Source: Giardia intestinalis
Taxonomy: Eukaryota
Strand: one strand, 5' to 3'
Length of the DNA stretch: 64,000 bases
Assembly: GCA_000002435.2 (NCBI GenBank)
Contig: CM018791.1
Within the stretch, counting starts at the first letter, position 1, and every line of letters starts with the position of its first letter. Of the stretch, positions 1 to 64,000 are shown piece after piece. The position numbers and the translations under genes are program-made. The notes under the pieces were generated by a model, which saw only the letters and a program-made list of their open reading frames with translations, made no database searches and was not told where the DNA came from.

Positions 1-96
1 TATACTATCCCGGCGACTCTCAACCCCAAATCGTATTGTCAGACACACAGATATGTATTTGTTCAGCTAGCCTCAAGTATAGGTGGGGAGGGGGAA

Positions 97-3000
97 ATGG
101 GCATTTATCAAATCGCATTTCTTTGTCACAGTAGCAGCGGTACATCAGTCAGGGTTGTGTTCACGAACATCTCGTGCCTCGAGCCCAAAGTAACGAGCAC
201 GTCTATTGTCATTCCGTTAGAGCTAAACCGTTGGACCACCCTTGCCGTGGACATGGACCAAGTTTTCCGCAATGCGTACAGAAATGCTATCTCATACAAG
301 GGGGTTCTTCAGTTTGAAGCCATGTCGTCCACCGTCATCAAGGGCGTCTATTTTTGCACCAAGCCTTTTACCCCCTATGACGTACCAGAAGTGATGCTGC
401 TTCCTCTTCCACTTGAGTTAGCATCAGGGAATTACAAGTCTCGTTTCCAATCTGATATTCCTCCCCTGTTGCAATTTTATGATTGGATTGCTGTCGGCTT
501 TGACAATGTAAAAGCAAACGATTTTCAAGCAAGCAATAACATTTACAAGAGCAACCTTTCCGGGCTGTGGCCAAAGCTTTGTACGCACGTTGATTTCTTC
601 GATCCGTCCAGAAATGTTGCCAAGCATCCCACCGGGATATCTGGGGAGGTGGTTGCTAGGGTAGAAATCGAAACAATGGGTCCACTACCCACTAAGCTAC
701 GTCCATCTTCTCGTAGGAACCGCGGGAGTACCTCCGCACAGCGAGGCACTGTATCCCTTCAGGATGCCGAAACCATTGATGCACGCATTAAGAGAACAAG
801 GGGCGTTCAGAGTGCGAAGTACAATACCAAATCAAGCACGACAACGCTAGTGACTGCCCAAGTGCCAGGCAACGTTTCTCGCCGGCTATCTGCACCTGTA
901 TCAGCAACTATCTCGTCAGAGAGTGAGAATGTGATGACAGTGCCAGTGCGCACAGCAAATATATCAGAGAAACGGAGTAAGAGAGAACTGGGGGCTGACC
1001 CTGTTACACAGAGACCTAAGTCATATGTCCAACCTACTAATCCTTTAACCGATGAGCCAGATATGTTCCTCCAGAAGGCGGATATTGAGATTCTTAACCA
1101 GGACGTTCCTGAGCTAAATGCTAGCACGCCAGAAAGCGGTGCAATCTTATCTATTTCAGACTCTCGACTCAGAAGTGACGGATGCTGCTCCGTGGAGACG
1201 CCCCTAACCGCAGCCATTTGTGCCCCAACAATTGCAATTACCCAGCCAGTCGCAGTGAAAAGTAAGGTCGATCTGCCAGTTCTCAACCCCTCTGATACCA
1301 CGCAGACATTGACAATAAACCAGCTCCTGGTGGACACTGGAGAAAGAGTTGACCAGGGGCTGCAAGATGGATTTGCAAAATTCAATGAAGGCATGACAGG
1401 TGTCAAGATACTAATAGACAAAATCTATTCACGGCAAAAGCAGATGCTTCGGCATATCAATACAGCAAATATGAGTAGCTTCCTTTTAATCAATAAGGTA
1501 CCGATGCGCTATCTTACACACATGTCTGCGCTTGAGCCTCAAATTACCATAGGGTTTCAATCAACGACTAGATTTATATATTCATTTCCCCACAAATCCC
1601 TGCTCTCTGATCCCCTATCGTGTCACAATGTGGCACGGGGGCTTCTGGATGATGCTACCGATGAGCAGTGTGAGGAGGCTGCGTGCCGGGTCCTCAATGC
1701 CACGTTTAACATGCGCCTTTTTGATTTGATGGAGAGAGCATGTTATCAACCTCCAGTCTGTGATAGTCCTGATGGTGTATCTTTCGCTAGGTCAAAAAAG
1801 GCTTCTAGACCATCCTCTACAAAGTCTCCGGCTAAGTCAGCACCCACTGAGGCCGCTACTGTGCCTGTCCTGGAGCAAGCCAATCAACTTGTTAATGAGA
1901 TATGCCGCCGAACCCTGGCTGCACAAGGGCTCACACCCACGAAGGTGTTTCCCCAGAGGCAAGTTATCCAGGATATTAACCGTGCCTCCATGATTGGGCA
2001 GTCAAAGAGGCGCCTCTACGATGAGAGTGCTGCCAAGATGGAACAACAGTATTCCAGGAAAAAGGTACGTGTGGCCGAACCTCTAACGTTAGCGTTGCAT
2101 CCGTCATCTGGCATCCAACCTGTGTACACAGGCTATCCTCTTGTTCTGTGCTTCCTGAGTGCCAATTATGTAGTTGCACTTCTATCCTTTTATGAATATA
2201 TAGTATCACATGATGGTAGCTATGCGGTGTCCCCGCTCAGGGCGCAATTCTCACTGAGCCATGACTACTGCATCCTCTGTCTCACGTCTATGCTTTTGCA
2301 GGATAAGCACAAGGAGCACACACTTGCACTTCTCCAGATAGATGACGACTCTCTTTCGAATACCTGTACAGAGTCCACCGATCCTGACCACGGTACTCCG
2401 TCCACAGAATGCCTCCACCAGATAGGATATAAGAGCATTCATCAGCAAGTCGGGCTCTACAAGCCCAAGAACTCAACTGAACCATTTACCTATGCACGGT
2501 ATAAGCAGTATAACGGGGATCTGAGCAATCAGACTTCACTAGGTCAAGCAGAGATCCAGGATATTATTGATACCTTGAGCTCTAGTCAGACTGCCGGAGA
2601 GATGAGTGACAAGCAGAGACATGAGTCCACAAAAGTTCTTCTCATTGCCTCTGCAAAGTATTCGCCTTTCGTAGCTGTGTTCTTCGGTACGTACTTGGCA
2701 CTCTTCGAAGTTATGCCCCTTAGTCTTTGCGCACGGCTCAAAGGGCTATTATTCTATAACAGCAACTCCGCCTTTCCACACATTATCCAGGCCGCGTCCT
2801 TTAGCGACGACTCAACCAAGCTGGTCATCGCTGGGTGCAACAGTTCACTGACTTCGGTAGTAACGGCCGTTATAGATCTAACTGATGCCATTGACCTATC
2901 CAACGAATTTATACTTCTATCCGGCATGGCAGTAGGTGATCAATTACAAGCTTCGCCGACCCTTGAACCAGTCATCCAGGTCCTGTTCCATCCAGGGTCA

Positions 3001-6000
3001 AACGACCAGTTCGTGACCCTGTCTGCCACACAATTCAGGGGATGGAGGATTAAATATATTCATGGAGCAGGGTATATTAAGTCTGTTGCAGTGGATATAT
3101 GTAACAAGGAGGTACAATCTAACCTAACCCACAATATCAAGAAGTATGTGTTGGGATACATCTCTGAGAATATCATGCAGCCTGAGAAGGCAAACAAGCG
3201 CTTTCTGTCTGTGCTTTTCAGGCTTATCAAGCGTTTTTCCAGGCTTCTGTTCACTGACATATGCTTTAGCGGACCAAATCGGGTTCAAATAGCAACTGCA
3301 TGTGGCGTGATACTTATCTTTAACTTTACTGAGATACTTCGGGACTCAAGCAAGATTATGCTTTTGCTTCCTAGTAACACACCAGACTACCGTCCTCTGG
3401 CTGCATGCGCCCTCTCAGTTAACCGGGTGCCGGAGCCACTGTTGGACTCCTCCATAAACAACTATATTATCTTCAGCAGCACCGATGGAATCGTTCGAAG
3501 CTGGACGAATAACTTTGAAACGTTGATTATGCAATCTCGCTTTAAAGCCCCAGTTGTCTATCTTCGCGAGGTCATACTTTCTGGGACAAGCCGCATGGAA
3601 GTAATCTCTCCGCCAGTGTATCAATCGGATTATGCTTCGAAGCAACCAAACGGTCCCCTGGGAATAATTGGGGACAGTAAGTTGGGTGGATTTTCCGGCA
3701 TTAGCAAATCGTCCTTTTATGATGATGATGCCATAAAGCACACTGTTGTCTATAGCACTATACCTCCAAATATTTCCAATCTTTCGTCTACCAGACCACG
3801 AGCCACTGATTTGTCTAGACTAGCTCCGCCAGTATATAATACATCTCCTCAGGAACCCCAGAACATCGATGCCCATCTTGCAAACAACATGTATTATATA
3901 AAAAGAGGCCCATTTATGTTACGGCAAGGGTCCTCTCTTATTCCAGATCAGCAATCAGACCAATCGACCATGGATCAGACAGCGACCATGGTGGCCCAGG
4001 ACCTCATTGGACAATTGAGCTACATAAACATGCTAGGCCAAAGAAGTAGGATGCGGCAAAGCATCACTCATGGAGAAAGCACTGGGTCTCAATATCCCTC
4101 TGTGTCTATTGATACCATTTTCTTTGACAGTGCCAGTGATACAAGTGACACTGGATCTAAGCAGCATGAAGTGGTCAACAATGGATTCCGACCCATTAAC
4201 AATGCCACGCAGAAAGACCCTGTTCTGAGCACTCTGCGAATGCACCACAACCACGGTGGCAGCTGCGCGGACTCAAAGACCCTAACTTCTCGCGAGACAG
4301 CAGATTCACTCAATAGGCAATTTAGGAACCTATTAACAACACATCTAAAAGGCAGCACCCAGCGCTTGGTATTTAATAATATAGGACTATCGTTACCTAG
4401 CGTGCCTACTCCAAGCATGAAAATGTTGCAGACTTTACAGGCTCCAACGTCCTCTGGAACATTTATGAGTGTCTGCCTCAACGGAGATGTGGGTCTATTA
4501 TCTGTTGGGGACAGCAAAGGGCCAGTTTACAACACAGTTCTCTGCACACAGTATAAGAACGTCATAGACGCCAGGATTGATCCAAAACACAACGAGGGAG
4601 TCGCTCTCACAAACAATGTGATCAACATTTTCAACTTAACCACGGGGCTGAGGTCAGTATACTTCAAAGTGGCAGATTCGGAGCCAGATACCAGCATGCT
4701 GATCAGCACATACAGCCCCCCTCTGGGAAAGTGCTGCTATCATCCAACTTCCTATGTGATAGCAGTCATGACAAATACCCTGAACTGCCTGCTCCTTGAT
4801 GTTTCTAACCAGACAGTCATCTATAATTGTAACCTCCGCAGCTTCCTGCGAGAAGCTTCAAAATTAGCCGCAGAGCGTTCTGCCAACGCAGAGCTAGAGA
4901 TGATAGCAGTCAATACAACCTACATGCAGTCCATGCACGTTGATGCCTCTATTTATGAGCAGGAGCTGAGCACGCAAGGAGAGTCTGAGCGGGAGGAGCT
5001 CGACTCGTGGATTGGCGAGACGAGTGAGACAATTACTTTTGACAACGATATCATATCTACGTCTAGAGGCGGGCATACAGAGAGCGCTGCCTCTGGGTCA
5101 CATGCTGCAGTCAATAATCGATCTAAGTCCATGCGGTCTGCTTCTGCACGCCAAGCAACTGCCCAGCAGGCTTACTCGGACATATTATCCAGGCAACCCC
5201 AGTCTGTCAAAGTGACTACGGGGTCAAAAAAGCAAGTCGAGGCGGCACTCTATTACATCGCAGAAAGCTACACGAAGATGCTTGTTACCGGTGAGTTAGC
5301 AAGGCCTTTGGAGACTAACCACAATATAATCTTTACTCCCTCCGGTTCTCACCTGCTCTTGTACATAGATAACTACCTATTTTCTATATGCACAAACGGC
5401 TACGCAGAGCTACGGTTGGTGTACATAAGTAACTTTCCAATCAAGCAGGTGGTAGTAGGTGTTAGCGGAGGGTCGTCTAGAAGATCTAGAGAAGTGTTGG
5501 CAATGATTAACTTGCGAAACGAGGTGTCGATCTTCTCAGTTGAAGGTCTGCTCCTCAATTCCAAGCCAAAAATGCTAAGAATAACTCGGTATCCACAATT
5601 AGCACATGCCTATGCATTTCAAAACATGGGCATTCCGTCTGACCGCTATCGATTCGATGACCTGGTACCTTTAATCAAAACACCTGTTCTGATAACCATT
5701 AATGCCATTACAGAGTCGCTTATTGTCCTTGTGGTAGACAGCATCGAAGTCCAAGAGCCTAGCAACATTACTGCTGATGAGAAAGTTATCAGGGACGCAA
5801 ACCGAGCAGGATATAGCATAGCTAAGGGGCAAAGTAGGAATTATGTGGCTGTGTACTCCATCCAGTCATATAGCTTCTCGACTGGCGAAATGGAGTACGA
5901 GATTCCCGTGCACATAGAGTCTGGCAACATCGGGGAGTACATCCCTATTTTCATAGCAAGCTCTCAATTGTCAGGGGCTATCGCCCTCTTCTTCCGAGGC

Positions 6001-6441
6001 TCCAATCGAACCAAGATGATCTCTATCCCCTTAAGTATAGTAGCAGAGGTAGAGATGGAGTTCAGTAAGATTCTTAATAAGCTCACACTGGGAGAGCAGG
6101 TGCAGGTTGATGCATACACAGATATGTCGCGTATTCGATGTAGCATACTAGAGTATCCGATTTATACGGTGGACCACGACTCCAGGTTAGATCGTTTTCT
6201 TGTAACAGGACGAGGTATGCAATCTGTAACTGTCTATACATGGAACACAGGGGAGTATGTGGAGTTCAGCTCCCTTTCGCAATGCATCGAACACGAAGAG
6301 GGATACGACGAAATGGTTAAGAGCTACTTGATAGACCAGCAGGTCAAGAGGGGCATGTCCTTTAATGACCAAAGGTCTAGTGTTGCACAGAGTGCAGCAT
6401 ACACAGACAAAGAAGCAGTTATCTTGACAATTAATACATAA
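97..6441 (+). CDS. Large hypothetical protein (2114 aa) with an N-terminal DUF667/CFAP20-like segment; candidate WDR90/POC16-type basal-body/axoneme protein
   Basis: Complete ORF. There is an in-frame TAG at 67-69 and the first ATG is at 97. Residues 1-17 (MGIYQIAFLCHSSSGTS) and about 18-115 align by eye to the N-terminus and the C-terminal half of CFAP20/DUF667. Matching segments are W..L.VD.DQVFRNAY versus W..IQFNLLDFTRRAYG, IKGVYF versus IRRVYF, and DVPEVMLLPLP versus ELPAEFKLYLP. The remainder is long and non-repetitive and could hold divergent beta-propeller repeats. The ORF call is solid; the product call is tentative. Confidence 0.55.
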   Translation: MGIYQIAFLCHSSSGTSVRVVFTNISCLEPKVTSTSIVIPLELNRWTTLAVDMDQVFRNAYRNAISYKGVLQFEAMSSTVIKGVYFCTKPFTPYDVPEVMLLPLPLELASGNYKSRFQSDIPPLLQFYDWIAVGFDNVKANDFQASNNIYKSNLSGLWPKLCTHVDFFDPSRNVAKHPTGISGEVVARVEIETMGPLPTKLRPSSRRNRGSTSAQRGTVSLQDAETIDARIKRTRGVQSAKYNTKSSTTTLVTAQVPGNVSRRLSAPVSATISSESENVMTVPVRTANISEKRSKRELGADPVTQRPKSYVQPTNPLTDEPDMFLQKADIEILNQDVPELNASTPESGAILSISDSRLRSDGCCSVETPLTAAICAPTIAITQPVAVKSKVDLPVLNPSDTTQTLTINQLLVDTGERVDQGLQDGFAKFNEGMTGVKILIDKIYSRQKQMLRHINTANMSSFLLINKVPMRYLTHMSALEPQITIGFQSTTRFIYSFPHKSLLSDPLSCHNVARGLLDDATDEQCEEAACRVLNATFNMRLFDLMERACYQPPVCDSPDGVSFARSKKASRPSSTKSPAKSAPTEAATVPVLEQANQLVNEICRRTLAAQGLTPTKVFPQRQVIQDINRASMIGQSKRRLYDESAAKMEQQYSRKKVRVAEPLTLALHPSSGIQPVYTGYPLVLCFLSANYVVALLSFYEYIVSHDGSYAVSPLRAQFSLSHDYCILCLTSMLLQDKHKEHTLALLQIDDDSLSNTCTESTDPDHGTPSTECLHQIGYKSIHQQVGLYKPKNSTEPFTYARYKQYNGDLSNQTSLGQAEIQDIIDTLSSSQTAGEMSDKQRHESTKVLLIASAKYSPFVAVFFGTYLALFEVMPLSLCARLKGLLFYNSNSAFPHIIQAASFSDDSTKLVIAGCNSSLTSVVTAVIDLTDAIDLSNEFILLSGMAVGDQLQASPTLEPVIQVLFHPGSNDQFVTLSATQFRGWRIKYIHGAGYIKSVAVDICNKEVQSNLTHNIKKYVLGYISENIMQPEKANKRFLSVLFRLIKRFSRLLFTDICFSGPNRVQIATACGVILIFNFTEILRDSSKIMLLLPSNTPDYRPLAACALSVNRVPEPLLDSSINNYIIFSSTDGIVRSWTNNFETLIMQSRFKAPVVYLREVILSGTSRMEVISPPVYQSDYASKQPNGPLGIIGDSKLGGFSGISKSSFYDDDAIKHTVVYSTIPPNISNLSSTRPRATDLSRLAPPVYNTSPQEPQNIDAHLANNMYYIKRGPFMLRQGSSLIPDQQSDQSTMDQTATMVAQDLIGQLSYINMLGQRSRMRQSITHGESTGSQYPSVSIDTIFFDSASDTSDTGSKQHEVVNNGFRPINNATQKDPVLSTLRMHHNHGGSCADSKTLTSRETADSLNRQFRNLLTTHLKGSTQRLVFNNIGLSLPSVPTPSMKMLQTLQAPTSSGTFMSVCLNGDVGLLSVGDSKGPVYNTVLCTQYKNVIDARIDPKHNEGVALTNNVINIFNLTTGLRSVYFKVADSEPDTSMLISTYSPPLGKCCYHPTSYVIAVMTNTLNCLLLDVSNQTVIYNCNLRSFLREASKLAAERSANAELEMIAVNTTYMQSMHVDASIYEQELSTQGESEREELDSWIGETSETITFDNDIISTSRGGHTESAASGSHAAVNNRSKSMRSASARQATAQQAYSDILSRQPQSVKVTTGSKKQVEAALYYIAESYTKMLVTGELARPLETNHNIIFTPSGSHLLLYIDNYLFSICTNGYAELRLVYISNFPIKQVVVGVSGGSSRRSREVLAMINLRNEVSIFSVEGLLLNSKPKMLRITRYPQLAHAYAFQNMGIPSDRYRFDDLVPLIKTPVLITINAITESLIVLVVDSIEVQEPSNITADEKVIRDANRAGYSIAKGQSRNYVAVYSIQSYSFSTGEMEYEIPVHIESGNIGEYIPIFIASSQLSGAIALFFRGSNRTKMISIPLSIVAEVEMEFSKILNKLTLGEQVQVDAYTDMSRIRCSILEYPIYTVDHDSRLDRFLVTGRGMQSVTVYTWNTGEYVEFSSLSQCIEHEEGYDEMVKSYLIDQQVKRGMSFNDQRSSVAQSAAYTDKEAVILTINT

Positions 6442-6444
6442 AGA

Positions 6445-8931
6445 CTACCAAGGCTCCCACCTGTGGAGGAAGAAAACCACGTTCGTATATCCATTAAGCC
6501 GCGCATAATCGCTTGCTCTACGGCCCATGGCGTCTTTCATCCCAGCCTCTTTTCCAATCATCAGTCGGACTAGCTCACTGTTTCCACAGCCGGCTGCTAT
6601 CATAAGCGCCGTTCTGCCTCTGTGATCCTGCATCTGTGCTTCTGCTTCATGCAAAATTCCTGCACACTCATAGTATCCCCGTGATACAGCCATCATCAGA
6701 GCGGTAGTTCCTTTCAATGTTGTCTGTCTAGAACCGTGCGGAGCAAGGATCCTTACCATGTTTCTATCATTCCTTAAGGTCATGTACATCAGTGGGGTGA
6801 TACCCGTACTGTCTGCAATATGCCCTTCAAACGGAGAGAGAAAGGCCATAATCTCTGGGTAGTAGTATCGCGTCGCTAGCATCAAAGCTGTCTCTCCCGT
6901 CCTATTCTGCATAGCTGCCTCCTTCTTCGCTAACAATCTGACAATCGAAAAGTTCCCGTGCTGGGCGGCATACATCAGAGCTGTGTACTTGCAGGAATCC
7001 TGGTATCCTGCCTCGTATGGAGCCAGGAATCGCGCGGCAAAAAGCTTATTCTTCCGAGCGGCAACCATAAGTGCTGATTCTCCCGCAGGATTGAGCCTGC
7101 CTGCTTCTAGTGGCGCCAGCACACGAACCAGCGAGGGGTTGTTAACACGTACTGCATACATCAGGGCAGTGTCTCCATGATAATGGCCATAGTCTTTTTC
7201 CTTCTTACCCAGCTTTCTAACCTGTAAAATATTTCCTGTTATTAGCGCCTTAATGTACTTCTTACTATAGCTCTTTGCTCGGTACTCGTTCAAAGGGACG
7301 CTTTTCCGCTTAGAAACAGAGGTCCAAACACTTGGAGGTCTAGAGCATGACTGTGCGCTGAACGTCAAGGCGCCGGGTGGCCCTTCTACTTCCTGCTCTT
7401 CATCTGGGTAACACAGAGATGGTAATATGCCATACTTAGTAAGACCTCTTTCATGAGCGTCTTCTTTGTGGCCGCTCTCAGTAACATCGTGCGACGGGGC
7501 GTCCATTGTGCTAAAGGAAATAGATATATCCTCCTTTTTCCTTATCATCTTGTGATGTCTTTGGGGCTTTTGTCTTTTTCTCTTAGCAGAATACTGTGTT
7601 CTAGACCCTGACAATCTCTGAGTAGGCCATGAAGGCGCTTGTCTGTTTGAAGCAACTCTTGACGCAGGACCCTTTCTTTTTGTCGAACTAAGTTTATGAC
7701 ATCGCCTACGTGGATTAAAAAGGGCTTTGACACGCCTGTAGGTCAGTGCCTTTGATTTTTGAGCCTTTTGTATTAGTTTGGACTTCTTTCCCCCGGGTGC
7801 TTTACCTTGCAAGCGACGAAGATAATTAAACTCGTGCCCATATACAGGGGAGGTGCTGCTCGAGCGCTCTGCCATGGAAGAAAACAGGATTTGATCTGCA
7901 GTGTTCGAGCTGCCATTCCCTGATTCATCAAGAGAACTGTGAGAGTCGGAGCTTTTCTCTGAGAGCAGAGAAGCCGACTCTACAGAAATAGATTTCCAGT
8001 TGGGGTCGTTCAAAGCAGAAACGGCAGGATCAGATTGCTGTATTAGAGTAAGGTCGCATAAATCTGTCAGTTCAGCGGATGGATTAGGAACCTTAGCTGA
8101 TAGGTTCGAATTAGCGAATATGGCAAAATGATTTGTAACTCCAAGGCGTTTGGCTAAGAGAGCAGCAGTATCGCCTTGGTTATCTCGTATATCTTCTTCA
8201 AACTTAACTAGCACGCCTGCCGCATCTTGTGCAGTATACAAAATTGCATACATGAGAGCCGTTCTTCCATATTGATCTTTAGCACTTACCAGGGATTGTA
8301 GGGCTTCTGTAGACAGAAGCTTAATTAAGTGATCACCATAGCCACACTTTATAGCCTCCATCAACCCATTGCTTCCATAGTTATTGCACAGGCACACCTC
8401 TTCCAGCAACATCTCTATCACTTGGGAAGATCCGCCGAGAATAGCATAGATCAGCGCAGTGTCACCTGTATAGTCCCTCCGGCCCAGAAGCCTCGCCTTC
8501 AAATCCAGCACGAACTGCGGTCGTGAGTACCAAGCGGCTTTCATAAGCATGGTTGCTCCCTGTTCATCCAGTACATACTGTTCGTAGTGCAGTAGTATGT
8601 TAAAGAGGGCAGCATTCCCCATCTGGACAGCCCAATGGAGAGCACAATAGCCTCTGTTATCGATGACCCCAGCTTCAACAAAAACAAGCAAAGACGCAAC
8701 GTCGGCATTTCCACTTCTTGTTGCAATGATCAGGGCTGTCTCCCCAGCATCGTTACGTTTTCCAGCATCGTGGTTCAGCAGCAACTTAGCCAGGCCCTCA
8801 GATCCCATCCTGGCCGCAACCATCAGCCCTGTGTTCCCGTTAGCTGCTCGCCAATCATCATACAAGGGGAGGAGGGACTCTATCTTCTTGTAGTTCTTGC
8901 TGTAAATGGCATCAAACCAAGCTCTTTTCAT
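6445..8931 (-). CDS. Ankyrin-repeat protein of the Giardia 21.1 type (828 aa from the first ATG). Ankyrin block, then a basic/Ser-rich linker, then a second ankyrin block
   Basis: Repeated G-(E/N)-T-A-L-M-x-A-A-x-x-G...V..L...E units occur at both ends. The ORF-track start at 8982 is GTG (plus-strand cac at 8980-8982). The first in-frame ATG is at 8929-8931, preceded on the minus strand by the AT-rich tatttatttcaga. The stop TAG lies 3 bp from the stop of the convergent plus-strand gene. Confidence 0.6.
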   Translation of the reverse strand: MKRAWFDAIYSKNYKKIESLLPLYDDWRAANGNTGLMVAARMGSEGLAKLLLNHDAGKRNDAGETALIIATRSGNADVASLLVFVEAGVIDNRGYCALHWAVQMGNAALFNILLHYEQYVLDEQGATMLMKAAWYSRPQFVLDLKARLLGRRDYTGDTALIYAILGGSSQVIEMLLEEVCLCNNYGSNGLMEAIKCGYGDHLIKLLSTEALQSLVSAKDQYGRTALMYAILYTAQDAAGVLVKFEEDIRDNQGDTAALLAKRLGVTNHFAIFANSNLSAKVPNPSAELTDLCDLTLIQQSDPAVSALNDPNWKSISVESASLLSEKSSDSHSSLDESGNGSSNTADQILFSSMAERSSSTSPVYGHEFNYLRRLQGKAPGGKKSKLIQKAQKSKALTYRRVKALFNPRRRCHKLSSTKRKGPASRVASNRQAPSWPTQRLSGSRTQYSAKRKRQKPQRHHKMIRKKEDISISFSTMDAPSHDVTESGHKEDAHERGLTKYGILPSLCYPDEEQEVEGPPGALTFSAQSCSRPPSVWTSVSKRKSVPLNEYRAKSYSKKYIKALITGNILQVRKLGKKEKDYGHYHGDTALMYAVRVNNPSLVRVLAPLEAGRLNPAGESALMVAARKNKLFAARFLAPYEAGYQDSCKYTALMYAAQHGNFSIVRLLAKKEAAMQNRTGETALMLATRYYYPEIMAFLSPFEGHIADSTGITPLMYMTLRNDRNMVRILAPHGSRQTTLKGTTALMMAVSRGYYECAGILHEAEAQMQDHRGRTALMIAAGCGNSELVRLMIGKEAGMKDAMGRRASDYARLNGYTNVVFFLHRWEPW

Positions 8932-9073
8932 TCTGAAATAAATAGGGTCAGCGGTATGTGGAATCCAGGATGTGAGTGGCACTCTGTAAAGATTGACACG
9001 GCTTCTTGACAGAAGATAAACATTGACGGCGTTTAATTGTGTTAGTAATTTGAATTTAGGAGTATAAAATAAA
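8932..9073. promoter_or_regulatory. Bidirectional promoter/initiator region between the 828-aa ankyrin gene (-) and Fe-ADH (+)
   Basis: AT-rich elements abut both ATGs: aaaataaaATG on the plus strand and tatttatttcagaATG on the minus strand. Confidence 0.5.
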
Positions 9074-10297
9074 ATGGGAGATTTTTATGAAGAATTCGAC
9101 ATTTCTCATGTTGTTAGGCTGACACATGGGACGAAAAAGGGGCTCTATCTGGGCTACGGGGCCATTGCAAAGTTTGGAGAGGCCCTAGACGACCTTAAAC
9201 CATCCTGTCTGGGTTTTGTCACATCGCCGTCTGCCTACAAGAAATGTGGGCTCTGGGACACGATTGCCTCCGAACTGGAGAAGCGCGGCATCCCGTACTT
9301 GCACTACGACAAGATTATGACGAATCCTACCGTCGAGGCCTTGACGGAGGCTGTTGAGCTTTTTAGTCCGAAGTACGATCAGAACTTCGTAGTGTGCAGC
9401 ATTGGTGGAGGCTCTCCCGGAGATTCGGCCAAGTCGATTGCTGTGCTTCTCGAGCACAGAGACAAGACGGCCGTTGACCTTTACACGCACACGTTTGCCC
9501 CTGACCGCCGCTCTAAGCTTATCATGGTCAACATCACCCACGGGACTGGAACTGAGTGTGACATGTTTGCAGTGGCTTCTATCCTCACCGGGAACTCCCA
9601 CCCTTACAAGCCATGCATTGCCACATCGGTCATCTATCCTGATTACTCCTTTGATGATGTCAATGGGATGCTTTCTATGAACACCGACATGATCCGTTTC
9701 ACGACGATTGATGCTCTCAACCATGTAATGGAAGGCTCCACCACGACGATAGCTACGCCATACTCGTGCACCCTGGCACGAGAGGTTGTTTTCCTAGTCG
9801 CTCGCTATCTCCCCAGAGCCCTTGCCGATAAAGACGATAGGCGCGCCCGCTATTGGCTGACGTACGCTGCAGCCATAGCTGGTCTGTGCTTCGATGAAAG
9901 TTGCTTACATCTCACCCATGCTCTAGAGCATACGCTCTCAGCATATGTGCCAAACCTCATCCACGGGCAAGGTCTGGCACTCCTCCAGCCGGCGGTCCTC
10001 AAGCACATCTGGCCGAAGGTCTGTGGCTACCTGAACGACCTCTTTAGGCCGATCCTGGGGAACCTCAAAGGAACACCCGACGAAGCAGAACAGGCTTTCA
10101 GGCGCATGCGTGCCTTCCACAACAAGGTCGGCTTTTCGGGGACGCTGGCGGACATAGGGTTCTCCAAAGCAGACGTCGAAAAGCTTGTCGAGGCAACCTG
10201 GGCATGCCCGGGCATGGATGGGCTGATAGCTCTCTCGCCCGCTCCGTGTGAGAAGGCAGATGCTGCGCGCATTTTCTCCGAGTCCTTCTACAAGTGA
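9074..10297 (+). CDS. Iron-containing (group III) alcohol dehydrogenase, 407 aa
   Basis: GGGSPGDSAK NAD(P)-binding motif; HALEHTLSAY-type His cluster typical of Fe-ADH. ATG in AT-rich context (gtataaaataaaATGgga). AGTGAAC poly(A) signal 9 nt after the TGA stop. Confidence 0.8.
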   Translation: MGDFYEEFDISHVVRLTHGTKKGLYLGYGAIAKFGEALDDLKPSCLGFVTSPSAYKKCGLWDTIASELEKRGIPYLHYDKIMTNPTVEALTEAVELFSPKYDQNFVVCSIGGGSPGDSAKSIAVLLEHRDKTAVDLYTHTFAPDRRSKLIMVNITHGTGTECDMFAVASILTGNSHPYKPCIATSVIYPDYSFDDVNGMLSMNTDMIRFTTIDALNHVMEGSTTTIATPYSCTLAREVVFLVARYLPRALADKDDRRARYWLTYAAAIAGLCFDESCLHLTHALEHTLSAYVPNLIHGQGLALLQPAVLKHIWPKVCGYLNDLFRPILGNLKGTPDEAEQAFRRMRAFHNKVGFSGTLADIGFSKADVEKLVEATWACPGMDGLIALSPAPCEKADAARIFSESFYK

Positions 10298-10306
10298 GCA
10301 TTTTGG

Positions 10307-10313
10307 AGTGAAC
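10307..10313 (+). promoter_or_regulatory. Poly(A) signal AGTGAAC for Fe-ADH
   Basis: Matches the Giardia AGTRAAY consensus 9 nt downstream of the stop. Confidence 0.5.
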
Positions 10314-10450
10314 TGAGCATCTGCTGGTCCACCAATCGCTTCTCCTTTCCACTGTACAATGCAGGCTTCTGTCCTACAGGAGATACCCCGAGTTACCACC
10401 AAAGTCTGCCTGCAAAATTAGTCTAAAATTGTTGGGCTTGACTGTTACTA

Positions 10451-12358
10451 ATGAACGACATCTTCACCGTGATCGTTGATAAGCGTCTTATTCAGGCTGT
10501 GGAGTATGTAAAGCATCGTGCTGGCAGTCGGCCGGAGGAGATCTGGAAAAACGTGGCACGGTATATGAACGGACTTACTCCTGAACAATGTAGCGAACGG
10601 TATAATTACCTAGTGACCGAGAAGCAGTATGCACCACTTGACTATCGTCCAAAGGTGCCTATGCCCGACGAAGAGCTTCAAGTGACCATCATCGACGGGG
10701 ACAAGAAGGAGACGATGAGTATTCCCAGGGCCTTGTTAGTCAATAACATGGCCTACTTCAGAAACATCCTGGCTAACAAGGAATCTACTGCGATTGACCT
10801 GTCCATTCATTCGGATATTTGCATTTTCAAGTGGCTCATGGAGCACTGCTACCACCTATACCAGCCCTCTGACTATCCCCCTGTTTCACTGACAATCAGA
10901 ATTGTCTTTCCGGTGTTAGTGTCAGCTCATTTTCTTGGGATGCCCAACCTAGTCAACGATTGTATTCTATTTATGCTCAAGGGATCCAATTTCACACAGA
11001 TTCTTTCGTTCAATTATAATTTCTCCTGCATGGATACAGACTTGCTTAAGCGGTTCCTGGAACACGTCCCCCTGCCTATCTTCATTAGATATCTTGGAGC
11101 TAATCATAGCAATTACCTCATCACAAAGTTAGCAAACGCATCCAGTCACTCGCTCCTGCACAAGTTCTCTGATAAGATTCTGTTCTGCGACCAGTGCGGA
11201 CACTTTTGTCTTCAGGAGATACTAGATTCTTCAACTATCTCTAAGCTCTACCCCAACAGTACTTTTCTCAATTGCGTCAATGGATGCTCTAGGATTGATA
11301 GTAGGGGACGGATGACTAGCAACCACAACTTTCGCGTTTGCAAGAAACTCAGCAAAACGATTCAAAAGCACCTAGCCGACATTAAGATATACCCTAAGTT
11401 GACCAGCGTGCACATTTATTGGGCCCTATTTGGCCTATTATTCTGGTGTACATGTGCCAAATGCGAGCAGGTGTTTCCTCTTCAGGATCTCTGTAAGTGT
11501 GAGGCAAGCGGCGGTCAGCACACCAATCATGAGATTGACAAGGTTATTGTTGCCCCAGCAGATACGGATCTTAGATTAACCATCAAAGAAGACCTGTTTG
11601 ATCTCAATAAGAATATCTGGAACAATCTCTCTATTAAGTCTAAGCTTCTTAACATTCTAGATGTCCCCGTTATTCATAACATGATCACGCTAGGGCCTGC
11701 GTGTGGTAATTTTTCAGCAGTTTCGGTAGCTAGGTCTGGGCAAGAATCCAGCACTGCCCCACGAAAGAAAGCTAACATTCCCATTCACGCTGCTGTATCA
11801 GAGGACTCTGTATCAGAAGAGCAGACTCCAGCCGTTAATTTACACACGCCAACACAAGCGAGACCCAGGCAGGAACTTTCAACAAGGAGTACTGTCGATA
11901 CCAAGACAAGAAGGTTAAGCTTTCAGTTGAGGGCACAAAAAGGAGCCGTACAGGAGCCTAATGTTGTCAAACCTAGAGCTCAGCAGTCCGAGCCGCCCCT
12001 AAAGGCACCAGATCCAGACCTATCTTCTGACAGTCAAGATTCCAATGACTGCAGTGAGTTACAAACTCGAATATTTACCCATACAGCAGACGATGACGCA
12101 GTTGGGGTTAAAGGCAAGGCTACAGCAAAGGGGCTTCCCGAGAGATGCAAGCGTTATCTGAAGTTAAAAAGTAGCATGACTGACGAGCAGCGCAAAACAG
12201 TCCTCAATGGCATTGCACACGAAGAAGATGTTTCTAAACTGCGAGCACTGAATTCAGTCTTGATTACTGCCAGAGAAAATGACATAATCAAAAAGGCCCG
12301 CTACGCCTTCGAGAGCATTCCGTTTCCCACATATAATCTCCAGTCACGCGGGAAGTGA
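10451..12358 (+). CDS. Hypothetical protein (635 aa) with an N-terminal Myb/SANT-like segment and a BTB/POZ-like segment, followed by a Ser/Pro-rich region
   Basis: EEIWKNVARYMNGLTPEQCSERYNYL resembles a Myb/SANT helix-turn-helix. VTIIDGDKKETMSIPRALLVNNMAYFRNIL...IDLSIHSDICIFKWLMEHCY resembles the BTB core. Both calls are by eye only. Confidence 0.45.
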   Translation: MNDIFTVIVDKRLIQAVEYVKHRAGSRPEEIWKNVARYMNGLTPEQCSERYNYLVTEKQYAPLDYRPKVPMPDEELQVTIIDGDKKETMSIPRALLVNNMAYFRNILANKESTAIDLSIHSDICIFKWLMEHCYHLYQPSDYPPVSLTIRIVFPVLVSAHFLGMPNLVNDCILFMLKGSNFTQILSFNYNFSCMDTDLLKRFLEHVPLPIFIRYLGANHSNYLITKLANASSHSLLHKFSDKILFCDQCGHFCLQEILDSSTISKLYPNSTFLNCVNGCSRIDSRGRMTSNHNFRVCKKLSKTIQKHLADIKIYPKLTSVHIYWALFGLLFWCTCAKCEQVFPLQDLCKCEASGGQHTNHEIDKVIVAPADTDLRLTIKEDLFDLNKNIWNNLSIKSKLLNILDVPVIHNMITLGPACGNFSAVSVARSGQESSTAPRKKANIPIHAAVSEDSVSEEQTPAVNLHTPTQARPRQELSTRSTVDTKTRRLSFQLRAQKGAVQEPNVVKPRAQQSEPPLKAPDPDLSSDSQDSNDCSELQTRIFTHTADDDAVGVKGKATAKGLPERCKRYLKLKSSMTDEQRKTVLNGIAHEEDVSKLRALNSVLITARENDIIKKARYAFESIPFPTYNLQSRGK

Positions 12359-12378
12359 CACGCATCACCATGTAAAGT

Positions 12379-13350
12379 TTACTCATCTTCATCTGTAGCG
12401 CCGCCCTGATCTTCTGCTTCACGCTTACTTGCTTTAGCTCTTCGTTCTCGATTACGAGGCTTCCCTGTCCCTGTTTCAGGCTTTGTCTCTGACTTATGAT
12501 AGCAATGACCAGTTCCCGCTATTAAGCAACGGTTGCACTCGGGGAAGCTTGCCTTGCAGACGGTTTGTCCAAAGCCGACAAGCAGATGGTTAATATCTCG
12601 CCACTTGTCCTTTGGCAAGGTCTCGACTAGCTGCTTGGCCACATCATCTGGATTTAGCATCTTCCCGTTAGGCTCACACATTCCTTTTTCGACCCATCTC
12701 AGCCTCTGCGCTATGCGGCACACGTGCGTATCCACTGCTATTCCCTCGACTTGGCCATAGACGATCTGAACCAACAAGTGCCCCATTTTTGGTCCAAAGC
12801 CGGGGAGCTTTAGAATACCCGCGAGGTCCTTGGGAATATCGCCCCCATAGTTGTCTAGGCATATCTGAGCAACGTTCTTCATGTACTCTGCCTTTCTTCG
12901 ACAGAAGCCCACTGGATGGATTATCCTCCCCAACTCATCTAGTCCAGAGTCCACCACGTTCTTCGCTGTCAGCCTCCACGCATCAAGCTTCATTAGGTTG
13001 TCAATATCGATAGGAAAGTTCTTCTTGAGCATGGCTTCTGCTTTGGTGGACTTCTGCAGCCCCTTCGTCTTTTCTTCAAACTCTGCCTCGAGCTTCTTTA
13101 AACGCTCTTTGTCAAGGCCGTCAGGGGGCACTGGAAGCATATGATTAAGTTTGTACATGGCGGCAGCGGTTACTCTATCCAGATTTCTGGCAGACAGGAG
13201 AAGGCCTATGGCAAAGCGGAAGCGACCATCTGGAGTTTCTGTTGTATCCGAGAGCATGTGCGCCCCGAATACATCGACGGGGCAGACATACTCTGCCCGC
13301 ATTGTCTCTATTTTCTCCCATGTATCCTCAAGATCCGGGATCGGAGCCAT
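12379..13350 (-). CDS. NTH1: Endonuclease III (Nth) homologue, HhH-GPD DNA glycosylase with a [4Fe-4S] cluster loop
   Basis: HhH-GPD elements LPGFGPKMGHLL and VDTHVCRIAQRL (catalytic Asp). C-terminal CKASFPECNRCLIAGTGHC Cys ladder. ATG confirmed (cat at 13348-13350) with AT-rich upstream on the minus strand. Confidence 0.8.
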   Translation of the reverse strand: MAPIPDLEDTWEKIETMRAEYVCPVDVFGAHMLSDTTETPDGRFRFAIGLLLSARNLDRVTAAAMYKLNHMLPVPPDGLDKERLKKLEAEFEEKTKGLQKSTKAEAMLKKNFPIDIDNLMKLDAWRLTAKNVVDSGLDELGRIIHPVGFCRRKAEYMKNVAQICLDNYGGDIPKDLAGILKLPGFGPKMGHLLVQIVYGQVEGIAVDTHVCRIAQRLRWVEKGMCEPNGKMLNPDDVAKQLVETLPKDKWRDINHLLVGFGQTVCKASFPECNRCLIAGTGHCYHKSETKPETGTGKPRNRERRAKASKREAEDQGGATDEDE

Positions 13351-13371
13351 TTAATTGTAGTATTTTTTGAA
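13351..13371. promoter_or_regulatory. 21-bp AT-rich bidirectional initiator between Nth (-) and the NTase gene (+)
   Basis: The sequence is ttaattgtagtattttttgaa, flanked by a start codon on each strand. Confidence 0.5.
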
Positions 13372-15327
13372 ATGAACGATTCTTCTCACGAAGCCCTTTG
13401 TCCAGAGTGCCGCGGACGGTATGGCTTCTCGTCGCTGGCAACACACCTATGTTTGGAACATGGGTTTTGTCCTTTTTGTCCCTCTGAAAAGTACATCACA
13501 GAAGATTTGTATCCTGAGTTAATTTGCACACGGAAAGAGCTGGTGGGTCGGCTAGCCCAGGTCTATCGGAAGGTAGCCAGTGACCTTCTTGCGCCACGGG
13601 AGACTGGCTTTTCTCTTGAAGCCTGTAGCTCAATCTATTCGACATATATAGCGTCGTTCTCTCTCCTACGCAAATTTCCTTACGGCCTTTCACCTCCTGT
13701 TGCAATGCTTGTGCATCTTATCATTGAGCATCCAGCAGTAGGATATAGGTTATTGTGCTCATTGAGTGGTGCTGAATCCCTGACAGCAATTTATGCCCTT
13801 GCTTCTTACAGCGAGCTGGTGCCACAAGAAGATGCTCAACTTTGTCCTGATTGCTTTCTCTTTTACACTGACCCAGCCAATCACCACAGTCAGTGTAAGA
13901 GATACTATAGATATCATTTTAAGCATCACCTTCACTATCAGGGCTGTCTAACAGATTGCTTAGCAGGCTCCATGTCATCTGCATATGCGTCAGCTAGGAC
14001 GATCATTGGCCAGTACTTTTGTCCAGAGAGTTTAAAGAACAATCTACACTGTGCTCGATACTATATGAATCTATATGCACCAGTTAGCTCTACTACAGCC
14101 AAGAGTGTGGAGGACAGCCTACGGGGCTATCTTACCCGCTACCCCGTATTCACATCCCTTAGTTACCCAGACAAGGCATACAAAGTCAAGTCTTTCGAGC
14201 TCCAGGGCTCGTACGCTTTTGGCAAGGCCACCATTTACTCAGATATAGACTTTCACCTCGTTATTCTAAAGCTTGAGGGTGTGGAAATGAATGACTTGAC
14301 TTCTGAGGACACAAAAGACTGCTTGTCCTCTCTGATCAGGCACCTACAGGCACCCTCGGCAGGTGAGTGGCTGAGCCAGTTCTCGATGGATAAACCAATT
14401 AAGTATTGCAGGGGTACTACAGGGTTCATAGAGTTTTCACTTAAGAATGCAACGCAATCTGTTAGCCTAGTATTTGGCAGCCAACACCATCTATCTGCTG
14501 GACGGCGGCGACTTGCAATTATGCGGTCCTTTTATCTCGACAAGCTCGCCATCTATGAACGTGCAGAGGGGTTCCTAAAGCAGTGGTTGTTTATGAGTAG
14601 GACAACCGAGGGTAGCACTGCAATGGGCCTCACAAAGTTTGCATCACTGACCATCTTGCAGCGCGTGTGCCTTTTTACTGATGCTGGCAGTCTTCTCCGG
14701 CGGTTCATTTGCTATGATTCAAGTGAAACCTACGAGGCCATGCTAGATCCGCCTTCTGTTGACAGTGTAACTTTTAGCGAGTCGCTGACTCTTTATCAAT
14801 ACGACTATAATGTACGCGGCATAGAAAAAACTATTAACCTTGCTGGATTGCATCCAAACCCCGAGTTAGTTGATCCAGCAAAATTCAAACAACTAGCGAT
14901 TGACCACTGTGCTGACAATAGATCAAAACGTGATATTCTTGACGCCATATTGCAGTTAGCAGATACTCCTGAGGAGATCTCGTTCATCTGGGCCTTTACT
15001 CTCATCCACGAGGTATTGCGCTACCACCGAGACTTCTATCAGCAGACACTTAGATGTAAGTTGAGCTCCGATCAAGAAATGTCAACAACGAATGTTCTGT
15101 ACAGTCTGCGTGATTTATTGAGCATCTCTAATGACTTGGAGCCCATTTCCACGGAAACGCGTACGTGTGTATCTGCACACGTGACAAAAACCATGACATT
15201 AGCCTGTGCATTTAGAATACTCTTAACCGTGGAAACAAGCATGCTGTTTTTGCGATACTTTCTACCCACCCCTCCGCACTGCAGCACAGCAGATCGCGAA
15301 GTTCTTCATAAACTCATTGCAATCTAA
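13372..15327 (+). CDS. Cid1/Gld2-type (Pol-beta-like) nucleotidyltransferase candidate with an N-terminal C2H2-like zinc finger (651 aa from the ATG at 13372)
   Basis: CPEC-x12-HLCLEH is a C2H2 pattern at 13399-13465. GSYAFGKATIYSDIDFHLVIL at 14206-14256 matches the NTase hG[GS]x9SDxD signature (compare Cid1 GSLESGLALKNSDMDL). The ORF-track start at 13141 overlaps the Nth gene by 210 bp. The in-frame ATG at 13372 has a classic AT-rich initiator (gtagtattttttgaaATGaac) and removes the overlap. Confidence 0.55.
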   Translation: MNDSSHEALCPECRGRYGFSSLATHLCLEHGFCPFCPSEKYITEDLYPELICTRKELVGRLAQVYRKVASDLLAPRETGFSLEACSSIYSTYIASFSLLRKFPYGLSPPVAMLVHLIIEHPAVGYRLLCSLSGAESLTAIYALASYSELVPQEDAQLCPDCFLFYTDPANHHSQCKRYYRYHFKHHLHYQGCLTDCLAGSMSSAYASARTIIGQYFCPESLKNNLHCARYYMNLYAPVSSTTAKSVEDSLRGYLTRYPVFTSLSYPDKAYKVKSFELQGSYAFGKATIYSDIDFHLVILKLEGVEMNDLTSEDTKDCLSSLIRHLQAPSAGEWLSQFSMDKPIKYCRGTTGFIEFSLKNATQSVSLVFGSQHHLSAGRRRLAIMRSFYLDKLAIYERAEGFLKQWLFMSRTTEGSTAMGLTKFASLTILQRVCLFTDAGSLLRRFICYDSSETYEAMLDPPSVDSVTFSESLTLYQYDYNVRGIEKTINLAGLHPNPELVDPAKFKQLAIDHCADNRSKRDILDAILQLADTPEEISFIWAFTLIHEVLRYHRDFYQQTLRCKLSSDQEMSTTNVLYSLRDLLSISNDLEPISTETRTCVSAHVTKTMTLACAFRILLTVETSMLFLRYFLPTPPHCSTADREVLHKLIAI

Positions 15328-15328
15328 G

Positions 15329-18300
15329 CTAAATAAATCTTACCCCAAAGAAAGGATTATGCTCTAGCCATTCCTCGCTACTGATGCTTGTTTTGTTGGG
15401 CAAGTAGACTACGGGCTGGATGCGTCCTCCTATTTTGATAGGTACGGGGACCATGTTGGCAGGAACCCGTAGATACGTGTGCCTGTGGCTGCCCGCTATT
15501 GATGTCTGTCTGGTTGTTGTGTTGTTGGTAACTACGCAGTAGGCGTACAGCTCTAAGCAGTTATTATATCCATGCGCTCTTTCGACAGTGTCAGCGCAGA
15601 CAGTTTCTAACACGGCGTCATATGATATCCTGAAGAGCTCAAGATTTCTGAGAACCACGTAGAAAGGACATTGATTTTGGCGGTCTGTGCCCTTGGTCTC
15701 AGTGTCTATGGTGCCATCCTCACGAATCTGCGGCATGTAGCTGGGCTTTTTAATGCTTACGACAATCCTTTGCCTGTTAATGGGGGTCGATGTAAGGACA
15801 GCCGAGTGCATTCGAACAAAGTTGAGTATGTCTCCGAGAATCGGGCCATATGTGCTAACGTTGATGATCCAGTGCGTGGGGAATGAACCAAATCCTACGT
15901 TCCCATCGACAGTGAACATATCTGGAAGACCCACGTTAGGGATAATGTGCTTAAGGATGTACATAGACGAAAGGTTCCTGCTAGGAGATCCGAACGGGAT
16001 ACGCTTGAAGTCCTCGTGTGCCATAACATAGGTCCTTAGGGCAGATGTCATTTTGCTGAGGTCCGTCTTACGGGCAGCATTGACTATTTTCATGGTAGAC
16101 GGAAAGTTTGGGTTAACAACTGTAGAAAGCGTGTTCAGCGTCGTGTTTGACGAGAAAAGGTGACGATAGTAGAACTCCTGAGGAAGGCTGTGTTGGGCAG
16201 CAGAAACCAGATATCTCTTCTGTCGTGAGATTTGCAGGTCACTGGTTTCCTCAGTGCTGTAAGCGTATAAGCGTAGTTGTTGTACAAGGTCCAGTAAGTC
16301 AGAAATGTCATTATAAAACGGAAGAATGTCCAGCCATTCCGTAAATTTTCCTGCACGAGTCGTCCCAGAAGCGCGTTCTGCGGCAAGATTTGGAATGGTA
16401 ACGGTGTTAAGAGAGCGGTGCTCAATCTCTACCAGTTTGCGGACAGTTCCTTCTATTTTCTTAGTGTCGATGGGGCGTTCATCAGTAAGGTCTCCAGCGG
16501 CAATTTGAATTGTGACCAGCAAGTTTTCATAGATATCGTCCTCTTCACACCGAGCAGCCGACTGTACCCCTTGATTGTTGCGCAGAATGCTGGTTCCCCG
16601 AGAGCGAGTAGTAATACTAGACCCTCGTGAGGATAAGTTGTCACTTCCAGCTATAGACTCCCCATCGTCAAAACCGACAAAGTCTCCCTCTCGACCGTCT
16701 CCGTCCATTCCAGTAAGCTGCGTTGAGGCCTTACTGCTTTCTAGCGAAAGGGTAGACTCTGTAATGGAAGTGCTCGAGGAGAGCTCATCTTCCTCGCTGT
16801 CAGAACTTCCTGCAAGGCGCAACTTCTTCTTCGCTGCCTTTTGTGCTTTTGCGCGCATAGTTTCCTTCAGTAGTCGCATGACAACCTCATCATGTACCTG
16901 TTGCTCGGAGACAACCAGCCTGGTTGGTATTATCTTTGATAAGGCCTCAAGCTGGCCAAAGTTGAGACTGTAAATTACTTTCGCGACGCGCTTATATTGT
17001 TTGGAGTCTACTCGATTCATGAGGATTGCACTGTTGTCTCTCAAGAGCGTGAGATTGACGAATGCGCAGCTCTTGAAGGACGTTTTGTCATACTTTTGCA
17101 CTTGCTTGGTTACAGCCCGCAATAGCACCTTTTTGAGCTTGTAAAAGAGCCTTGTATCGTCCATAAATATAGTAGATTGATAACTCAAGAACGAGTGCTT
17201 TAGAGCCAAAAGAACAATCCCACGCATAGTTATAGGGGGCTGGAAGTTTGGAACAGCTTCCAAGTCTATCACTTTAAAGCAAATCATAATGAGCAACGTG
17301 ATGCCGACCATACAAAGATTGAGATAGTGAACAAATGCCTTGCTCAGTGTGCCAGGATGCTGTATGTAGATGTAGTTTGGAACAGTCAGGATTGATATCT
17401 CATATAAAAGACTAGTGAAGTGTTCTGAGTCGAGATGAGTCAGTGCTGGTGAGCTGCTGTGGTTTGCGTTCAGGGCGGAGGGAAACAGAGAAGAAGATGG
17501 TACGAAGATGAAAATAGGGTATGTGATGTCGTATTTTCGTATACTCAGCTTCTGTCTCAAGATGTTGATGACATCTTGGAGCAGAGCCGCCCCACCTAGA
17601 GCAGGGTCTGCCACGGCAACGGTGATTGATTCTATTATATCTTGGAAGGAAAGGTGCTTAGCAAAGTTAGCCCGTACGGTTCTATACGGGTTACTTGGAA
17701 GCAGGTGGATAAACGTGAAGACATGGTCAATGGAGATGATTTTGTCAAAGAATATCAGAGTGACCTGTATGGGCGACGGCCCCATGGCCATGATGTGCTG
17801 CATCTTCTTGTCCTTTAGAATTTGCGGATCGGCATCAATCTCCTGCACCTTGGCATTATATCGCTCAAGGACCCTAAACGAGAAAGTATACGCATCGTAA
17901 AGCTGCATGACGCAATCTGATGCTAAGTCGGGTGGCATCTCTATGTCCTTTCCGACGCTTGTCTTTGTAGGGAGTCCAACAAATGTGAGCAGGTTCCGGA
18001 ACGATAGGCCCATGGCTTGCAGATATGTCTGGACTAACTCCCCGCGCTCTGCAGCCGATGATATCTTCATATCACTTCTGAAATGGCCAGTTAGCCCTTT
18101 TGGTGCGTTAACCGACATCGTCGCAGAAAGCTGCCAAGCGCTGGGTCCACAACGCTTTTCCAGCATCACAGCCATCGCTTCAAAGGTGTCAATGATGAGC
18201 TCAGGCTTCAAGGCATTGGACAGGGAGAAGATAGCAAAGAAGGATTGGCTGTCCTGCTTAGCTAGCATAGGCGGCAGTTTGAACACCTGGTAATTAGATG

Positions 18301-21300
18301 CCATGGCATCCTGCATCAGCGATGAGTACCACTGCTGCAGTGCAGTCTTCTTTTCTGTGTCCTTTGCTCCCTTTATCGTTAATTCGGTAGAGTGCTGTCC
18401 TGCTGCCATATTAGCTCTGGCGTAAAAGGCTAATACAGAGGCGAAGGGCTGCTCACACCTAGAGAAACAAACAAAGGCAGCGTGATGCTTTAGAAACCAT
18501 GTCAGAGAATTGGCTATCACAGGATTGTACCTTCCCAACAGACAGAAGAAGATCCAGGACATAACAACCTTAGGAGACATGGAGGTAACTTCCGGTATTA
18601 GATGCTTGATATTATTCAGCACGTCTGCATCAGCGTTGTCTGCATCTATCTTCGTCAAGGCAAATTTGCTCTTCATATAAAACGCCCCCATAATTTGCTG
18701 GGTTGTGAGAAGTCTCGTAATATCTTTTATGGATGAACGAAGAACAGCAAACAAAGATAGAGCTGGAGCTGTCACGTTTTCCATGAGGGGGTTGATAGAA
18801 TAGGGCCGTTCCTTGCTTATTCCACTCAAGTCTCCAATTGCCGTAGAAAAGAGAATATGTATCAAGTGCCATATCCCAGCAGAAAGCTCTGGAGGGAAGA
18901 CGTTGATAAGCCGGGCCTCTAGAGTCGGAATCATCACAGACATAAGGAAGTTCTTGAGCGTCCCAGGATCATATCTTATACAGAACGCTAGGATATTCTC
19001 GTCCTGCATGCTTACAAGGCCGTTCTGAAGCATATATTCCTCTGAGAAATCATGCTGGAACCGAGGGTCTTTAGCATACTTTTCTTTGAGGTGTCCCTGA
19101 AACGAGGACACGGCCTTGACTAGAGTAATCTTGAAGATAATGAAAAAGTCTCGAGAATACCCTATGAGGGCAGGGAGATGGTAGGCCGAGATCTTTCTCA
19201 AGTAGTAGATAATGGCATTGACAGCAAGCGCTATATCGTCGCAAAGAGCCTGTCCATACGTATTCACGATATCGAATATAGCACAGCGAATGTTGACTGG
19301 CGTGTCAACTAGCTTGTACTCCTTCTCCTTGTCCTTTGATAACATGCTGCAGCGCTCCTGCTGAAGAAGAATCAGCCCCTTTAGTGCGGACAAAAGCTGA
19401 CTAACCTCGGTCTTCCTTGACGAAGAAGCGTGGAGCACAAAGCTAGCTGCAAAGCAAACATGCTGTATACTATCCGAAGACCCTGTTAGTTGCGTAACCA
19501 TTTGGTTCATAGCAGCTTGCTCCATCTCTCGCTTGGCCACAGTGGGATCAGCTGAACGAATAAATGAAGTACCCATCTGGGACACCTTGTCGGTGGACAG
19601 ACTCAGGACATGTACCATGAGATAGCTCTTAACCTGGTCGCTAGCGAGGTTGATCATGCGTGAGAAGCGCACATTATTCAAGCGATACCGCTCGTTACGG
19701 CTACGAATTCCCTCTGATTCTCCAAAGATCGACTCCAGAAAGATCTGGGACATGATGTGCTTTTGGCTTTGAAGTAACATCATTTCAGTATCTGCAAGTG
19801 CTACCCTGTTTGGTGATGAGTAATGTGTACAGACGGCAATGGTGTTGATGAAGTGTTGAGTGAAGAGCCCTGCGTTTATCAGCACGTCGCCCAGACTCAT
19901 CCCCTGGCTCAGAGCAAAGATGATGGTGTACTTGTGAAGTGCCTGGGCAGTTATAGCTGTCACCGACCCGATGGCAATGGTTTGTCGCTTCCCAATGGTC
20001 TTTCGCGATCGCAGGACCATGAACTTTCTTAGGGTAGTATAGTTGCTTGTATCCGTATTACGAGATTCCATGTTAATGAATAGGAATGTGTACTCTCCAG
20101 TGCTCAGACCTCTGGCAAGGGTTGCGCTGAATTCACGCGGTGGGATGCGCATGTCTATCACCAGAACGCGCTTCTGCAGATCAGCAAGGAGGTTTGTCAC
20201 ATCGTTCAGACGAGGATTTGTTGGATTCATCCCATGAACAATTACACTGGCCACTTGCTCATAATACAAAGTCCCTTGGGCTTCTTGTTTCTTGCATGCT
20301 TCCAAGAAGCACGCCGCCGCTACCCCTAACGTCTCATCAACACAAAAGACCGTGCTTCCAGTAATGTACCGTATAGCAACAGAGTAGAGTCCAAGCATAG
20401 CAGGATCTCCCATGGACCATGGGATGCGGAAGCCCTTGAGAAGCATTAGGATCGGCCAGTCAGCTCCGAGAAGTTCCACTAAGTGACCCATAAAGGCAAA
20501 CTGTCCATACTGAAGAGTGGCGTTGCATATCATCGTCGGCGAATTTTCGTTGAAATCGACTTTCTTGGCCTCTGGGTCCGGGAAATCCACACTGAATCCA
20601 AGGCTGCTGTAAAGCGCCACTATCATGACATTGAAGCAAGAGATATTTGCGGTTGTGGAGCTTTGATCAAGTAACTTAAGCAATTTCATGGGTATATCTC
20701 CAAAGACACCACCAAGTAAGGCATCTCTAGCGGTTCCTTCCGTAACCAATCCAGGTATCGAGAAAAGAAGCGAGGCTGCAATGGCCACAGAGTCTAACGC
20801 AGCAGAGCGTGCTGCTGCCGCCATTATGCGGAAGTCAGTCTTCAAGGCGTCTATGCAGGTATGGATTAAATCTCGCATCACAACAGCTTCTGCTATGGCA
20901 GTAAGTAAGTCTCGCTGACGCTTACTTGCTGAATCGCTATTCTTATCGTCCTGGGAAACCTGTGCCTTGACAGCTTGGTCAATGGTCTTCGCAACCGAGT
21001 CTGGAGATAGCTCTGTGACGTCAATGGTCTTTGGCTTTGTTTTGCTAGGCGACGCTAAGGCTTCATACAATCTCAATGCGATGAAAAGCGTATTTAGAAT
21101 GGACATGAAGTCAGCAACCTTTAATAAGATAGTGTTACAGATTTGAGAAGCGAGATGTGTGAAGACAGACATCGAGGGGCATGCATTGATGCTGTTTGTG
21201 CTACAAAAGCGATAGACACCAACAGATGCCACCATGAATGTGTGATGGAAAAGTGGCCAGTCCACACTGACTTTGGTTGGGAGAACAACTTCCGTTGGAA

Positions 21301-24300
21301 GTTTGCAGTCAGAGAGTTGAAAAAGTGAGAACAGGTCGAGCTTGTCCATGGCCACAATGTTAACATTGCATTCGTGCAGTCTCTTCTGGAGCATTATCTC
21401 GAGGAAGTTCTTCATCTGTACTGGGGCATCTGGCACCTGCGGTCGGACCAGCGTGAGCTTACTGTCAGTCTTTTCTGCCATCTTCGCTTGTGCCTGCGCA
21501 GCATCTTCCAGCTTTTTAGTTGCTCTACTTAGACGCATCTCCTTGTGCAGGTCAACGAGATTGGTTACTAATTCTAAGATGGGAGACTTGACACTGCCCA
21601 GCACCTTTGCACGCATGCACTCGCTAGACGATACTACCATAATGTCTTTAGAAAAGATCTTATCGGCACAGTTGAGGGGGAAATCATCGATGATCACAAC
21701 GCTAAGAGTGAGTGATAGGATTGAGACTAGAACGCGTGAATCTGCCACGATATCCAAACCTAAACCAAATGTCGCGAGATTACAAAGACACTGGATCTCT
21801 TCTTCGTCAAAGATGGACTGAAGAATGTTCAGGGGCTCGAGGCTCCGGCAAAGAAGTGAGTAGGCCGTGACCCCCGTTGGGGACGTCCTCATTAGGGTGG
21901 ACATTGGGGTCATGATTAGGACATTCATAGGACTGTGAAGTAGACACTTACTCATGATGGTATCTCGTGTTACCTGCTTGTTAGCGTCGTGGCCTTGAGG
22001 AGCAACATCCACCTCGTCCAAATTGACATGATCTTCTAAAAGCAGTTTGGAGTACTGTTCTATCTTTATCAGGTATTCGGACCAGGACATGACTGCAAAA
22101 GGTAGCTGAGAAATACCCCGTCCTGTACCAATCACGCGGCTAGGAAGCGAGGTAGTTAGAGCCGAGTTGACGCTGAAACCCAGGTTGAGAAGCGACGGAG
22201 AAACAGTGTTTGCTGAGGACTTTGCAGTCAAGAGTATTTCTGGCTTTATTCCTAACGCCATGGCAAAAGACACTCGCAAAATCATGATGAGCGCCAGAAA
22301 ATCTAGTGTGTCGCTGTTGTACAGGCTCGTGCTTTGTAGCTCTGCAATCATCTTTTTAAGGTTGTCGATCAGGTCCAGGTTTTCTTTTGGCTCTTTTCGG
22401 TCCCCTCTAGGCGGTCGCTTAGTCCGTAGCACAGTTTGTCCGTCCAGATGACTCAGGATTGTTGTTACGTCGATTAAAATCCTCTGTTGGCTCGATTTTT
22501 TGCCAGTTTCTGAGAGCCCGACGGCCGATGTAGCTGCCGACATGCTGGAAAGCTTACTCCTGCTACTCCCCTTTGAAATCTCAGATTGCGCGTCATCAGG
22601 ATCCTCGTCCGCGGCAGCCCTGTTCATCTCTGTAAGCGTCTGCTTGAACCTATCAGAGCTGAGAATAGTATAGTTCCCTAGAGCAGCAAACAGTCTAACA
22701 AGCTGATTGTAGGAGTTGCTTGGGGCGTTATCAATACGAATGATGGCCTTGTTAGGCTTCATGGAAAGCATAGTGAGCAGAGGGAACCCGTCAAACTGGG
22801 TTTGCTCATCGCCGTCTTCGTGCTCCTGCCGAGCTATATCTTCTGCGACCTTAACTTCGTTCTCAAGAGAATCAACAACCTCTGTGATGACCTCTCTATC
22901 TTCTTGACTCATATCTGAAGAGTAAAGAGAAGCTGCTATCTGCTGAGGATCAGTCAGGATGTCGGTTGCCGAGGAGTCCTTCGGGACCCCAGTTGTTGCT
23001 ACCTTCGTATACGCTAGAATGCGTGCAGCATAAATACTGGCATGCTTGAGAATCTGCAGCCTAGTAGGAAATATCGGATCCTCGCCATAGAGGGAGCTCA
23101 TACTTCCCCCGCTTCTGATGCTAATACCATACGTTAGGAGGCAATTAAGTTTTGCAAGGTTGAGCTCCCTGCGCGTAGCTATAACAAGAAATGCTTCTAG
23201 TGCGCGACACGTGATAAACGGATCTAGGTCTTGGCCGTAAAGCTTAACCATGGACATGAGATGCACAAACCAAAAAGGATTGGTGCTCCGATAGTTGAGG
23301 CTTAAGAACGACGACCTATCAACTAGAGTCTTGAAGAGATTGACCGGGGAATCCCTCAGGTCTACCTCTGTGACGTGATGAGATATCAGCGTATTAATCA
23401 TGTATTGATTTCCGAGTCTGAATGTAGAGGCTTGGGCATCTGCAATGTCAGACTTGGTGCTTTTCGTGGTGATCTGTATGTTTGCCGTGTCTAAAGTTTT
23501 ATTAGTTGCAGTTTGCTGCATTCCGGTGCCTGTTTGAGTGCCGCCTTGCTCACGCCTAGCTGTCATGTAGTTAATAGACTGGTTCAATACATACCGCTCC
23601 CACGCCGTGACAAGGATGAAGTTTCCCTTGACTAAAAGTCGTGCGTCACTCCACGGTGTAGTAGAGCTAGCTTGTGATTTCTGGGCCAGCTGCTGTTTGT
23701 GCAGAGCAGTCAGTTGGTCCTCACCACTGTTGTCTGCCTCATCATCCAAATATCCTAAAATACTTAGGCTTGCAAACCGCTCTATAATTCCCTGTAGGAC
23801 AACGAGATTTGTCTCCGAAAGATTGCGGAGGGCACCAAATAAGGAATGGATATTGGCATTAGATAGCTCCCTATCCCTGTTAGCTTTAATAATACTCGTG
23901 ATAGAGTCGGGCGGAAGTCGTCCAGGGTGTTTCCCCATGGTCTGGTACGCCTCTATTGTTGCGAGCATGTCATCGCTGATGTCAGCAGGGTCCTTCATCA
24001 AAAAGGAGTTGTAGTTCTTCAGCCTGTCAAACACTGTGAAGCTATTGATAAGCCCCACCGGGAGAGACCCTTTAATAAGGAAGTATCCATTAATAAACTG
24101 GAAAATCCACGATTCGGTATGGTGAGGATACACCTTCAGGAATAGACTGCGAAGGAAGGGCTCTGTAAGCGGCGGCATTTTAATTGTCAAGGCGGCATTC
24201 TGGGCAATCTCAGTATTGAATCTATCACACTCGATAATGAAGCTACAGTCGGATAACGATGCACACCCAGTTTTAAAGCTTTGAAGTGTTTCTGGGTAGA

Positions 24301-27300
24301 TAGAGTTGGGTAGGATCACAGATGAAGGCATTTGGCTGTATGATTTGCGAAGCACCACGTCCTTTTCAGCAACATCCATCAGAATGACATGGTCCCTTAG
24401 TAGAAGTGCGATGTGCTCGGAGATTTCTGCACTCCGACAGTCTGAACAGTGCAAGTGGAAAGAAGGGAAACTCAAAGAGCTGTAGTAGTCAAGTATCATA
24501 TTGCTGTCTTCGTCATGGATAGCCGCTGTAGTGCTGCTATGCCTGTTTGCGGATGACTGTGCTGCTCTGCGAAGAGTGAACTTCTGTGCAATACCAGTAA
24601 GCACAGAAAACGTTGAGGAGTCGCTATGCAAATCAGACAGTAAAATCATGTTTGTATCGACCATATCCCGAACCAGAATCTTGGCAGCATCCAAGATAGT
24701 TGTCTTCCCAGATCCCCGCTCCCCCACAAGGGCCAGAGAAATAGGACTGAGCATAGCACACCCAAGGACCACCAAAATGGCTGCCCTATGGGAGTCAAAA
24801 TAAATGGGACTGTCCAACAGCGAGTGAAGACTGGGTCTTTCCCCTCTGTCCTTATCGAGAATGATTTCATTAATATCACTTTTCTCTCGCTTCTGCTGTC
24901 GCTTTGCAGCCATTCCGCGTGCAAGGTCGTCATCGTCGTCGCCCGATTCGCCTTTTGCTTCGTTAGCCTGCTCCTCGGTGTCCTTATTAAGTCGTGCCTC
25001 ATATGCCTGCTTTCTTCGTAGACACAACGTTTTTTCTGCGATATACAAAATGTTCTTCTCTAAGGACACCTTATCAGCATCAAGGATAACATTATTGAGC
25101 AGGCCCTCTCCTACCTTATATGTGCGGAACTCGACGCGGGCATGGAAGTGATTGTAATGTTTAGACTTCTTCTCCTTATTGATGCCGAACTTGTAATCGA
25201 GGTAACTAAACGTGTCACCGGACATATACTTTGGCACGATATGAGTGACCTCTTGCATGGTATTTCGAATTCCGGTCATAAGCTGCTCGTTTGTAAGTCC
25301 GTGGTTGAGTTTGGCCAAGGAGAGTTTTTGGGAGACAGTGTAACTAGCCAAGCACTCCCTCTTCAAAGATGGAAGAGATTGATCTGCTTCTGATAAAATC
25401 AAAACTATGGCGGCTATCATTGAGCAAAATGTGCCGTGGCTGACTTTCTGTAATTCAGAAAGCTCAGCTATGACTTTCGTATATCTTTTCAATAGCAAAT
25501 CGTGTGCTGTCTTTGGTCCCTGTGCTAAGAGGCGCTCCCAGTTGCTACTTGCAGTGAATGTGAGATAAAAAAGAGAGCATGCATTCCAGATTGCGCAGAA
25601 AAATGGGGTGCATATGTTAATGAACGCAGTCATGTGCTTCTTTGGATGGAAAAACGCCTCGTTGAGATACTTTTCTGTGAATCCAAAGGATAGACTGCCT
25701 TGGAAGCCTATTCCGAAAGGTATTATATCGTTTTCTGCATTAAGAAGAACAGTGTGGTTGATTATTTCAGAAACGTTAGCTGAATTGCCAGCTTCTGCCG
25801 TCAACTTCTTCATTTGAGCCTCCAGACTCATTAGGGTGTTCTTTGAAAAGCCGGCAACCTCTGAAAAAGGGTACAGATCATCAGACACCCGAACACGCGA
25901 CTGCATAAGGTTTCCTAGTACAAATAGCTGCTTCCGCTTCACCTGTAGAACATTAGCATCAGACGACAGGTGGCCGACATATGTATTCTCAGATTTGTGC
26001 TTCCCGGCCTTCTGTGATTTCTCATGCATCTGAGTGGTGGTAAGATACTGGGCTCCGAGAATTCTTGTCATAGCGTTAATATCGCGTCCTCTTTGACCCA
26101 TAGCAACCTCAGATATGCGCTGGACACAAGCAGATGCCGTGTTTTGATCAAATTTATCACTTACTGTGCAGATCTCTTTGAGGAAGTCATTTTGCAATCT
26201 GCGCTTTCTTGGTGTAACAACTCCATTACGACAGAGGTTGAAGTAGATGATAGACCGCAAGAGATACACCTCCTCTATACTTCTCCCGTAGCCAAATATC
26301 TTTGTAATGACGTCGTAATAGAAGGATATCACCCCCTTCACAAAGGTGGGAAGTGCAGAGATGCGCTTTTCTGCTGTTATCAAGAGCCGGTCCTTGAGCG
26401 AGCTGTGGAGTAAGATCGACCTATAGTTGGTCACAACACTTTCTAGAGCACACGAAAGCGGACTGGCTGGATCATCCCCGTATTGATTCACGTGTTCCAT
26501 ACCCTCCAGTGCGGCGTCCAAATCGCGTTTCCAAAGCATGTGGTTACGGTGCACAAGACTGAGGAGCTGCGCTTCTTCAATATGCAGGCTGCCCTGGCAT
26601 ATCTTTTTAGACCCGTCTGCGCCCTCGATGGACGGAAGCAAAATCAGACGGTGGCATATTGATTTGATAAGCGGATAACCAATTATGTCCGGGAGGAAAC
26701 TAGGACTGAAAACAATAAGGTAATGTGGTCCGTGTGTTACATCAATCTGGATTTGTGACAGGTTCTTGTCGTCTGTTAGGACAGGGAATCCAAGGGATAC
26801 ACTGATAATTATTTCAAACATCTGAAGGAATGCACTGACATTGGATGGTGCGATGACGATCAGGTGCTCCTGAACGGGTTTGTCGTTTGCAATGCTATCG
26901 CTGAGATCGATTGCCTGGATGGCTTTATGTGCGCTATAAACAGACGTGGCGTTGAAGCAATAGTGCATACGCCAGCCGCGCACAGCAGCAAGGATACTAG
27001 CAAAGGTTTTGAGGTAAGAGATTTGCGGAACAACCACCAAGACTGGCTTGTATGACCGCAAAAGGTCGTTACAAAACAGAACGTCATAGACTGTTTGGAG
27101 GGAAAGCTGATGTGCTTGCGAGAACATGTTAATATACCACTGAAATTGCTGGGACAAGTAGCGCGAAAGACTATCTGTGTAATACTTTAGAAAACTCACC
27201 TGCTTGATTGGCGCATTCTTAGCTTTGTCCATTTCATAAGTATCTCCAGTTTCTGCATACTTCAGTCCCAGATGAACCCGAGCAGACTCAACGGTCCCTA

Positions 27301-30300
27301 GGAAATTGCGAGCCAGGCGGCCTATGTGCATTGAGTTCATCTTGTCGAGGCCAAATGCTGCGCATACAAACTGTGAATAGACAGTGGTCAATGACCTTAG
27401 CTCATGCCGCGTGGCCTTCAGTGAGAGAAAGCTTCCTGTCTGTCGCAGGATATAGTCAAGTGTCACTGCTGCAACACAAGATGTGTCGGACTTATCTTTG
27501 GCGCGGCTATAGATCATCTGGACATCGGAAGCTAGCAATCTACAAGAAAGAGGACCCATGGAGGCCAGGAAGTTATTGAGTTCGCAAAATGTGTGATAAT
27601 ACTCCGGTGATACCTTCTTAAATGATGACTCGGGCTGGTCAAATTCCAAGTATACGAGCTCTGAATGCTTAAACGCATTGATGCAGCTCTTTCCATGCTC
27701 TGTAAGGTGGTATACCGCTGCATAATTGTCCTGGACCTTGCTCAGTTCTTCGCCGCCAGACTGAGGTCCAGGATCAGTTGTTGATGTTTGGCTCTCTGGA
27801 TTTGCTTCATGCTCCTCCTTTTGGGCAAAGAAAAATTTGTCAGCTGTGATAATGGGTGCGAGCTCGGGAAGATGGAAGATCAGCAAGCCGTGATCCGAGA
27901 AGTCTGAGAAGTCCGCAATCTTAACTGTGACCCTGGATTGTATGTAGTTTAGTTCAGGACTGCCAAAGAACAGCTTGCTTTTTATGGCCTTCTTCTTCTC
28001 AGCAGCGCTTATTTCATGGGTAACGCAAAGCGTTTCGAGGGGACCGGCCTTTCTGCGCAAGCTATGCGATAGTTCTACCAGCTCCAGGATCTGCGGTGTT
28101 GGCAAGTACTGCAACCCGAATACGAGAACCACATATCCGGCGCAAAGACAGGCGGTGATCCGCTGCAAACACTTCACAAACGTGAACTCTGCAACGCAGA
28201 CACATACCAGTCGTCGACCAAGTAGGTGGCACGTGTGCAGAACCAATTTCGTTGGCTCTTGGGTATAGATGGACCGAGTAGCTGCTGTTAGAAGGAATAC
28301 TGGAAGACCCATGGAAAATCCATTAACTATCGACGTCGCAGCATACCTATATTGTAAAGGAATGGCTGAAATAATGTCCAACGGAGTCGGGGCACCGATC
28401 CAGTGAGGCCCGTATGTAATTAGAAACTCACTGAGTGACGATGTGACATACAGATCATGGGTTGTAGGGTTGTAGACGGTGAAGGTGATGCTATTATTCA
28501 TTGAGAGTATCCTGTTTAGGTCATCGCCGCGGAGGATCTTCTTTAGGTCTTGGAGGTACTCGCACCAATCAGCCATGTGCTGAATAAATACCTTTACATA
28601 TATAGGATTCTTTTGCATGCTATTGATCTTCACCGCGAGTATAAGGTTTTGGAAAAAGTCAAGAAGTTCTGCCAGATCATTATATGTGGGGTTTTTAACA
28701 AGCGCGAATCTGAAGAGTAAGCTGCGGGTCTTCTCTAGCAACCAGGTGGATATTGCTATGATAACTGCGCGAAACAGGTTGGTCTTAAGATAGTTGGAGA
28801 ACCCATCTGGATCTCTGATCATCGGCGAGGAGGCCAACTTCTGCTTATTTCTTTCTAACTCCTCGTTGATAGGTGCACTTTTGGTCACAGATGATGCTGA
28901 TTGACTGACCGACTGTGCCATCTGCTCCAGGTGTAAATAGGTAAAAAACCCTTCCGGAGGTGCTTCACCATGGAGCCCCTTGCCCGTAAACTTCATGTAA
29001 GCCACTGCAAATTCATCCCACGCTTTCTTAACAGCATCCACAAAAGATGCACGGGTTTCTGCGGCTACAGCGTCTGGTACAAGATAAATGACATTGGGTG
29101 CCTCAACAGGAGTGGTGAACATTAAGCTTTCGTCACCAGATCGTATGCCATTTATGATGGAGCCACGAATAGACGACGAGTCAATAAGATACTCGTCCAT
29201 TCCGTGAAAAACCTCATAACTCAGAGAAGTAACCAGCTTGAAAAGGCTCTTTTTTAGTGGAAAACAGCCACAAAACACCTGGCACACAGACGAGCAGAAA
29301 AGTGCGGAAGGAAAATTCTTCCCGTTGCTCCAGGGAATGAACTTCCGTGGGCCAATGGAAAGAGTCTCCGGGTCGGATGTCTTTACTGAGTAGTATGGAG
29401 AGAAGGTGGTCGTAGTCGAGCTTTTAGTAGCCAGGTCTTGAAACGACTGCAGAATGGCGAAATCTTGGTAGAAGTGAATGCGCTTATGAATAGCATCGAC
29501 CTCAAGCATGTGCTTAGAGAGGGTCTTGAGAACGTTCATGTTAATAACTATACAGAGGAAGGGCACAGACGTGCTCATAGAACGTGCCGTAGAGATATTT
29601 CTTAGAATTCGTGCTCCAAGGGACTTTTTCTTCATAATCTCCTCTACAGAGCAATACTTCGTGATCACGTCTCTCCAGGCGGCACATGCAGCCTGAAGCG
29701 TTGTGATATCTTGCTTTGACAGTATGTTGACAGTAAAGGCTTTCCTCCCCTGTTCTGTCTTTAGCCTTGTAGCCAGTTTTGCCCGTTCTGCCTCTGTGAG
29801 TTCTGCTCCTCCAAAACGCTTGGCCAACTGGTTGGGCGAGGGAGACGCATCACCTGGTGCTGCCACGTCCTTGATAATCTTCTTATGATAGTTGGTGAAG
29901 AGAGTTTCTTGGGGGCCCGTGAAATTGATCAGGTTGGCGTTGGCCTGGTAGGTGAGGAGATCTTGTAGCACAAATGGCATGCGCTTAAATATCGTAATGA
30001 GAAAGAGCATTAGCTGTGCCAATGCCTCGAGATCGCGTGCATACTCCTCTACATTCTGCGTGTATCGCCATTGCTGGAGATATTGTCGATGTGCGTCAAA
30101 GGCCTCAGACAAGTAGCGTGCAGTCAGGATGGTGCTCTTACTGGCCACATATGCCAGGTTAATGTCGAAGGATTGAGTATAGTCTATGTATCGTGTCCCA
30201 ACGTATCCAAGATTATTTAGCACAAGGGAAATCGTTACTAAGGCCTCTCTGCATATCTCTTCCGCGTTGGCGGGCGTGATAATGGCAAAGTCTATGGCAT

Positions 30301-33300
30301 TCTTCCATCCCATCGACCTGTCATTTGTAGCAAAGCTGGATGTCCCAACTGAAAGAGCGTATGTTTTGTCAATGCGAATAGAGTATAACGCGCGCTCTAT
30401 TTGTTTCAGCTCGCGAAGGGCTTGCTTATCAATACTAGCGTTTTGAACTAGCACCAGCACGAAGTCCAGTAGCTCATTGTTTTTCTCAAAAGCATCCAGA
30501 AGAAGCTGTGGCTTAACTGAGAAGGTTTTTTCTACAAAGACTCCGGTAAAAGACGTTATTCGTTGAAGGTGAATAGGTCGAAGGGAATCGCTGCTGACTT
30601 GATGAAGCAGCGTGACTGGTGGCACAAAGAGCAAAAGAACATTTTCTGCGTTGTCTAAATACTCGGTCCATGGCTCAAAAGAGACACTAAAGGCCACGTC
30701 CGGCATATCCCTTATGCGAGCCATAAAAGGCATATCGCTTCCACTTGAATCTGTGAGCTGTATCTTATCCTTGTACCGAGGGCCTATGACCTTGTTGATT
30801 AAATGCAAAATGTCTATCTTGTTTGTGTGAACGTCGATAAACTTCTCTTGGGCAAACTTCCGAGCCTGCCGTATCCCATAGGCAACGCGGTCAATGGCCA
30901 TAAGCAGCTCTATGTGCGGGTAAGATCGCAACGTTCTCTCGCTGTAGTGGTTATGGCACGAGTCTATATCAAAGAGCGTAATGGAGATGTCTGCTATTGG
31001 AGCAAGGATCTTGAGCATTGCAAAGGGAGAGGGATAGACCGGCATCTCCAAGAGTCTGGTTGAGCAGTCTGCAGCCAAAAGATAAACGCGCCAACGATCC
31101 AGGAGACGGATCAAACAGCAGAGCTCCATAAGAATGAACTTGTACTCTGAGAGAATGCGTCTCATATCGTATCTCTCTGCGTTACGCTGATAGGGGGCAG
31201 TTGACTTACGTACGGGGCGTTTGTATAGCTTGGCTGTTGAAAATATGTACTTGTGTCCAGGTACTTTGGATGACAGAGAATCCGGCACGTTGTTCCGGAG
31301 ACATATGATGCGCTGGTTGTTGGCTGTTTCTGACCCATCAATCTCACGAAAGCCCTTGAGAAGGGAGCTGTATGAAATGCGTTTTGTGTGGAGCTCAAAT
31401 CTACAAGAAACAGCAAGAGACTGAAGGAAATCCCGTTCGAATACTTGCGTGTTCTCCAAGGAGATACTAGCAACGGATTCTTTAGGAGCTAGCAAGAACC
31501 TGGTGGCTTCGGCGTGATGCTCCATTCTGGATTCTTCATCGCGAGATTGCGATTCATCTAACACTTCCGGCCCCTCTGGATTGTGTGCTTCACCGGAAGG
31601 AACCGTGGAAGCTGTGGCTTTCTTGAACTGATGGTTTGTCCGAAACGAGGAAGCCTTGGCGTAGTTTAAACTAGAAGAAGGATCTTTAGCTGAATGGGCC
31701 TCTGGTACTGAACTGTCTGGCTCCGAAGAAAAGGGGTCTAGCTGCAAATGATTAGATGCACAGTGATAGTCGTCCAAAGTTAGAAGCTTCAGCTCAAAGT
31801 TCTTACAAAGAATGGGGTACTTCTCAGCAAACGTGAGTGGCGCATTTCTGGCCTCACGAAATGACGGATAGTCTATAGTAAAGATGACCTTGAGGCCGTC
31901 TGCAATAGAAAAGGCAATCTGCGCAATCCAATTGTCTACCGCGCTAACGTAGTCTGCATATGCATTAATGCGACTAGAGATACTTTGTGAATGCTTCTTT
32001 GCAAGCATCGCCAGTTTCATAAATTGTCGACTGGGCTCTTCGAGTAAGGCCGGGAGATGCTTCTTGTAAGTGGCTGGGAAGAGGGTTATGTAATTGGTCC
32101 CATAGTGCAGAACAAACTTGTCATACAAGCTGGAAAAGATATAGCAGGCAGAATCGCTGGATAGCTTGTTGTGCAGGTCACGCACGAGTTGGAACTTCTC
32201 TGGAGTTGTGGTAGCCGAGAGTATGAGGGACGAGACGAACTTAAGTTCTGCCAAAATGTATTTAGTAAAACACTCGATCGCCTCCGTCAGCTTATTTATC
32301 ATGTGCTTTTCGAGATAGTCTAAAGCTTCCAGAAGATTTTCCTTCATCCGCCTCACAGAAACAGTAATCATGGACGCATAAAACTGATCGGGGAACACAA
32401 CAATGATCGACCTGAGATTCTCGATCTTGTCTATGATGGAACGAGGGGTAGAGAAGTCAAGAAGAGGAAACTCCTGCTCATGGTTTCCAAAGAGAAGGAG
32501 GCCTTTTATTTCTTTAATCTTCAGACAACGCTCATAATCAAACGATAGAAGAGTCTCTATTTGCTTGTCAGTAGAAAACCACTCTCTGTAGCTGGTCATG
32601 AGGCTCATTGGGCTGAAGTCATCCGAAAAAAGATCCTGAGTCAGGTCTAATAAGCACGAGAACTCATTGGCCCTATCAGAAAGCTCTAAGCGTGTGACCA
32701 CTCCTCGTTCTTTTATTGCCAGGAGCGAAAGCTTCCGATGAGTGAGAAGAGCAGTATATGTGTTAAGCAAATCTGTGCTAAAAGAAGTGCTCTCCTCCCG
32801 CTTAGAGTAGTGGCGTGACAAAACACGTTGCCGCTGCTGCGTCAAGATGTCTGCATATGTGTCAGAAGCCAACGAGGCTCCGCAGGTCATGGCATCTGAG
32901 TTGTTGCTAATGTCATTTGGCTGGAAGTTCATGGGCGAGGCGGGCGAGGCGCTGGGGCCGCGCTTGACATTACCAATGTTTGTATTAGAGGCGTCCTGTC
33001 TGTTAGCTACTACGGCTGAATTTCCCATCAAGACAAGCGGTAAGTCTAAGTACATGTCTGCAATAGTGTGATCATAAATTTCTATGAGCTTATTCTCTTT
33101 CTGGAGCGAGAGTAGAACATCATAGCCCTCCTTCAGTTCCAGCCTAGCATCTATAGAATTCAGCATGGTGTCGTCCTCGGCTTCAGTTAGTGGTTCGTCC
33201 TGTAACTCATTAGTTTTATCCTCGCCGGCTGTTATATATCCTGCCATCACCTTGAAGCGCATGCTCTGTTCCTGCAGAGATATGGCAAACTTCTGCTTTG

Positions 33301-36300
33301 AATATCTCGTCATGTAATTAGCAAAGTAGGTGAACCCGATGCTATCGAAATGCGTTCGTTCCACAGCAGCCCAATTGATCCCCGTGATGACACAAATAGA
33401 TAGGTTGAAGGAAAATGTCATCAGCACATCGAAAAAACTATAGTGATATCCGACAGTGGTGACTACTGAGGGAACAGAAACAAGTCGGGCATCTTCCTCA
33501 CTACAGGCTAAAGCGCACCCTGCAATCTTATCAGTTCTGATGTCGTGTTCTGCTGCCAATGCTTCTTGTGCAGAAAGCATCTTCTCGTCTCCTTCCACAT
33601 CCATGGCTGTTTCAATTGTTAAGTCTGTTCTTCGTCGGTGTATAGTCTTAAGATCGTGCGCATCCCCACCCTGTGGAAGAGAGTCTTCGTAGTTCTCGGG
33701 GTTAAATGATTCTTCTGGGCTTGATGCAGCGCCGAGTCCTGCACCAGGCATGGTTTGCACTGTGTCAAGTCGGCTCATGTCACTAATAGTCTGCTGGTCA
33801 GCACTATATAAGAAGGAGAGGTGCGACTTCTGTGTGAAGAGAGCGTTGTGCACAAAGTCAAAGCGTGAAAACCCATAGTTATACATTCGTGATGCAATCA
33901 GGGACAGATCGTCGAGGGTCGAAATACTCTGCATCCCCTGATCTGAATACTTGAACTCCTTGAGGGGTTTGAGGGCTAACATAAAGACCTTGTGGCACGC
34001 ACGCTCTGCCAGGTCATTGAGGGCAGAGGCAACCATGCGGGCTAAAGTAAAATAGATCCGGGTGGCATCGTAGATCTTAACTGTTGCCAGAGCAGTTGCA
34101 GCGCTCGCAGCTTTTGTGGACTGTTCTGGGTCCTGCTCTTGCCCCTGTTCCTGAGAGTCTTGTGTGTCCTTCTCCAATTTTGTTACAACGTGGTTGTGTA
34201 GGTACTGATAATATATTAAGATAGTGGCGAGAATGATCGAGTACGGGACGAGAGCAGTGTGATAGAACAGGAAGTATTTGAGAGCTTTGATGAATATGGT
34301 ATCGTTTGTTTTAATAAGATTATCAATAGTGCACGGGTCCTCGCTGCCTCGTAAAGCGGCAAACTCTACAGACAGCTTCTTGCGGGTGTCGTGCAGCTGG
34401 TCCATGTTGCAGAAGTAGTCCACACGCTCTTTAAAGAGGTCGTGACTCTCGAAAAATTTGATGTGCTCATAGTGCTGATTTATCTTTGCAATCATTCCAT
34501 CAAGATATTGAATGAATGAAGCGATGGTCTGCTCAATGACCGGGGTATATTCCAAAAGCTGATCCTTCCGACCGATGAGCTCGTGAGCAGAACCAAGTAC
34601 AATATTACCATCATTATCAATTTTAAGGTTACAACTACGAGTGTTAGATTGATCCAGAGTGCTTAGATCTAAAAAGATATCCATCAGTGCTTCAGATATT
34701 TTTACGAGATTGCCGATTAATGGCTGTGCAGTGGCGACATAGCAAGGTTGAAATCTAATCTGGGCAGCAAGAGTTTGGCGTAGCGACAATAGGCGACTTT
34801 GGCGTTTAGAAAACTCAGTACCATATAGAACTAGGTTACAATCCCAAGCAGACGTGGTTGGAATTCTGTGGCTGAACAAACCCAAAGGTAGGGTTGGTTC
34901 ATAAATTAAAGAAGTGGGCATAACGTCGGTGGCAGACGCAGACAGACCAACCGTATAAAGACTGGGCCGCAGAACCCCCATCTTTGGAACGACTATTTCA
35001 TGCTCTTTCATGACTGAAGGAGTATTTTCAAGAACACTAAAGACCCGGCTATGGAACCTTTGCTGAGCAGCAGCAACGGATAGAAAAAACTCATTCTCAA
35101 GCGCGCTAATGTGTCGCTGATAAGCTTCCTCTAGTTGCAACTTAAAGTCGCGTTCAGGATCATGCACAACGTCATCCAGCGCCTCCTTCTGGGAGTCTTC
35201 TTCCCTCCGTACATCATCAAGCATTGCATTGAGTACCTGGGTCATCTTTATCACCCGACTATCCACTTTAGTGCTCAAGGGTAGCAAGGGAATACGGGCG
35301 TTGGAAGCGATGGTCTGGACTAGATGGCTACGGCGGGCTGGAAGAGCAGGAGAATTGGCCCGCAAAATTGGGTTACTGTGTGTTACCTGAGACTGGGACC
35401 GTACTGGAGACTTTTGAGGTTCTGTGGAATGAGTGCTCTGCAATTGTGTCATGGTGAGATCGCGCTCCTCTAAACCCTGGTCATCTCTGGTGCACGAGAG
35501 CTTGGGTAACGCTTTTGGTACGCTGCCTACACGCTCTCCTGAGCGCTTCAGTAAACCACTGCGGTTTTGGAGCAGAAATGAATCTGTTTCCACTCCTGCT
35601 TGCGAACGAGATGGTATCAAATCCTTGGATGTTAAAACCGAGGAAGATCGCTTAGTGGGTAGGAGGGAAAGTGATGCTGTTGGCCCAGTTGATTTTGTAA
35701 GGGACGTAGCAAGGATAGATCCCTTGCTCCTTTTATTTAGATCTTCAAGAAGTAACTCTCGCTCGTTGTATGCCAGATGGCGTGCATATGTAAGAAGGAG
35801 TTGATTCAATGCGCGCTTTAAAAGAGGCGAGCGTTGGAGTTGACGCTGTATGGCCCAGTAGACATGGGTCAGATATAATTTTAGGTTCTGTAGGATGCAG
35901 TTATCTCTGTATGAAGAAGCATCCTCGAGCGGTCTTTCTTCCTCCAATATTGGCTGCGCTTCCCCCACCTTTTCAAAGATGTTGTGCGCAGCAGACCCGC
36001 CTGGATGGCCAGGTTGAAAGTAGCCCGGCCCCTGCTCCTGCACAAGCTGCATACGCGCAAGGTTCTTGACCTCTGTGTTTGTGAGGGTCTTCGTCACAGA
36101 CTTCTTATCGCGACGCCACGTCTTTGGAGCCAGCATAAGCTCCGAGAAGCTATCGATGCCGGGATCATCTAAAAGAAATATACGGTTTAGAGGAGTGGGC
36201 ATGCGTTTCCTGAAAGTTCCATTGAGTGTGTCTATGGTAATATCAACGATTCCCATCCCCATAGAAAGGTTTGCATAGACCAGGTTCCCCGGTAGATAAC

Positions 36301-36631
36301 AAGGTATTGCAGCGATGTGGTCTTCTAGTTCGACCACAAAGGATACATTCTTGATCAGTGCAGGCCACGGCCTGCGCACAGGATCTTCTAAGCCTGCCAC
36401 GGGAGGCCTGAAGTAGTGCTGCCGGCAGAGGCGCTCGATTGACACATCTCTTCTAAGCAATACCACTCTGCACTCGTAGCTGTCGTCCTGCCGAGGCTCT
36501 GAGTCTTCTCCAGAAGTTCTAAGTGAGAGCAACGCTGATAGCATTGTGTTGTTCTGCATTCCCCTGAGCGCCCGCGGAACCGTGACATGAGTCGGCGGCG
36601 GGGGCCGGTGCTTTGAACTGGATATGAACAT
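15329..36631 (-). CDS. Giant hypothetical protein, 7100 aa, single uninterrupted ORF; one Walker-A (P-loop) motif near the middle
   Basis: 21,303-bp ORF. ATG confirmed (cat at 36629-36631) with AT-rich upstream (caaataattgacATG). Walker A LALVGERGSGKTT is encoded at about 24698-24745. I recognise no other domain by eye. The stop TAG (15329-15331) is 1 bp from the stop of the convergent NTase gene. Confidence 0.7.
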   Translation of the reverse strand: MFISSSKHRPPPPTHVTVPRALRGMQNNTMLSALLSLRTSGEDSEPRQDDSYECRVVLLRRDVSIERLCRQHYFRPPVAGLEDPVRRPWPALIKNVSFVVELEDHIAAIPCYLPGNLVYANLSMGMGIVDITIDTLNGTFRKRMPTPLNRIFLLDDPGIDSFSELMLAPKTWRRDKKSVTKTLTNTEVKNLARMQLVQEQGPGYFQPGHPGGSAAHNIFEKVGEAQPILEEERPLEDASSYRDNCILQNLKLYLTHVYWAIQRQLQRSPLLKRALNQLLLTYARHLAYNERELLLEDLNKRSKGSILATSLTKSTGPTASLSLLPTKRSSSVLTSKDLIPSRSQAGVETDSFLLQNRSGLLKRSGERVGSVPKALPKLSCTRDDQGLEERDLTMTQLQSTHSTEPQKSPVRSQSQVTHSNPILRANSPALPARRSHLVQTIASNARIPLLPLSTKVDSRVIKMTQVLNAMLDDVRREEDSQKEALDDVVHDPERDFKLQLEEAYQRHISALENEFFLSVAAAQQRFHSRVFSVLENTPSVMKEHEIVVPKMGVLRPSLYTVGLSASATDVMPTSLIYEPTLPLGLFSHRIPTTSAWDCNLVLYGTEFSKRQSRLLSLRQTLAAQIRFQPCYVATAQPLIGNLVKISEALMDIFLDLSTLDQSNTRSCNLKIDNDGNIVLGSAHELIGRKDQLLEYTPVIEQTIASFIQYLDGMIAKINQHYEHIKFFESHDLFKERVDYFCNMDQLHDTRKKLSVEFAALRGSEDPCTIDNLIKTNDTIFIKALKYFLFYHTALVPYSIILATILIYYQYLHNHVVTKLEKDTQDSQEQGQEQDPEQSTKAASAATALATVKIYDATRIYFTLARMVASALNDLAERACHKVFMLALKPLKEFKYSDQGMQSISTLDDLSLIASRMYNYGFSRFDFVHNALFTQKSHLSFLYSADQQTISDMSRLDTVQTMPGAGLGAASSPEESFNPENYEDSLPQGGDAHDLKTIHRRRTDLTIETAMDVEGDEKMLSAQEALAAEHDIRTDKIAGCALACSEEDARLVSVPSVVTTVGYHYSFFDVLMTFSFNLSICVITGINWAAVERTHFDSIGFTYFANYMTRYSKQKFAISLQEQSMRFKVMAGYITAGEDKTNELQDEPLTEAEDDTMLNSIDARLELKEGYDVLLSLQKENKLIEIYDHTIADMYLDLPLVLMGNSAVVANRQDASNTNIGNVKRGPSASPASPMNFQPNDISNNSDAMTCGASLASDTYADILTQQRQRVLSRHYSKREESTSFSTDLLNTYTALLTHRKLSLLAIKERGVVTRLELSDRANEFSCLLDLTQDLFSDDFSPMSLMTSYREWFSTDKQIETLLSFDYERCLKIKEIKGLLLFGNHEQEFPLLDFSTPRSIIDKIENLRSIIVVFPDQFYASMITVSVRRMKENLLEALDYLEKHMINKLTEAIECFTKYILAELKFVSSLILSATTTPEKFQLVRDLHNKLSSDSACYIFSSLYDKFVLHYGTNYITLFPATYKKHLPALLEEPSRQFMKLAMLAKKHSQSISSRINAYADYVSAVDNWIAQIAFSIADGLKVIFTIDYPSFREARNAPLTFAEKYPILCKNFELKLLTLDDYHCASNHLQLDPFSSEPDSSVPEAHSAKDPSSSLNYAKASSFRTNHQFKKATASTVPSGEAHNPEGPEVLDESQSRDEESRMEHHAEATRFLLAPKESVASISLENTQVFERDFLQSLAVSCRFELHTKRISYSSLLKGFREIDGSETANNQRIICLRNNVPDSLSSKVPGHKYIFSTAKLYKRPVRKSTAPYQRNAERYDMRRILSEYKFILMELCCLIRLLDRWRVYLLAADCSTRLLEMPVYPSPFAMLKILAPIADISITLFDIDSCHNHYSERTLRSYPHIELLMAIDRVAYGIRQARKFAQEKFIDVHTNKIDILHLINKVIGPRYKDKIQLTDSSGSDMPFMARIRDMPDVAFSVSFEPWTEYLDNAENVLLLFVPPVTLLHQVSSDSLRPIHLQRITSFTGVFVEKTFSVKPQLLLDAFEKNNELLDFVLVLVQNASIDKQALRELKQIERALYSIRIDKTYALSVGTSSFATNDRSMGWKNAIDFAIITPANAEEICREALVTISLVLNNLGYVGTRYIDYTQSFDINLAYVASKSTILTARYLSEAFDAHRQYLQQWRYTQNVEEYARDLEALAQLMLFLITIFKRMPFVLQDLLTYQANANLINFTGPQETLFTNYHKKIIKDVAAPGDASPSPNQLAKRFGGAELTEAERAKLATRLKTEQGRKAFTVNILSKQDITTLQAACAAWRDVITKYCSVEEIMKKKSLGARILRNISTARSMSTSVPFLCIVINMNVLKTLSKHMLEVDAIHKRIHFYQDFAILQSFQDLATKSSTTTTFSPYYSVKTSDPETLSIGPRKFIPWSNGKNFPSALFCSSVCQVFCGCFPLKKSLFKLVTSLSYEVFHGMDEYLIDSSSIRGSIINGIRSGDESLMFTTPVEAPNVIYLVPDAVAAETRASFVDAVKKAWDEFAVAYMKFTGKGLHGEAPPEGFFTYLHLEQMAQSVSQSASSVTKSAPINEELERNKQKLASSPMIRDPDGFSNYLKTNLFRAVIIAISTWLLEKTRSLLFRFALVKNPTYNDLAELLDFFQNLILAVKINSMQKNPIYVKVFIQHMADWCEYLQDLKKILRGDDLNRILSMNNSITFTVYNPTTHDLYVTSSLSEFLITYGPHWIGAPTPLDIISAIPLQYRYAATSIVNGFSMGLPVFLLTAATRSIYTQEPTKLVLHTCHLLGRRLVCVCVAEFTFVKCLQRITACLCAGYVVLVFGLQYLPTPQILELVELSHSLRRKAGPLETLCVTHEISAAEKKKAIKSKLFFGSPELNYIQSRVTVKIADFSDFSDHGLLIFHLPELAPIITADKFFFAQKEEHEANPESQTSTTDPGPQSGGEELSKVQDNYAAVYHLTEHGKSCINAFKHSELVYLEFDQPESSFKKVSPEYYHTFCELNNFLASMGPLSCRLLASDVQMIYSRAKDKSDTSCVAAVTLDYILRQTGSFLSLKATRHELRSLTTVYSQFVCAAFGLDKMNSMHIGRLARNFLGTVESARVHLGLKYAETGDTYEMDKAKNAPIKQVSFLKYYTDSLSRYLSQQFQWYINMFSQAHQLSLQTVYDVLFCNDLLRSYKPVLVVVPQISYLKTFASILAAVRGWRMHYCFNATSVYSAHKAIQAIDLSDSIANDKPVQEHLIVIAPSNVSAFLQMFEIIISVSLGFPVLTDDKNLSQIQIDVTHGPHYLIVFSPSFLPDIIGYPLIKSICHRLILLPSIEGADGSKKICQGSLHIEEAQLLSLVHRNHMLWKRDLDAALEGMEHVNQYGDDPASPLSCALESVVTNYRSILLHSSLKDRLLITAEKRISALPTFVKGVISFYYDVITKIFGYGRSIEEVYLLRSIIYFNLCRNGVVTPRKRRLQNDFLKEICTVSDKFDQNTASACVQRISEVAMGQRGRDINAMTRILGAQYLTTTQMHEKSQKAGKHKSENTYVGHLSSDANVLQVKRKQLFVLGNLMQSRVRVSDDLYPFSEVAGFSKNTLMSLEAQMKKLTAEAGNSANVSEIINHTVLLNAENDIIPFGIGFQGSLSFGFTEKYLNEAFFHPKKHMTAFINICTPFFCAIWNACSLFYLTFTASSNWERLLAQGPKTAHDLLLKRYTKVIAELSELQKVSHGTFCSMIAAIVLILSEADQSLPSLKRECLASYTVSQKLSLAKLNHGLTNEQLMTGIRNTMQEVTHIVPKYMSGDTFSYLDYKFGINKEKKSKHYNHFHARVEFRTYKVGEGLLNNVILDADKVSLEKNILYIAEKTLCLRRKQAYEARLNKDTEEQANEAKGESGDDDDDLARGMAAKRQQKREKSDINEIILDKDRGERPSLHSLLDSPIYFDSHRAAILVVLGCAMLSPISLALVGERGSGKTTILDAAKILVRDMVDTNMILLSDLHSDSSTFSVLTGIAQKFTLRRAAQSSANRHSSTTAAIHDEDSNMILDYYSSLSFPSFHLHCSDCRSAEISEHIALLLRDHVILMDVAEKDVVLRKSYSQMPSSVILPNSIYPETLQSFKTGCASLSDCSFIIECDRFNTEIAQNAALTIKMPPLTEPFLRSLFLKVYPHHTESWIFQFINGYFLIKGSLPVGLINSFTVFDRLKNYNSFLMKDPADISDDMLATIEAYQTMGKHPGRLPPDSITSIIKANRDRELSNANIHSLFGALRNLSETNLVVLQGIIERFASLSILGYLDDEADNSGEDQLTALHKQQLAQKSQASSTTPWSDARLLVKGNFILVTAWERYVLNQSINYMTARREQGGTQTGTGMQQTATNKTLDTANIQITTKSTKSDIADAQASTFRLGNQYMINTLISHHVTEVDLRDSPVNLFKTLVDRSSFLSLNYRSTNPFWFVHLMSMVKLYGQDLDPFITCRALEAFLVIATRRELNLAKLNCLLTYGISIRSGGSMSSLYGEDPIFPTRLQILKHASIYAARILAYTKVATTGVPKDSSATDILTDPQQIAASLYSSDMSQEDREVITEVVDSLENEVKVAEDIARQEHEDGDEQTQFDGFPLLTMLSMKPNKAIIRIDNAPSNSYNQLVRLFAALGNYTILSSDRFKQTLTEMNRAAADEDPDDAQSEISKGSSRSKLSSMSAATSAVGLSETGKKSSQQRILIDVTTILSHLDGQTVLRTKRPPRGDRKEPKENLDLIDNLKKMIAELQSTSLYNSDTLDFLALIMILRVSFAMALGIKPEILLTAKSSANTVSPSLLNLGFSVNSALTTSLPSRVIGTGRGISQLPFAVMSWSEYLIKIEQYSKLLLEDHVNLDEVDVAPQGHDANKQVTRDTIMSKCLLHSPMNVLIMTPMSTLMRTSPTGVTAYSLLCRSLEPLNILQSIFDEEEIQCLCNLATFGLGLDIVADSRVLVSILSLTLSVVIIDDFPLNCADKIFSKDIMVVSSSECMRAKVLGSVKSPILELVTNLVDLHKEMRLSRATKKLEDAAQAQAKMAEKTDSKLTLVRPQVPDAPVQMKNFLEIMLQKRLHECNVNIVAMDKLDLFSLFQLSDCKLPTEVVLPTKVSVDWPLFHHTFMVASVGVYRFCSTNSINACPSMSVFTHLASQICNTILLKVADFMSILNTLFIALRLYEALASPSKTKPKTIDVTELSPDSVAKTIDQAVKAQVSQDDKNSDSASKRQRDLLTAIAEAVVMRDLIHTCIDALKTDFRIMAAAARSAALDSVAIAASLLFSIPGLVTEGTARDALLGGVFGDIPMKLLKLLDQSSTTANISCFNVMIVALYSSLGFSVDFPDPEAKKVDFNENSPTMICNATLQYGQFAFMGHLVELLGADWPILMLLKGFRIPWSMGDPAMLGLYSVAIRYITGSTVFCVDETLGVAAACFLEACKKQEAQGTLYYEQVASVIVHGMNPTNPRLNDVTNLLADLQKRVLVIDMRIPPREFSATLARGLSTGEYTFLFINMESRNTDTSNYTTLRKFMVLRSRKTIGKRQTIAIGSVTAITAQALHKYTIIFALSQGMSLGDVLINAGLFTQHFINTIAVCTHYSSPNRVALADTEMMLLQSQKHIMSQIFLESIFGESEGIRSRNERYRLNNVRFSRMINLASDQVKSYLMVHVLSLSTDKVSQMGTSFIRSADPTVAKREMEQAAMNQMVTQLTGSSDSIQHVCFAASFVLHASSSRKTEVSQLLSALKGLILLQQERCSMLSKDKEKEYKLVDTPVNIRCAIFDIVNTYGQALCDDIALAVNAIIYYLRKISAYHLPALIGYSRDFFIIFKITLVKAVSSFQGHLKEKYAKDPRFQHDFSEEYMLQNGLVSMQDENILAFCIRYDPGTLKNFLMSVMIPTLEARLINVFPPELSAGIWHLIHILFSTAIGDLSGISKERPYSINPLMENVTAPALSLFAVLRSSIKDITRLLTTQQIMGAFYMKSKFALTKIDADNADADVLNNIKHLIPEVTSMSPKVVMSWIFFCLLGRYNPVIANSLTWFLKHHAAFVCFSRCEQPFASVLAFYARANMAAGQHSTELTIKGAKDTEKKTALQQWYSSLMQDAMASNYQVFKLPPMLAKQDSQSFFAIFSLSNALKPELIIDTFEAMAVMLEKRCGPSAWQLSATMSVNAPKGLTGHFRSDMKISSAAERGELVQTYLQAMGLSFRNLLTFVGLPTKTSVGKDIEMPPDLASDCVMQLYDAYTFSFRVLERYNAKVQEIDADPQILKDKKMQHIMAMGPSPIQVTLIFFDKIISIDHVFTFIHLLPSNPYRTVRANFAKHLSFQDIIESITVAVADPALGGAALLQDVINILRQKLSIRKYDITYPIFIFVPSSSLFPSALNANHSSSPALTHLDSEHFTSLLYEISILTVPNYIYIQHPGTLSKAFVHYLNLCMVGITLLIMICFKVIDLEAVPNFQPPITMRGIVLLALKHSFLSYQSTIFMDDTRLFYKLKKVLLRAVTKQVQKYDKTSFKSCAFVNLTLLRDNSAILMNRVDSKQYKRVAKVIYSLNFGQLEALSKIIPTRLVVSEQQVHDEVVMRLLKETMRAKAQKAAKKKLRLAGSSDSEEDELSSSTSITESTLSLESSKASTQLTGMDGDGREGDFVGFDDGESIAGSDNLSSRGSSITTRSRGTSILRNNQGVQSAARCEEDDIYENLLVTIQIAAGDLTDERPIDTKKIEGTVRKLVEIEHRSLNTVTIPNLAAERASGTTRAGKFTEWLDILPFYNDISDLLDLVQQLRLYAYSTEETSDLQISRQKRYLVSAAQHSLPQEFYYRHLFSSNTTLNTLSTVVNPNFPSTMKIVNAARKTDLSKMTSALRTYVMAHEDFKRIPFGSPSRNLSSMYILKHIIPNVGLPDMFTVDGNVGFGSFPTHWIINVSTYGPILGDILNFVRMHSAVLTSTPINRQRIVVSIKKPSYMPQIREDGTIDTETKGTDRQNQCPFYVVLRNLELFRISYDAVLETVCADTVERAHGYNNCLELYAYCVVTNNTTTRQTSIAGSHRHTYLRVPANMVPVPIKIGGRIQPVVYLPNKTSISSEEWLEHNPFFGVRFI

Positions 36632-36667
36632 GTCAATTATTTGATATCTGAATTACAATTCACTGTT
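36632..36667 (-). promoter_or_regulatory. 36-bp spacer carrying the ADI poly(A) signal (AGTGAAT, plus-strand 36658-36664) and the AT-rich initiator of the 7100-aa gene
   Basis: Minus strand reads TGA-a-ACAGTGAATtgtaattcagatatcaaataattgac-ATG. Confidence 0.6.
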
Positions 36668-38410
36668 TCACTTGATATCGACGCAGATGTCAGCCTGCTC
36701 CAGGCCCAGATAACGCGTATAGGCTGCAGGTGCACCCTCAACCGCCTTGGGAGTAAAGGGCGTGAGCTGCGGGATCTTGTCCAGGACGGCCTTCAGAGAC
36801 CCGGCCTTGGCGGCACCCTTCAGGCTGACAACAGGCATCGACGGCATCCTCCACGTGATGTAAGGGACCCTTCCCTCAGATACGAGCTTTTGGTAGAGCC
36901 CGTACGCATCTGCGATGATCTCCCTGCTGGGAGCAGCATCATCTCTCAAGTTGATCTTCAGACCATCAATAAGGTCGTCCACGCTTGAGGGAATGTAGAT
37001 CACGCAATCAAACTTCTTCCCCGCCGCATCAACTGGCTCGCCATTCTTCTCATATATGGCGGCAATTCCGTCACCCTCCTGCTCACACGCCTTGACGGCA
37101 GCAGGGGCCAGCGGCGTGCGGTAAACAACCTGAGATGCGCAGTGCAGAGAGCCGTACATGCGGGTGATTCCTCGGAACGGAACGTAAACTAGATCGAGCC
37201 CGTTCGGCAAGTTGTTTGATTTGCAGTATGAGATGTACGCAGGATCTGCCTTGATGAAGTCCACTGTTGGTTGGTGGACGCTGAGGACGCAGTTGTTTCC
37301 CAGATTGAGATTATTGCAGCCATATGCAAGCTGGTACTCATGAGGAATGCGGACGATCGTGTAACCATTTTCGCTGAGCCACTGCTGGAACTCAACATTT
37401 GCCTTCGCCAAGACGTAATTTCCACAAGTGACTGCGGAGCTCTTTGCTTTTTTCACTGCATCAGCACCGACATCAATCCACTCGTCGACGTACCTCAGGC
37501 CCATCCCGGAGCAAATATAGTCATCGAGCACCACTAGCTTGTCGTGGAGGACGCTGAAGGTGCAGTCAAGGTGCATACGGTCCTGGTGCTGATCAAAGCA
37601 GTCCTTGACGACAGCAAACCGCCGGGTCCCGAGGAGATCTTTAGACATAAGATACTGCGCTCCGACATAGGTGCTGCGCAAGCCCACACCCATCATCGCC
37701 AGCCCGGGCGACACAGGCACGAAGTCCCCACCCTCGAGCATGCAGTGCGGTCCTCCCTCACGGCAGTCTCCCACGACGCGGGCCCCGAGGCGCTTCCAGA
37801 AGATCAGGGCCAGGACCTGCTCGCGCCTCCTCTGCGGCGCCTGAAACTGGCCCATGACTATTCCGCGCCGGGTGGTTATCTGCTGGTCACGCATAAAGAC
37901 CATGTTATTGCTATCGTGGATCTCCACAGAGTTGGTAACGAGAGCCGTGTTGCGGACACCAGGAGCTAGGTGGATGACGGGCTCGGATAAAATCACGTCT
38001 ACAAGGTTTCTGGTCGACAGGGCCGAAAGGACCTTGCGTTTGTACTCGTCCGAAACACAGTACTTCATCTTGGGGGTGATGCGTGCACCTGTGGCATGGA
38101 GCTCGTACTTCAGCGAGGCCATTGCTTGATCCATGAGGACCTCCCTCTCAGCCGGAGAGGCCTCGGAGAGGACGTCGTACGGCATATAAACCCGGCACCC
38201 CTTCTCCTTGAGAACGGCCTGGAAGCCCTCGTGATCGCGTCTGAGCTCGTCGGGGCATATGGGCTCCTCAAGCAAGTTCCCCTCGGGGTTGAGAGAGGTC
38301 AAGAACGACGTTCCCTGAGGGAGGTGCACGACGACTATCTCTGCGCGCTCGTTCTCTCCCCCCTGGGTTGCCTGTGCAAGCTTCTCTTTATCCTTGGAGA
38401 AGTCAGTCAT
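36668..38410 (-). CDS. ADI: Arginine deiminase (arginine dihydrolase pathway), 580 aa with a long C-terminal extension
   Basis: Guanidino-modifying fold signatures. Catalytic Cys in MYGSLHCASQ, at residue about 424 from codon position. The 580-aa length matches the known Giardia enzyme. ATG confirmed. AGTGAAT poly(A) signal 3 nt after the TGA stop. Confidence 0.9.
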   Translation of the reverse strand: MTDFSKDKEKLAQATQGGENERAEIVVVHLPQGTSFLTSLNPEGNLLEEPICPDELRRDHEGFQAVLKEKGCRVYMPYDVLSEASPAEREVLMDQAMASLKYELHATGARITPKMKYCVSDEYKRKVLSALSTRNLVDVILSEPVIHLAPGVRNTALVTNSVEIHDSNNMVFMRDQQITTRRGIVMGQFQAPQRRREQVLALIFWKRLGARVVGDCREGGPHCMLEGGDFVPVSPGLAMMGVGLRSTYVGAQYLMSKDLLGTRRFAVVKDCFDQHQDRMHLDCTFSVLHDKLVVLDDYICSGMGLRYVDEWIDVGADAVKKAKSSAVTCGNYVLAKANVEFQQWLSENGYTIVRIPHEYQLAYGCNNLNLGNNCVLSVHQPTVDFIKADPAYISYCKSNNLPNGLDLVYVPFRGITRMYGSLHCASQVVYRTPLAPAAVKACEQEGDGIAAIYEKNGEPVDAAGKKFDCVIYIPSSVDDLIDGLKINLRDDAAPSREIIADAYGLYQKLVSEGRVPYITWRMPSMPVVSLKGAAKAGSLKAVLDKIPQLTPFTPKAVEGAPAAYTRYLGLEQADICVDIK

Positions 38411-38608
38411 GTACTAGGATTTTTTTCTCCGGAAGTTTACACACCTCACGTGTAGACGTTTAGCTCTTCTCAAAAAGCATATAATAAATATATTAAATGC
38501 CAGGTTGGCGTTTTTCTATTGGCAGTTACACGCCGCGTTTCGCAGCCTCCCCCAATCCTCTTTGAATCTCTTTGACCGGTGTCGGTGGATCTACAGTTAC
38601 AGACCACA

Positions 38609-38615
38609 GTTTACT
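38609..38615 (-). promoter_or_regulatory. Possible poly(A) signal AGTAAAC for the 760-aa ankyrin gene
   Basis: Minus-strand tacAGTAAACtgtgg, about 70 nt after the stop. This is further than usual, so confidence is low. Confidence 0.3.
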
Positions 38616-38684
38616 GTATAACCTCCCCTAAGTGAGGACGTGATGGACCTTAAGGGGCTCGAGGACCCCTCCGCCCCAATGCAA

Positions 38685-40967
38685 TCAAAGAACGCGGGGG
38701 TGTCTGTCTTCCCACTGGCTTCCACTACCTCTGGCCATCCAAGGATTCGGCCTATCCAAGGACGAATTGTTTCTGTCGGTGATGGCAGAGTATATCGGAT
38801 CCGAGTAGGGCTGTTCATGTCTCAGATGCGAGGGCTGCGCAGTGTGCGCCCTGTCAGTAAATGAAGTGCTTGTCAGTAACGACGGCGGGTCGAAGTGCGC
38901 CTGCGAGTCATTGTGGACCTCTGGATTCGCGTGGGCGGGATTAAAGTTGGTTCCGCGCGAGGTATACTCATTGTAGTCATCCGCCTGATTGGTGAAGGTG
39001 GTGCGCAAAGAAGCTTCACGAGGAACGTCTTTTGTTATGGGCGCAGGATGATCGTACTCTGTGTGAGACTCAAATGATGTCTTAATCTCATAGGGGTGCT
39101 CCACTTCCGCGGTCGAGTTGTAGAGGCTCTGGTGATCGCTAGCTTTACCGGACCCATACGAATCATTAGCGTTTCTAATGGTTGTATCGCGGCTCGCAGA
39201 CCTGCTTGTGTTAAAAGAGTGGTACGATCCGTTGGGCGTTGGATCGACAATCGGCCTAAGGCGACGACGGCGAGATGTAGAGAGCTCCGACATGGCCTGC
39301 ATATTCCTCATGCTATTATCAAGGCCAAAGCTGTTTGTTAGGCTTCTGTCACCACTCCTATCGCCATCTCTATCCTTGTCCTGTGTGCGTTCTAATTCAG
39401 TTCGCGAACGTGTTGTGTGCGATTGACTTCGAGAAGTAGAACGATCACGAAGCGTTCCTGTACGTCCATTTGGACTGTAAGTCTTTGTTGTCGTTGTCAC
39501 GGTGGTAACCTCTCTAACTATGTTGCTTTGATCAGCCATCGTTGAATCGTAGAGTCCGCTACTATTGGCACTAGCATGCATAGAATCGCTGGACAGATGC
39601 TGATTTGTGCGAGAGCGATGAGAGGTCAGGGCGCGCCTCTCTGTGGACTTGTTAGAAGCTGAGGTAGCCGACATTCCGTGGTAGTCAGATGTAGCCGAAT
39701 TTGGTGCTGCCCTCATAGTGCGTTGACGAAATACGAAATCAGGCTCTGTTTGAGGCATAAGTGGAGACTTTTCTCCCATGTACATCCTGTACGTCTTTAG
39801 TTGATCGGTTCTGCTGTCAAGAAGACTCTGCGTTTTCTGAAGCTTCTCAAGAGCCTTTTCATAGTCATCCTTCAGCCCGACAATAGAGGTGACCTGGTTC
39901 ATTTCTCTTTGTCTTTCTGCGCGCATGTCCTTTATCTGTCGTTCAAGCTCCTTGATGTAGGCAGCATTCTGCATCATTTCTGCGTTGATTCGATCACAGA
40001 TGTCTTCTGACGTCAGATTGTAACCTGTGTGGCTCTTGAAGACAGGGCTTCTTATGATGTACTCCAGCGCTGCAGCCTTCGTGCGCAGCTGTGCATTCTC
40101 CTCCTCGAGATCATAGATGTTTGACTTGTCTTTCTTAGCTGATGTTTTTGTTTTGCCCTTGCTGGTGTTTATTTGCGAATTAGCAGTCACTGAGGCCAGT
40201 TCCTCCAGTTGACTTTGTATGCGGTGCATATGATCGACGAAGCGGCTTATCAACAGATTAGAAGGCTCTGGACCCCCGTTGAACGTATTGAGGTAATAGT
40301 TCCGATCCTCGCCCATCACTTCTTGAAGACAGGTTCTAAAGCTAGCAATCTCTTTGTTAAGGTTCTCCACTTCAAAGGTGAGGTCAGGGACATCTGATTC
40401 TTGGCCTGTCAGGTGCTGCAAGGCAAGCCTGAGAAGTTTAGGTGCAAACATGTTCTTGCACTCTCCTGCCGTGCGGATCGCCTGGCGAATGTCGTCGGGC
40501 CTGAAGATACCAGAAAATCCCAGAGATATGACAATCCCTTGCTTCATAGACATGACTGCGTAGTCAAGAGCAGTGCGGTTGCTCTGGTCCTGCTCCCTAG
40601 TGCCGTATTTGAGCATAATATTGATAGAGTTAATGGCCCCAGCATGGGCCGCAACCATAAAGGCTGTCTTACCATCTGGCATGGTGTCCTTGTGCTCGAA
40701 GGGGGCCAAGATCTCTACCAGGCCCGCGTGGTCTGCTTCGCATGCCATCATCAATGCAGTAGAATGAGACGTCTGACTAAGTATTCCGCACTCCTTGGGA
40801 GCCAAGATTTTTACGGTTTCTGCGTCTCCCTGTCGCACTGCACACATCAAGCCCGTCTCACCGAAAGTGTTCCTCTTCCCCGCACATTCTTTCAAGTGCA
40901 CACTGACAACATCGTGTCGCCGCGTAGAAATCGCATGGAACCAATCTTGGGAAGAAAAGGTGGGCAT
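38685..40967 (-). CDS. Ankyrin-repeat plus coiled-coil protein (760 aa) with an S/T/R/D-rich low-complexity C-terminus; Giardia 21.1-like
   Basis: N-terminal TALM-type ankyrin repeats. Central heptad-rich region (EEENAQLRTKAAALEYI, IKELERQIKDMRAERQ). C-terminal DRDGDRSGDRS-like low complexity. ATG confirmed (cat at 40965-40967). Confidence 0.65.
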   Translation of the reverse strand: MPTFSSQDWFHAISTRRHDVVSVHLKECAGKRNTFGETGLMCAVRQGDAETVKILAPKECGILSQTSHSTALMMACEADHAGLVEILAPFEHKDTMPDGKTAFMVAAHAGAINSINIMLKYGTREQDQSNRTALDYAVMSMKQGIVISLGFSGIFRPDDIRQAIRTAGECKNMFAPKLLRLALQHLTGQESDVPDLTFEVENLNKEIASFRTCLQEVMGEDRNYYLNTFNGGPEPSNLLISRFVDHMHRIQSQLEELASVTANSQINTSKGKTKTSAKKDKSNIYDLEEENAQLRTKAAALEYIIRSPVFKSHTGYNLTSEDICDRINAEMMQNAAYIKELERQIKDMRAERQREMNQVTSIVGLKDDYEKALEKLQKTQSLLDSRTDQLKTYRMYMGEKSPLMPQTEPDFVFRQRTMRAAPNSATSDYHGMSATSASNKSTERRALTSHRSRTNQHLSSDSMHASANSSGLYDSTMADQSNIVREVTTVTTTTKTYSPNGRTGTLRDRSTSRSQSHTTRSRTELERTQDKDRDGDRSGDRSLTNSFGLDNSMRNMQAMSELSTSRRRRLRPIVDPTPNGSYHSFNTSRSASRDTTIRNANDSYGSGKASDHQSLYNSTAEVEHPYEIKTSFESHTEYDHPAPITKDVPREASLRTTFTNQADDYNEYTSRGTNFNPAHANPEVHNDSQAHFDPPSLLTSTSFTDRAHTAQPSHLRHEQPYSDPIYSAITDRNNSSLDRPNPWMARGSGSQWEDRHPRVL

Positions 40968-41096
40968 GGAGACAATAAACTTTTTTGGCGGGATTAAGTA
41001 AAGGTCGCCTCAGAAGTCAGATAATACAGATTACTTAAAGATTTACACTGAGCAAGTATACACCCCGGCAGGATTGCAGAAAACCCTACGTCGGCT

Positions 41097-44000
41097 ATGG
41101 TTCAAATCTTATCGACTCCTTGTAAAAGTTACAAAAAAGAAGGAGTCCGCGCTATGAATTTCTCCGTTAGTACCAAGAAAGAGTGGTTTGCAAGTATCCT
41201 CGCGCATCGCTATGAGACTGTGCGCGCTTCCATGAAGAAGTTCAGCAAGTCCACAGACGTGGATGGGGAAACTGGGCTCATGTTGGCCACTCGCAACAGC
41301 GATATGGAAATGATCCGGATTCTCATGCCCGTTGAGGCGAAGCTCACCAATAAGGATGGGCTGACCGCATTAATGATTGCTGCGATGCTTGATAACAAGG
41401 ATACGTGTGAAGTCCTTGCAAAGGTGGAGAGTGACGTCATCCTCAAGGATGGCCAGAATGCACTTATGATCGCGGCTGCTAATGGCTCTCTTTCCGCTAC
41501 CAAAATGCTCCTGCGCCACATACAGTACGTTACAGACGATCTGGGGTGGACGGCTCTTGACCACGCAGCAAACGGAGGACATCTCAAGTGCGTGCAACTG
41601 CTTGTTGCAGAAGTCCCGTCCCTTACTGTTAGCGACTTCGAGAACGCTATCTCTGTGGCCTATGACAAGGGCCATTCGCATGTCGTCGATTACCTAGCGT
41701 CTATGATTTACCAGGCAGAAAAGGACACATATGGTGATGATAGTATGACTACTGGCAGCCCGTCCGGACAGACAAGGTCGCGCTCTTCCAGCAAAAGTCA
41801 CAAGAAGAACTCGCTAGAACAAGAAAATAAATCGCTCAAACAGATGAATGCCAAGCTGAATGAAGAGGTCGAAAGGCTGCGAGCTACAGACAAGCGGCGG
41901 CTACGCGAAACACCAAACGATGCTGAGCTGGAGGCAAGAATTCAGGAACTGGAGCGCGAAAACGATATGCTGCGCCAGACAATCCAAAAGAGAGACACTG
42001 GCAATAGCTCTAAGCATGGCGACAACTTGGACGCTAAGTATGACGATCTTTGGCATCAGAAAGAGAAGCTTGAGCAGGAGCTAGAGCACACTCGCAGAAA
42101 TCTGGAGGAGGCAAAGTCAGCTTACAATCGTGTCGATGATACGGAGGTCACGGCCCTCCGAGCTGAGCTGATAGAAGCTAGGGAAATTCAGGAGCAGCGA
42201 ACGCAGACGATCTCAACACTAAACAGGCAGATCGATGACATGCGAAGAGAGCTAGATTATTTGCGTGGAGACAACAAAGCCACGCGTGGAGATGCAGAGA
42301 ACATGGCCACCAGCGCGTCCCAGTTGGCAGGAGAGCTTCAGGACGCTCGTCATGAAATAGACAGACTGAATACCACAATCACCGAGCTCAGACAAGCTGG
42401 GAATCGCAATCCATACGATTCGAATATGGCTGTCCTTCAGCAAGGCCACGCCCAGATGCAGGACATTCAGGCCGAGAACAGAGCGCTGAAGCAGGAGCTT
42501 GACTACTATAGAAACATGCAAGCCAATCAGCCACCGTATCCTGGCTTGGCAGCACAGTCCTCGATGACACACTCTTTTAGGGACTACACTTCACAAGAAA
42601 AGGTAGACCTTAACGGCCCACATGTAATAAGATCAAAGCAGGATCCAGAGAGGGAGCGGACGCTCGACCTACTTCGGTTAGAAAATGCAGATCTGCGTGA
42701 GGTCATAAGGATGCGCGTGAACCCTGTAGCCTTAGACACTGACCCAGAGTCCATTGATGGGAAAATACTTCGGTTAGATAAGCTTAGGGTCGAGAATGAT
42801 CTTCTTAGGCACGAAATCCTGCTTAAGCACTCAATTCTTACCCTCAACATGGAGAAGGATCTTCAGACCATCCGAGCAGAAAATGTTCTTCTGCGCGACG
42901 CGCTTCGGTCCCGCACCTCTACATATGTCCCTCAGGATCTTATTGACCAACTCACTCGACAGAATGACATTATTGCAGCGGAGAACATAGAATATAGGCG
43001 TGCCATTGGCCAAGCAGCTTCTGTGCACCAGCCGTCATACCAAGACGGATATTCGCCTACTCTCAACCCCACTCTGCATGGAAATGGCGGATCCATACCA
43101 CCAGCAGTTATCCAGGAGATAGAGTCTCTGCGGCAGGAGAATCAGACACTCAAGCATCAACTGGCGACTGCACAGCTTGCCCCTTCGGTAGAAACTTTAC
43201 ATAGCACGCAACTTGTACAGCCCAACCACCCACCACTTGAGCTTCAGCGCGAGCTGGATAGACTCACAAATGAGAATATCGATTTGCGCTCCACAATTCA
43301 TCGTCTTCAGAGCAATCAGAATCAACCCCTTGGTAACTCAGTGTCAGACGCAACAGAGATCAGCATGCTGCGCTCAGAAAATGCTAGCCTCAGAGAGGCC
43401 ATGCGCACTCAGGTGCATGACACTAGCACAGGACTGCTTCACAGCCTCACTACAGAGATTGAGACGTTAAAGCAGGAAAACATTATGCTCAAGAATGCCC
43501 TTCATAACCAGCCACCTCCACCACAGCCCCAATCTGTCATCACTAATGTTGTTCCTCCGGAGACCACCTACGAGCTTGAAAGACTCAGAAACGAAAATGT
43601 GACACTCAAAGTTGAGCTAGATAAAACGCGCGCTAGCCTAATGACAGAGATAAACTCCCGTACTATGCAGAGCCAGGCCTCCTCCCAGCATCTTTTAACC
43701 GAGCTGGACACATACAAAGCGCAGATTCAGCGTCTTGAGCGCGAGAATGAACTACTCAGGTCCCTTCCACCTCAAAACATGGGCATGATGGGGACAAACG
43801 GGCCCATGCAAATCGTTATTCCAGGCCTTACACCAAATCGCGAGAACGTTAAGCGGGACGCTGATGGAAACACCAACCTTATCCGTGCTGTTAAAAATAA
43901 CAACATGGACCTTGTTCGCCGATTCTGGCCTGTCGAAGCTGGAGTCCAAAATAACAGAGGCGAATCTGCTCTGATGACCGCAATAGAAATGAACAACACA

Positions 44001-45470
44001 GACGCAGCCCTAATGCTTGTTGAAAGGGAGTCCGGGCTTCAGGATGCGACGGGCCGCTCGGCGCTCATGTGTGCCGCTGAACGGGATAATTACGAGGTTG
44101 CAGTCGAGCTTGCGCAACATGAGCAGGGCTTGAAAATGCCAGATGGTACAACTGCACTCATGATAGCAGCATCCAAGAACCATGTGCGGATCTGCAAGCT
44201 ACTTTCGGAGCAAGAGGGTCAGATGCGGAACACAGAGGGCAACACGGCTCTGCACATTGCTGCAAATCTTGATCACGCAGAAGCATGCGCAGTACTTGTG
44301 GAGCATGCAGGGCTCATTAAGGACAAGGCGGGCCATCTTGCCCTTCACAATGCGTGCATCAGAGGGAATAAGAACGCAGCCCGCGCTCTCTATCGCAAAG
44401 AGAATGGCTTCCATCAGTTTGATGGTTGGACTCCGTTGATGGGTGCAGCGGCCATTGATGACATGACAGAGCTTCGGTTCTATCTTGAGAACTACGTCGG
44501 AATGAAGGACAAGGATGGCATGACTGCGCTCATGTATGCTGCGGTTTGCAACAATCCCAATGCCATTCTGCAGCTCTTGGAGAGGGAATCAGGAATGCGC
44601 ACTAACAAGGGCTACACCGCGCTCATGCTTGCAGCTGAGAAAAATAACGTCAATGCGGTGCAGGTCCTCATGCCCAAGGAGGCTACAATTATGAACAACG
44701 AACGGGAAACGGCCCTGATGATCGCATCTCGGGCAGGTGCCACAGAGTCTGCACGCATCCTGGTGCCCACAGAGGGTGGCATCCGCATGCTGGATGGAAC
44801 GTCCGCACTTAGACTCGCGCTCGATTACAACAACCAAGAACTAGCCCGGTTCTTAGCAGAGCGAGAAGGGATTGCTGTGGGCCAACTCACGCGTGACTTC
44901 CACGGCCGAACAGATCTCATGCGCGCCGCAGAAGAGGGAGACGCCGTATCGGTTTACTGTCTGTTGCCAAGTCAGGGCGGACTTGTTGATGTCGACGGGA
45001 AGACGGCGCTCATGTACGCCTGCGAGCGTGGGCATGTTCAGTGTGCAAGGCTGCTCAAGGAGAAGGAAGCAAGGATGCGCCGGACGATGCGCGACTCATG
45101 GGAGGGTCAGACGGCGCTTATGTTTGCAGCGCAGGCAGGAAGTGTGGAGATCGTAGACCTGCTAATCGACGTTGAGGGAGGCTGCTCTTGCGCCAACGGA
45201 TGGACTGCTCTGATGAGCGCAGCCAGATTCAACAAGGTGGCATGTGTTGAGGCGCTCCTGGACCGCGAGGCGCGCATGCAGACAAATGAGCGGTTCGCTG
45301 CTGGGGCAGGATACACGGCCCTTATGGCTGCCGCAGAATGGTCGTTCATTAAGTGTGTGCGCGCACTGCTTCCTCGCGAGCATGATATCAGGCACTCCAG
45401 CGGAAAGACCGCGATAGACTTTGCGAAGACGAGCACCATCCTCGAGTGCATCAACAACTACCGTCCTTAG
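41097..45470 (+). CDS. Ankyrin, long coiled coil, ankyrin protein (1457 aa), Giardia 21.1-like
   Basis: TALM-type ankyrin repeats occur at both ends. The roughly 650-aa central coiled coil has more than 10 copies of L(R/K)xENxxL(R/K)xxL. The start is uncertain. ATG 41097 is in a GC-rich context. An in-frame ATG at 41153 has an A-rich tract (acaaaaaagaagg) upstream. Confidence 0.6.
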   Translation: MVQILSTPCKSYKKEGVRAMNFSVSTKKEWFASILAHRYETVRASMKKFSKSTDVDGETGLMLATRNSDMEMIRILMPVEAKLTNKDGLTALMIAAMLDNKDTCEVLAKVESDVILKDGQNALMIAAANGSLSATKMLLRHIQYVTDDLGWTALDHAANGGHLKCVQLLVAEVPSLTVSDFENAISVAYDKGHSHVVDYLASMIYQAEKDTYGDDSMTTGSPSGQTRSRSSSKSHKKNSLEQENKSLKQMNAKLNEEVERLRATDKRRLRETPNDAELEARIQELERENDMLRQTIQKRDTGNSSKHGDNLDAKYDDLWHQKEKLEQELEHTRRNLEEAKSAYNRVDDTEVTALRAELIEAREIQEQRTQTISTLNRQIDDMRRELDYLRGDNKATRGDAENMATSASQLAGELQDARHEIDRLNTTITELRQAGNRNPYDSNMAVLQQGHAQMQDIQAENRALKQELDYYRNMQANQPPYPGLAAQSSMTHSFRDYTSQEKVDLNGPHVIRSKQDPERERTLDLLRLENADLREVIRMRVNPVALDTDPESIDGKILRLDKLRVENDLLRHEILLKHSILTLNMEKDLQTIRAENVLLRDALRSRTSTYVPQDLIDQLTRQNDIIAAENIEYRRAIGQAASVHQPSYQDGYSPTLNPTLHGNGGSIPPAVIQEIESLRQENQTLKHQLATAQLAPSVETLHSTQLVQPNHPPLELQRELDRLTNENIDLRSTIHRLQSNQNQPLGNSVSDATEISMLRSENASLREAMRTQVHDTSTGLLHSLTTEIETLKQENIMLKNALHNQPPPPQPQSVITNVVPPETTYELERLRNENVTLKVELDKTRASLMTEINSRTMQSQASSQHLLTELDTYKAQIQRLERENELLRSLPPQNMGMMGTNGPMQIVIPGLTPNRENVKRDADGNTNLIRAVKNNNMDLVRRFWPVEAGVQNNRGESALMTAIEMNNTDAALMLVERESGLQDATGRSALMCAAERDNYEVAVELAQHEQGLKMPDGTTALMIAASKNHVRICKLLSEQEGQMRNTEGNTALHIAANLDHAEACAVLVEHAGLIKDKAGHLALHNACIRGNKNAARALYRKENGFHQFDGWTPLMGAAAIDDMTELRFYLENYVGMKDKDGMTALMYAAVCNNPNAILQLLERESGMRTNKGYTALMLAAEKNNVNAVQVLMPKEATIMNNERETALMIASRAGATESARILVPTEGGIRMLDGTSALRLALDYNNQELARFLAEREGIAVGQLTRDFHGRTDLMRAAEEGDAVSVYCLLPSQGGLVDVDGKTALMYACERGHVQCARLLKEKEARMRRTMRDSWEGQTALMFAAQAGSVEIVDLLIDVEGGCSCANGWTALMSAARFNKVACVEALLDREARMQTNERFAAGAGYTALMAAAEWSFIKCVRALLPREHDIRHSSGKTAIDFAKTSTILECINNYRP

Positions 45471-45542
45471 GGCAGAGGAGATGTAAACACACCGCACCAA
45501 AGCAATTTACTAGAGACGATCAGAAGAATAAGTCTAAGGTGG

Positions 45543-45953
45543 TTAGCAAACTCCGCACATGGCCAGCGAGCCGATTATGATGACGCAGATAGCACACACT
45601 ACAAGTACAACAAAAGCGACGTGAGTGAACCAGGTTTCTACTGGCATACTGGAGGACCAATTCTCATACCAAGGCTGCGCCAGGCCCCACCAAAGCATCA
45701 TGGCACCGCGGAAAAGGTGGTGGGCGATAAAGCCAGACCAGGAGTTCTCGATGAAGGAGTCCCCAAAGCCCGTCCCGAAATCAGAGATGAGAGTGATGAC
45801 CATCCAGAAGAGGAGGGCAAGCTGGTAGACGTGATTCCCGACATGGTCGGTGCCCAGCAGCATCTTAGTGAGCATACCAATGCCGCCTGCAGCAGCCCCA
45901 ACGACCGTGAACCACTTCGCAGTCTCACCCGCGCAACCGGACGCCTTAGTCAT
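45543..45953 (-). CDS. Small 4-TM membrane protein (136 aa), paralogue of the next gene
   Basis: Four hydrophobic helices by eye. ATG confirmed with a very AT-rich upstream (aaatttaaaaaatactg...ATG). Similar to the downstream 137-aa ORF (KWFTVVGAAAGG versus KWISVGSCTAGA; LALLFWMVITLISDFG versus LVLSMWLVLMGLADFS). Confidence 0.55.
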   Translation of the reverse strand: MTKASGCAGETAKWFTVVGAAAGGIGMLTKMLLGTDHVGNHVYQLALLFWMVITLISDFGTGFGDSFIENSWSGFIAHHLFRGAMMLWWGLAQPWYENWSSSMPVETWFTHVAFVVLVVCAICVIIIGSLAMCGVC

Positions 45954-46068
45954 TTTAAATTCCTCGCAACAGTATTTTTTAAATTTGTCCGCAAGCCGAT
46001 TTTCGCATTGCAGTCGCCGATCTCAGGCAACAAGCACGTTATAGATCGAGCATGGAGAGTGGGCGGAG

Positions 46069-46482
46069 TCAGGCGCAAAAGTGAAGAGCTATTCCCAAAA
46101 TCATGACCAAGGCTCCTCCCGTGAGTAAGATGATCCAAAGCACCTTTGTGAGAATGAAAAGTGTTGTAACAGATGCTAAAAGCTGCGTCCAGGTAGTGTA
46201 GCAAGGGAGCATAAGCGAGATTATGATCATACAAGCGCCCCGCTTTACGGGCATTCTTCCTGTCTCTGAGATATACTTAGCATTGAGCGTGTTTGCCGGC
46301 TCCAAACTGAAATCCGCAAGACCCATGAGGACAAGCCACATGGATAAGACTAAGTGTAGCAGAAAGTCGCCCACATATGAGCCCTGGAAAAGAAGAGACG
46401 CAGATGCAAGAGCCCCTGCTGTGCAGGAACCAACGCTGATCCACTTGATCACGCTTGAGAGGACATCTGTGCGATCAGCCAT
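46069..46482 (-). CDS. Small 4-TM membrane protein (137 aa from the internal ATG), tandem paralogue of 45543-45953
   Basis: The ORF-track N-terminal extension (to 46689) overlaps the divergent 491-aa gene. The ATG at 46480-46482 (cat on the plus strand) has an AT-rich upstream (attttaaagcagattttggg) and yields a protein the size of its paralogue. Confidence 0.5.
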   Translation of the reverse strand: MADRTDVLSSVIKWISVGSCTAGALASASLLFQGSYVGDFLLHLVLSMWLVLMGLADFSLEPANTLNAKYISETGRMPVKRGACMIIISLMLPCYTTWTQLLASVTTLFILTKVLWIILLTGGALVMILGIALHFCA

Positions 46483-46553
46483 TGAGCGGTGGCCCAAAAT
46501 CTGCTTTAAAATTACATCGAAGCTAGGCGAAAAGTCTGGACAGTCTGAGTGGC

Positions 46554-48029
46554 ATGACAAATGCGTACATGGGGGCGACAGACATAGAGAGCACCGCTCT
46601 GCAGGAGCGATGTTCAACTCTGCAGAAGGAAAACTATGAGTTGAGACAGCGGGTCTTTTCTCTTGAGAAGAAACTTGCAGACACGTCAAACAGCCTTAAA
46701 GATGAGTGTGCACGCGAGAGGGCCCGGTACAGAGCTCTAGAGGCGAAGATGGATGAATTTCAGCTTACAACAGAAAGGCATGCTACAAAGCGTGTTGAGG
46801 ACCTTATGCTTGAATGTAGGGATTTAAAGGCCAACTTATCACGAGAGCGGGACCGCACAAAAGCAATGGAGCAGGAGCTCGATGCCCTGTCCAGCTATGC
46901 CAGCGAACGGATCAACCTTTCTCGCCGCCTGGAAATAGCAGAGTCTCGAGTGTCAGACCTAGAAACTCTCCTCGATGTAGATCGAAAGCAGTTCCTTGCA
47001 GAGGCGGCAGAGCAGCGGGCAATGCTCGAAAGCAGGCACCGTGCAGAGGTCCAGGCTGCCGTTGAGGAAGCAATCCGGGCCACCAATGAGAACATTTCCA
47101 CCGAAACGCGCCTCCTCAGAGACCAGAACCAAATCTTGCAGAAGTCAGTTCTTATTTTGAAGGGTTCGGGCGGCAATACAGGTACGAGGCGGGTTCCCAC
47201 AATCAGCAGGATGGAGTCAGAGCTTCCTGGTACCAGCGTGAGCCGCTCACGAACGACCTCTCAGCTCTCCATGGCCAAGGCATCTGTCTCCGGGCATATA
47301 AACTGCGACGAAATAGAAAAGTTTGAAATGGACATCAGCAGAGGTTTAGAAATGAGGATAGGAGAACTCAAAATGACTGTCAAGCATCTTCAAGCAAAAC
47401 TCGAAGAGCAGGCGTCCGATTTTAAGCGGGAGAAAAACGAGGCTAGTGAGTTTATCGCCAATCTCATCTCGAAGTTCAACAAGGAACGTGCAGATCTCCT
47501 CTTCGAAATAAAGTCTCTCGAAAAGCTCGTCTATGCTAAGTGCAAAGAACTCTACAAGCTGCGGACTTTGGCGCAAATGCTTCTTCAGCGCAGGACTGAT
47601 CTGGAAGCGTTTTTATCTAAGCTCTTGGCTGCAACCCTCGACCTGGAGACGAGGGCTATCAGCCCCTACACGATGGCTGAGTACTTTGACGTTGAAATGG
47701 GCCGCCGGCGGTCCTGGTCGCCGTCTCCACCACCAGATTACCGATACACTAGCGGTGCCATCCCCCGAAGCATTTCCTCGGGTTCCGCTCCTGCAGCAGG
47801 AGCGGGGACTTGTCGGGAACTTGCCGCCATCATGACCCGGACTAACCTGAATTCAAACGAGGCTCTCTCCTCCATCACACCGAAGATGCCGCGCACCATG
47901 GCAGAAATGGAGCGCTCTCTAAATACTGCTATCCGAGTGCGCTCTGATCCACTGATAAATTCATTGAGTTCACAAGAGGTTGCTAATATTGTACGCGACT
48001 GGATTACGAAAATAGACATCCCCCTCTAG
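46554..48029 (+). CDS. Coiled-coil protein, 491 aa
   Basis: Heptad-rich throughout (LQKENYELRQRVFSLEKKL, LETLLDVDRKQFLAEAAEQ). An alternative in-frame ATG lies at 46569. The stop is 10 bp from the stop of the convergent 3147-aa gene. Confidence 0.55.
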   Translation: MTNAYMGATDIESTALQERCSTLQKENYELRQRVFSLEKKLADTSNSLKDECARERARYRALEAKMDEFQLTTERHATKRVEDLMLECRDLKANLSRERDRTKAMEQELDALSSYASERINLSRRLEIAESRVSDLETLLDVDRKQFLAEAAEQRAMLESRHRAEVQAAVEEAIRATNENISTETRLLRDQNQILQKSVLILKGSGGNTGTRRVPTISRMESELPGTSVSRSRTTSQLSMAKASVSGHINCDEIEKFEMDISRGLEMRIGELKMTVKHLQAKLEEQASDFKREKNEASEFIANLISKFNKERADLLFEIKSLEKLVYAKCKELYKLRTLAQMLLQRRTDLEAFLSKLLAATLDLETRAISPYTMAEYFDVEMGRRRSWSPSPPPDYRYTSGAIPRSISSGSAPAAGAGTCRELAAIMTRTNLNSNEALSSITPKMPRTMAEMERSLNTAIRVRSDPLINSLSSQEVANIVRDWITKIDIPL

Positions 48030-48039
48030 CCCCATTCAC

Positions 48040-51000
48040 CTAGCTGTACCATCTGAATGTCTCTCTTTGATACCCTACAATTGCGCCATCTACCACAGCC
48101 AAAGAGTCGGCTAGTATCTCAGTCTCACAGACCTTCCTTATGTGTTCTGAAACGTCAGAATCGAGGGAGTATACGAGCTGCTTATTCACGAGCATGTACC
48201 CTGCAAAGCCATCGTCGTACCCCCCGAAGAAGGCAATGTGCTGTACAGGCGCTGGGACACTCAGTGCTTTTATGTGTATGTTTCCCAAGGTGTACAGGTA
48301 TATGTAATATTGGAGCGTCCTTTCCGAGTCCACTGTTGTGTCGTCATTTAGGACAGAGAGACCAACAGCAATGAGCCCTTGCCGCTCATGCACTGCGCAG
48401 TAAGTGATTGCTAGCTTTTCTTCATATGAGATTCTAAATTTGGCTAAGAGGTAGGGAGAGTCTGTTTCTCGTGAACCATAGGATACAGTCCGATGCAGTG
48501 AATTATATTCCAGGACATGAAGAACATGGGGCGAGTAGTAGCAAACCAGTGAGAGCTCGGGAACGTGGAGAAAACTTGACATGGCCAGTCGGCTGTAGTA
48601 TCCTACATCGAGGGGACAATGCTGAATGATAAATAATTGTGGCTGTGCATCAGTAGACAGGTTGCGGATATTGGCCAATATGATCCCCTGGTCGGTGTAT
48701 AAGTGGAGGACATACCCATAGAAGGGCATGTACCCTGCACTGTCGATCTTAGTTATAATGGCATTTTTGCTTGTAGAGCACCGTCTACCGAGTGTGCTGG
48801 CCAGCTTGAATGTAGTGATGTGCATTCCTATGGTCTTGCCTTGCTTAGCTAGCTGAGCCACGGGGATGTTTGTCAATAACCGTGGCTGCGAGCCAGAAGC
48901 ACGTGAGAATCCTAGAATAACGATCTGCCCTGGAGGTGGGTGTTGTGCTCCTGATAGCAATTGATCTGGAGTGTTGAGGCTTCCTGACTCTTGTTCACGC
49001 CCAAGGTTACCACCGGTGAAGACGGAGGAAAGCCCTCCGGACCCTCCTTTTGGAGCTACGTGGAAGGAGTCCAAGAATACCTTAGACAGCTCGAATACGC
49101 TGATCTCTTGGCGATTAATATCAAAGTAGAGCATGTAGGTATCTATGACAATGCAGTCTTTGGTGGTCCAAAGCAATCCATTTATGTGATTTGCCAGAGT
49201 AACGTGTCGTCCTGCAACACAGAGCGCTGGCTGGTTAAAGTGCCGAAATATTAGATCGCACTTTTCAGTTACACTTTGCACAGACCCTGGTGTCAACTGT
49301 TCAAAAGGAACCGTATGCAGATATCTTCTTATATCAACGCTGTGCGTTAGAACTAGCTCTTCGGCCATCTTTGTGGGCTTGTGCACGTTATCCATCAGCG
49401 CCAGCAACTTGGAAAGCTCGTCTTGATGCAATCGTATAGGATAGGTCCCAAAGTAAAGACTCGTAGCGATGCTTGCCTCACCTGGAGAATACTCCGCAGT
49501 GCCACTGGGAAAGAGATTCAGTGCATCCAGAGATTGCTGCTTAGATCCAAATAGTAACTCAATCCACGACCGGAGCCCTCCCTGGTCTGCTTGATTGGAG
49601 AAGATTGTAGATTCTAGAGCAGTTCTCTGAGCATGCACTGTGTCGATCGCCTGCGAGGGTGTGGATTGCAAGGCTTCCGTTACAGTTTCGGCGTCAGAGG
49701 AAAGCTGCAATCCGTTAGTATTTGTAAAAATATACGGAGTATAGAAGAGTTCCGGAATGGCCTCGTGGAATGAGCTGCCCAGCTCCACTTTCTCCCAGTG
49801 AGATCGCAGGCTAATGAAAAGTCGTGAGAAGGCATCCAAACACCCACCTTGGAGATTGCGTTGTAACGACGTAAAGGGCTCCACACAAAAACAATAATAA
49901 GGAAGAGTCATGTTGTTACTTATGAACGTTCTGAAGAGGGGGCTTGCCGAAAGTAACTTCATGGCGGAGGGAGACAGATTGGCTCTTTCAAGGCCTTTTC
50001 TAAAGAAAGAAATGGCGTCTTCACTGCTCGCTGTAGCAGCCTTCTCCAGTGTCTGCATGCTTTGCTTAAGGATGTCGTTAAGGAAAGCAGTTGCAGCCAT
50101 CTTGTCCTGAAGAGATGTGCTTTGCAGCTCACCAAGGGACATCTCTGCATACTTGGCGATGCTCTTACAGAGGGAGGTGTTGCTCTGTGCAGGCAGCGGA
50201 TACCTTAGATTTCGCGGCTTAGCAGATTTTCGTGGAGACAATGCTGGGAAAATGGGGTATATGTAAGATACAACAGGGGAACGCGCTGCGATCATGTTCA
50301 TTGCCGAGAGCAATGTGAATACAGAGAACTGGATCATTGTCAGAGAAATGGTATTGTTAGCCATCAAGAGAGAGATACGGCGACCCAAGATCAGCCGTAG
50401 CTGTCCAAGGAGCTCTGCCTGGAAAGTAGACACAATGGTCTCGAAGTCCAAGAGAACACCCTTCTTCTTATAAGGGGACTTGGAATAGTAGTAGCAGGTG
50501 CCATAAGCGCTTCCACTACCAGATTCTCCGCACCCGAACCGACGGTAATAACCGTAATTGTGAATCAGCTTAACTGCATGCTCTTGCGTTTTGAAGAGTA
50601 GGACATGCACAGCCCCATTAGATTCGATTATCTGCAAGGCAGGTTGCATTCGAATAAAGAAGAACGGAACCATGTATAGGATTCGCGAATACTCAATGGA
50701 CAGTTCAACCTCCTTATACTTATGGTAGGCCCTATTCTGAGTAGACATACAATAGTCGTAGAGCCCATACGATATCCGCCGGCCAAAGCTGTCCTGCTTC
50801 CTAGAAAAGCTATTTTCTAGATGGATGCTTCGAGGGTTATCCTTTGTGCACAAGAGACGCCTCAGAATAGAGAACGACTCTGCTTCTTGATGCTCCTTAA
50901 TAGCAGAGTTTGCGGGTTCATCTGCAGCTTGAAGTGCTCCAGTGGAGTCGTCTGCATCGCTCTCTGATCGCTGGTCAAATCGCGCCCAATTGAATAGAAA

Positions 51001-54000
51001 CGTCTGACTTTGGTGTCCAGTGTATGCTACAAAGTTGGGCTCAGTGTCCATTACTGAGAAGCACATCTTTTCCTGATATTTATCCGTAATCACAAGCTGC
51101 TCTCCCATTGGCGGGGCTTGCTTCTCAGCCTTGTCAATAAGGTCTGAGGATACACGGAGGCTGAGCACCCCGTATCCTGTATAGACCAGGGATACCACTA
51201 AGACGTCGCCAAACTCTATAAGACGACGGCTTGTGCTGGTATTTGTCACACTATACTGCCTTAAGCTCGTTGAACTGAGGGGTGGCAACGCACCGCCAAT
51301 ATCAGTCAGACAAGAATCTGCCAAGCGACCATTGACGTCAGACTGGATGAAGGTGGGACTTAGGCGCACAGAGGGATATGAAAATACAGATGGACTTAGT
51401 AACACCAACTTTTGGCTACTGAGATGATGCATTTGCTTATATATGGGGTGTGGCAGAAAGAAGTGAGCCACGATAGACTCCCTGGAGTATAGATACTTCT
51501 GATAGAATAGATGTAAAGCAGTGGATGAATCAGCCAGGTCTCCTCCCTTATGTCTACCTTCGGTCTTTGTTTGCCCATCCAAAGAAAACGCTGTGTCAGC
51601 AGAAGCGTTCATCATTTCGAGATGAGCTAAGGTTGAAAAGATCCCGAAAGAGTCTACAGACGCGACAATAGTCTTGGGAGATCTATATTTTGGTGTGTAG
51701 CTGCAGATAATGCATACGTTTCCACAGATTGCCCGTATCATTTCGAGTGAAAGCCCTTGGAGAGCTATGGAAGACAGACAGCCTGGGCAGACGTAACGCT
51801 CAGCCGAATCTCCATCTGCCCTTGCATTCTGCATACTAGGCATGTTGATAAACGGGTTTCCAATGGGGCAAAAGCGCAGTTCATCAGGTAGATATGGAGT
51901 CCATCGAGCGGAGTTCCCATCCGTAGAGAAGGGAAGCACGTCGATAGATGCACTTGTGCGAAGAACGTCAAGCTTTTTGTGGAGTTGCTCTGCAGCTGCC
52001 TTTGAGTAGGTATTCAAGCAGGTGCACACTAAGGAAAGCGGAGCAGATTGCCACACAGTAGCGAGGCCGTTGACTGATGATAGTCTGGTAGCTAGCTCTT
52101 GAAGAAATTCTGCCGGGTCATCATCACTCTTTGCAAATACACACACAGAACGAAGTATGGATATTGTTGTAGCTATGTAAGAATGCGTGGTCGTGAAGTG
52201 ATCCAAAAGTGCGGCCATCATATCGAGTATCTTTCGAAGCAACGAGACACTGCCATCCAACGCGCTGTAGTTTCTACTGGCCTCATCCAAGCCCAGAAGG
52301 GATAGCACATCTGCACCGACCTGGGAAAATAGCGCCAATGCAGCTAGAGAAACGAGTCCTGTTGTCATGTGAATGTATTCTGTATATAATAATTCATCGG
52401 AGAGCCCGAGAACATGTCTCAACGAAGCTAGAGAACTAGGGCAAGACACTGACTCATCTGCAACAAGTGGTAGCACTGCATAAGTCACTAGCATTTTCTC
52501 AAAACGATCATACTGCCCCTTGACAAGCAAATTGAAAAGAAGAAATGCGAAGAAGTCTGTGATGCCGTATAGTGTAGTAAATGTCTTAAGAATTGGTTCT
52601 TCTGACACTGAAAAATCTGTGCTTTCCAAAAGCTGCTCGATGCCAATAAGAAGCTCAGGAATTGCCTCCTTCCTTGGTGCCCAGTCTTTCCATATCAGTC
52701 TCGTTAGGGTAGAGGAGACAGCGACGTCGTCTATTGATAAAATAACGGGCAACAGAAGCATCTTTTCGTAAAAATAAAGATCTGCCACAACAGGGACAGC
52801 TTTGATAATAGAATACGCCTCCTCCCTTACAGCGTTTGTGTACAGGTCATAAATTAGTGCAATCAAGTCCTTATTTGAGAACGATGTCGTGACTGGAAAG
52901 GGCAGAGACATGCATTTAAGAAGCTGCACTAACATAATTGTGTGCGTATCATTGTCCTGTGAATACCTCCGCAAAAGAGCTACAAACTGCTCCATTGGCC
53001 TGCCGTACGAGGTGGCGCCAATACAGTTGGCAATCTCATCTGATACACGACAGAAAAGAAGTAATTGATACATGATAAAGCAGACGGGTGCTGTTCTTTC
53101 GCCAACACCGCGAAGGAGATAGTACCCCTCCGAGAAAACCATGTGGTGTAACTGGCAAAGTTTCACGTAGAAGGACTGCTCTGCTACCGTCCATTGCCAG
53201 CTCTGCAATTCAGTCACTTCTTTAGATGGACTTGCATCAGGAAAGTAGAGCGCAACTGGAACAATGATAAGCTCGTGATAAAGTTTCGTCAACAAAAGAA
53301 GTAGGTGTGGATGTGACTCACGCTGAGAGCTGATAATGAATTCAAACAGAAGCCTTGTAAATACAACAACCACATGAAGAGCTTGCATCCGTAGGGGCCA
53401 GTGCAGTATGGAGAAGTAGGCGATGAGAAGCTTATACCCACAGGCACGACTAAATATCTCTTCTACCTCTGCGTCCTGCAACATATGAAGAAGCTTCAGA
53501 AGAAGAGCCGGTTCGAACTCTTGCTTGTAGCGAGGCGTCTTCCCACTGCACCCATTCTCTCCAAGGAAGAGAAGGGAGAGTATCTGGAACAACCCACTTA
53601 TGTCGTAATTCCAGACATCCTGTGGCATGATGGCTCTGACTAGCTCACCATCTGCGGTATCATCATACATTATAAACGAATAGCCAATGGTCTCTGCGTA
53701 AGCCCATGTAAATGTTGGTGCTTGAAAACGTTGGAAGTGTTGTCGGTCGTTTTGTTGCTGAGTGTAAATGGCAACAGGGTAGATCCTTGTCGGATATGAG
53801 ACTGCAACACTATTGACGGCGCAAAAGGCGTCATCGCTAAGATATAGAAGCCTTATTGCCGCGTCTATGTCCAGGCGTGCTTCTAGCAGTGAGCTTGAAG
53901 TATCAATGTCCAGAGGGATAGATGTGATAAAAGAATCCCCTTTGCTGAGAATTGTGTAACACAATAAAACAAGGTTTTCAGGCGAAAACGTTGCCTCAAT

Positions 54001-57000
54001 GTATATCCACTCAGCTCTTTCATCCAATGGAACAATATACTTGCTAGACGACGTGCTTAGACTTGTAGAAAAGAAAACTGATCCATCCTGTATCCAAATG
54101 GTCAAGGTTATTGCCTCTGGTTGCGGCCTAGTTGTGTCACCTGCTCCCTTGTGAATAGTCAACGTAAGAGTCATCGTATAGCTATTTTTCACGTGGCAAT
54201 AAGTAAAGATTGTAGCATTTATCGAACTCAGCGAGACTGTTTTGCGTGCCCTTTTAAGTGGAGAGCTCCCCGAGCGCAATATTAAAAAGTTCCCTGGAAC
54301 AATTGCTTCTGCTTGTAAGGTTTGAGTCACCTGATCAGGACTCGGCTCCAACAATGGATGTACCTGAATTTGAAATAGCACATTAAAGTAGGAGAGAAAG
54401 CGCAGCATTCCGTCTTCATCAGCAGAAGCCTCTTGCCGCTCCGTTAGCAGATAGTAACAGGGGAGCTCGCTGCCCAATTGCTTCAGTAAATATCGAGCAA
54501 CGGCATTGTGGAGAATAAGGGAACTAGACTGCTTTAGCAGCAGAGAGAGCAGACGCACATCTAGAGGCGAATCCTCATCGGCAGCAGAGAAGAATGCGGG
54601 GAAGATATTGACTTTCGCAGTAAAGTCTGCAATGATGCGAAGTGTGTGTTGCTCCCCGCTGAGAATGCATGAACGTATAAACAGGTTGAGGGCCAGACGA
54701 GAAAAGTAAGCTTTACCACCTGTCGTAAGTTCATGCAAATATTCTAAGGACGCAGCTATGCACCGTAGTGAACGATGAGAAGAGGCTTTCCAAAGTGTTA
54801 GCGACGGGGTTGACAAGAACAGGAGACGAATAGAAATATCGTCATGGCCTGCTGCAGGATCGTGGAGCACCAAGTCATACAAAGCAGATTGAAATACTGT
54901 GAAGTCACGAGACACAAGCTTACTCCATTTTCCTGCCTGATAACTGTGTGAAGAGTCTCTAATAGACTGGAGTCTGCCCCGGAGCGAACGCTTATTGCCA
55001 CCAACAGACAGAAAGGACGGAATGCCTTGAAACAAAGAGCCAGAGATGATATAGCAGGACATAGATGAAGCACATAGAAAGATAAGGCACTGGTGAATGA
55101 GGTCAAGCCGGGCACTCTTGTCGCTAAGTACAAGCGTCATGATCTTCCTTAGTAGCGTTCTTAGATCAAAGTCATACCCTCGAACGTACTGCTCAGGTTG
55201 AGCTTCGTGGATTGTCTCCTCTAATAATGCAGACAAGTTGAGCATTTCCCCAATAAGAATAAACATGAGTATAAGCACATTCTGGGGTGATATTGACAAC
55301 TTCTCAAATTCAACCAAGACATAGTCGAAAAGATGAATCAACTCAACCGAGGTAGATGCCTTCCAAAAGGTAACTAGTTGATGCTCCTTCTTATTAAAAT
55401 GGCCGAGTGTAATGTGTTGGAAGAGCATGCAAAGTAGAACGATTTCCAGACATGGCCCCCCATACGCGATAACCTCACGAACGACACGAGAGTAAACGTC
55501 AAGAAAGACATTACCGGAGGGAGGTTCGCTGATGCACAATGTTGAGACATAGGCGAATTCTAAGAAGGTAATCAGATTATCGCACAGGAGTTTGAACATT
55601 TGCTGCTGAAGCATGGATGAGTAGCCTTTATATACCCATGAGACAGACAGAAAACTGTCAAGAAATTTAGCTGTTGTCAGTGAGGCTGTCTCATTCGGCG
55701 CAGTAAAGCACTCGTTATATATAGTCTTGCAAGTAGTGTGCAGCGAGCTCCCTGGCGTTGAGGGGTCGATCAATTCTCTAGTGATAGATCTATACACGGT
55801 CGGGGACACTTCTAGAAGTCCAAGGAGTGCCTCTTGAAAGATGGGAACATCCTCTGGAGAAAGTGTAGTATGCAGAGATTGTAAAAACGGGACGCATTCT
55901 TTATAAATAAAGGGTAGCGCTACGTAAGTAATCATAGTAATGCAATGGGCCTCAGCTTGGTCAAGCCACGTGGATCCCGTAGGGGCTCCGATAGCAAGAC
56001 ACACTCTGTAGAGAATCAACATAAGATGGAGGAGAAACGCAGCATCAACGTTTGCCGCCATATGCCGCTTAATGTTGGTCTTAATTAAACCTAGAAATAG
56101 ATTGAAAACGGCATCCATCCGCACCGGCGCCAACTGAAAGATTTTAATAAGAGTACATACAAGAAAATCTGAGTCTAGAGTATCTAGTGAAACCGTTATG
56201 CTGAAGTACTTAGTTAGTATGCTAAGCAGGACATTCTCTAGCTTATCACTAAGTAAGCGACTAGTCAGATCACTTTTCACAACGAGCTTTCCTCCTTTGG
56301 AAGAAGAGGCTTGATGGGCAATCAGATTGCACCGAAGGCTAGCAAGGCGCTGGATACAATCCACATAGAACGCGAGAGCAAGAGATATTTCATGAAGTCC
56401 CGTACCATCCTTGGAAAGCAACACATCAAGCTTTTCTAACGCATATAAAAAGCCTGTAGACCGATACATGGTACGTAGAGACCCAGAGGTTCTGCTTATG
56501 TGTACGGGCGAAACCCTTGAGAAAACAATCTCTCTTAAGCACGATAAGGAGCTCTTTAATGCCCATATAAATGTTTCATATTCTTCTACACAGTTCAGCA
56601 TTGTAAAGATAGCGTCAATAGCTGTGCTCTGAAGTGTGAGGAGGTCGACAGGCTGCAGATATGCGGTGCATACGTGTGGCCTGCTGGCAGATGTCTTGCA
56701 AATGTGAGATATAACACGTAACCTTCTAGAAAATAGAAACTTTGGTGAGATCTGAGTTTTCTCTCTCATTTGTGTGATGAGAGCATAGTGATGCACATCT
56801 TCTAATAGTGAAGCGAGCGAAAACAAAAATCTAAGACCTTCCTTGCTGTAAAGCGCTAGGTCGATAAGGCCAATTTGGTCCGTGGTATCCATAACAAGCT
56901 TCCCGTCGCTAGGTAAAAGTACATCCACATTCTGACCGGAGACTGCGACTCGCAGACTTTTTCTCAAGATGCCAAAGCATACTGTTGCTAGGTGGCTATT

Positions 57001-57483
57001 GGGATTGAGCCTGATGAAGAAAAGCAAAGCAATCATGCGGTTCAAAAGGGTCAAGAGCATGTGGCGAGGCCCAGCATCCTGATACAAGAAAGCAGTAAAT
57101 AAGGATGAAGACTCAGGTTGGAGCGCTTCGTCACACTGGTAAATATTATAGAGGGTAGCTGTAAGCATGTAGACAAGCGGTAGACGAAGGGCTGAGAGAT
57201 TTTGTTTTGCTGGATACACCTGGCTTTCACTGAGTGTACAATCAAGGAGCGCCCTTAGCGGCGTTTGACCTAGGAACTGGCGCGCATCGTGAACGTACGC
57301 ATTGTCTAATAGGAGTGAAGTCTTCAAAAGGGTTTTGTGCACCTCCTGAGAAGAGCTCAATATAGTGGTCAGAATCAGGGGCTTCAGTTGTTGACTATTG
57401 CTGGACTTGTCTATGTCCTCTGTCTCTAAGCCCTTCAACAGCTCACTGTGGAATCTAAGAACAGCGGCAACAAGACAGTCCAT
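48040..57483 (-). CDS. Large hypothetical protein, 3147 aa, mostly alpha-helical/solenoid-like with a possibly beta-rich C-terminal region
   Basis: Complete ORF. ATG confirmed (cat at 57481-57483) with an AT-rich upstream (ctttcaaaaactaATG). No kinase, AAA or other catalytic motif seen by eye. Confidence 0.65.
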   Translation of the reverse strand: MDCLVAAVLRFHSELLKGLETEDIDKSSNSQQLKPLILTTILSSSQEVHKTLLKTSLLLDNAYVHDARQFLGQTPLRALLDCTLSESQVYPAKQNLSALRLPLVYMLTATLYNIYQCDEALQPESSSLFTAFLYQDAGPRHMLLTLLNRMIALLFFIRLNPNSHLATVCFGILRKSLRVAVSGQNVDVLLPSDGKLVMDTTDQIGLIDLALYSKEGLRFLFSLASLLEDVHHYALITQMREKTQISPKFLFSRRLRVISHICKTSASRPHVCTAYLQPVDLLTLQSTAIDAIFTMLNCVEEYETFIWALKSSLSCLREIVFSRVSPVHISRTSGSLRTMYRSTGFLYALEKLDVLLSKDGTGLHEISLALAFYVDCIQRLASLRCNLIAHQASSSKGGKLVVKSDLTSRLLSDKLENVLLSILTKYFSITVSLDTLDSDFLVCTLIKIFQLAPVRMDAVFNLFLGLIKTNIKRHMAANVDAAFLLHLMLILYRVCLAIGAPTGSTWLDQAEAHCITMITYVALPFIYKECVPFLQSLHTTLSPEDVPIFQEALLGLLEVSPTVYRSITRELIDPSTPGSSLHTTCKTIYNECFTAPNETASLTTAKFLDSFLSVSWVYKGYSSMLQQQMFKLLCDNLITFLEFAYVSTLCISEPPSGNVFLDVYSRVVREVIAYGGPCLEIVLLCMLFQHITLGHFNKKEHQLVTFWKASTSVELIHLFDYVLVEFEKLSISPQNVLILMFILIGEMLNLSALLEETIHEAQPEQYVRGYDFDLRTLLRKIMTLVLSDKSARLDLIHQCLIFLCASSMSCYIISGSLFQGIPSFLSVGGNKRSLRGRLQSIRDSSHSYQAGKWSKLVSRDFTVFQSALYDLVLHDPAAGHDDISIRLLFLSTPSLTLWKASSHRSLRCIAASLEYLHELTTGGKAYFSRLALNLFIRSCILSGEQHTLRIIADFTAKVNIFPAFFSAADEDSPLDVRLLSLLLKQSSSLILHNAVARYLLKQLGSELPCYYLLTERQEASADEDGMLRFLSYFNVLFQIQVHPLLEPSPDQVTQTLQAEAIVPGNFLILRSGSSPLKRARKTVSLSSINATIFTYCHVKNSYTMTLTLTIHKGAGDTTRPQPEAITLTIWIQDGSVFFSTSLSTSSSKYIVPLDERAEWIYIEATFSPENLVLLCYTILSKGDSFITSIPLDIDTSSSLLEARLDIDAAIRLLYLSDDAFCAVNSVAVSYPTRIYPVAIYTQQQNDRQHFQRFQAPTFTWAYAETIGYSFIMYDDTADGELVRAIMPQDVWNYDISGLFQILSLLFLGENGCSGKTPRYKQEFEPALLLKLLHMLQDAEVEEIFSRACGYKLLIAYFSILHWPLRMQALHVVVVFTRLLFEFIISSQRESHPHLLLLLTKLYHELIIVPVALYFPDASPSKEVTELQSWQWTVAEQSFYVKLCQLHHMVFSEGYYLLRGVGERTAPVCFIMYQLLLFCRVSDEIANCIGATSYGRPMEQFVALLRRYSQDNDTHTIMLVQLLKCMSLPFPVTTSFSNKDLIALIYDLYTNAVREEAYSIIKAVPVVADLYFYEKMLLLPVILSIDDVAVSSTLTRLIWKDWAPRKEAIPELLIGIEQLLESTDFSVSEEPILKTFTTLYGITDFFAFLLFNLLVKGQYDRFEKMLVTYAVLPLVADESVSCPSSLASLRHVLGLSDELLYTEYIHMTTGLVSLAALALFSQVGADVLSLLGLDEASRNYSALDGSVSLLRKILDMMAALLDHFTTTHSYIATTISILRSVCVFAKSDDDPAEFLQELATRLSSVNGLATVWQSAPLSLVCTCLNTYSKAAAEQLHKKLDVLRTSASIDVLPFSTDGNSARWTPYLPDELRFCPIGNPFINMPSMQNARADGDSAERYVCPGCLSSIALQGLSLEMIRAICGNVCIICSYTPKYRSPKTIVASVDSFGIFSTLAHLEMMNASADTAFSLDGQTKTEGRHKGGDLADSSTALHLFYQKYLYSRESIVAHFFLPHPIYKQMHHLSSQKLVLLSPSVFSYPSVRLSPTFIQSDVNGRLADSCLTDIGGALPPLSSTSLRQYSVTNTSTSRRLIEFGDVLVVSLVYTGYGVLSLRVSSDLIDKAEKQAPPMGEQLVITDKYQEKMCFSVMDTEPNFVAYTGHQSQTFLFNWARFDQRSESDADDSTGALQAADEPANSAIKEHQEAESFSILRRLLCTKDNPRSIHLENSFSRKQDSFGRRISYGLYDYCMSTQNRAYHKYKEVELSIEYSRILYMVPFFFIRMQPALQIIESNGAVHVLLFKTQEHAVKLIHNYGYYRRFGCGESGSGSAYGTCYYYSKSPYKKKGVLLDFETIVSTFQAELLGQLRLILGRRISLLMANNTISLTMIQFSVFTLLSAMNMIAARSPVVSYIYPIFPALSPRKSAKPRNLRYPLPAQSNTSLCKSIAKYAEMSLGELQSTSLQDKMAATAFLNDILKQSMQTLEKAATASSEDAISFFRKGLERANLSPSAMKLLSASPLFRTFISNNMTLPYYCFCVEPFTSLQRNLQGGCLDAFSRLFISLRSHWEKVELGSSFHEAIPELFYTPYIFTNTNGLQLSSDAETVTEALQSTPSQAIDTVHAQRTALESTIFSNQADQGGLRSWIELLFGSKQQSLDALNLFPSGTAEYSPGEASIATSLYFGTYPIRLHQDELSKLLALMDNVHKPTKMAEELVLTHSVDIRRYLHTVPFEQLTPGSVQSVTEKCDLIFRHFNQPALCVAGRHVTLANHINGLLWTTKDCIVIDTYMLYFDINRQEISVFELSKVFLDSFHVAPKGGSGGLSSVFTGGNLGREQESGSLNTPDQLLSGAQHPPPGQIVILGFSRASGSQPRLLTNIPVAQLAKQGKTIGMHITTFKLASTLGRRCSTSKNAIITKIDSAGYMPFYGYVLHLYTDQGIILANIRNLSTDAQPQLFIIQHCPLDVGYYSRLAMSSFLHVPELSLVCYYSPHVLHVLEYNSLHRTVSYGSRETDSPYLLAKFRISYEEKLAITYCAVHERQGLIAVGLSVLNDDTTVDSERTLQYYIYLYTLGNIHIKALSVPAPVQHIAFFGGYDDGFAGYMLVNKQLVYSLDSDVSEHIRKVCETEILADSLAVVDGAIVGYQRETFRWYS

Positions 57484-57559
57484 TAGTTTTTGAAAGTGTC
57501 AGAGGAACTACGAGCTACAATTCGACAACAACCTCACTGGCCGCTAGTTTACTTCCCGT
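57484..57559 (-). promoter_or_regulatory. 76-bp spacer carrying the ACS poly(A) signal AGTAAAC (plus-strand 57547-57553) and the initiator of the 3147-aa gene
   Basis: Minus strand reads TAA-acgggaAGTAAAC...ctttcaaaaacta-ATG. Confidence 0.6.
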
Positions 57560-59740
57560 TTAGTGCGAGAGCGTGATCTTGACGTCAACAGCTGCAATGC
57601 CTGGGTTCTTCCCCTCCTTCTGCTCCTCGAAGACAAGAAGCGGGTTCATGTCCAGTTCTGTGATCTCAGAGAAGTCGTTGACCAGCTGGGCAAGCTTGAC
57701 CATCGTATCAAGAAGCCCCTTGATGTCGCTTCGAGGCTGGCCACGCACACCGTTGAGGATCTCGTAGATCTTCGTCTTCTTGAGTTGCGCCTCTGCGTCC
57801 TCTCTGTCATACTTGTAGGCCAAATCGAACGCGACGTCCTTGATGTAATTAGCATAGATGCCACCCTGGCCAACCATGATCATGGGGCCCCATGTGGGAT
57901 CGCGGTTGACACCAACAATCATCTCAGTTGTCTTTTGGTACTTGGAGAAGTCGACCATCTGCTGGATCTCGACGCCCTTAAGAACCGCACCCTTGGGTCC
58001 GTTCTTCGCGGCATTGGCCATGATCTCCTTGAACGCGGCTGTCGCCTCGGCCTCTGTCTTTATGTTGAGCTTCACACCGCCGCAGTCACTCTTGTGGATG
58101 ATCTGGGGAGAGACAATCTTCATAACGACAGGGAACGTGACCTCCTTGGCGAACGTCGCAGCCTCTGCCTCGTTGGTTGCCAGCTTCGTTTTGGGCGCAT
58201 TCACGCCATAGAGGGTGAAGATCTCAGACGTCTCGTGGGAGAGCAGGACCGTGCGGCCATCAGCGCGGGCGCCAGCGATGATCTTCTTGATGCGCTCGTT
58301 GTCCACCTTAAAGACTTCAACCTTCTTTTCAGCAAGGGTCTTACGATTCTTGATCTTCCTGTACTTGAGCACGGCCCCAGTCGCGTGGATTGCAGGCTCA
58401 GGGAACGGGAAGACAGGCATCTTGGCATTATTCAGAATCTTCGATGGCTCCTGCATCGTGAGACCGCCCATGAAGGCGCTGACGACCAGCCTGTCAGGAT
58501 ACTTGGCGTACATCCTTGTGCATAGCTCGGCAACCTCGCAAGGCTTGGTCTGCCCCTGAGGAGTGACGAGGATGACGGCGCCGGCGACGGTCTCTGGGGG
58601 CTCCTTGAAGCAGATCTCAAGCGCATCTTCGTAGCGTTTAGGCGGTGCGTCGCCAACAATGTCGACAGGGTTCTTCACAGAAGCTTCGCCGGGAAGGACC
58701 TTGGCAAGCGCCTCCTTTGTCTTGTCGGAAAGCGCTGCCATCCCAACGTGGTAAGTCTCGAAGGCATCAGTCGTGACGATTCCAGGGCCACCCGCATTTG
58801 TGACAATGACAAAGTTGTCACCCTTCGGAAGGCGGTGGGAGACGAAGAGACGGCCAAGGTCAAAAAGGTCAGACATGGTTGCCGCACGCAGGACGCCAGC
58901 CTTCTCGAAGGCAAGGTCGAATGCGATATCGTTCCCAGCCAGGGCCCCCGTGTGGGATGAGGCGGCAGCGGCACCGGCAGCCGATGTCCCGGACTTCAAG
59001 ATGATGACAGGCTTCTTGTGGACGCAGGTGGGGATCTGCTCAAGGAACTTCCTGCCATCGACGATGGACTCAAGGTAAAGGAGGATGATATCGGTGTTCG
59101 GGTCCTCCGCGACCTCCATGATGAGGTCGACTTCATCCACGTCAGCCTTGTTTCCAAGGCTGATGAAGTTGGAGAAGCCGATTCCATTGGTCAGAGCCCA
59201 ATCAAGGATGGAAGTGAGCATGGCACCGGACTGAGAGAGAAAAGCGATGCTGCCCTTGGACGGCTTGGCAGAAGCGAAGGTGCAGTTCAGGTTCGGGGTA
59301 ACAATACCGAGGCAATTAGGTCCGACGAGACGAATCCCAGCGTCCTTGCAAATCTTGGTGAGGTCTTGCTCCATCTGCACACCTTCGCCGCCAATCTCCT
59401 TGAAGCCAGCGGTGATGACGACGAGGCTCTTAACCTTCTTCTGAGCACACTCCTTTGCCGCAGCAAGGACGGCCTTTGAGGGGATAACGACAATGACGAC
59501 GTCGATGCTGTCAGGGACATCAAGCACGCTCTTATAAGTCTTGTACCCCAGGATCTCAGTGGCCGTCGGATTTATGGGATAGACCTTCCCAGTGTAGCCG
59601 GACTCCTTTATGTTTGTCACGACCGTGTTCCCGACTTTCCCGGCGTTGGGGGAGGCGCCGATGACCGCAACAGAAGCAGGGTTTGTCAAGAAGGAAAGCT
59701 TGCCCATTTTCTTATACTTTGTTGAATAATTTTGACGCAT
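57560..59740 (-). CDS. ACS: Acetyl-CoA synthetase (ADP-forming), fused alpha-beta type, 726 aa
   Basis: N-terminal CoA-binding signature VAVIGASPNAGKVG. Phosphohistidine loop SSHTGALAG. C-terminal ATP-grasp half. The ORF-track start at 59749 is TTG. The first ATG (cat at 59738-59740) gives 726 aa, the reported length of Giardia ACS. A second ATG at 59707 has an even more AT-rich initiator. AGTAAAC poly(A) signal 6 nt after the TAA stop. Confidence 0.85.
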   Translation of the reverse strand: MRQNYSTKYKKMGKLSFLTNPASVAVIGASPNAGKVGNTVVTNIKESGYTGKVYPINPTATEILGYKTYKSVLDVPDSIDVVIVVIPSKAVLAAAKECAQKKVKSLVVITAGFKEIGGEGVQMEQDLTKICKDAGIRLVGPNCLGIVTPNLNCTFASAKPSKGSIAFLSQSGAMLTSILDWALTNGIGFSNFISLGNKADVDEVDLIMEVAEDPNTDIILLYLESIVDGRKFLEQIPTCVHKKPVIILKSGTSAAGAAAASSHTGALAGNDIAFDLAFEKAGVLRAATMSDLFDLGRLFVSHRLPKGDNFVIVTNAGGPGIVTTDAFETYHVGMAALSDKTKEALAKVLPGEASVKNPVDIVGDAPPKRYEDALEICFKEPPETVAGAVILVTPQGQTKPCEVAELCTRMYAKYPDRLVVSAFMGGLTMQEPSKILNNAKMPVFPFPEPAIHATGAVLKYRKIKNRKTLAEKKVEVFKVDNERIKKIIAGARADGRTVLLSHETSEIFTLYGVNAPKTKLATNEAEAATFAKEVTFPVVMKIVSPQIIHKSDCGGVKLNIKTEAEATAAFKEIMANAAKNGPKGAVLKGVEIQQMVDFSKYQKTTEMIVGVNRDPTWGPMIMVGQGGIYANYIKDVAFDLAYKYDREDAEAQLKKTKIYEILNGVRGQPRSDIKGLLDTMVKLAQLVNDFSEITELDMNPLLVFEEQKEGKNPGIAAVDVKITLSH

Positions 59741-59822
59741 CAGAATCAATTTCCTTTTTCGGAATCATGCACTGACGATGACGGGCCCGAAAAGCCTTAT
59801 TTACACATACACAGGAGATAAG

Positions 59823-60500
59823 TTAATAGCCTCCGAAGCTATAGCGGCCGCTTTGTGTTCCTGAGAAACCCTGCTGTGCAGGCCTCCCGGCGCTAATTGG
59901 CCTATATGCGGAGGATGGCGACTGGGAGCCGTGGGGACGATTGCTGAGCGTAGGCGTACGAGGCCCCGACTGACCAGAAAAGCTACCTCGATTTGTCATC
60001 GGGCTGGCGGCGGGGGCATATCTAGAAGGCCCCGAGACCGGTCGAGTCCCTACAGATCCTTGCTGCGTGGGCGTTCGAGACTGTACATAGTCAGAGCCCC
60101 TGGAAGACATGCTCCCACGAGGCTGGGCACTTCGGGACATTCCTGGAGAGGAGCCTGATGAGTAGCTTGAGCTCATGCGATTCGATTGAGACATCCTAGC
60201 TGATGTGTGTGCCTGTTGTTGTGCCTGGGACATCTGTGGGGTCTGCTGCTGTGAATACATATGCGGTTGGGTATGACCATACGCCTGCTGGGCCGTATGT
60301 GCCGCAGACTGCTCTCCTGCCTGTTGCGCAGCAGCAGCGGCAGCTTCTGCAGCCAACTCTTCCAGCTTCCGAGGCGGTGTCGGTGGCCGGAGCTTTGTCA
60401 AACTGCCAGACCTGACAGTAGGATCGCTAGACGTACGATTGTAGGCGCCCTGACCTGCTTGACCCATCTTCGTAAGGGCTACATTTGCAAGAAGGGGTGC
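59823..60500 (-). other. GC-rich low-complexity segment encoding the Q/S/P/G/M-rich C-terminal tail of the phosphatase-like protein
   Basis: AQQAYGHTQPHMYSQQQTPQMSQAQQQAHTSARMSQSNRMSSSYSSGSSPGMSRS... through ...SGRYSFGGY. Confidence 0.6.
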
Positions 60501-61808
60501 TGCATTCTGCCTTCCCACTTTCTGATTTTCATAGTTAGACCCAAGTGCCTTTCCATAACTTGGATTGGCACTGCGCATGCCACCAATCCCTTGGCTCTTT
60601 TGTGTCGCCGACATCTGGGAAATGTGAACAGGTGGCATCCCCATTGTGCTTTGTGGCCTGCGTGCAGACGTTGGCCGGTCACTCTGCCGAGAGATATCGC
60701 TCCTTTCAGAGATGGACTCGTTGCGGACATCTTCGCCACGTGGAGCCACGAGGATGGCCTCAAACTCATCACGGGGCACATATATGGACGACGCATCATA
60801 GGCGCTCCGTGTCGCTGTGCCGACCTTGGCAAGAATACTAACAGGCTTTGCAACAACAGCATAGCCCTCGAGGGAACTTGTAACCGGCGCTAGGTACCCG
60901 TCTGATCGGCGTTTGTGCAGAGGGAGATCCAGGTCAAAACTAATCGCAGGAAGCAGCGATGGATCCATCCGCACGGGAATACATCTCACCTGTTGCCCCG
61001 AGCGATAGGAGGGGGTCCGGGGTCTGAAAATCAATGACGATTGTGAGCCTACTGGACGCCCATTGGCATCAAAGTTAGCATATGTGGATGGTATCTGAGC
61101 CGTCACTAGGCCGTCCCGCCAGGTTATGTGCTTCTCTGGAGCCGGAGGGACTTCTACATGAATCTGGCAGTCAGAGAGGATAGCATGGATTCCCTTCTGC
61201 CTCACTAACTCTTCTGGATTGGGTTGTGCCATGACTGCGTTGAGAAAAGTATTCCGATGCAAGATTTCCTGGTGGTTAAGCTTAAGTCCTCTGGTGCTTC
61301 CAAAAATATCCTTGAACTCTCCGTATTTTGTGCGCCGGCGATTTGCAAATTCGTGAAGCTGACGTACATAATTCTGATGAGGCTTGGAGCTGAACCTTTT
61401 TGTAGTGATGAACTGAAGGGCTCTGTGAGGCGGCCAATGGAACCTGTGTACTAAGTATCCCGCCAATAAAACAACAGACCGCGAATCACCGTTGACAGAG
61501 TGGATCAAAACACACTCGTCTTTTTCGACCGCCTCGTTGACAAAACGAACGACCTGCGTAATCGTCTCATCCCTAGAATCAAACATGGTGCTATTCCCGT
61601 CCTCGTCAAATTGATATGAAAGATATCTAATCCCCACACCCTGAAAGCAATTTGTAAAGGTGTGGCTACAGCAATTAATCACTCGCGTCACTGAATTAGT
61701 AAATACAAAGTCTCGGTCCTCCGCTGCATAGCATCCACCCACAAATATGTTATCTAAAACACGGTTGGCCATGAATAGGGGCACATCGAGCATCTCACTT
61801 GAGGCCAT
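59823..61808 (-). CDS. Dual-specificity-phosphatase-like protein with the catalytic Cys replaced by Ser (candidate pseudophosphatase), plus a roughly 230-aa Q/S/P/G-rich disordered tail; 661 aa
   Basis: N-terminal DNIFVGG...NSVTRVINC. Active-site region VLIHSVNGDSRSVVLLAGYLVHRF aligns to the DSP consensus VLVHCxAGxSRS, with Ser (codon tct) at the Cys position. ATG confirmed with an AT-rich upstream. Confidence 0.6.
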   Translation of the reverse strand: MASSEMLDVPLFMANRVLDNIFVGGCYAAEDRDFVFTNSVTRVINCCSHTFTNCFQGVGIRYLSYQFDEDGNSTMFDSRDETITQVVRFVNEAVEKDECVLIHSVNGDSRSVVLLAGYLVHRFHWPPHRALQFITTKRFSSKPHQNYVRQLHEFANRRRTKYGEFKDIFGSTRGLKLNHQEILHRNTFLNAVMAQPNPEELVRQKGIHAILSDCQIHVEVPPAPEKHITWRDGLVTAQIPSTYANFDANGRPVGSQSSLIFRPRTPSYRSGQQVRCIPVRMDPSLLPAISFDLDLPLHKRRSDGYLAPVTSSLEGYAVVAKPVSILAKVGTATRSAYDASSIYVPRDEFEAILVAPRGEDVRNESISERSDISRQSDRPTSARRPQSTMGMPPVHISQMSATQKSQGIGGMRSANPSYGKALGSNYENQKVGRQNAAPLLANVALTKMGQAGQGAYNRTSSDPTVRSGSLTKLRPPTPPRKLEELAAEAAAAAAQQAGEQSAAHTAQQAYGHTQPHMYSQQQTPQMSQAQQQAHTSARMSQSNRMSSSYSSGSSPGMSRSAQPRGSMSSRGSDYVQSRTPTQQGSVGTRPVSGPSRYAPAASPMTNRGSFSGQSGPRTPTLSNRPHGSQSPSSAYRPISAGRPAQQGFSGTQSGRYSFGGY

Positions 61809-61869
61809 AATTTCTTTAAACTTTGAATTTTTATCTCGCTAATGCCCACCACAACATGCACAGAGCCGG

Positions 61870-61876
61870 ATTTACT
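61870..61876 (-). promoter_or_regulatory. Poly(A) signal AGTAAAT for the 201-aa gene
   Basis: Minus-strand ggtAGTAAATccgg, about 20 nt after the TAA stop. Confidence 0.45.
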
Positions 61877-61894
61877 ACCAGTGGATACTACATC

Positions 61895-62500
61895 TTAGAA
61901 GAACTTCGACACCGTCTTTATTGTACTAAGTTCAAATCGAATGTCTGCAAGTTCCTTCTGGATCGCGAGGAGACACGAGGCGTCGCCACCAGCTTTTCTG
62001 TCATTAGAATCACATGCAAGAGACTCCATTGTACTTTTGGCCTCGTCCCTAAACGCCTCTAAGGTGTGTCGTGTGTCATCTATCTGTTCCTGAAGGTTTA
62101 AGATGTCATCGCTGTTCGCTTCCAGAACGTCCCGCACCTTTGCTAGGGTCTGTGTGAGCTGGCGAAACTGCCGCTGAGTCTCCAAGTGCCGTGTCTCCTG
62201 TGTTTCAATGAAACTGTTAATTCCCATCTCATCAAGAACCTCTCGTACTAGGTTCTTTATGAAGGTCTTGCTCACTCCTGTGGCCTCCATGCTTGCACTT
62301 TGCTCCAGCTCGTTGGCTGGGGTCGTTGCAGACGCCGTAAGGGCTTTGCTCTCTGTGTATCTCTCGCGAGCATTGAGATTTGAGCTGTGGGTGTGCGGCC
62401 GCCTGGCCGGTGACTGGGGTCGGTAAATGTAATCTCTATGAACTGCCGCCGCCTCCGAGAGATGCGGGTTCATGCATTTGACCGTCAAAAACTTGGACAT
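61895..62500 (-). CDS. Hypothetical coiled-coil protein, 201 aa
   Basis: ATG confirmed (cat at 62498-62500). AGTAAAT poly(A) signal about 20 nt after the stop. The C-terminal half has heptad periodicity. Confidence 0.5.
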   Translation of the reverse strand: MSKFLTVKCMNPHLSEAAAVHRDYIYRPQSPARRPHTHSSNLNARERYTESKALTASATTPANELEQSASMEATGVSKTFIKNLVREVLDEMGINSFIETQETRHLETQRQFRQLTQTLAKVRDVLEANSDDILNLQEQIDDTRHTLEAFRDEAKSTMESLACDSNDRKAGGDASCLLAIQKELADIRFELSTIKTVSKFF

Positions 62501-62504
62501 TTTT
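62501..62504. promoter_or_regulatory. Head-to-head start codons separated by 4 bp (tttt); the initiators must lie inside each other's coding sequence
   Basis: cat (62498-62500), tttt, ATG (62505-62507). Confidence 0.45.
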
Positions 62505-62816
62505 ATGCCGTATCGTCTGGATGTTTACGTGCCAGAGGAAGCTGTGGAGACTGTTAAAGAGGCTCTTTTTGCAGCGGGGGCAGGGAAAATAGGCAACTAT
62601 GACTGCTGTTGTTATACAACAAAAGGTGTTGGCCAGTTTAGGCCGCTTCCAGGCTCCAATCCAGCCAAGGGTAGCTTGGGTAACGTATGTGTCTGTGCCG
62701 AAGATAAGCTAGAGATGATCGTCGCTGACGGTTGTATAGACTCTGTGATAGAGGCCTTGCGAAAAGCTCACCCCTACGAGACACCGGCTTTCCAGTATTG
62801 GAAGGTCAACTCGTAG
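62505..62816 (+). CDS. Small PII/CutA-like protein resembling the inserted domain of NIF3 (YqfO/SA1388-type) proteins; 103 aa from the ATG at 62505
   Basis: VYVPEEAVETVKEALFAAGAGKIGNYDCC...GxGxFRPLPGSNP...HPYETPAF matches the NIF3 insert pattern from memory (VPE..LE.VKEAL..AGAG.IGNY..CSF...G.G.FRP.EG.NP...HPYEE.AY). The ATG at 62505 has a cattttt context. The ORF-track start at 62472 would overlap the divergent 201-aa gene. AGTGAAC poly(A) signal 17 nt after the stop. Confidence 0.5.
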   Translation: MPYRLDVYVPEEAVETVKEALFAAGAGKIGNYDCCCYTTKGVGQFRPLPGSNPAKGSLGNVCVCAEDKLEMIVADGCIDSVIEALRKAHPYETPAFQYWKVNS

Positions 62817-62833
62817 AACGGTCGAAGCAAACG

Positions 62834-62840
62834 AGTGAAC
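62834..62840 (+). promoter_or_regulatory. Poly(A) signal AGTGAAC for the NIF3-insert-like gene
   Basis: 17 nt after the TAG stop. Confidence 0.45.
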
Positions 62841-62913
62841 TATGCAAACGGATAAAGAGCTCCTGACTTTATGTGGCTATTTACAAGAGGATAGGTACCC
62901 ACATGGGAGTCAA

Positions 62914-64000
62914 TCAGTAGTCATCGCCTGCGCTGAAGACCTCCGTTCCCCAACTGCCCACCATAAAAGTATGTTCAAACTGAGACGTGTGGCAGCCCGA
63001 CTTGTCACTGAGTTTGGGATACGCGTTGACAACCCCGTTCTTGACGAGCGTGTCGAGAGCAAGTTGGAAGTTCTTCTCTCCCATGGACTCAAGAGTCCTG
63101 GGACTCCATGCCAAGGTGCCAAACATGGTGCGCAGCTTAGTGAAAAGCTTCTTGGACATCTCGGGCCCCTTGATGAAGGCCGGCTGGAGTGACATGGACT
63201 TCGACGAGACCATGTAGTGAGAAACAGGGTACTCATCGCTGATCATCCCGCGGCCCGTGGATGCAAACGTTTCACATGCAAATGTCTCCCCTTCAAGCAT
63301 GCGGCCATACTCTTTTCCCTTTCCTCTGCAGTTTGGTATAGATTTGCCTGAATGTATCTTATACTTTCCAACCATGTGTCCAGACAGGTTGCGGACCGGT
63401 TGAAGCTTAATAGGTGCGTTCTGGTTCTTGTAATCCATCTCGTACGAGCAGATGATCTCTTCTATCTTATTTCCTAATTCAGATATGAGGACATCGGGAC
63501 CTGCAAGCTTAATTGCCTCTGTTGTAGCCTCCAAGCTGGCCTGCGCCAGGGGGTCGAACATAGGATCAAAGTGAATAGTGAAGGCAGAATCGATAATATA
63601 CCCATCGCAGTGAATCCCAAAGTCAACTTTGATAACATCCTTCTCAGCGATGATATGGTCATCGTGCTTGATGGGAGTATAGTGGGCAGCACAGTGGTTG
63701 TATGACAGACCAAGCGGAAAGGCCTGAGCACACCAGGCATTGTCATCTGGCTTATACGTGCAGAACTCGTCCTCAGAATGGCCGCACAAGAGGCGAATGC
63801 GGCTCTCTATGTCCTCCGCTGCGGCGTACATGCTGACTCCTACCTTGAGAACAGACCTAGCATAGGTACGAACTTGGCGGTGTATCTCGGCAGCCCTACG
63901 CATGCACTTGCGTATGTGCTCGTTATCAGCCGGTACAAAGTCTGACGACTGGGGATCGGCAGACCAAAGGAGGCGTCCCACTGGGTATGGTTTCTCCCCG
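62914..64000 (-). CDS. Methionine aminopeptidase type 2 (M24 pita-bread fold), 5'-truncated by the window edge
   Basis: DFGIHCDGYIIDSAFT with HYTP and the downstream metal-ligand His/Glu pattern of MetAP2. The ORF-track M at 63981 is GTG, and the reading frame stays open to the end of the window, so the true N-terminus lies beyond 64000. Confidence 0.75.
   Translation of the reverse strand, partial: GEKPYPVGRLLWSADPQSSDFVPADNEHIRKCMRRAAEIHRQVRTYARSVLKVGVSMYAAAEDIESRIRLLCGHSEDEFCTYKPDDNAWCAQAFPLGLSYNHCAAHYTPIKHDDHIIAEKDVIKVDFGIHCDGYIIDSAFTIHFDPMFDPLAQASLEATTEAIKLAGPDVLISELGNKIEEIICSYEMDYKNQNAPIKLQPVRNLSGHMVGKYKIHSGKSIPNCRGKGKEYGRMLEGETFACETFASTGRGMISDEYPVSHYMVSSKSMSLQPAFIKGPEMSKKLFTKLRTMFGTLAWSPRTLESMGEKNFQLALDTLVKNGVVNAYPKLSDKSGCHTSQFEHTFMVGSWGTEVFSAGDDY

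What the first reader, a model, noticed from the sequence alone, without database searches (positions are those of the whole stretch)
97..6441. 2114-aa protein begins with a shortened DUF667/CFAP20-like domain; possible WDR90/POC16 orthologue
Residues 1-17 resemble the extreme N-terminus of CFAP20 (TFQSGFLSIL versus IYQIAFLCHS). Residues about 40-115 align well to the C-terminal half of DUF667 (FRNAY, IKGVYF, DVPEVMLLPLP). Relative to CFAP20, about 75 residues appear to be missing between them. DUF667 followed by a very long tail is the architecture of WDR90/POC16, an inner-junction/centriole protein, which is plausible in a flagellate. The apparent internal deletion inside a normally rigid, highly conserved domain is unusual.
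Basis: partly seen in the sequence, partly recalled or inferred. Interest (0 to 1): 0.55.

Follow-up and report, generated by a model that had tools for sequence, protein, structure and literature searches.

The report
Window-truncated Giardia WDR90-like gene
The "shortened" CFAP20-like domain is an artefact of the window cutting off the first 60 codons of a known 2206-residue Giardia gene, which has a complete domain and is probably a very divergent relative of the centriole protein WDR90/POC16.

Summary
The ORF at 97..6441 is real, but it is not a whole gene. Its reading frame is open from window base 1. The translation of bases 1-6438 is 100% identical to residues 61-2206 of Giardia intestinalis WB GL50803_0017092 (UniProt A8BPJ5, 2206 aa, annotated as a hypothetical / CFA20 domain-containing protein). 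The ATG at base 97 is internal Met93, and it is Thr or Ile in other assemblages.

In the full-length protein, Pfam CFA20_dom covers profile positions 25-181 of 185 in one stretch. A family profile aligns without a break to residues 29-190 of solved CFAP20 (193 aa). So there is no internal deletion.

The WDR90/POC16 idea is partly supported:
- The N-domain is clearly closer to WDR90-type N-domains than to CFAP20.

Against it:
- No sequence profile detects WD40 or WDR90 in the tail.
- The first half of the tail could not be modelled.
- A database-wide HMMER search found only diplomonad-like relatives plus short unnamed fragments.

The finding is ordinary and of low interest.

The parts
1..6441 (+). 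3' 97% of the coding sequence of GL50803_0017092. It covers residues 61-2206 of 2206 plus the stop codon at 6439-6441. The first 60 codons lie upstream of the window.
   Evidence: The frame is open from base 1. BLASTP gives 2146/2146 identity to P0018 residues 61-2206. P0018 is XP_001705766.1 / A8BPJ5. Window base 1 equals L001:10094 and the conserved ATG is at L001:9914.
97..99 (+). Internal ATG (Met93 of the full-length protein).
   Evidence: This position is Thr, Ile or another residue in the orthologues (GEGETG, GEGEIG, GE-DIG). The upstream codons 1-96 are part of the annotated protein.
1..396 (+). Part of the CFA20/DUF667 domain that lies inside the window (residues 61-192 of the full-length protein). 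The whole domain spans residues 28-192.
   Evidence: Pfam PF05018 on P0018: residues 28-192 match profile 25-181 of 185, E 3.5e-11. On the window ORF alone only profile 98-181 is matched. Family profile A9 against solved CFAP20: profile 31-201 matches CFAP20 29-190 of 193, E 5.7e-9.
397..675 (+). Conserved extension after the CFA20 domain, with the motifs PPLLQFYDWIAVGF and LWPKLCTHVDFF. It is shared with Spironucleus and with unnamed relatives and fragments.
   Evidence: Alignments A6 and A9: Y160, W162 and G166 are invariant or nearly invariant across the family, including the fragments P0008-P0010. No function was tested.
676..2067 (+). A variable Ser/Thr/Lys-rich linker, then a conserved, mostly helical middle region (window-translation residues ~376-600).
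   Evidence: Conservation is low across assemblages in residues ~226-375 and high in 376-600. The AF2 model of this region has pLDDT below 50, so its structure is unknown.
2068..3600 (+). First conserved beta-rich block of the tail (window-translation residues ~690-1200). It may be a first propeller, but this is unresolved.
   Evidence: The block is conserved in all seven family members, e.g. FSDDSSKLVIAG and FVTLSATQFRGWR. AF2 predicts beta-hairpin repeats, but with pLDDT 50-68 at best and pTM 0.28. Foldseek gives only weak propeller matches: WDR26 E 1.4e-4; 9d5n_CH (named CFAP52) E 1.6e-3; three other ~607-620-aa doublet-microtubule chains E 3.7e-3 to 9e-3. No Pfam or PDB sequence hit.
4456..6240 (+). 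Predicted seven-bladed WD40-type beta-propeller (window-translation residues ~1486-2080). It is interrupted by a ~160-residue helical/disordered insertion encoded at bases ~4834-5310.

Best explanation
Bases 1-6441 are the body of a known Giardia intestinalis WB gene, GL50803_0017092 (2206 aa). Its first 60 codons were cut off by the window edge. The ATG at base 97 is internal Met93. The 'shortened DUF667 domain' is therefore a sampling artefact, and the real protein carries a complete CFA20 domain at residues ~28-192.

The protein belongs to a family that I found only in diplomonads (named Giardia assemblages and Spironucleus), in two unnamed full-length relatives (P0005, P0006) and in a few unnamed fragments. 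Its layout is: an N-terminal CFA20 domain, a conserved extension, a disordered linker, and a long beta-rich tail that ends in a predicted seven-bladed WD40-type propeller.

Inferred mechanism: by analogy with POC16/WDR90, the CFA20 domain binds tubulin at the A-B inner junction of basal-body triplets (or of Giardia's long cytoplasmic axonemes), as FAP20 does in doublets. The propeller tail would project inward as a scaffold or docking module.

Shown here: the gene's identity, the truncation, the completeness of the domain, the WDR90-type affinity of the N-domain, and one predicted propeller. Inferred only: orthology to WDR90/POC16, microtubule binding, and localisation.

Sub-confidences: truncation artefact ~0.98; WDR90/POC16 orthology ~0.6.
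For: Truncation:
- The frame is open from base 1.
- 100% identity to residues 61-2206 of GL50803_0017092.
- Window base 1 is 180 nt downstream of the conserved ATG in L001.
- Orthologues of 2178-2206 aa all carry the N-terminal extension.
- An independent gene call, P0013, starts at the same MKPLSA.

Complete domain:
- Pfam CFA20_dom covers profile 25-181 of 185 in one stretch.
- The family profile aligns without a break to solved CFAP20 residues 29-190 of 193, with E between 6e-9 and 3e-6 for eight distinct CFAP20 sequences.

WDR90-like:
- The N-domain HMM built only from diplomonad-type sequences scores 74 bits on P0011 and 47 bits on human WDR90 N-terminus (sequence recalled from memory). 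It scores 34 bits on P0016, which is 58% identical to that recalled sequence. It scores only 27 bits on CFAP20.
- hhalign against the WDR90-type alignment: probability 99.1, E 1.7e-18. Against CFAP20: probability 91.9, E 7e-7.
- A C-terminal propeller is predicted at usable confidence and matches WD40 propellers.
- The length (2206 aa) is comparable to Chlamydomonas POC16 at 2083 aa (PMC6399476).
- The family is defined as DUF667 followed by WD40 propellers (PMC7500955, PMC4004596).
Against: - No WD40 or any propeller Pfam family hits the Giardia tail, even at E <= 10. The only trace is a weak Beta-prop_EML_2 hit (E 0.012) in the Spironucleus orthologue.
- Tail profiles find no solved WD40 protein by sequence.
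- A full HMMER search of 1.84 billion representatives, using the first 1167 profile positions, found only 9 proteins. None was a recognisable full-length WDR90 or CFAP20.
- The first half of the tail gave a model with pLDDT 36.7. 'Multiple propellers' is therefore unproven, and the ordered tail may hold about two propellers, fewer than I recall for WDR90.
- The WDR90-type comparison set includes short fragments of unknown full architecture, plus one sequence recalled from memory.
- CFAP20DC was not compared.
- No localisation or functional data were found.
Confidence: 0.6

Rival explanations
1. The protein is a lineage-specific CFA20-domain protein that is not orthologous to WDR90/POC16. It could be an independent fusion of a CFA20 domain to a generic WD40 propeller, or a CFAP20DC-like paralogue. 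The shared architecture would then be convergent.
For: The database-wide HMMER search returned only diplomonad-like proteins and short fragments. The tail has no detectable sequence similarity to any WD40 or WDR90 family. The best structural matches are generic WD40 propellers such as CFAP251, coatomer and PWP2. The ordered tail is short enough for about two propellers in the compact Spironucleus orthologue, whose tail is 918 aa.
Against: The N-domain is much closer to WDR90-type N-domains than to CFAP20, including the shared V-N/D-x-F-K ... KG-V---VD--I-R-V----G--S-AN motif pattern. The order of domains and the overall length match POC16/WDR90 (PMC6399476). From memory, CFAP20DC has no propeller tail.
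Confidence: 0.3
2. The gene really starts at the ATG at base 97 and encodes a 2114-aa protein whose DUF667 domain has lost ~75 internal residues.
For: Within the window, base 97 holds the first ATG of the frame, and the Pfam match on that ORF covers only profile 98-181.
Against: The frame is open upstream to the window edge. The annotated protein and all orthologues continue upstream. Met93 is not conserved. The upstream residues align to profile positions 25-97 of the same domain. The supposed N-terminal match aligns to a mid-domain strand.
Confidence: 0.01
3. Besides the full-length protein, a shorter isoform is translated from Met93. It would lack the N-terminal half of the CFA20 domain.
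For: Only that an in-frame ATG exists at base 97.
Against: The Met is replaced by Thr or Ile in assemblage B and in other lineages. Half of a beta-sandwich domain is unlikely to fold. No transcript or proteomic evidence was available.
Confidence: 0.03

Closest known systems
POC16 / WDR90 (centriole central-core, inner-junction microtubule-wall protein)
   Same: Both have an N-terminal CFA20/DUF667 domain followed by a very long tail with WD40-type propeller structure. The lengths are comparable (2206 aa against 2083 aa for Chlamydomonas POC16). The N-domain profile is closest to WDR90-type N-domains (PMC7500955, PMC6399476).
   Different: The tail has no sequence-detectable WD40 repeats or WDR90-specific similarity. 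Only one propeller is predicted with confidence. Large disordered and helical insertions are present. The WDR90 insertion between LQFP and RWT in the N-domain is absent. Localisation and microtubule binding are untested.
CFAP20 / FAP20 / BUG22 (axonemal doublet inner-junction protein)
   Same: The same domain fold family. The family profile aligns to solved CFAP20 residues 29-190 with only small indels.
   Different: CFAP20 is a ~190-aa single-domain protein, whereas this one is 2206 aa. Sequence similarity is lower than to WDR90-type domains: 17% against 26% identity, and hhalign E 7e-7 against 1.7e-18.
CFAP20DC (C3orf67), the third CFA20-domain family in animals
   Same: An N-terminal CFA20 domain with a long C-terminal extension (from memory).
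   Different: From memory, its tail is not a WD40 propeller.
Generic seven-bladed WD40 propellers (CFAP251/WDR66, coatomer beta-prime, WDR5, CFAP52)
   Different: There is no sequence-level WD40 signature. One blade junction carries a ~160-residue insertion.

Membership tests
POC16/WDR90 | DUF667/CFA20 domain at the N-terminus | tested here: met
   PF05018 on full-length P0018: residues 28-192 match profile 25-181 of 185, E 3.5e-11, 43.6 bits against a cut-off of 24. The orthologues behave the same way. Alignment to solved CFAP20 residues 29-190.
POC16/WDR90 | N-domain of the WDR90 subtype rather than the CFAP20 subtype | tested here: met
   HMM built only from diplomonad-type sequences: 47 bits on human WDR90 N-terminus (recalled), 34 bits on P0016, 74 bits on P0011, against 27 bits on CFAP20. 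hhalign E 1.7e-18 against 7e-7. Caveats: the reference sets are small, one sequence was recalled from memory (checked indirectly), and CFAP20DC was not included.
POC16/WDR90 | Multiple WD40 repeats forming several beta-propellers after the DUF667 domain | tested here: inconclusive
   One seven-bladed propeller is predicted in the last ~600 residues. The model of the first half of the tail was unusable, with pLDDT 36.7, and gave only weak propeller hints. No WD40 Pfam hit at E <= 10.
POC16/WDR90 | Significant sequence similarity of the whole protein or its tail to recognised WDR90/POC16 proteins (reciprocal best match) | tested here: not met
   HMMER with the first 1167 profile positions against 1.84 billion representatives gave 9 hits at E <= 1e-3: diplomonad-like proteins and short fragments. 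The word-indexed searches returned only Giardia proteins. Full-length WDR90 sequences could not be fetched for a direct tail comparison.
POC16/WDR90 | Localisation to the microtubule wall of the centriole or basal-body central core, and direct binding of microtubules and tubulin by the DUF667 domain | not testable with these tools
   No paper held in the library mentions the gene identifiers. The gene is absent from the 2016 inventory of Giardia basal-body proteins.
CFAP20/FAP20 | Small (~190 aa) protein consisting only of the CFA20 domain | tested here: not met
   The protein is 2206 aa, with ~2000 residues after the domain.
WD40 repeat (PF00400) | Sequence match to the WD40 repeat profile | tested here: not met
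   No WD40 hit on the whole protein or on four tail pieces at E <= 10. The fold-level match is strong for the C-terminal domain only.
CFAP20DC | CFA20 domain of the CFAP20DC subtype with a non-propeller tail | not tested
The predicted propeller argues against it only on the basis of my memory of that family.

The most novel reading that the evidence does not exclude
Diplomonads carry a drastically remodelled CFA20-domain protein: a WDR90-type inner-junction head on a reduced, sequence-unrecognisable propeller tail with lineage-specific insertions. It either replaces canonical POC16/WDR90 or is an independent fusion. It may act along Giardia's unusually long cytoplasmic axonemes rather than only in the basal-body core.
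Probability: 0.2. Interest if true: 0.4.

Novelty: new member of a known kind. Interest (0 to 1): 0.15.

Why it matters
The unusual feature that drew attention, a deletion inside a rigid and highly conserved domain, does not exist. Nothing here bears on CFA20-domain structure.

What remains is modest. GL50803_0017092 is annotated only as a hypothetical / CFA20 domain-containing protein. It is missing from the published inventory of Giardia basal-body proteins that I checked (PMC4931700). It is nonetheless the best candidate for the Giardia counterpart of the centriole inner-junction protein POC16/WDR90. That gives Giardia cell biologists a concrete gene to tag when studying how its eight basal bodies and long cytoplasmic axonemes are stabilised.

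There is also a procedural lesson. ORFs that begin near a window edge should be checked for an open upstream frame before their N-termini are interpreted.

Tried and rejected
- **Exact look-up of the 2114-aa ORF.** Not on record, because the real product is longer.
- **PDB sequence searches.** The whole-protein profiles A1 and A6 and a single N-terminal sequence gave no hits. Only the N-domain profile A9 found CFAP20. The tail profiles A7 and A8 found nothing.
- **Second and third word-indexed homologue searches.** A6 returned only the same four Giardia proteins. A9 added only short CFA20 fragments. Neither retrieved a full-length WDR90.
- **Fetching a WDR90-type genomic locus for a tail comparison.** No DNA was available for P0015. 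A 1523-aa product lies downstream on the same strand, but no sequence is held.
- **AlphaFold database search.** The afdb50 library was not available, so the propeller could not be compared with WDR90 models.
- **hhalign of the two tail halves against each other.** No similarity.
- **Fold search with the low-confidence first-half model.** Only weak propeller hits, treated as hints.
- **Literature.** No paper links Giardia with WDR90, POC16 or DUF667, or mentions the gene identifiers. Lauwaet et al. 2011 is not held.
- **Rejected ideas.** An upstream exon is not needed, because the upstream sequence is one continuous ORF. An internal deletion is rejected. An alternative start at Met93 is rejected because the Met is not conserved.
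Full report
**What is at the coordinates**

The mechanical ORF list gives a 2114-codon ORF from the ATG at base 97 to the stop at 6439-6441 on the + strand. Pfam CFA20_dom (PF05018, formerly DUF667) matches this ORF only at residues 15-100, which correspond to profile positions 98-181 of 185 (E 2.1e-6, 28 bits against a cut-off of 24).

**Why the domain looks shortened**

- The reading frame has no stop codon between window base 1 and the ATG at 97.
- The four closest database relatives are 2177-2204 aa, and all carry extra N-terminal sequence.
- An independent assembly of the same locus (L001) shows that window base 1 corresponds to L001:10094. The ATG conserved in the family (MKPLSA...) lies at L001:9914, exactly 60 codons upstream.
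- A cluster look-up identifies the gene. The translation of window 1-6438 is 100% identical (2146/2146) to residues 61-2206 of GL50803_0017092 / XP_001705766.1 / UniProt A8BPJ5 from Giardia intestinalis WB C6. That protein is 2206 aa and is named 'hypothetical protein' or 'CFA20 domain-containing protein'.
- The neighbouring genes fit Giardia: arginine deiminase, Fe-alcohol dehydrogenase, ankyrin 'protein 21.1'-type ORFs and very short intergenic spacers.
- The ATG at base 97 is Met93 of the real protein. It is Thr or Ile in other assemblages, and another residue in more distant relatives.

**The domain is complete**

- On the full-length protein, CFA20_dom matches residues 28-192 to profile 25-181 of 185 in a single stretch (E 3.5e-11). 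The orthologues behave the same way.
- A profile of the family's N-terminal region aligns to eight distinct solved CFAP20 sequences (7rro, 8j07, 6u42, 8g2z and others) over CFAP20 residues 29-190 of 193. The E-values run from 5.7e-9 to 2.9e-6. The only notable indel is a ~6-residue loop insertion.
- There is no internal deletion. The 'missing ~75 residues' are the 60 codons outside the window plus the 32 codons in bases 1-96.

**The family**

A full HMMER search of 1.84 billion cluster representatives, using the first 1167 profile positions, found only nine proteins at E <= 1e-3.

| Hit | Length | Identity |
|---|---|---|
| P0004 | 2178 aa | Giardia-like orthologue |
| P0005 | 1882 aa | unnamed, full-length relative |
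| P0006 | 1956 aa | unnamed, full-length relative |
| P0007 | 1504 aa | Spironucleus salmonicida SS50377_23538 |
| P0008-P0012 | 87-216 aa | short unnamed fragments |

All three full-length relatives (P0005-P0007) align with the Giardia protein along the whole tail, in four conserved beta-rich blocks separated by variable insertions. Neither a named full-length WDR90 nor canonical CFAP20 reached significance in that search.

**Is it WDR90/POC16-like?**

[quoted passage not shown] Chlamydomonas POC16 is 2083 aa. The DUF667 domain binds microtubules and tubulin and is proposed to sit at the A-B inner junction of the centriole core (PMC7500955, PMC6399476, PMC4004596).

*N-domain subtype.* An HMM built only from the diplomonad-type N-domains gave the following scores.

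| Target | Bits |
|---|---|
| P0011, a 209-aa fragment with the WQHPYVNVFK N-terminus | 74 |
| P0014 and P0015, partial domains | 41 and 39 |
| P0016, 58% identical to the recalled WDR90 sequence (E 5e-82) | 34 |
| CFAP20 | 27 |

The match between the recalled WDR90 sequence and P0016 supports both the recollection and the identity of P0016.

Profile-profile comparison points the same way. Against the WDR90-type alignment, hhalign gives probability 99.1, E 1.7e-18 and 26% identity over 164 columns. Against CFAP20 it gives probability 91.9, E 7e-7 and 17% identity. The head domain is therefore of the WDR90 type, with two caveats: the reference sets are small, and CFAP20DC was not compared.

*Tail, by sequence.*
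- Pfam finds no WD40 or other propeller family in the Giardia protein, even when the tail is scanned in four pieces at E <= 10.
- The only trace is a sub-threshold Beta-prop_EML_2 hit (E 0.012) in the Spironucleus orthologue.
- Tail profiles find no solved protein by sequence.

*Tail, by predicted structure.*
- An AlphaFold2 model of the last 677 residues, built from the seven-sequence alignment, has pTM 0.63. Its structured core is at pLDDT 80-93 and consists of four-stranded antiparallel repeats. A ~160-residue helical/disordered insertion interrupts it.
- Foldseek against the PDB gives 1082 matches at E <= 1e-3, led by ODA16, WDR5 and LIS1.
- The model of window-translation residues 370-1260 was unusable (pLDDT 36.7, pTM 0.28). 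Its fold matches are weak, although all are propellers. They include 9d5n_CH, which names as CFAP52, and three other doublet-microtubule chains of similar length. I treat these only as hints.
- The AlphaFold database library was unavailable. WDR90 genomic loci could not be fetched. A direct comparison with WDR90 propellers was therefore not possible.

**Conclusion**

The 'shortened domain' is a window-edge artefact (confidence about 0.98).

The gene encodes a complete CFA20 domain of WDR90 type, fused to a long and highly divergent tail with at least one predicted WD40-type propeller. The most likely reading, at about 0.6, is a very divergent diplomonad orthologue of POC16/WDR90, acting as an inner-junction and scaffold protein of basal bodies and perhaps of the cytoplasmic axonemes. 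The main rival, at about 0.3, is a lineage-specific CFA20-domain protein whose resemblance to WDR90 is architectural only.

No functional or localisation data were found. The gene is absent from the 2016 table of Giardia basal-body proteins. It is a new, divergent member of a known kind, and the interest is low.

Noticed in passing
window 15329-36631 (-): A single uninterrupted 7100-codon ORF. Neither half matches any Pfam family at E <= 1e-3. It is a giant protein with no recognisable domain.
   Followed up: partly
window 48040-57483 (-): A 3147-aa ORF whose only Pfam match is a BEACH domain at residues 2473-2663 (E 6e-28).
   Followed up: partly
window 57560-59749 (-): A 729-aa ORF with CoA_binding, Succ_CoA_lig and ATP-grasp_5 domains. 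From memory, this combination is typical of ADP-forming acetyl-CoA synthetase. A 320-aa ORF on the opposite strand (57563-58525) is probably spurious.
   Followed up: partly
window 36668-38410 (-), 9074-10297 (+), 6445-8982 (-), 38685-40967 (-), 41097-45470 (+): Arginine deiminase (580 aa), an Fe-dependent alcohol dehydrogenase, and three ankyrin-repeat ORFs. All are packed with intergenic gaps of only a few to ~100 bases. This gene set helped identify the window as Giardia.
   Followed up: yes
L001 8695-9969 (-) versus L001 9914 (+): In the automatic gene calls of the Logan contig, the divergent upstream gene (424 aa) overlaps the conserved start codon of the CFA20 gene by 56 nt. The CFA20 gene itself was called from a downstream Met, giving 2177 aa instead of 2206. 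One or both start calls are probably wrong.
   Followed up: partly
window 397-675 (+), with P0008-P0010: A ~70-90-residue extension directly after the CFA20 domain (motif Y-D-W-x-x-V-G-F/I) is conserved from Giardia to Spironucleus and in the short unnamed fragments. It matches no Pfam family. It may be a family-specific addition to the microtubule-binding head.
   Followed up: no
window 13141-15327 (+) and 46554-48029 (+): ORFs of 728 aa and 491 aa with no Pfam match at E <= 1e-3.
   Followed up: no

Follow-up and report, generated by a model that had tools for sequence, protein, structure and literature searches.

The endonuclease III gene (Nth) and the hypothetical gene GL50803_17094 of Giardia intestinalis lie head-to-head across an AT-rich spacer of 21 bp, with Nth translated from the ATG at 13350 on the minus strand, GL50803_17094 from the ATG at 13372 on the plus strand, and both mRNAs, to judge from the sequence, probably starting inside the spacer. 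The 728-aa open reading frame (ORF) that appears to overlap Nth is best explained as the product of calling the longest ORF. That this overlap is an ORF-calling artefact, as the original prediction had claimed, is strongly supported, and the matter has already been resolved in the public annotation; translation from 13372 agrees with the comparative data, with the initiator motif scores, and with the re-annotation of the protein from 728 to 651 aa.

Positions are those of the window, meaning the whole 64,000-nt stretch of DNA that was analysed, the proteins of which were identical to those of G. intestinalis WB (ATCC 50803) in an exact-sequence look-up. The ORF list contains an ATG-initiated plus-strand ORF of 728 aa (13141..15327) and, on the minus strand, the 323-aa Nth coding sequence (12379..13350, ATG 13350-13348), which have 210 bp in common (13141-13350). 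The next in-frame ATG of the plus strand is at 13372, 77 codons 3' of 13141, and the 651-aa reading frame starting there (13372..15327) is that of the hypothetical protein GL50803_17094, as established by its orthologues and by an exact match to XP_001705758.2 / KAE8303287.1. The spurious N-terminal extension of 77 codons (13141..13371, plus strand) therefore consists of 210 nt antisense to codons 1-70 of Nth and the 21-bp spacer between both ATGs (13351..13371; ttaattgtagtattttttgaa / TTAATTGTAGTATTTTTTGAA), an AT-rich sequence that would contain the divergent core promoters. Both ORFs, the 210-bp overlap, the ATG at 13372 and the 21-bp gap had been placed correctly to the base in the original prediction.

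The minus-strand ORF is a true endonuclease III of the HhH-GPD superfamily. It matches XP_001705761.1, named 'Endonuclease III' by NCBI, exactly and the Pfam family HhH-GPD (PF00730) with E=1.6e-12 (48.1 bits, against a cutoff of 26.2), and it has 819 homologues with E<=1e-20, the named ones among the matches listed being endonuclease III or endonuclease III-like. Its N-terminus is kept from Met1 in six lineages of the G. intestinalis complex and three more distant relatives, and the period-3 substitution pattern of the gene extends up to the ATG at 13350.

The comparison of the junction covered WB and the orthologous loci from five other lineages: an A2-like isolate (L005, 97% amino-acid identity), isolate P15 of assemblage E (L001), isolate GS of assemblage B (L004), and the more divergent L006 and L007, in which the GL50803_17094 protein is 62% and 58% identical. 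The head-to-head arrangement of Nth (minus) and GL50803_17094 (plus), followed by a giant-ORF gene (minus), is found in 5/5 of these other lineages, and a BTB/Myb gene (plus) lies upstream of Nth in 4/5, the L006 contig stopping within Nth. Each of the six lineages retains the two ATGs, and the five GL50803_17094 orthologues, of 645-664 aa, all begin at the homologous ATG. The spacer measures 21, 21, 21, 20, 22 and 22 bp across the six lineages; as its length varies between 20 and 22 bp, the plus-strand frame upstream of 13372 is not preserved.

Substitutions within the 210-nt overlap were distributed as expected of Nth. Across the six lineages, 8/70, 2/70 and 53/70 columns are variable at the first, second and third codon positions of Nth, respectively, these third positions being the first positions of the plus-strand frame. 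Hence the Nth reading frame retains an identity of 94-99%, compared with an amino-acid identity of 50-73% in the plus frame, which is moreover interrupted by stops within the overlap in P15, GS, L006 and L007 (4/5 other lineages). The third-position variation, the identities of the two frames, and the plus-frame stops together indicate that selection acts on Nth only: purifying selection was not found in both frames, nor are both kept open in relatives. The ATG at 13141 is replaced by GTG in three lineages, the codon immediately 5' of the GL50803_17094 ATG is TGA or TAA in GS, L006 and L007, and the upstream frame of P15, open over 58 codons, contains no ATG. A true sense/antisense pair of overlapping genes is accordingly contradicted by the plus-frame stops, the GTG at 13141 and the Nth-only pattern of substitution.

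The 728-aa protein might nevertheless be real in assemblage A, with a start near 13130 and an extension overprinted antisense to Nth, and several observations would accommodate it. Firstly, the frame is open and has its ATG in both assemblage-A genomes, WB and the A2-like isolate, although their overlaps are 99.5% identical, and hence uninformative. Secondly, the protein was the original GenBank/RefSeq model (XP_001705758.1, from 2007). Thirdly, antisense transcripts are so numerous in Giardia that some plus-strand RNA probably spans the region (PMC1885649). Against these stand the stops or loss of the ATG in all non-A lineages, and a substitution pattern that is wholly that of Nth. The context of 13141 also lacks an initiator: it is not AT-rich (6/15 AT), and no initiator motif precedes it, the best score being -12.9 under a crude PWM based on the 17 TSS-seq consensus variants that Tolba et al. 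2013 list as the most frequent (PMC3792122, Table 3). Curators, for their part, dropped the extension on the basis of RNA-seq, orthologues and start motifs, such that the current RefSeq annotation, XP_001705758.2, has 651 aa. A genuine 728-aa product is therefore highly improbable. Peptide sequences specific to the extension, which include FVHGGSGYSIQISGR, AEATIWSFCCIR and SHLIVVFFEMNDSSHEALCPECR, define what such a product would contain. The original prediction had also expected no plus-strand 5' ends upstream of 13350, which is too strict as a refuting condition, because AT-rich patches in Giardia commonly give rise to sterile antisense transcripts (PMC1885649).

The open frame itself has a simple explanation. 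The extension reads the antisense strand of Nth in codon-aligned register, such that a stop can only arise in it opposite TTA, CTA or TCA in Nth. The three codons account for 3.7% of all those in the genes of the window, and none occurs among the first 83 codons of WB Nth. The probability of 77-90 open codons in such a frame is 3-5%, which counts against a coding extension, and 37 open runs of this kind, each at least 83 codons long, are present in the window. The stops found in other assemblages correspond to synonymous leucine changes in Nth. The 77 upstream codons are open by chance only, with a 21-bp spacer that happens to keep the frame. A genome of approximately 5000 genes should contain false extensions of this kind by the hundred, which agrees with the 626 start codons moved by Xu et al. 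2020 on the basis of orthologues, RNA-seq and an A-rich start motif (PMC7000408). GL50803_17094 is one of the models corrected in that revision.

More distant Giardia were considered as a further comparison for the junction, and were set aside because L008 and L009 do not have Nth and GL50803_17094 head-to-head; they inform only on the start of Nth and the AATTAA sequence that precedes it. In L008, a Giardia-like contig (positions 1-820) encoding an Nth 74% identical to that of WB, the giant-ORF gene has the same strand as Nth and ends 98 bp upstream of it, and GL50803_17094 is absent between this 7100-aa gene and Nth. In L009 (230-1260, Nth 50% identical), the BTB/Myb gene is directly upstream of Nth, with an 18-bp gap. 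These gene orders imply that the Nth/GL50803_17094 junction is specific to the G. intestinalis complex, with GL50803_17094 either inserted at the junction, or lost or moved elsewhere in the distant lineages.

Compact arrangements are also seen at the other ends of these genes. The BTB/Myb gene and Nth converge with only 20 bp between their stops (12356-12381), and that of Nth lies within GAGTAAAC, where an AGTAAA hexamer resembling a poly(A) signal overlaps the stop. The stops of GL50803_17094 (TAA, 15325-15327) and the 7100-aa gene (TAG, 15331-15329) are separated by 1 bp, and in isolate GS the two genes as called overlap by 39 nt.

The spacer is conserved well beyond the level of synonymous sites. 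Aligned across the six lineages, 14/22 of its columns are invariant, compared with 28/168 synonymous third positions of Nth (Fisher p=8e-6), which are themselves near saturation; the spacer is therefore clearly constrained. The invariant positions are TTAATT (13351-13356), A13359, TATTTT (13361-13366) and A13371, the base preceding the ATG, and the variable or indel-bearing columns sit just 5' of the GL50803_17094 ATG. At the other end of Nth, the convergent 20-bp spacer has 8/26 columns invariant. Upstream of the BTB/Myb gene, the corresponding figure for the 50 nt before its start is 26/55, concentrated in an AT-rich block. This block, AAAATTAGTCTAAAATT (10415-10432, plus strand), lies 20-36 nt upstream of the BTB/Myb ATG at 10451, is conserved in five lineages, and is probably the initiator of that gene, which would imply a leader of about 25 nt. 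An Rfam search of 12000-16000 found no RNA family, such that the spacer does not belong to any known RNA gene, and a scan for bacterial promoters and terminators, irrelevant to a eukaryote, returned nothing useful.

Divergent ATGs and a constrained spacer thus characterise the locus in all six lineages, and AT-rich elements of the TSS consensus precede the ATG by no more than about 20 nt in both directions, although not at 13141. For GL50803_17094, the initiator-like sequence is TTTTTGAAATG (13364..13374, plus strand), which scores 5.3 bits, lies in the top 0.08% of 11-mers in the window, and has a score attained by only 2% of random 30-nt stretches; it predicts a start at about 13369 and a leader of 3 nt. 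For Nth there are two candidates. The first is adjacent to its ATG, where the TTAATT block (13351..13356; AATTAA|ATG as read on the minus strand), invariant in the six lineages, is a candidate proximal initiator or start context. The match here, CAATTAAATGG (minus strand), reaches 2.3 bits, which places it among the top 0.2% of 11-mers in the window, with a predicted start at 13352-13353 and a leader of 2-3 nt, and TTAATT may possibly serve as an upstream AT-rich element for GL50803_17094 as well. The second is ATTTCAAAAAA (13373-13363, minus strand), by far the best-scoring initiator match of the region at 12.8 bits, which is placed, unexpectedly, at the end of the spacer away from Nth and extends into the complement of the GL50803_17094 ATG; it predicts a start at about 13368 and an 18-nt leader.

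Crude as it is, the PWM is informative: approximately 10/15 gene starts in the window have a top-0.13% 11-mer match at most 30 nt upstream, and only 2-6% of random 30-nt stretches attain comparable scores. It does not, however, pair elements with genes consistently across lineages, as the best plus-strand matches in L006 and L007 are at the Nth-proximal end of the spacer.

Two arrangements of initiators within the spacer were weighed. Under the one slightly favoured, the conserved AT-rich blocks TTAATT and TATTTT(TTGAA) would each be the initiator of the adjacent gene, with predicted starts about 16 bp apart, and each may double as an upstream element for the opposite gene, following the published model in which Inr and TATA roles are interchangeable. 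Leaders would be approximately 3 nt for GL50803_17094, and either 2-3 nt or approximately 18 nt for Nth. As Giardia ribosomes begin translation at the first AUG where leaders are very short, the position at which transcription starts would fix the ATG that is used. Invariance of TTAATT and its retention in L008 favour this arrangement: the AATTAATTAAATACC|ATG context upstream of Nth persists in this contig, where GL50803_17094 is not the neighbour, which suggests that the AATTAA block belongs to Nth. It is weakened by the spacing of the two blocks, which are about 10-15 bp apart, compared with the published Inr/TATA spacing of about 30 bp.

The alternative is that one quasi-symmetric T-run/A-run initiator at 13362-13373 (ATTTTTTGAAAT on the plus strand, ATTTCAAAAAAT on the minus) serves both genes through back-to-back starts at about 13369 (plus) and 13368 (minus), with an 18-nt Nth leader containing the whole spacer, and with TTAATT kept as the translation-start context of Nth rather than as an initiator. 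Its attraction is that ATTTCAAAAAA is identical to one of the published variants of the TSS consensus (PMC3792122), is the top 11-mer of the region, and occurs once in the window, where 0.02 copies would be expected, and that the starts predicted on the two strands fall on adjacent nucleotides. The element also scores well in assemblages A, E and B (6.1 bits in P15 and 9.6 bits in GS), in which a shared initiator has the better motif score. However, its A-run is broken in L006 and L007 (TAACCAAAATA, 1.4 bits), yet these lineages keep the gene order and both ATGs; the least conserved, indel-prone columns of the spacer fall inside the element; and the invariance of TTAATT, together with AATTAA in an L008 locus without GL50803_17094, fits a proximal element of Nth's own. 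A shared initiator is thus possible, if doubtful.

More tentative still is the fullest form of this proposal, for which confidence is low: that the 20-22-bp spacer is a complete, selectively maintained bidirectional Pol II promoter, in which a single quasi-palindromic T-run/A-run element of about 12 bp would launch both mRNAs (from 13368 on the minus strand and 13369 on the plus), the Nth-directed initiator overlapping the opposite start codon. Were this the case, the spacer would rank with the smallest bidirectional Pol II promoters found in nature that serve two protein-coding genes.

Promoters might instead exceed the spacer, with necessary AT-rich or CAAT-like elements located within the first 30-70 coding nt of the other gene. 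In published core promoters, a second AT-rich element is indeed located some 30 bp upstream, joined in certain cases by a CAAT-like one at about 50 bp (PMC1885649), and an AT-rich patch, TATTTTC (13310-13316), lies about 55-62 nt upstream of the GL50803_17094 ATG with two adjacent invariant synonymous positions. Yet the sequence about 30 nt upstream is GC-rich on both sides, the only TSS-seq motif within 150 nt of starts is the initiator (PMC3792122), and the flanking coding sequences have no excess of invariant synonymous sites, which number 3/13 in Nth codons 1-20 and 2/17 in GL50803_17094 codons 1-40, against 17% gene-wide. It is possible that degenerate AT-rich elements, or those at non-synonymous positions, would escape such a comparison. 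Promoters extending into the neighbouring coding sequences are consequently considered unlikely.

The preferred reading remains that of two genes with initiators inside the spacer. The conservation of the spacer in length and sequence, and the presence of motifs in both directions, make the proposal in the original prediction, that two divergent promoters are compressed into 21 bp, a plausible one. The accompanying statement, that the locus shows how little sequence Giardia needs for bidirectional initiation, overstates the sequence evidence, although conservation makes it a reasonable hypothesis. Transcript 5' ends had also been expected at most about 10 nt from either ATG; for Nth this may not hold, and the model would not thereby be refuted, as the strongest Nth-directed match is 18 nt from the Nth ATG, making an 18-nt leader possible.

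Starts assigned mechanically look over-extended at other ORFs in the window, at 6445-8982 (minus), 57560-59749 (minus) and 41097-45470 (plus). The ATGs at 8931 (ATTTCAGAATG) and 59707 (ATAAGAAAATG) have good initiator motifs, unlike the GTG/TTG starts of the ORFs, and in the gene at 41097 the motif preceding the second ATG (41154) is better than that preceding the first. The top initiator match of the window, AATTTAAAATG (16.4 bits), is upstream of a hydrophobic 136-aa ORF (45543-45953, minus), with a second match, AATTTAAAAAA, 24 nt further upstream; this ORF is likely to be a real gene for a small membrane protein, and the neighbouring 206-aa minus-strand ORF (46069-46689) is of similar character.

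The GL50803_17094 protein may itself be a divergent terminal nucleotidyltransferase-like protein, resembling TUTases or non-canonical poly(A) polymerases. Residues 232-480 (14065-14811, plus strand) include a G-S...D-x-D motif, GSYAFGKATIYSDIDF, that is invariant in the six orthologues, the pattern looked for in Pol-beta-type nucleotidyltransferases being G[SG]-x(9-13)-D-x-D. The match to Pfam NTP_transf_2 (PF01909) scores 16.3 bits, below the cutoff of 21, and there is a weak PDB profile match to 4ebj, an aminoglycoside nucleotidyltransferase (E=0.1-0.3). A structure model of the full-length protein was too poor for use (pLDDT 40); that of the domain has an alpha/beta core (pLDDT 61 overall, 70-89 in the core), for which ranks 1-35 of the 50 Foldseek matches shown are all Pol-beta-type NTases (Utp22, OAS1, TUT7, GLD-2 and Cid1), with weak values (E=2e-3 to 0.1, TM ~0.3). 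The N-terminus has a zinc-finger-like CPEC...H...H motif. An exhaustive profile search for relatives outside Giardia found none save a 6455-aa protein, P0142 (E=2.7e-7), with five matched stretches to residues 493-539 (about 14848-14988).

The locus is an ordinary instance of two facts that are already published, namely mis-assigned starts and short AT-rich bidirectional promoters, and adds nothing beyond existing work on the Giardia initiator and bidirectional transcription; it is not listed in the supplements of PMC3792122, and literature matches to the gene number 17094 are unrelated numbers, such as PubMed ids. It illustrates that longest-ORF calling in Giardia yields false sense/antisense overlaps, which orthologues and the AT-rich start motif resolve. 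It is also a clean, conserved example of tight promoter packing that could be a natural minimal test piece for bidirectional initiation. The start error is the same as those of the 2007 WB annotation fixed by Xu, Jex and Svard (Sci Data 2020, PMC7000408), in which a longest-ORF start overlaps a real neighbour, with the same correction; GL50803_17094 is an instance of these without difference, and the paper does not discuss the gene individually. The extension likewise shares its cause with other shadow (antisense) ORFs, in which stops depend on the rare sense codons TTA, CTA and TCA. It differs from the usual ones in joining a real downstream gene in frame, and so came to resemble an N-terminal extension.

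The proposed promoter is similarly familiar. An AT-rich consensus spans the Giardia TSS and is the only motif found around mapped starts, neighbouring genes placed head-to-head can share a start nucleotide or use initiators that overlap (Tolba et al., Fig. 6), and leaders are mostly shorter than 20 nt, down to 1 nt (PMC3792122). Promoters are inherently bidirectional, with interchangeable AT-rich elements (Teodorovic et al. 2007, PMC1885649). The Nth/GL50803_17094 spacer has in common with these systems its AT-rich elements of about 10 bp by the ATG, very short leaders, two-way motifs, and blocks able to swap Inr and upstream roles (PMC1885649, PMC3792122). It differs from them in having real genes on both sides, a total intergenic length of 21 bp, and blocks about 10-15 rather than about 30 bp apart, with starts that are predicted. 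WB intergenic regions have an overall median of 81 bp (PMC7641422), roughly 129-142 bp separate the genes of the two remaining divergent pairs of the window, and 30 bp is quoted as the typical lower end for Giardia (PMC1885649); hence 21 bp is short, yet within the range described for this genome. A further parallel is the head-to-head ran/phd pair of Giardia, described by Tai and colleagues as cited in PMC1885649, in which one short region likewise serves two divergent genes. Compared with the 153-bp intergenic region given for ran/phd in that citation, the spacer between Nth and GL50803_17094 is seven times shorter, with a promoter that is predicted from sequence.

What the first reader, a model, noticed from the sequence alone, without database searches (positions are those of the whole stretch)
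13372..15327. C2H2 zinc finger fused to a Cid1/Gld2-type nucleotidyltransferase: candidate non-canonical poly(A) polymerase or terminal uridylyltransferase
The NTase signature GS-x9-SDID-FHLVIL is strong. An N-terminal CxxC-x12-HxxxxH finger precedes it. A zinc finger plus an NTase is the Star-PAP/TUT1 (U6 TUTase) style of architecture. Giardia RNA 3'-end metabolism is poorly characterised, so this is a plausible RNA-tailing enzyme.
Basis: partly seen in the sequence, partly recalled or inferred. Interest (0 to 1): 0.5.

Follow-up and report, generated by a model that had tools for sequence, protein, structure and literature searches.

The report
Giardia-only zinc-finger nucleotidyltransferase-fold protein
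This is the Giardia gene GL50803_17094, an unstudied protein found only in Giardia that joins cysteine/histidine zinc-finger-like motifs to a nucleotide-transferring enzyme core resembling RNA-tailing enzymes, but it cannot be placed in the Cid1/Gld2 family and may not be catalytically complete.

Summary
The ORF and both motifs are real. Window 13372..15327 (+) encodes the 651-aa 'hypothetical protein' GL50803_17094 of Giardia intestinalis WB. It is under purifying selection and has orthologues only in the G. duodenalis complex (58-97% identity). G279-S280-x10-D291-I-D293 and seven N-terminal Cys/His residues are invariant.

Family membership is not shown:
- Pfam gives only a sub-threshold NTP_transf_2 hit and no PAP-associated or central domain.
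- Profile-profile comparison with a Cid1 family alignment matches only the 45-column motif block (probability 6-13%).
- No acidic residue on the three strands that should carry the third catalytic carboxylate is invariant. The canonical position is Ser/Val, and E354 and D340 are Gln and Asn in one lineage.

Best reading: a lineage-restricted, highly divergent NTase-fold protein that probably acts on RNA, either as a tailing enzyme or as a nucleotide-binding pseudoenzyme. Modest interest.

The parts
13351..13371 (.). 21-bp AT-rich divergent intergenic region between the EndoIII-like gene (-) and this gene (+). Presumed shared Giardia-type initiator/promoter.
   Evidence: Sequence read, ORF limits. 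The same 22-bp spacing occurs in the orthologous locus L001. Promoter function is inferred, not tested.
13372..15327 (+). CDS of GL50803_17094 (651 aa plus TAA stop), annotated 'hypothetical protein'.
   Evidence: Orthologues are 58-97% identical over 100% of the length. pN/pS is 0.25/0.74.
13399..13479 (+). Zinc-finger-like module 1, residues 10-36: C10-x2-C13-x11-H25-x-C27-x2-H30-x2-C33-x2-C36, with all seven ligand candidates invariant.
   Evidence: Pfam gives only sub-threshold hits: zf-Di19 E 0.024 and Zn_Ribbon_TF E 0.0074. Metal binding is inferred.
13705..13764 (+). Conserved block MLVHLIIEHPAVGYRLLCSL (residues 112-131) with invariant H115-x4-H120. It repeats the HLxxEH spacing of finger 1 and may supply ligands for C33/C36.
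   Evidence: 14 of 20 residues are invariant; H115 and H120 are invariant. The ligand role is speculation.
13843..13935 (+). Zinc-finger-like module 2, residues 158-188: C158-x2-C161-x9-H171-x3-C175 (C2HC), followed by invariant H182, H185 and H188.
   Evidence: No Pfam hit.
14092..14499 (+). Pol-beta-type nucleotidyltransferase palm, residues 241-376: helix, strand b1, GS loop, strand b2 (DxD), helix, then three meander strands.
14197..14256 (+). Catalytic-site signature ELQGSYAFGKATIYSDIDFH (residues 276-295): hG[GS] plus DhDh.
   Evidence: 14 of 20 residues are invariant. hhalign to the Cid1 family motif block scores 30.7 against 16.6 +/- 3.2 in column shuffles, with 0 of 150 reaching the real score.
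14380..14478 (+). Strands b3-b5 (residues 337-369), where the third catalytic carboxylate is expected. Candidates are D340 and E354; the canonical strand 363-369 (SVSLVFG) has none.
   Evidence: Column contents are. E354Q and D340N occur in all four cluster-3 sequences. The greedy hhalign run places Cid1 D160 opposite V367, and my manual register places it opposite S365.
14500..14709 (+). Most conserved part of the protein, residues 377-446, predicted helical. The motif FLKQWLFMSRTTEGSTAMGLTKFASLTILQRVCLF is reminiscent of the K-x-W...G-x-L-S-S-Y helix pair that begins the PAP/OAS substrate-binding (fingers) domain.
   Evidence: 66% of columns are invariant, and 18 of 20 in residues 397-416. 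The resemblance is only a collinear low-confidence hhalign alignment (P 0.07 alone). The AF2 pLDDT is below 50 here.
14872..15324 (+). Conserved C-terminal helical region, residues 501-651, including SFIWAFTLIHEVLRYHRDFY and LLTVETSMLFLRYFLPTPPH. No detectable relatives.
   Evidence: No Pfam or PDB sequence hit. Low pLDDT.

Best explanation
GL50803_17094 is a fast-evolving protein restricted to the Giardia duodenalis complex.

Proposed domain layout:
- An N-terminal region of about 230 residues carries two or three zinc-binding Cys/His modules.
- Residues 241-376 form a Pol-beta-superfamily nucleotidyltransferase palm that keeps an intact hG[GS] plus DxD site for Mg-NTP binding.
- The C-terminal half is helical and strongly conserved. 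It probably plays the part of the 'fingers'/substrate-binding domain.

Proposed mechanism (all steps inferred, none shown):
1. The zinc modules and the C-terminal domain hold an RNA.
2. The GS loop and D291/D293 bind the triphosphate and metal of an NTP.
3. The protein adds untemplated nucleotides to an RNA 3' end, in the manner of TUT1 and other TENT enzymes.

The usual third carboxylate is not conserved. Activity may therefore be weak, may depend on a relocated residue (E354), or may be lost in some lineages. In the last case the protein would act as an NTP-binding RNA-binding scaffold.

It is a separate orphan family inside the NTase superfamily, not a demonstrable member of the Cid1/Gld2 family.
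For: - Motifs: present, invariant and unlikely by chance.
- Model: two AF2 runs give a confident (pLDDT 70-89) helix-strand-GS-strand(DxD)-helix-three-strand core at residues 241-376. This matches the five-stranded, two-helix palm described for TUT1 (PMC5467268).
- Foldseek: the top 30 hits are almost all OAS or TENT enzymes. OAS1 is at 2.7e-4, URT1 at 4.8e-3, TUT7 at 1.1e-2, Cid1 at 1.4e-2 and Trf4 at 1.8e-2.
- Profile comparison: the hhalign match to the Cid1 catalytic motif block exceeds all 150 column-shuffle controls.
- Conservation: the GS...DxD block is the best conserved part of the core.
- Selection and synteny: the gene is under purifying selection and syntenic across Giardia lineages.
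- Architecture precedent: zinc finger plus NTase is a recurrent design among RNA-acting NTase-fold proteins such as TUT1 (PMC5467268). My own knowledge adds TUT4/7, trypanosome RET1 and ZFR.
Against: - Sequence profiles: no match reaches a curated threshold. NTP_transf_2 scores 16-18 bits against a cut-off of 21.
- Missing domains: no PAP_assoc or central-domain hit.
- Family profile: hhalign probability to the Cid1 family is 6-13%, and only 45 columns are aligned.
- Third carboxylate: no invariant acidic residue lies on strands b3-b5. E354 and D340 are replaced by Gln and Asn in one lineage.
- Model coverage: about 80% of the protein is modelled with pLDDT below 50, from an alignment of only six close sequences.
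- No RRM or other known RNA-binding domain was found.
- No experimental or literature data exist for this gene.
Confidence: 0.45

Rival explanations
1. It is a pseudo-nucleotidyltransferase: an NTase-fold scaffold that has lost polymerase chemistry. It would work as a zinc-finger RNA- or protein-binding adaptor that may still bind a nucleotide. Known parallels are the N-terminal Lin28-interacting module of TUT4/7 (C2H2 finger plus inactive NTase domain), the DZF proteins NF45/NF90/ZFR, Utp22/NOL6 and MiD49/51.
For: - No acidic residue on strands b3-b5 is invariant. The canonical position is Ser or Val. E354Q and D340N are fixed in all four sequences of one lineage, although that lineage's gene is otherwise intact.
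- The strongest conservation lies outside the catalytic core, at 397-438, 537-556 and 617-636.
Against: - Known pseudo-NTases have usually also lost the GS and DxD residues (my own knowledge). Here G279, S280, D291 and D293 and their surroundings are invariant, and they form the best conserved block of the core.
- That pattern argues for continued selection on a metal-nucleotide site.
- No DZF or other pseudo-NTase Pfam family is hit.
Confidence: 0.3
2. It is an OAS/cGAS/CD-NTase-like signalling synthase. On binding a nucleic-acid or other ligand through its zinc modules, it would make 2'-5' oligonucleotides or cyclic nucleotides rather than extend RNA 3' ends.
For: - The single best Foldseek hit is OAS1 bound to dsRNA (E 2.7e-4), and OAS3 and the 1px5 OAS1 entry are also listed.
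Against: - No OAS1_C, Mab-21 or CD-NTase profile hit appears at E<=10.
- These enzymes also need the third carboxylate, which is not conserved here.
- No downstream effector or pathway of this kind is known in Giardia (my own knowledge).
- The score differences from TENTs are within noise.
Confidence: 0.08
3. The NTase resemblance is a coincidence. A short GS...DxD pattern would have induced AlphaFold to draw an NTase-like alpha/beta unit, and the protein would be a Giardia-specific zinc-binding helical protein with an unrelated function.
For: - All sequence-profile evidence is below threshold.
- The motif alone occurs in about 1% of shuffles.
- The alignment behind the model has only six close sequences (Neff 1.6).
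- An exhaustive HMMER search of 1.84 billion representatives finds no relative outside Giardia.
Against: - The motif sits precisely on the predicted strand-loop-strand elements where the fold requires it.
- Two independent model runs agree, with pLDDT up to 89.
- The hhalign motif-block score beats 150 of 150 shuffles.
- The motif residues are invariant.
Confidence: 0.12

Closest known systems
Human TUT1 / Star-PAP (U6 snRNA terminal uridylyltransferase; PDB 8idf, 9j8p, 5wu1)
   Same: - Its N-terminal zinc finger precedes a Pol-beta-type palm of five strands and two helices, followed by a helical fingers domain (PMC5467268).
- The GS and DxD residues are present in both.
   Different: - Identity is only 8-9%.
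- No RRM, proline-rich insert or KA-1 domain is detectable here.
- The TUT1 triad is D216/D218/D381, whereas the third carboxylate is not conserved here.
- TUT1 matches the Cid1 sequence directly (E 1e-17), while this protein matches no family profile.
- The finger here has an 11-residue spacer and extra Cys ligands.
Cid1 / Gld2 / TUT4-7 / URT1 / Trf4 family (TENTs; Pfam PF01909 + PF22600 + PF03828)
   Same: - Foldseek hits give E 5e-3 to 8e-2 over about 130-155 columns at 13-18% identity.
- The GS-x10-DxD block aligns to the family's catalytic block better than any of 150 shuffles.
- A low-confidence collinear alignment pairs FLKQW...GLTKF with VKHW...TLSSY.
   Different: - No PF03828 or PF22600 signal.
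- hhalign probability is 6-13%.
- Cid1 D160 aligns to Ser or Val.
- The C-terminal 270 residues have no counterpart.
- Giardia's own Trf4/5-like genes are GL50803_16285 and GL50803_11638 (PMC3282835).
TUT4 N-terminal Lin28-interacting module and DZF proteins (NF90/NF45/ZFR): zinc fingers plus catalytically dead NTase fold
   Same: - The architecture is also zinc finger(s) followed by an NTase-fold domain.
- The catalytic triad is incomplete.
   Different: Those domains have also lost the GS/DxD residues (my own knowledge). Here they are invariant. No DZF profile hit.
OAS1 / cGAS-DncV-like nucleotidyltransferases
   Different: There are no family profile hits, these enzymes also need a third carboxylate, and no such pathway is known in Giardia.

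Membership tests
Pol-beta-like nucleotidyltransferase fold superfamily | hG[GS] motif at the end of strand b1 | tested here: met
   L277-Q278-G279-S280 follows predicted strand 269-278 and is invariant in 6 of 6 orthologues.
Pol-beta-like nucleotidyltransferase fold superfamily | [DE]h[DE]h motif on strand b2, 9-13 residues after the GS motif | tested here: met
   D291-I-D293-F lies at the start of predicted strand 292-302, and D291 and D293 are invariant.
Pol-beta-like nucleotidyltransferase fold superfamily | Third carboxylate (h[DE]h) on the strand next to b2 | tested here: inconclusive
   The canonical last strand, 363-369 (SVSLVFG), has no acid. I353-E354-F355 on the preceding strand fits h[DE]h, but it is Gln in all four sequences of one lineage, and D340 is Asn there.
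Pol-beta-like nucleotidyltransferase fold superfamily | Alpha/beta palm fold | tested here: met
   [not shown]
Pol-beta-like nucleotidyltransferase fold superfamily | Pfam NTP_transf_2 (PF01909) hit above the gathering score | tested here: not met
   16.3 bits for the full protein and 18.1 bits for the fragment, against a cut-off of 21. Four of six orthologues give a sub-threshold hit.
Cid1/Gld2-type TENT (non-canonical PAP / TUTase) | PAP-associated domain (PF03828) and central domain (PF22600) after the palm | tested here: not met
   No hit at E<=10 for the full protein, six orthologues or fragments. All 120 listed Cid1 relatives carry PF03828.
Cid1/Gld2-type TENT (non-canonical PAP / TUTase) | Profile-level homology to the family across the catalytic module | tested here: not met
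   hhalign of A1 against the 34-sequence Cid1 alignment gives probability 5.7% over 45 columns. The greedy mode gives 13%. HMMER against PDB finds no TENT.
Cid1/Gld2-type TENT (non-canonical PAP / TUTase) | Catalytic triad DxD...D | tested here: not met
   Cid1 D160 aligns to V367 (hhalign) or S365 (manual register). No invariant acid lies on b3-b5.
Cid1/Gld2-type TENT (non-canonical PAP / TUTase) | Template-independent NMP addition to RNA 3' ends | not testable with these tools
   Needs a biochemical assay.
Star-PAP/TUT1 architecture | ZF + RRM + palm/fingers + KA-1 (PMC5467268) | tested here: not met
   A ZF-like motif and a palm are present. No RRM is detected by Pfam. The C-terminal domain is modelled at low confidence as helical, with no KA-1-like match.
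Classical C2H2 zinc finger | C-x2-4-C-x12-H-x3-5-H with conserved aromatic and Leu residues; Pfam zf-C2H2-type hit | tested here: inconclusive
   The observed pattern is C-x2-C-x3-Y-x4-L-x2-H-x4-H, so the spacer is 11. All ligands are invariant. The only Pfam hit of a C2H2-type family is sub-threshold: zf-Di19 at E 0.024, 15.3 bits against a cut-off of 27.5. AF2 confidence is low here.
OAS / cGAS / CD-NTase | Family profile hit (OAS1_C, Mab-21, CD-NTase) and a complete triad | tested here: not met
   No Pfam hit. There is structural similarity only.

The most novel reading that the evidence does not exclude
GL50803_17094 founds a previously unrecognised, Giardia-restricted family of active RNA terminal nucleotidyltransferases. 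In this reading the PAP-associated domain is replaced by a novel, highly conserved helical domain. Catalysis would proceed with two invariant carboxylates plus a relocated or dispensable third (E354). The zinc modules would direct the enzyme to a specific Giardia RNA class, for example U6-like snRNA or small RNAs.
Probability: 0.2. Interest if true: 0.55.

Novelty: new variant of a known kind. Interest (0 to 1): 0.33.

Why it matters
Giardia has a pared-down and poorly charted RNA-processing machinery. Only two Trf4/5-like non-canonical polymerases have been recognised there by sequence (PMC3282835). A third, lineage-specific NTase-fold protein with zinc fingers would be either an extra RNA-tailing activity or a regulatory pseudoenzyme unique to the parasite. 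Because it has no host homologue, it could serve as a selective handle. It would also show how far an NTase module can drift while keeping GS/DxD, including loss of the PAP-associated signature and a non-conserved third carboxylate. At present this is only a structural prediction for an uncharacterised gene that is already annotated, so the immediate impact is modest.

Tried and rejected
- **Word-indexed search** of 5.8 billion proteins: only five Giardia clusters.
- **Exhaustive HMMER profile search** of 1.84 billion representatives: only Giardia, plus one spurious hit to a 6455-aa repeat protein that shares a 33-residue AIDxCAxNRSK-like motif.
- **PDB sequence searches**, with single sequence, profile and mid-region fragment: only the motif-level ANT(4')-IIb hit at E 0.3.
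- **NCBIfam**: the ANT(4')-II motif only, 13.7 bits against a cut-off of 350.
- **Synteny hunt for more distant orthologues**, using EndoIII homologues: two diplomonad-like contigs (L002, L003) have unrelated neighbours.
- **Two metagenome scans** with patterns from the N-terminal and core blocks: nothing.
- **Trimmed AF2 run** (residues 232-651), intended to rescue the C-terminal domain: confidence was still below 50 outside the palm.
- **AFDB Foldseek library**: unavailable.
- **FAM46 link**: a paper appeared to list Giardia FAM46 proteins, but the organism is Guillardia theta, so it is not relevant.
- **Literature searches** for the gene identifiers: no papers.
- **Rfam and tandem-repeat scans** of the region: empty.
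Full report
**What is at the coordinates**

Window 13372..15327 (+) is an uninterrupted ORF of 651 codons plus TAA. A longer frame opens at ATG 13141, but the extension runs antisense through the divergent EndoIII-like gene at 12379..13350. All orthologues start at the Met equivalent to 13372. The current RefSeq model XP_001705758.2 is also 651 aa, replacing an older 728-aa model. The protein is identical to GL50803_17094 (GL50803_0017094), a 'hypothetical protein' of Giardia intestinalis WB.

The 21 bp between the two divergent start codons are AT-rich. Downstream, a convergent 7100-codon ORF ends one base after the stop codon. The same gene order occurs in the most distant orthologous locus recovered: BTB_SANBR protein, HhH-GPD glycosylase, this gene, then a large convergent gene (L001).

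Against that orthologue the gene shows pN 0.25 and pS 0.74. It is therefore a real coding gene under purifying selection, although it evolves quickly for Giardia, with 65% identity between assemblages A and B.

**The observation**

- *NTase signature.* It reads G279-S280-x9-S290-D291-I-D293-FHLVIL. G279, S280, D291 and D293 are invariant, and the 20-residue block around them is the best conserved part of the central region at 14 of 20. The pattern occurs in about 0.6-1.3% of shuffles of this protein and nowhere else in 23 kaa of long ORFs in the window.
- *N-terminal finger.* It is C10-x2-C13-x11-H25-x4-H30. The spacer is 11 residues, not 12. Three further invariant cysteines (C27, C33, C36) accompany it.

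The two Cys/His patterns together arise in 0.02% of shuffles. Pfam sees only sub-threshold zinc-binding matches: zf-Di19 at E 0.024 and the TFIIB zinc ribbon at E 0.0074.

**How far the family extends**

| Search | Result |
|---|---|
| Word-indexed search of 5.8 billion proteins | Five clusters, all Giardia (58-97% identity, full length) |
| Exhaustive HMMER profile search of 1.84 billion representatives | Nothing new except a chance match to a repeat protein |
| Two metagenome pattern scans | Nothing |
| Synteny walk from more distant EndoIII homologues | Unrelated neighbours |

With the data available, the family is confined to the G. duodenalis species complex.

**Fold**

AlphaFold2 had only six sequences to work with. 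It gives low overall confidence (mean pLDDT 40-44). In two independent runs, however, residues 241-376 are modelled at pLDDT 70-89.

The order of elements in that region is:
1. a helix
2. strand b1, ending in GS
3. a loop
4. strand b2, starting with DID
5. a helix
6. a three-strand meander

This is the five-strand, two-helix palm described for TUT1 and the Pol-beta family (PMC5467268).

| Method | Best matches |
|---|---|
| Foldseek vs PDB, trimmed model | OAS1 2.7e-4; URT1 4.8e-3; TUT7 1.1e-2; Cid1 1.4e-2; Trf4 1.8e-2 |

I take the NTase palm as well supported for a prediction. The lean towards the TENT/OAS branch is only suggestive.

**Family membership**

- Pfam gives only NTP_transf_2 at 16.3 bits (18.1 for the isolated region), against a gathering score of 21. 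It gives no PAP_assoc (PF03828) or MTPAP-like central domain (PF22600), even at E<=10. All 120 listed fungal Cid1 relatives carry PF03828, and nearly all also carry PF22600.
- I rebuilt a 34-sequence Cid1 family profile after verifying the Cid1 sequence against PDB. hhalign aligns only 45 columns around GS...DxD, at probability 5.7%.
- That block scores above all 150 column-shuffled controls: 30.7 against 16.6 +/- 3.2. The motif-level relationship is therefore real, but it says nothing beyond superfamily.
- A permissive alignment stays collinear and pairs FLKQW...GLTKF with the family's VKHW...TLSSY helices. Its probability is only 13%, and that region alone gives P 0.07.

**The third carboxylate**

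In Cid1 the third Asp (D160) sits on the last palm strand (CDIGF). The equivalent strand here is S363-V-S-L-V-F-G369. The permissive hhalign alignment puts D160 opposite V367, and my register, which matches the hydrophobic phase, puts it opposite S365. Neither residue is acidic.

The only acidic residues on the three strands are D340 and E354. E354 sits in I-E-F, a good h[DE]h match, 61 residues after D293. Both are replaced, by Asn and Gln respectively, in all four independently assembled sequences of one lineage. That lineage still keeps GS/DxD and an intact full-length ORF.

I could not read model coordinates, so I cannot say which strand abuts the DxD strand. The test is therefore inconclusive, leaning negative.

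**Where selection acts**

The most conserved segments are not in the palm:
- residues 397-416: 18 of 20 invariant
- residues 419-438
- residues 537-556
- residues 617-636

All four are predicted helical, are modelled at low confidence, and have no detectable relatives. Whatever the protein does depends heavily on this novel C-terminal half.

**Most likely mechanism**

*Shown:* a conserved, expressed-looking gene; invariant Cys/His clusters; an invariant GS/DxD site on a predicted NTase palm.

*Inferred:* the Cys/His clusters bind zinc and, together with the C-terminal domain, hold an RNA. The GS loop and D291/D293 bind Mg-NTP, and the protein adds untemplated nucleotides to a 3' end, as TUT1 does.

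I put about 0.45 on this reading, which includes weak or lineage-variable activity. The main rival, at 0.3, is an NTase-fold pseudoenzyme of the TUT4-LIM or DZF kind that keeps a nucleotide site. The non-conserved third carboxylate favours it, and the perfectly kept GS/DxD argues against it. An OAS/CD-NTase-like signalling synthase gets 0.08 and a coincidental motif gets 0.12.

**Comparison with known systems and novelty**

It works most like a zinc-finger-guided TENT such as TUT1. It is not demonstrably a member of the Cid1/Gld2 family or of the TUT1 architecture, since no RRM or KA-1 was found. Giardia's recognisable Trf4/5 homologues are different genes (PMC3282835 supplement), so ordinary Giardia divergence does not explain the missing signatures.

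No paper mentions the gene. I classify it as a new variant, an orphan family, within the known NTase superfamily. Interest is moderate to low: the fold call is plausible but ordinary, the gene is already annotated as hypothetical, and the function remains untested.

Noticed in passing
window 15329..36631 (-): A single 7100-codon ORF converges on this gene with one base between the two stop codons. Neither of its two parts (5000 aa and 2100 aa) has any Pfam hit at E<=0.001, so it is a giant orphan protein.
   Followed up: partly
window 13141..13371 (+): The in-frame upstream extension was used in the old 728-aa gene model XP_001705758.1. It overlaps the EndoIII-like gene on the other strand and is absent from all orthologues. 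It is an annotation artefact that is already corrected in the current RefSeq model.
   Followed up: yes
window 12379..13350 (-) and 10451..12358 (+): The neighbours are an HhH-GPD (endonuclease III-like) glycosylase, sharing a 21-bp divergent intergenic region with the gene, and a BTB_SANBR-domain protein. This gene order is kept in the most distant Giardia orthologous locus, L001.
   Followed up: partly
proteins P0138 and P0139 (cluster of P0005), equivalent to window residues 232-651: Two independent Logan assemblies of the most divergent lineage call a 423-aa product starting at the Met equivalent to M232, which lacks the whole zinc-finger half. I did not check whether this reflects an N-terminal disruption, a gene-calling choice or a real shorter isoform.
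   Followed up: no
P0006 (6455 aa, not in the window): This is the only non-Giardia hit of the exhaustive profile search. It is a repeat protein whose roughly 180-residue repeats each contain an F-x-x-x-AID-x-CA-x-NRSK motif similar to residues 505-520 (FKQLAIDHCADNRSKR). I judged it a chance short-motif match amplified by repetition.
   Followed up: partly
L002 (Logan SRR31929897 contig, 14.8 kb) and L003: These contigs come from unidentified organisms with compact, diplomonad-like gene spacing. They carry EndoIII homologues 46-50% identical to the Giardia protein. Their neighbours (kinesin, HECT, and orphan 735-aa and 543-aa proteins) are unrelated to GL50803_17094.
   Followed up: partly

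What the first reader, a model, noticed from the sequence alone, without database searches (positions are those of the whole stretch)
61470..61515. Phosphatase-fold protein with active-site Cys replaced by Ser (HSVNGDSRS instead of HCxxGxxRS)
The rest of the DSP motif, including the Arg of the P-loop and the downstream AGYLV helix, is intact. A Cys-to-Ser change at this position is the classic substrate-trapping mutation. This is therefore likely a natural pseudophosphatase and phosphoprotein-binding scaffold, consistent with its long disordered Q/S-rich tail. A single G-to-C sequencing error (tgt to tct) would produce the same result and should be excluded.
Basis: partly seen in the sequence, partly recalled or inferred. 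Interest (0 to 1): 0.55.

Follow-up and report, generated by a model that had tools for sequence, protein, structure and literature searches.

The report
Ancient Cys-less phosphatase-like protein of Giardia
This Giardia gene encodes a dual-specificity-phosphatase-fold protein whose catalytic cysteine is genuinely a serine (not a sequencing error), and it belongs to a very strongly conserved family of serine-type "dead" phosphatases found in many protists.

Summary
ORF 59823-61808 (- strand, 661 aa) is Giardia intestinalis WB XP_001705743.1, annotated "putative Phosphatase". It has a DSP domain whose P-loop reads HSVNGDSRS, and the Ser104 codon TCT lies at 61497-61499.

A sequencing error is excluded:
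- The same protein occurs in 64 independently assembled read sets.
- Assemblages A, B and E, 14 of the 15 listed cluster variants (the other is a 100-aa fragment), G. muris, Spironucleus, Hexamita, Kipferlia and Aduncisulcus all have Ser.
- One relative uses a different Ser codon, TCG.

Ser is a family trait. In an exhaustive profile search, 145 of 151 aligned relatives (ciliates, Colpodella, Willaertia, Fornicata) have Ser. The three with Cys sit among Ser-bearing relatives. His, Gly, Arg and the general-acid position are retained.

The domain is under extreme constraint: 100% identity between assemblages A and B over aa 1-200 despite saturated synonymous divergence, and 96% identity to G. 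muris.

The AlphaFold model (pLDDT 93.6) is a canonical DSP fold. The tail is predicted disordered and carries short motifs conserved among diplomonads.

The best reading is a natural pseudophosphatase that still binds phospho-ligands. Activity and binding are untested. It is a new member of a known kind (STYXL1 and STYXL2 are Cys-to-Ser cases), so interest is moderate.

The parts
59823..61808 (-). Complete CDS, 661 aa plus stop. It is Giardia intestinalis WB XP_001705743.1 / UniProt A8BPG1, 'putative Phosphatase'.
   Evidence: ORF list; exact-sequence look-up.
61233..61778 (-). Extended DSP-like domain, aa 11-192. This is the unit conserved across the whole protist family and includes a C-terminal extension beyond Pfam DSPc.
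   Evidence: Most of the top 150 profile hits align over about positions 3-8 to 182-184 of the 184-position profile. AF2 pLDDT 93.6. Foldseek matches to DUSP13, VHR, MKP5 and SSH2, TM up to 0.9.
61341..61748 (-). Pfam DSPc match, aa 21-156.
   Evidence: PF00782, E = 1.4e-13, 51.3 bits.
61476..61502 (-). P-loop HSVNGDSRS (aa 103-111). His103, Gly107, Arg110 and Ser111 are kept; Asp108 is specific to Fornicata.
   Evidence: Sequence. Column counts: H 133/151, G 146/152, R 151/152, S/A 128/152.
61497..61499 (-). Codon TCT = Ser104, at the position of the catalytic Cys.
   Evidence: Ser in 145 of 151 family members.
61596..61610 (-). D-loop FDEDG (aa 67-71). Glu69 aligns with the general-acid Asp of SSH2 and MKP5 and is flanked by Asp68 and Asp70.
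   Evidence: Alignments to 2nt2 and 9o8w. Column 69 is D 114 and E 22 of 150.
61236..61274 (-). Family-signature C-terminal helix HQEILHRNTFLNA (aa 179-191), outside Pfam DSPc.
   Evidence: Helix in both AF2 models. N186 127/131, T187 124/131, N190 129/130.
60744..61136 (-). Middle region, aa 225-355, with motifs conserved in diplomonads and fornicates: WRDGL 230, FRPRTPSY 261, SFDLD 290, DGYL 303, PVSIL 322.
   Evidence: Alignments; motif scan. pLDDT is below 50 before about aa 275 and 57-67 over about aa 281-350, with a few short strands. No PDB sequence relative.
59826..60746 (-). Predicted disordered S/A/Q/G/P/R-rich tail, aa 355-661, with several S/T-P sites.
   Evidence: pLDDT about 31-49; composition and sites; dN/dS 0.022 between assemblages A and B.
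60366..60389 (-). RPPTPPRK motif (aa 474-481). It is conserved in the diplomonad orthologues and P0027, and degenerate in Aduncisulcus and Kipferlia. It fits a PxxP / proline-directed S/T-P-x-R site; function inferred only.
61809..61835 (-). AT-rich stretch directly upstream of the ATG (gataaaaattcaaagtttaaagaaatt). It resembles Giardia's short AT-rich initiator region (own knowledge).
   Evidence: Sequence.
59799..59805 (-). TGTAAAT, 18 nt after the stop codon. It resembles the Giardia polyadenylation signal AGTRAAY (own knowledge).
   Evidence: Sequence.

Best explanation
The gene encodes a genuine, anciently Cys-less dual-specificity-phosphatase-fold protein, that is, a natural pseudophosphatase. 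The fold and the phosphate-binding cradle are intact: the His-x-x-x-Gly-x-x-Arg-Ser P-loop and an acidic D-loop residue. The thiolate nucleophile needed for the Cys-phosphoenzyme mechanism has been Ser since before the divergence of the fornicate, alveolate and discobid members of the family. The most likely mode of action is that the domain binds a phosphorylated ligand without hydrolysing it, as engineered C-to-S trapping mutants do. The diplomonad-specific middle region and the long disordered tail carry conserved short motifs (FRPRTPSY, PVSIL, RPPTPPRK) and many S/T-P sites, and they would recruit or be regulated by other proteins. The whole would therefore act as a phospho-dependent adaptor, anchor or competitor. 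Shown here: the substitution is real and ancient, the fold is canonical, the remaining catalytic-site residues are retained, and purifying selection is extreme. Inferred: lack of activity, phospho-ligand binding, and a scaffold role for the tail.
For: Real, not an error:
- The identical protein occurs in 64 Logan assembly blocks.
- Ser is present in assemblages A, B and E and in 14 of the 15 listed cluster variants; the other is a 100-aa fragment without the motif.
- TCT is kept while flanking codons change synonymously between assemblages A and B, and a distant relative uses TCG.

Ancient:
- All fornicate orthologues have Ser: G. muris, S. salmonicida, two Hexamita paralogues, Kipferlia and Aduncisulcus.
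- In the exhaustive profile search, 145 of 151 aligned family members have Ser. Named taxa are Euplotes, Halteria, Strombidinopsis, Colpodella, Willaertia and Papus.
- The three Cys members each have Ser-bearing nearest neighbours at 58-70% identity.

Pocket retained: R110 151/152, G107 146/152, H103 133/151, general-acid column D/E 136/150.

Fold: pLDDT 93.6; Foldseek TM up to 0.9 to MKPs, SSH2 and VHR.

Constraint:
- dN/dS between A and B is 0.012 overall.
- Zero nonsynonymous changes occur in aa 1-200, against 79 synonymous differences.
- The neighbouring acetyl-CoA synthetase gives 0.024.
- Identity to G. muris is 96% and to Spironucleus 69% over aa 1-200.

Precedent: STYXL2 (an N-terminal DSPc with Cys replaced by Ser, followed by a long C-terminal region) and MK-STYX/STYXL1 (Phe-Ser in the motif) are accepted pseudophosphatases (PMC11147509, PMC8269279). 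Restoring Cys reactivates STYX and MK-STYX (PMC8269279).
Against: - No biochemical test exists. Reviews warn that sequence alone does not prove inactivity (PMC8269279).
- An Asp in the P-loop (GDSR, invariant in Fornicata) could disfavour binding of a dianionic phosphate.
- In Giardia the residue aligned to the general acid is Glu, not Asp.
- In STYXL2 the characterised function maps to the C-terminal part, not the DSPc domain (PMC11147509), so a phosphate-binding role does not follow automatically.
- No partner, localisation or phenotype is known for the Giardia protein; no paper was found.
- A euglenozoan-like subgroup tolerates S, C, D and G at this position. That argues the side chain itself is not critical, and it fits a non-catalytic role but also a pocket-independent one.
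Confidence: 0.6

Rival explanations
1. It is a scaffold that no longer uses the pocket. The DSP fold serves only as a rigid protein-protein interaction module. The P-loop residues are kept for fold stability, and function resides in other surfaces (for example the family-specific C-terminal helix) or in the tail.
For: In STYXL2 the functional activity maps to the C-terminal fragment lacking the DSPc domain (PMC11147509). The most family-specific invariant residues (N186, T187, N190, W125) lie outside the P-loop. Asp108 in the P-loop is unfavourable for phosphate binding. The catalytic position tolerates S, C, D and G in one subgroup.
Against: Arg110, Gly107, His103 and the acidic D-loop residue are among the best-conserved columns across lineages as distant as alveolates, discobids and metamonads. 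That is hard to explain by stability alone. The domain, not the tail, is the most constrained part.
Confidence: 0.25
2. It is an active enzyme with non-canonical chemistry. Either Ser104 acts as an alkoxide nucleophile, or the conserved neighbouring Cys46 (the 'VINC' strand) acts as a relocated catalytic residue, on a protein, lipid, glycan or nucleotide phosphate or on a different substrate class.
For: All auxiliary catalytic residues (His, Arg, Ser/Ala after Arg, acidic D-loop) are retained with very strong purifying selection, which is the pattern expected of an enzyme. Cys46 is Cys in 131 of 152 family members, whereas ordinary DUSPs have V, A or T there (DUSP sequences). Reviews note pseudoenzymes with migrated catalytic residues (PMC10211241).
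Against: Engineered C-to-S mutants of DUSPs are used as inactive substrate traps; the PDB entries hit here are such mutants. STYX and MK-STYX gain activity only when Cys is restored (PMC8269279). D and G occur at this position in close relatives. The geometry of Cys46 could not be checked because no model coordinates were available.
Confidence: 0.08
3. It is a sequencing or assembly error (TGT read as TCT), or a strain-specific mutation in a normal active phosphatase.
Against: Ser is found in 64 independent assembly blocks, in assemblages A, B and E, in G. muris and in all other diplomonads. Ser is encoded by TCG in another lineage, and it is the family-wide state in 145 of 151 members.
Confidence: 0.01

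Closest known systems
STYXL2 (formerly DUSP27), a vertebrate pseudophosphatase
   Same: It has an N-terminal DSPc domain in which the catalytic Cys is replaced by Ser, followed by a long C-terminal region. It is classed as a pseudophosphatase and acts through protein binding (PMC11147509, PMC8269279).
   Different: STYXL2 is specific to vertebrate striated muscle. Its known function maps to the C-terminal part, whereas here the DSP domain is the most constrained part. The protist family has its own signature (the C-terminal ...LxRNT[FY]LN helix and the N-C motif) and is reported here from ciliates, Colpodella, Heterolobosea and Fornicata.
MK-STYX / STYXL1
   Same: It carries a natural Cys-to-Ser change in the DUSP signature motif (F-S instead of H-C) and has regulator roles without catalysis (PMC8269279, PMC10761714). 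One stand-alone relative found here (P0006) even reads I-F-S-T-N-G.
   Different: STYXL1 has an N-terminal CH2/rhodanese domain and has also lost the His (PMC8269279). The Giardia protein starts directly with the DSP domain, has no other Pfam domain and keeps the His.
STYX (prototype 'dead' DSP)
   Same: It is a DSP fold with the catalytic Cys substituted and the Arg retained, and is a phosphoserine/threonine/tyrosine-binding module (PMC2175518, PMC8269279).
   Different: STYX has Gly, not Ser. The family profile scores STYX (2r0b, E = 1.8e-17) worse than the active DUSPs SSH2, DUSP10 and DUSP22 (about 1e-23), so there is no specific relationship.
Active atypical DUSPs and MKP catalytic domains (DUSP22, SSH2, DUSP10/MKP5, DUSP13, VHR)
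   Same: These are the best sequence and structure matches. They share the fold and the positions of the P-loop, D-loop and helices.
   Different: They use a Cys nucleophile. They lack the C-terminal RNT[FY]LN helix and the conserved Cys after the strand-3 Asn.
Arabidopsis LSF1 (own knowledge, not checked here)
   Same: It is a DSP-family protein with the catalytic Cys replaced by Ser that acts as a binding scaffold rather than a phosphatase.
   Different: It is a plant glucan-phosphatase relative with PDZ and carbohydrate-binding modules. No relationship was tested.

Membership tests
Dual-specificity phosphatase fold superfamily (Pfam PF00782 DSPc) | Significant match to the DSPc profile above the curated threshold | tested here: met
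   E = 1.4e-13, 51.3 bits against a cut-off of 33.5, aa 21-156.
Dual-specificity phosphatase fold superfamily (Pfam PF00782 DSPc) | Canonical DSP three-dimensional fold | tested here: met
   AF2 pLDDT 93.6, pTM 0.90. Foldseek E about 1e-9 to 1e-10, target-normalised TM up to 0.9 with MKP2, MKP5 and SSH2. This is a predicted structure, not a solved one.
Catalytically active Cys-based DSP/PTP enzymes | Cys nucleophile in the HCx5R motif | tested here: not met
   Ser104 (TCT) occupies that position. Ser is conserved in all orthologues.
Catalytically active Cys-based DSP/PTP enzymes | P-loop Arg and Gly, with His preceding the nucleophile | tested here: met
   H103, G107 and R110 are present; R is conserved in 151 of 152 family members.
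Catalytically active Cys-based DSP/PTP enzymes | General-acid Asp in the D-loop | tested here: inconclusive
   The aligned residue is Glu69, flanked by Asp68 and Asp70. The family column is D 114 and E 22 of 150.
Catalytically active Cys-based DSP/PTP enzymes | Measurable phosphatase activity | not testable with these tools
   Needs recombinant protein assays.
STYX-type pseudophosphatases (DSP fold with substituted nucleophile, phospho-ligand binding) | DSP fold with the catalytic Cys naturally replaced while the Arg is retained | tested here: met
STYX-type pseudophosphatases (DSP fold with substituted nucleophile, phospho-ligand binding) | Binds phosphorylated ligands without hydrolysis, and activity is restored by putting Cys back | not testable with these tools
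   Criterion taken from PMC8269279. It requires biochemistry.
STYXL1 / MK-STYX orthologue | N-terminal CH2/rhodanese domain before the DUSP domain | tested here: not met
   The DSP domain begins at about aa 11 and the only other Pfam hit is a sub-threshold DSP-PTPase family.
STYX orthologue | Gly at the catalytic position and a specific sequence relationship to STYX | tested here: not met
   Ser, not Gly. The profile scores STYX 2r0b lower than active DUSPs.
STYXL2 orthologue | Specific sequence relationship (reciprocal best hit or phylogeny) to vertebrate STYXL2 | not tested
   No STYXL2 sequence or structure was reachable. Only the architecture is similar (PMC11147509).
Protist Ser-type DSP-like family defined here (alveolates, discobids, fornicates) | Full-length match to the 184-position profile, including the C-terminal ...E-x-L-x-R-N-T-[FY]-L-N helix, W125 and Ser at the catalytic position | tested here: met
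   The Giardia protein is a seed member. Most of the top 150 hits align across nearly the whole 184-position profile. Column statistics are and clusters.

The most novel reading that the evidence does not exclude
The Giardia protein may represent an unrecognised, very old family (possibly dating to the last eukaryotic common ancestor). Its members are Ser-type DSP-like proteins present in alveolates, Heterolobosea, euglenozoan-like lineages and Fornicata. They share a signature C-terminal helix and a conserved Cys next to the dead active site. In Giardia the protein is under stronger constraint than the core enzyme encoded by the neighbouring gene. On this reading the family is an essential, dedicated phospho-reader, or an enzyme with non-Cys chemistry, with a conserved cellular role not yet described in any organism.
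Probability: 0.25. Interest if true: 0.7.

Novelty: new member of a known kind. Interest (0 to 1): 0.45.

Why it matters
Databases label this protein 'putative Phosphatase', 'Dual specificity phosphatase', or even 'polynucleotide 3'-phosphatase/5'-hydroxy-kinase'. Counting it as an active enzyme inflates Giardia's small phosphatase complement.

If it is a phospho-ligand binder, it is among the most constrained signalling proteins examined in this locus. It shows no amino-acid change in 200 residues between assemblages whose synonymous sites are saturated. That makes it a good candidate for an essential regulator and a handle for finding its phosphorylated partner.

The wider point is that Cys-to-Ser is the ancestral state of a family spread over several eukaryotic supergroups. 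Pseudophosphatases of this type would then be old, selected inventions of protists and not only animal curiosities.

Tried and rejected
- **Sequencing error:** rejected.
- **Giardia-specific loss of the Cys:** rejected. Ser is family-wide.
- **Specific kinship with STYX:** rejected on profile scores.
- **STYXL1-like architecture:** rejected, because there is no rhodanese domain.
- **Naming more family members:**
  - The first word-indexed search returned only six non-Giardia relatives. The Giardia cluster itself was not listed.
  - The profile search returned mostly unnamed environmental ciliate-like proteins.
  - The third search, with a discobid-type profile, gave no named taxa.
- **AFDB Foldseek search** to find named structural relatives, including STYXL2: the library was not installed.
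- **Literature:**
  - There were no hits for the accession numbers.
  - No paper was found linking this Giardia protein to pseudophosphatases.
  - One broad multi-taxon query was uninformative.
  - The P. falciparum phosphatome paper reports no STYX homologues.
  - The TriTryp phosphatome lists one 'STYX'-class DSP per species, for example Tb10.70.6300 at 555 aa. Its sequence could not be compared, so this is only a lead.
- **Middle region aa 224-359:** no PDB sequence relative and only low-to-moderate AF2 confidence, so no fold is assigned.
- **Spatial checks:** the position of Cys46 and of the C-terminal helix relative to the pocket could not be examined, because structure prediction returns no coordinates.
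Full report
**1. What is in the sequence**

The finding lies in an uninterrupted 661-codon ORF on the minus strand, 59823-61808. Read on that strand, 61502-61476 is cac tct gtc aac ggt gat tcg cgg tct = HSVNGDSRS (aa 103-111).

The gene looks expressed and complete. An AT-rich stretch abuts the ATG, and TGTAAAT lies 18 nt after the stop codon. The comparison of these with Giardia initiator and poly(A) signals rests on my own knowledge.

Exact-sequence look-up identifies the protein as Giardia intestinalis WB XP_001705743.1 / A8BPG1, 'putative Phosphatase'. Its neighbours are ADP-forming acetyl-CoA synthetase and a methionine aminopeptidase.

**2. Is it the catalytic position of a real phosphatase domain?**

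Yes.
- Pfam DSPc matches aa 21-156 at E = 1.4e-13, 51.3 bits against a cut-off of 33.5.
- phmmer against the PDB aligns Ser104 with residue 88 of DUSP22 and with the catalytic residue of SSH2. Tellingly, the top-scoring chains are engineered C-to-S mutants.
- An AlphaFold2 model of aa 11-192, built on a 35-sequence family alignment, has mean pLDDT 93.6 and pTM 0.90.
- That model superposes on DUSP13, VHR, MKP5, SSH2 and MKP2 with target-normalised TM-scores up to about 0.9.

**3. Sequencing error?**

No.
- The identical 661-aa product is called on contigs in 64 blocks of independently assembled public read sets.
- The 90% identity cluster contains the reference proteins of assemblage A (WB), B (GS, EET01172) and E (P15, EFO63921) and further variants. 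Fourteen of the 15 listed members carry LIHSVNGDSRS. The remaining one is a 100-aa fragment without the motif.
- At the DNA level, assemblage-B contigs keep TCT although four of the eight neighbouring motif codons differ synonymously: GTC/GTT, AAC/AAT, TCG/TCC and CGG/CGT.
- A distant stand-alone relative (P0006) encodes the Ser with TCG, two substitutions away from a Cys codon.

**4. Orthologues and the wider family**

The word-indexed search found Spironucleus salmonicida EST42812 (64% identity), two Hexamita inflata paralogues and three unnamed proteins. All have [HF]-S at the site.

An exhaustive HMM search with the seven-sequence domain profile gave 7709 hits at E <= 1e-3 and 55 at E <= 1e-30. 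Most of the best 150 align across nearly the whole 184-position profile, including about 35 residues beyond Pfam DSPc.

In the hmmalign of these sequences the key columns are as follows:

| Column | Counts |
|---|---|
| Catalytic position | Ser 145, Cys 3, Asp 2, Gly 1 (of 151) |
| His103 | 133/151 |
| Gly107 | 146/152 |
| Arg110 | 151/152 |
| Residue after Arg | S or A in 128/152 |
| General-acid column | D 114, E 22 (of 150) |
| Trp125 | 154/154 |
| Asn186 / Thr187 / Asn190 (C-terminal helix) | 127/131, 124/131, 129/130 |

The general-acid column was assigned from the alignments to SSH2 and MKP5.

Named members are:
- Fornicata: G. muris, Kipferlia bialata and Aduncisulcus paluster.
- Ciliates: Euplotes/Moneuplotes, Halteria and Strombidinopsis.
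- Colpodella angusta, Willaertia magna (Heterolobosea) and Papus ankaliazontas.
- The kinetoplastid Cryptobia borreli, which has Cys.

Average-linkage clustering gives an alveolate-type group (82 sequences), a discobid-type group (33) and the fornicate group (12). Each Cys-bearing sequence has Ser-bearing nearest neighbours at 58-70% identity. By parsimony, Ser is the family's ancestral state. No formal tree was built.

**5. Strength of selection**

| Comparison | Region | Result |
|---|---|---|
| Assemblage A (window) vs B (L004) | whole protein | dS = 1.25, dN = 0.015, dN/dS = 0.012 |
| A vs B | aa 1-200 | 79 synonymous and 0 nonsynonymous differences |
| A vs B | aa 200-345 | dN/dS = 0.004 |
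| A vs B | tail | dN/dS = 0.022 |
| A vs B, adjacent acetyl-CoA synthetase | first 295 codons | dN/dS = 0.024, 94.6% identity |
| vs G. muris | domain / middle region / tail | 96% / 85% / 52% identity |
| vs Spironucleus | domain / middle region / tail | 69% / 50% / 18% identity |

The first four rows are, the synthetase row and the last two. This is the signature of an indispensable, functionally precise domain, not a decaying one.

**6. The rest of the protein**

The full-length AF2 model has the DSP domain at high confidence. Residues 199-275 are mostly below pLDDT 50, about aa 281-350 reach 57-67 with a few short strands, and aa 355-661 are at about 31-49, that is, predicted disordered.

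The tail is S/A/Q/G/P/R-rich and holds eight S/T-P sites. WRDGL, FRPRTPSY, SFDLD, DGYL, PVSIL and RPPTPPRK are conserved among diplomonads but not in the wider family. The middle region has no PDB sequence relative.

**7. Mechanism**

Established PTP/DSP chemistry requires the Cys thiolate. C-to-S mutants are the standard inactive substrate traps, and restoring Cys reactivates STYX and MK-STYX (PMC8269279). This protein lacks only that residue and keeps the phosphate cradle under very strong selection.

I therefore rank the readings as follows:

| Reading | Confidence |
|---|---|
| Pseudophosphatase that still binds a phospho-ligand, with the tail and middle motifs as recruitment or regulatory elements | about 0.6 |
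| Scaffold that does not use the pocket | about 0.25 |
| Enzyme with non-Cys chemistry, for which the conserved Cys46 next to the active-site strand is the most interesting lead | about 0.08 |
| Sequencing error | about 0.01 |

**8. Comparison with what is known, and novelty**

Natural Cys-to-Ser DSP pseudophosphatases are known: STYXL1/MK-STYX and STYXL2 (PMC8269279, PMC11147509, PMC10761714).
- The Giardia protein resembles STYXL2 in architecture (N-terminal Ser-type DSPc followed by a long tail), but orthology could not be tested.
- It is not STYXL1-like, because it has no rhodanese domain.
- It is not specifically related to STYX.

No paper in the searchable library describes this Giardia protein or the protist family as a pseudophosphatase. 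The TriTryp 'STYX' DSP (Tb10.70.6300, 555 aa) may be a relative, but this is only a lead.

**Verdict.** The finding is a new member of a known kind. It adds that the substitution is ancient, family-wide and under exceptional constraint. Interest is 0.45.

Noticed in passing
window 61671-61673 (- strand, Cys46 in 'VINC'): The residue after the conserved strand-3 Asn is Cys in 131 of 152 family members. The ordinary DUSPs aligned have V, A or T there. This strand should lie next to the strand ending in the P-loop, so Cys46 may sit beside Ser104 like the 'backdoor' Cys of some PTPs.
   Followed up: no
window 61236-61274 (- strand, aa 179-191): The family-specific C-terminal helix ...E-x-L-[HL]-R-N-T-[FY]-L-N lies outside Pfam DSPc. 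N186, T187 and N190 are almost invariant across alveolate, discobid and fornicate members. Where it packs relative to the pocket is unknown.
   Followed up: partly
relatives P0063, P0069, P0118, P0144 (discobid-type / 'LDN[DE]QWMLRNT' subgroup): In this discobid-type subgroup (it includes the kinetoplastid Cryptobia), the catalytic position is S in most sequences but C (Cryptobia borreli, P0069), D (P0063) or G (P0144) in close relatives. This suggests the side chain is not critical, or that there were occasional reversions.
   Followed up: partly
L006 360-992 (P0006, SRR31929897, locus GC 64%): This is a stand-alone 210-aa version of the domain with no tail. Its motif is I-F-S-T-N-G-D-S-R-A, with the same F-S-T as human MK-STYX. 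Its Ser codon is TCG, and it lies next to a small GTPase gene in a compact unidentified eukaryotic genome.
   Followed up: partly
database records of the orthologues: The annotations are inconsistent. The assemblage-B record ESU42642.1 is named 'Polynucleotide 3'-phosphatase / Polynucleotide 5'-hydroxy-kinase'. The others are called 'Phosphatase, putative' or 'Dual specificity phosphatase'. None flags the missing Cys.
   Followed up: no
P0026 (Kipferlia bialata GIQ80162.1, 1028 aa): The DSP-like domain is joined to what looks like half of an ABC transporter. The record is marked 'LOW QUALITY PROTEIN', so this is probably a fused gene model.
   Followed up: no
window 59826-60746 (- strand, aa 355-661): The tail is predicted disordered. 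Yet it has dN/dS 0.022 between assemblages A and B and only 18-21% identity to Spironucleus and Hexamita. Constraint is therefore strong within Giardia but turnover is rapid between genera.
   Followed up: partly
window 61895-62500 (-) and 62472-62816 (+): Two small ORFs of 201 aa and 114 aa on opposite strands overlap by 29 nt at their 5' ends. Neither has a Pfam match. The 201-aa one is only partly conserved in assemblage B, where a 131-aa product is called.
   Followed up: partly
window 36001-48000: GC rises to 0.50-0.53, against about 0.47 elsewhere. AT skew reaches +0.12 to +0.15 at 40-48 kb.
   Followed up: no
window 57560-59749 (-): The mechanical ORF for acetyl-CoA synthetase starts at a TTG (729 aa). 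However, public gene calls for the same protein are 726 aa. An assemblage-B call (715 aa, cut by the end of the locus) begins MGKLSF, 14 residues into the mechanical ORF. The TTG start is therefore probably not real.
   Followed up: partly
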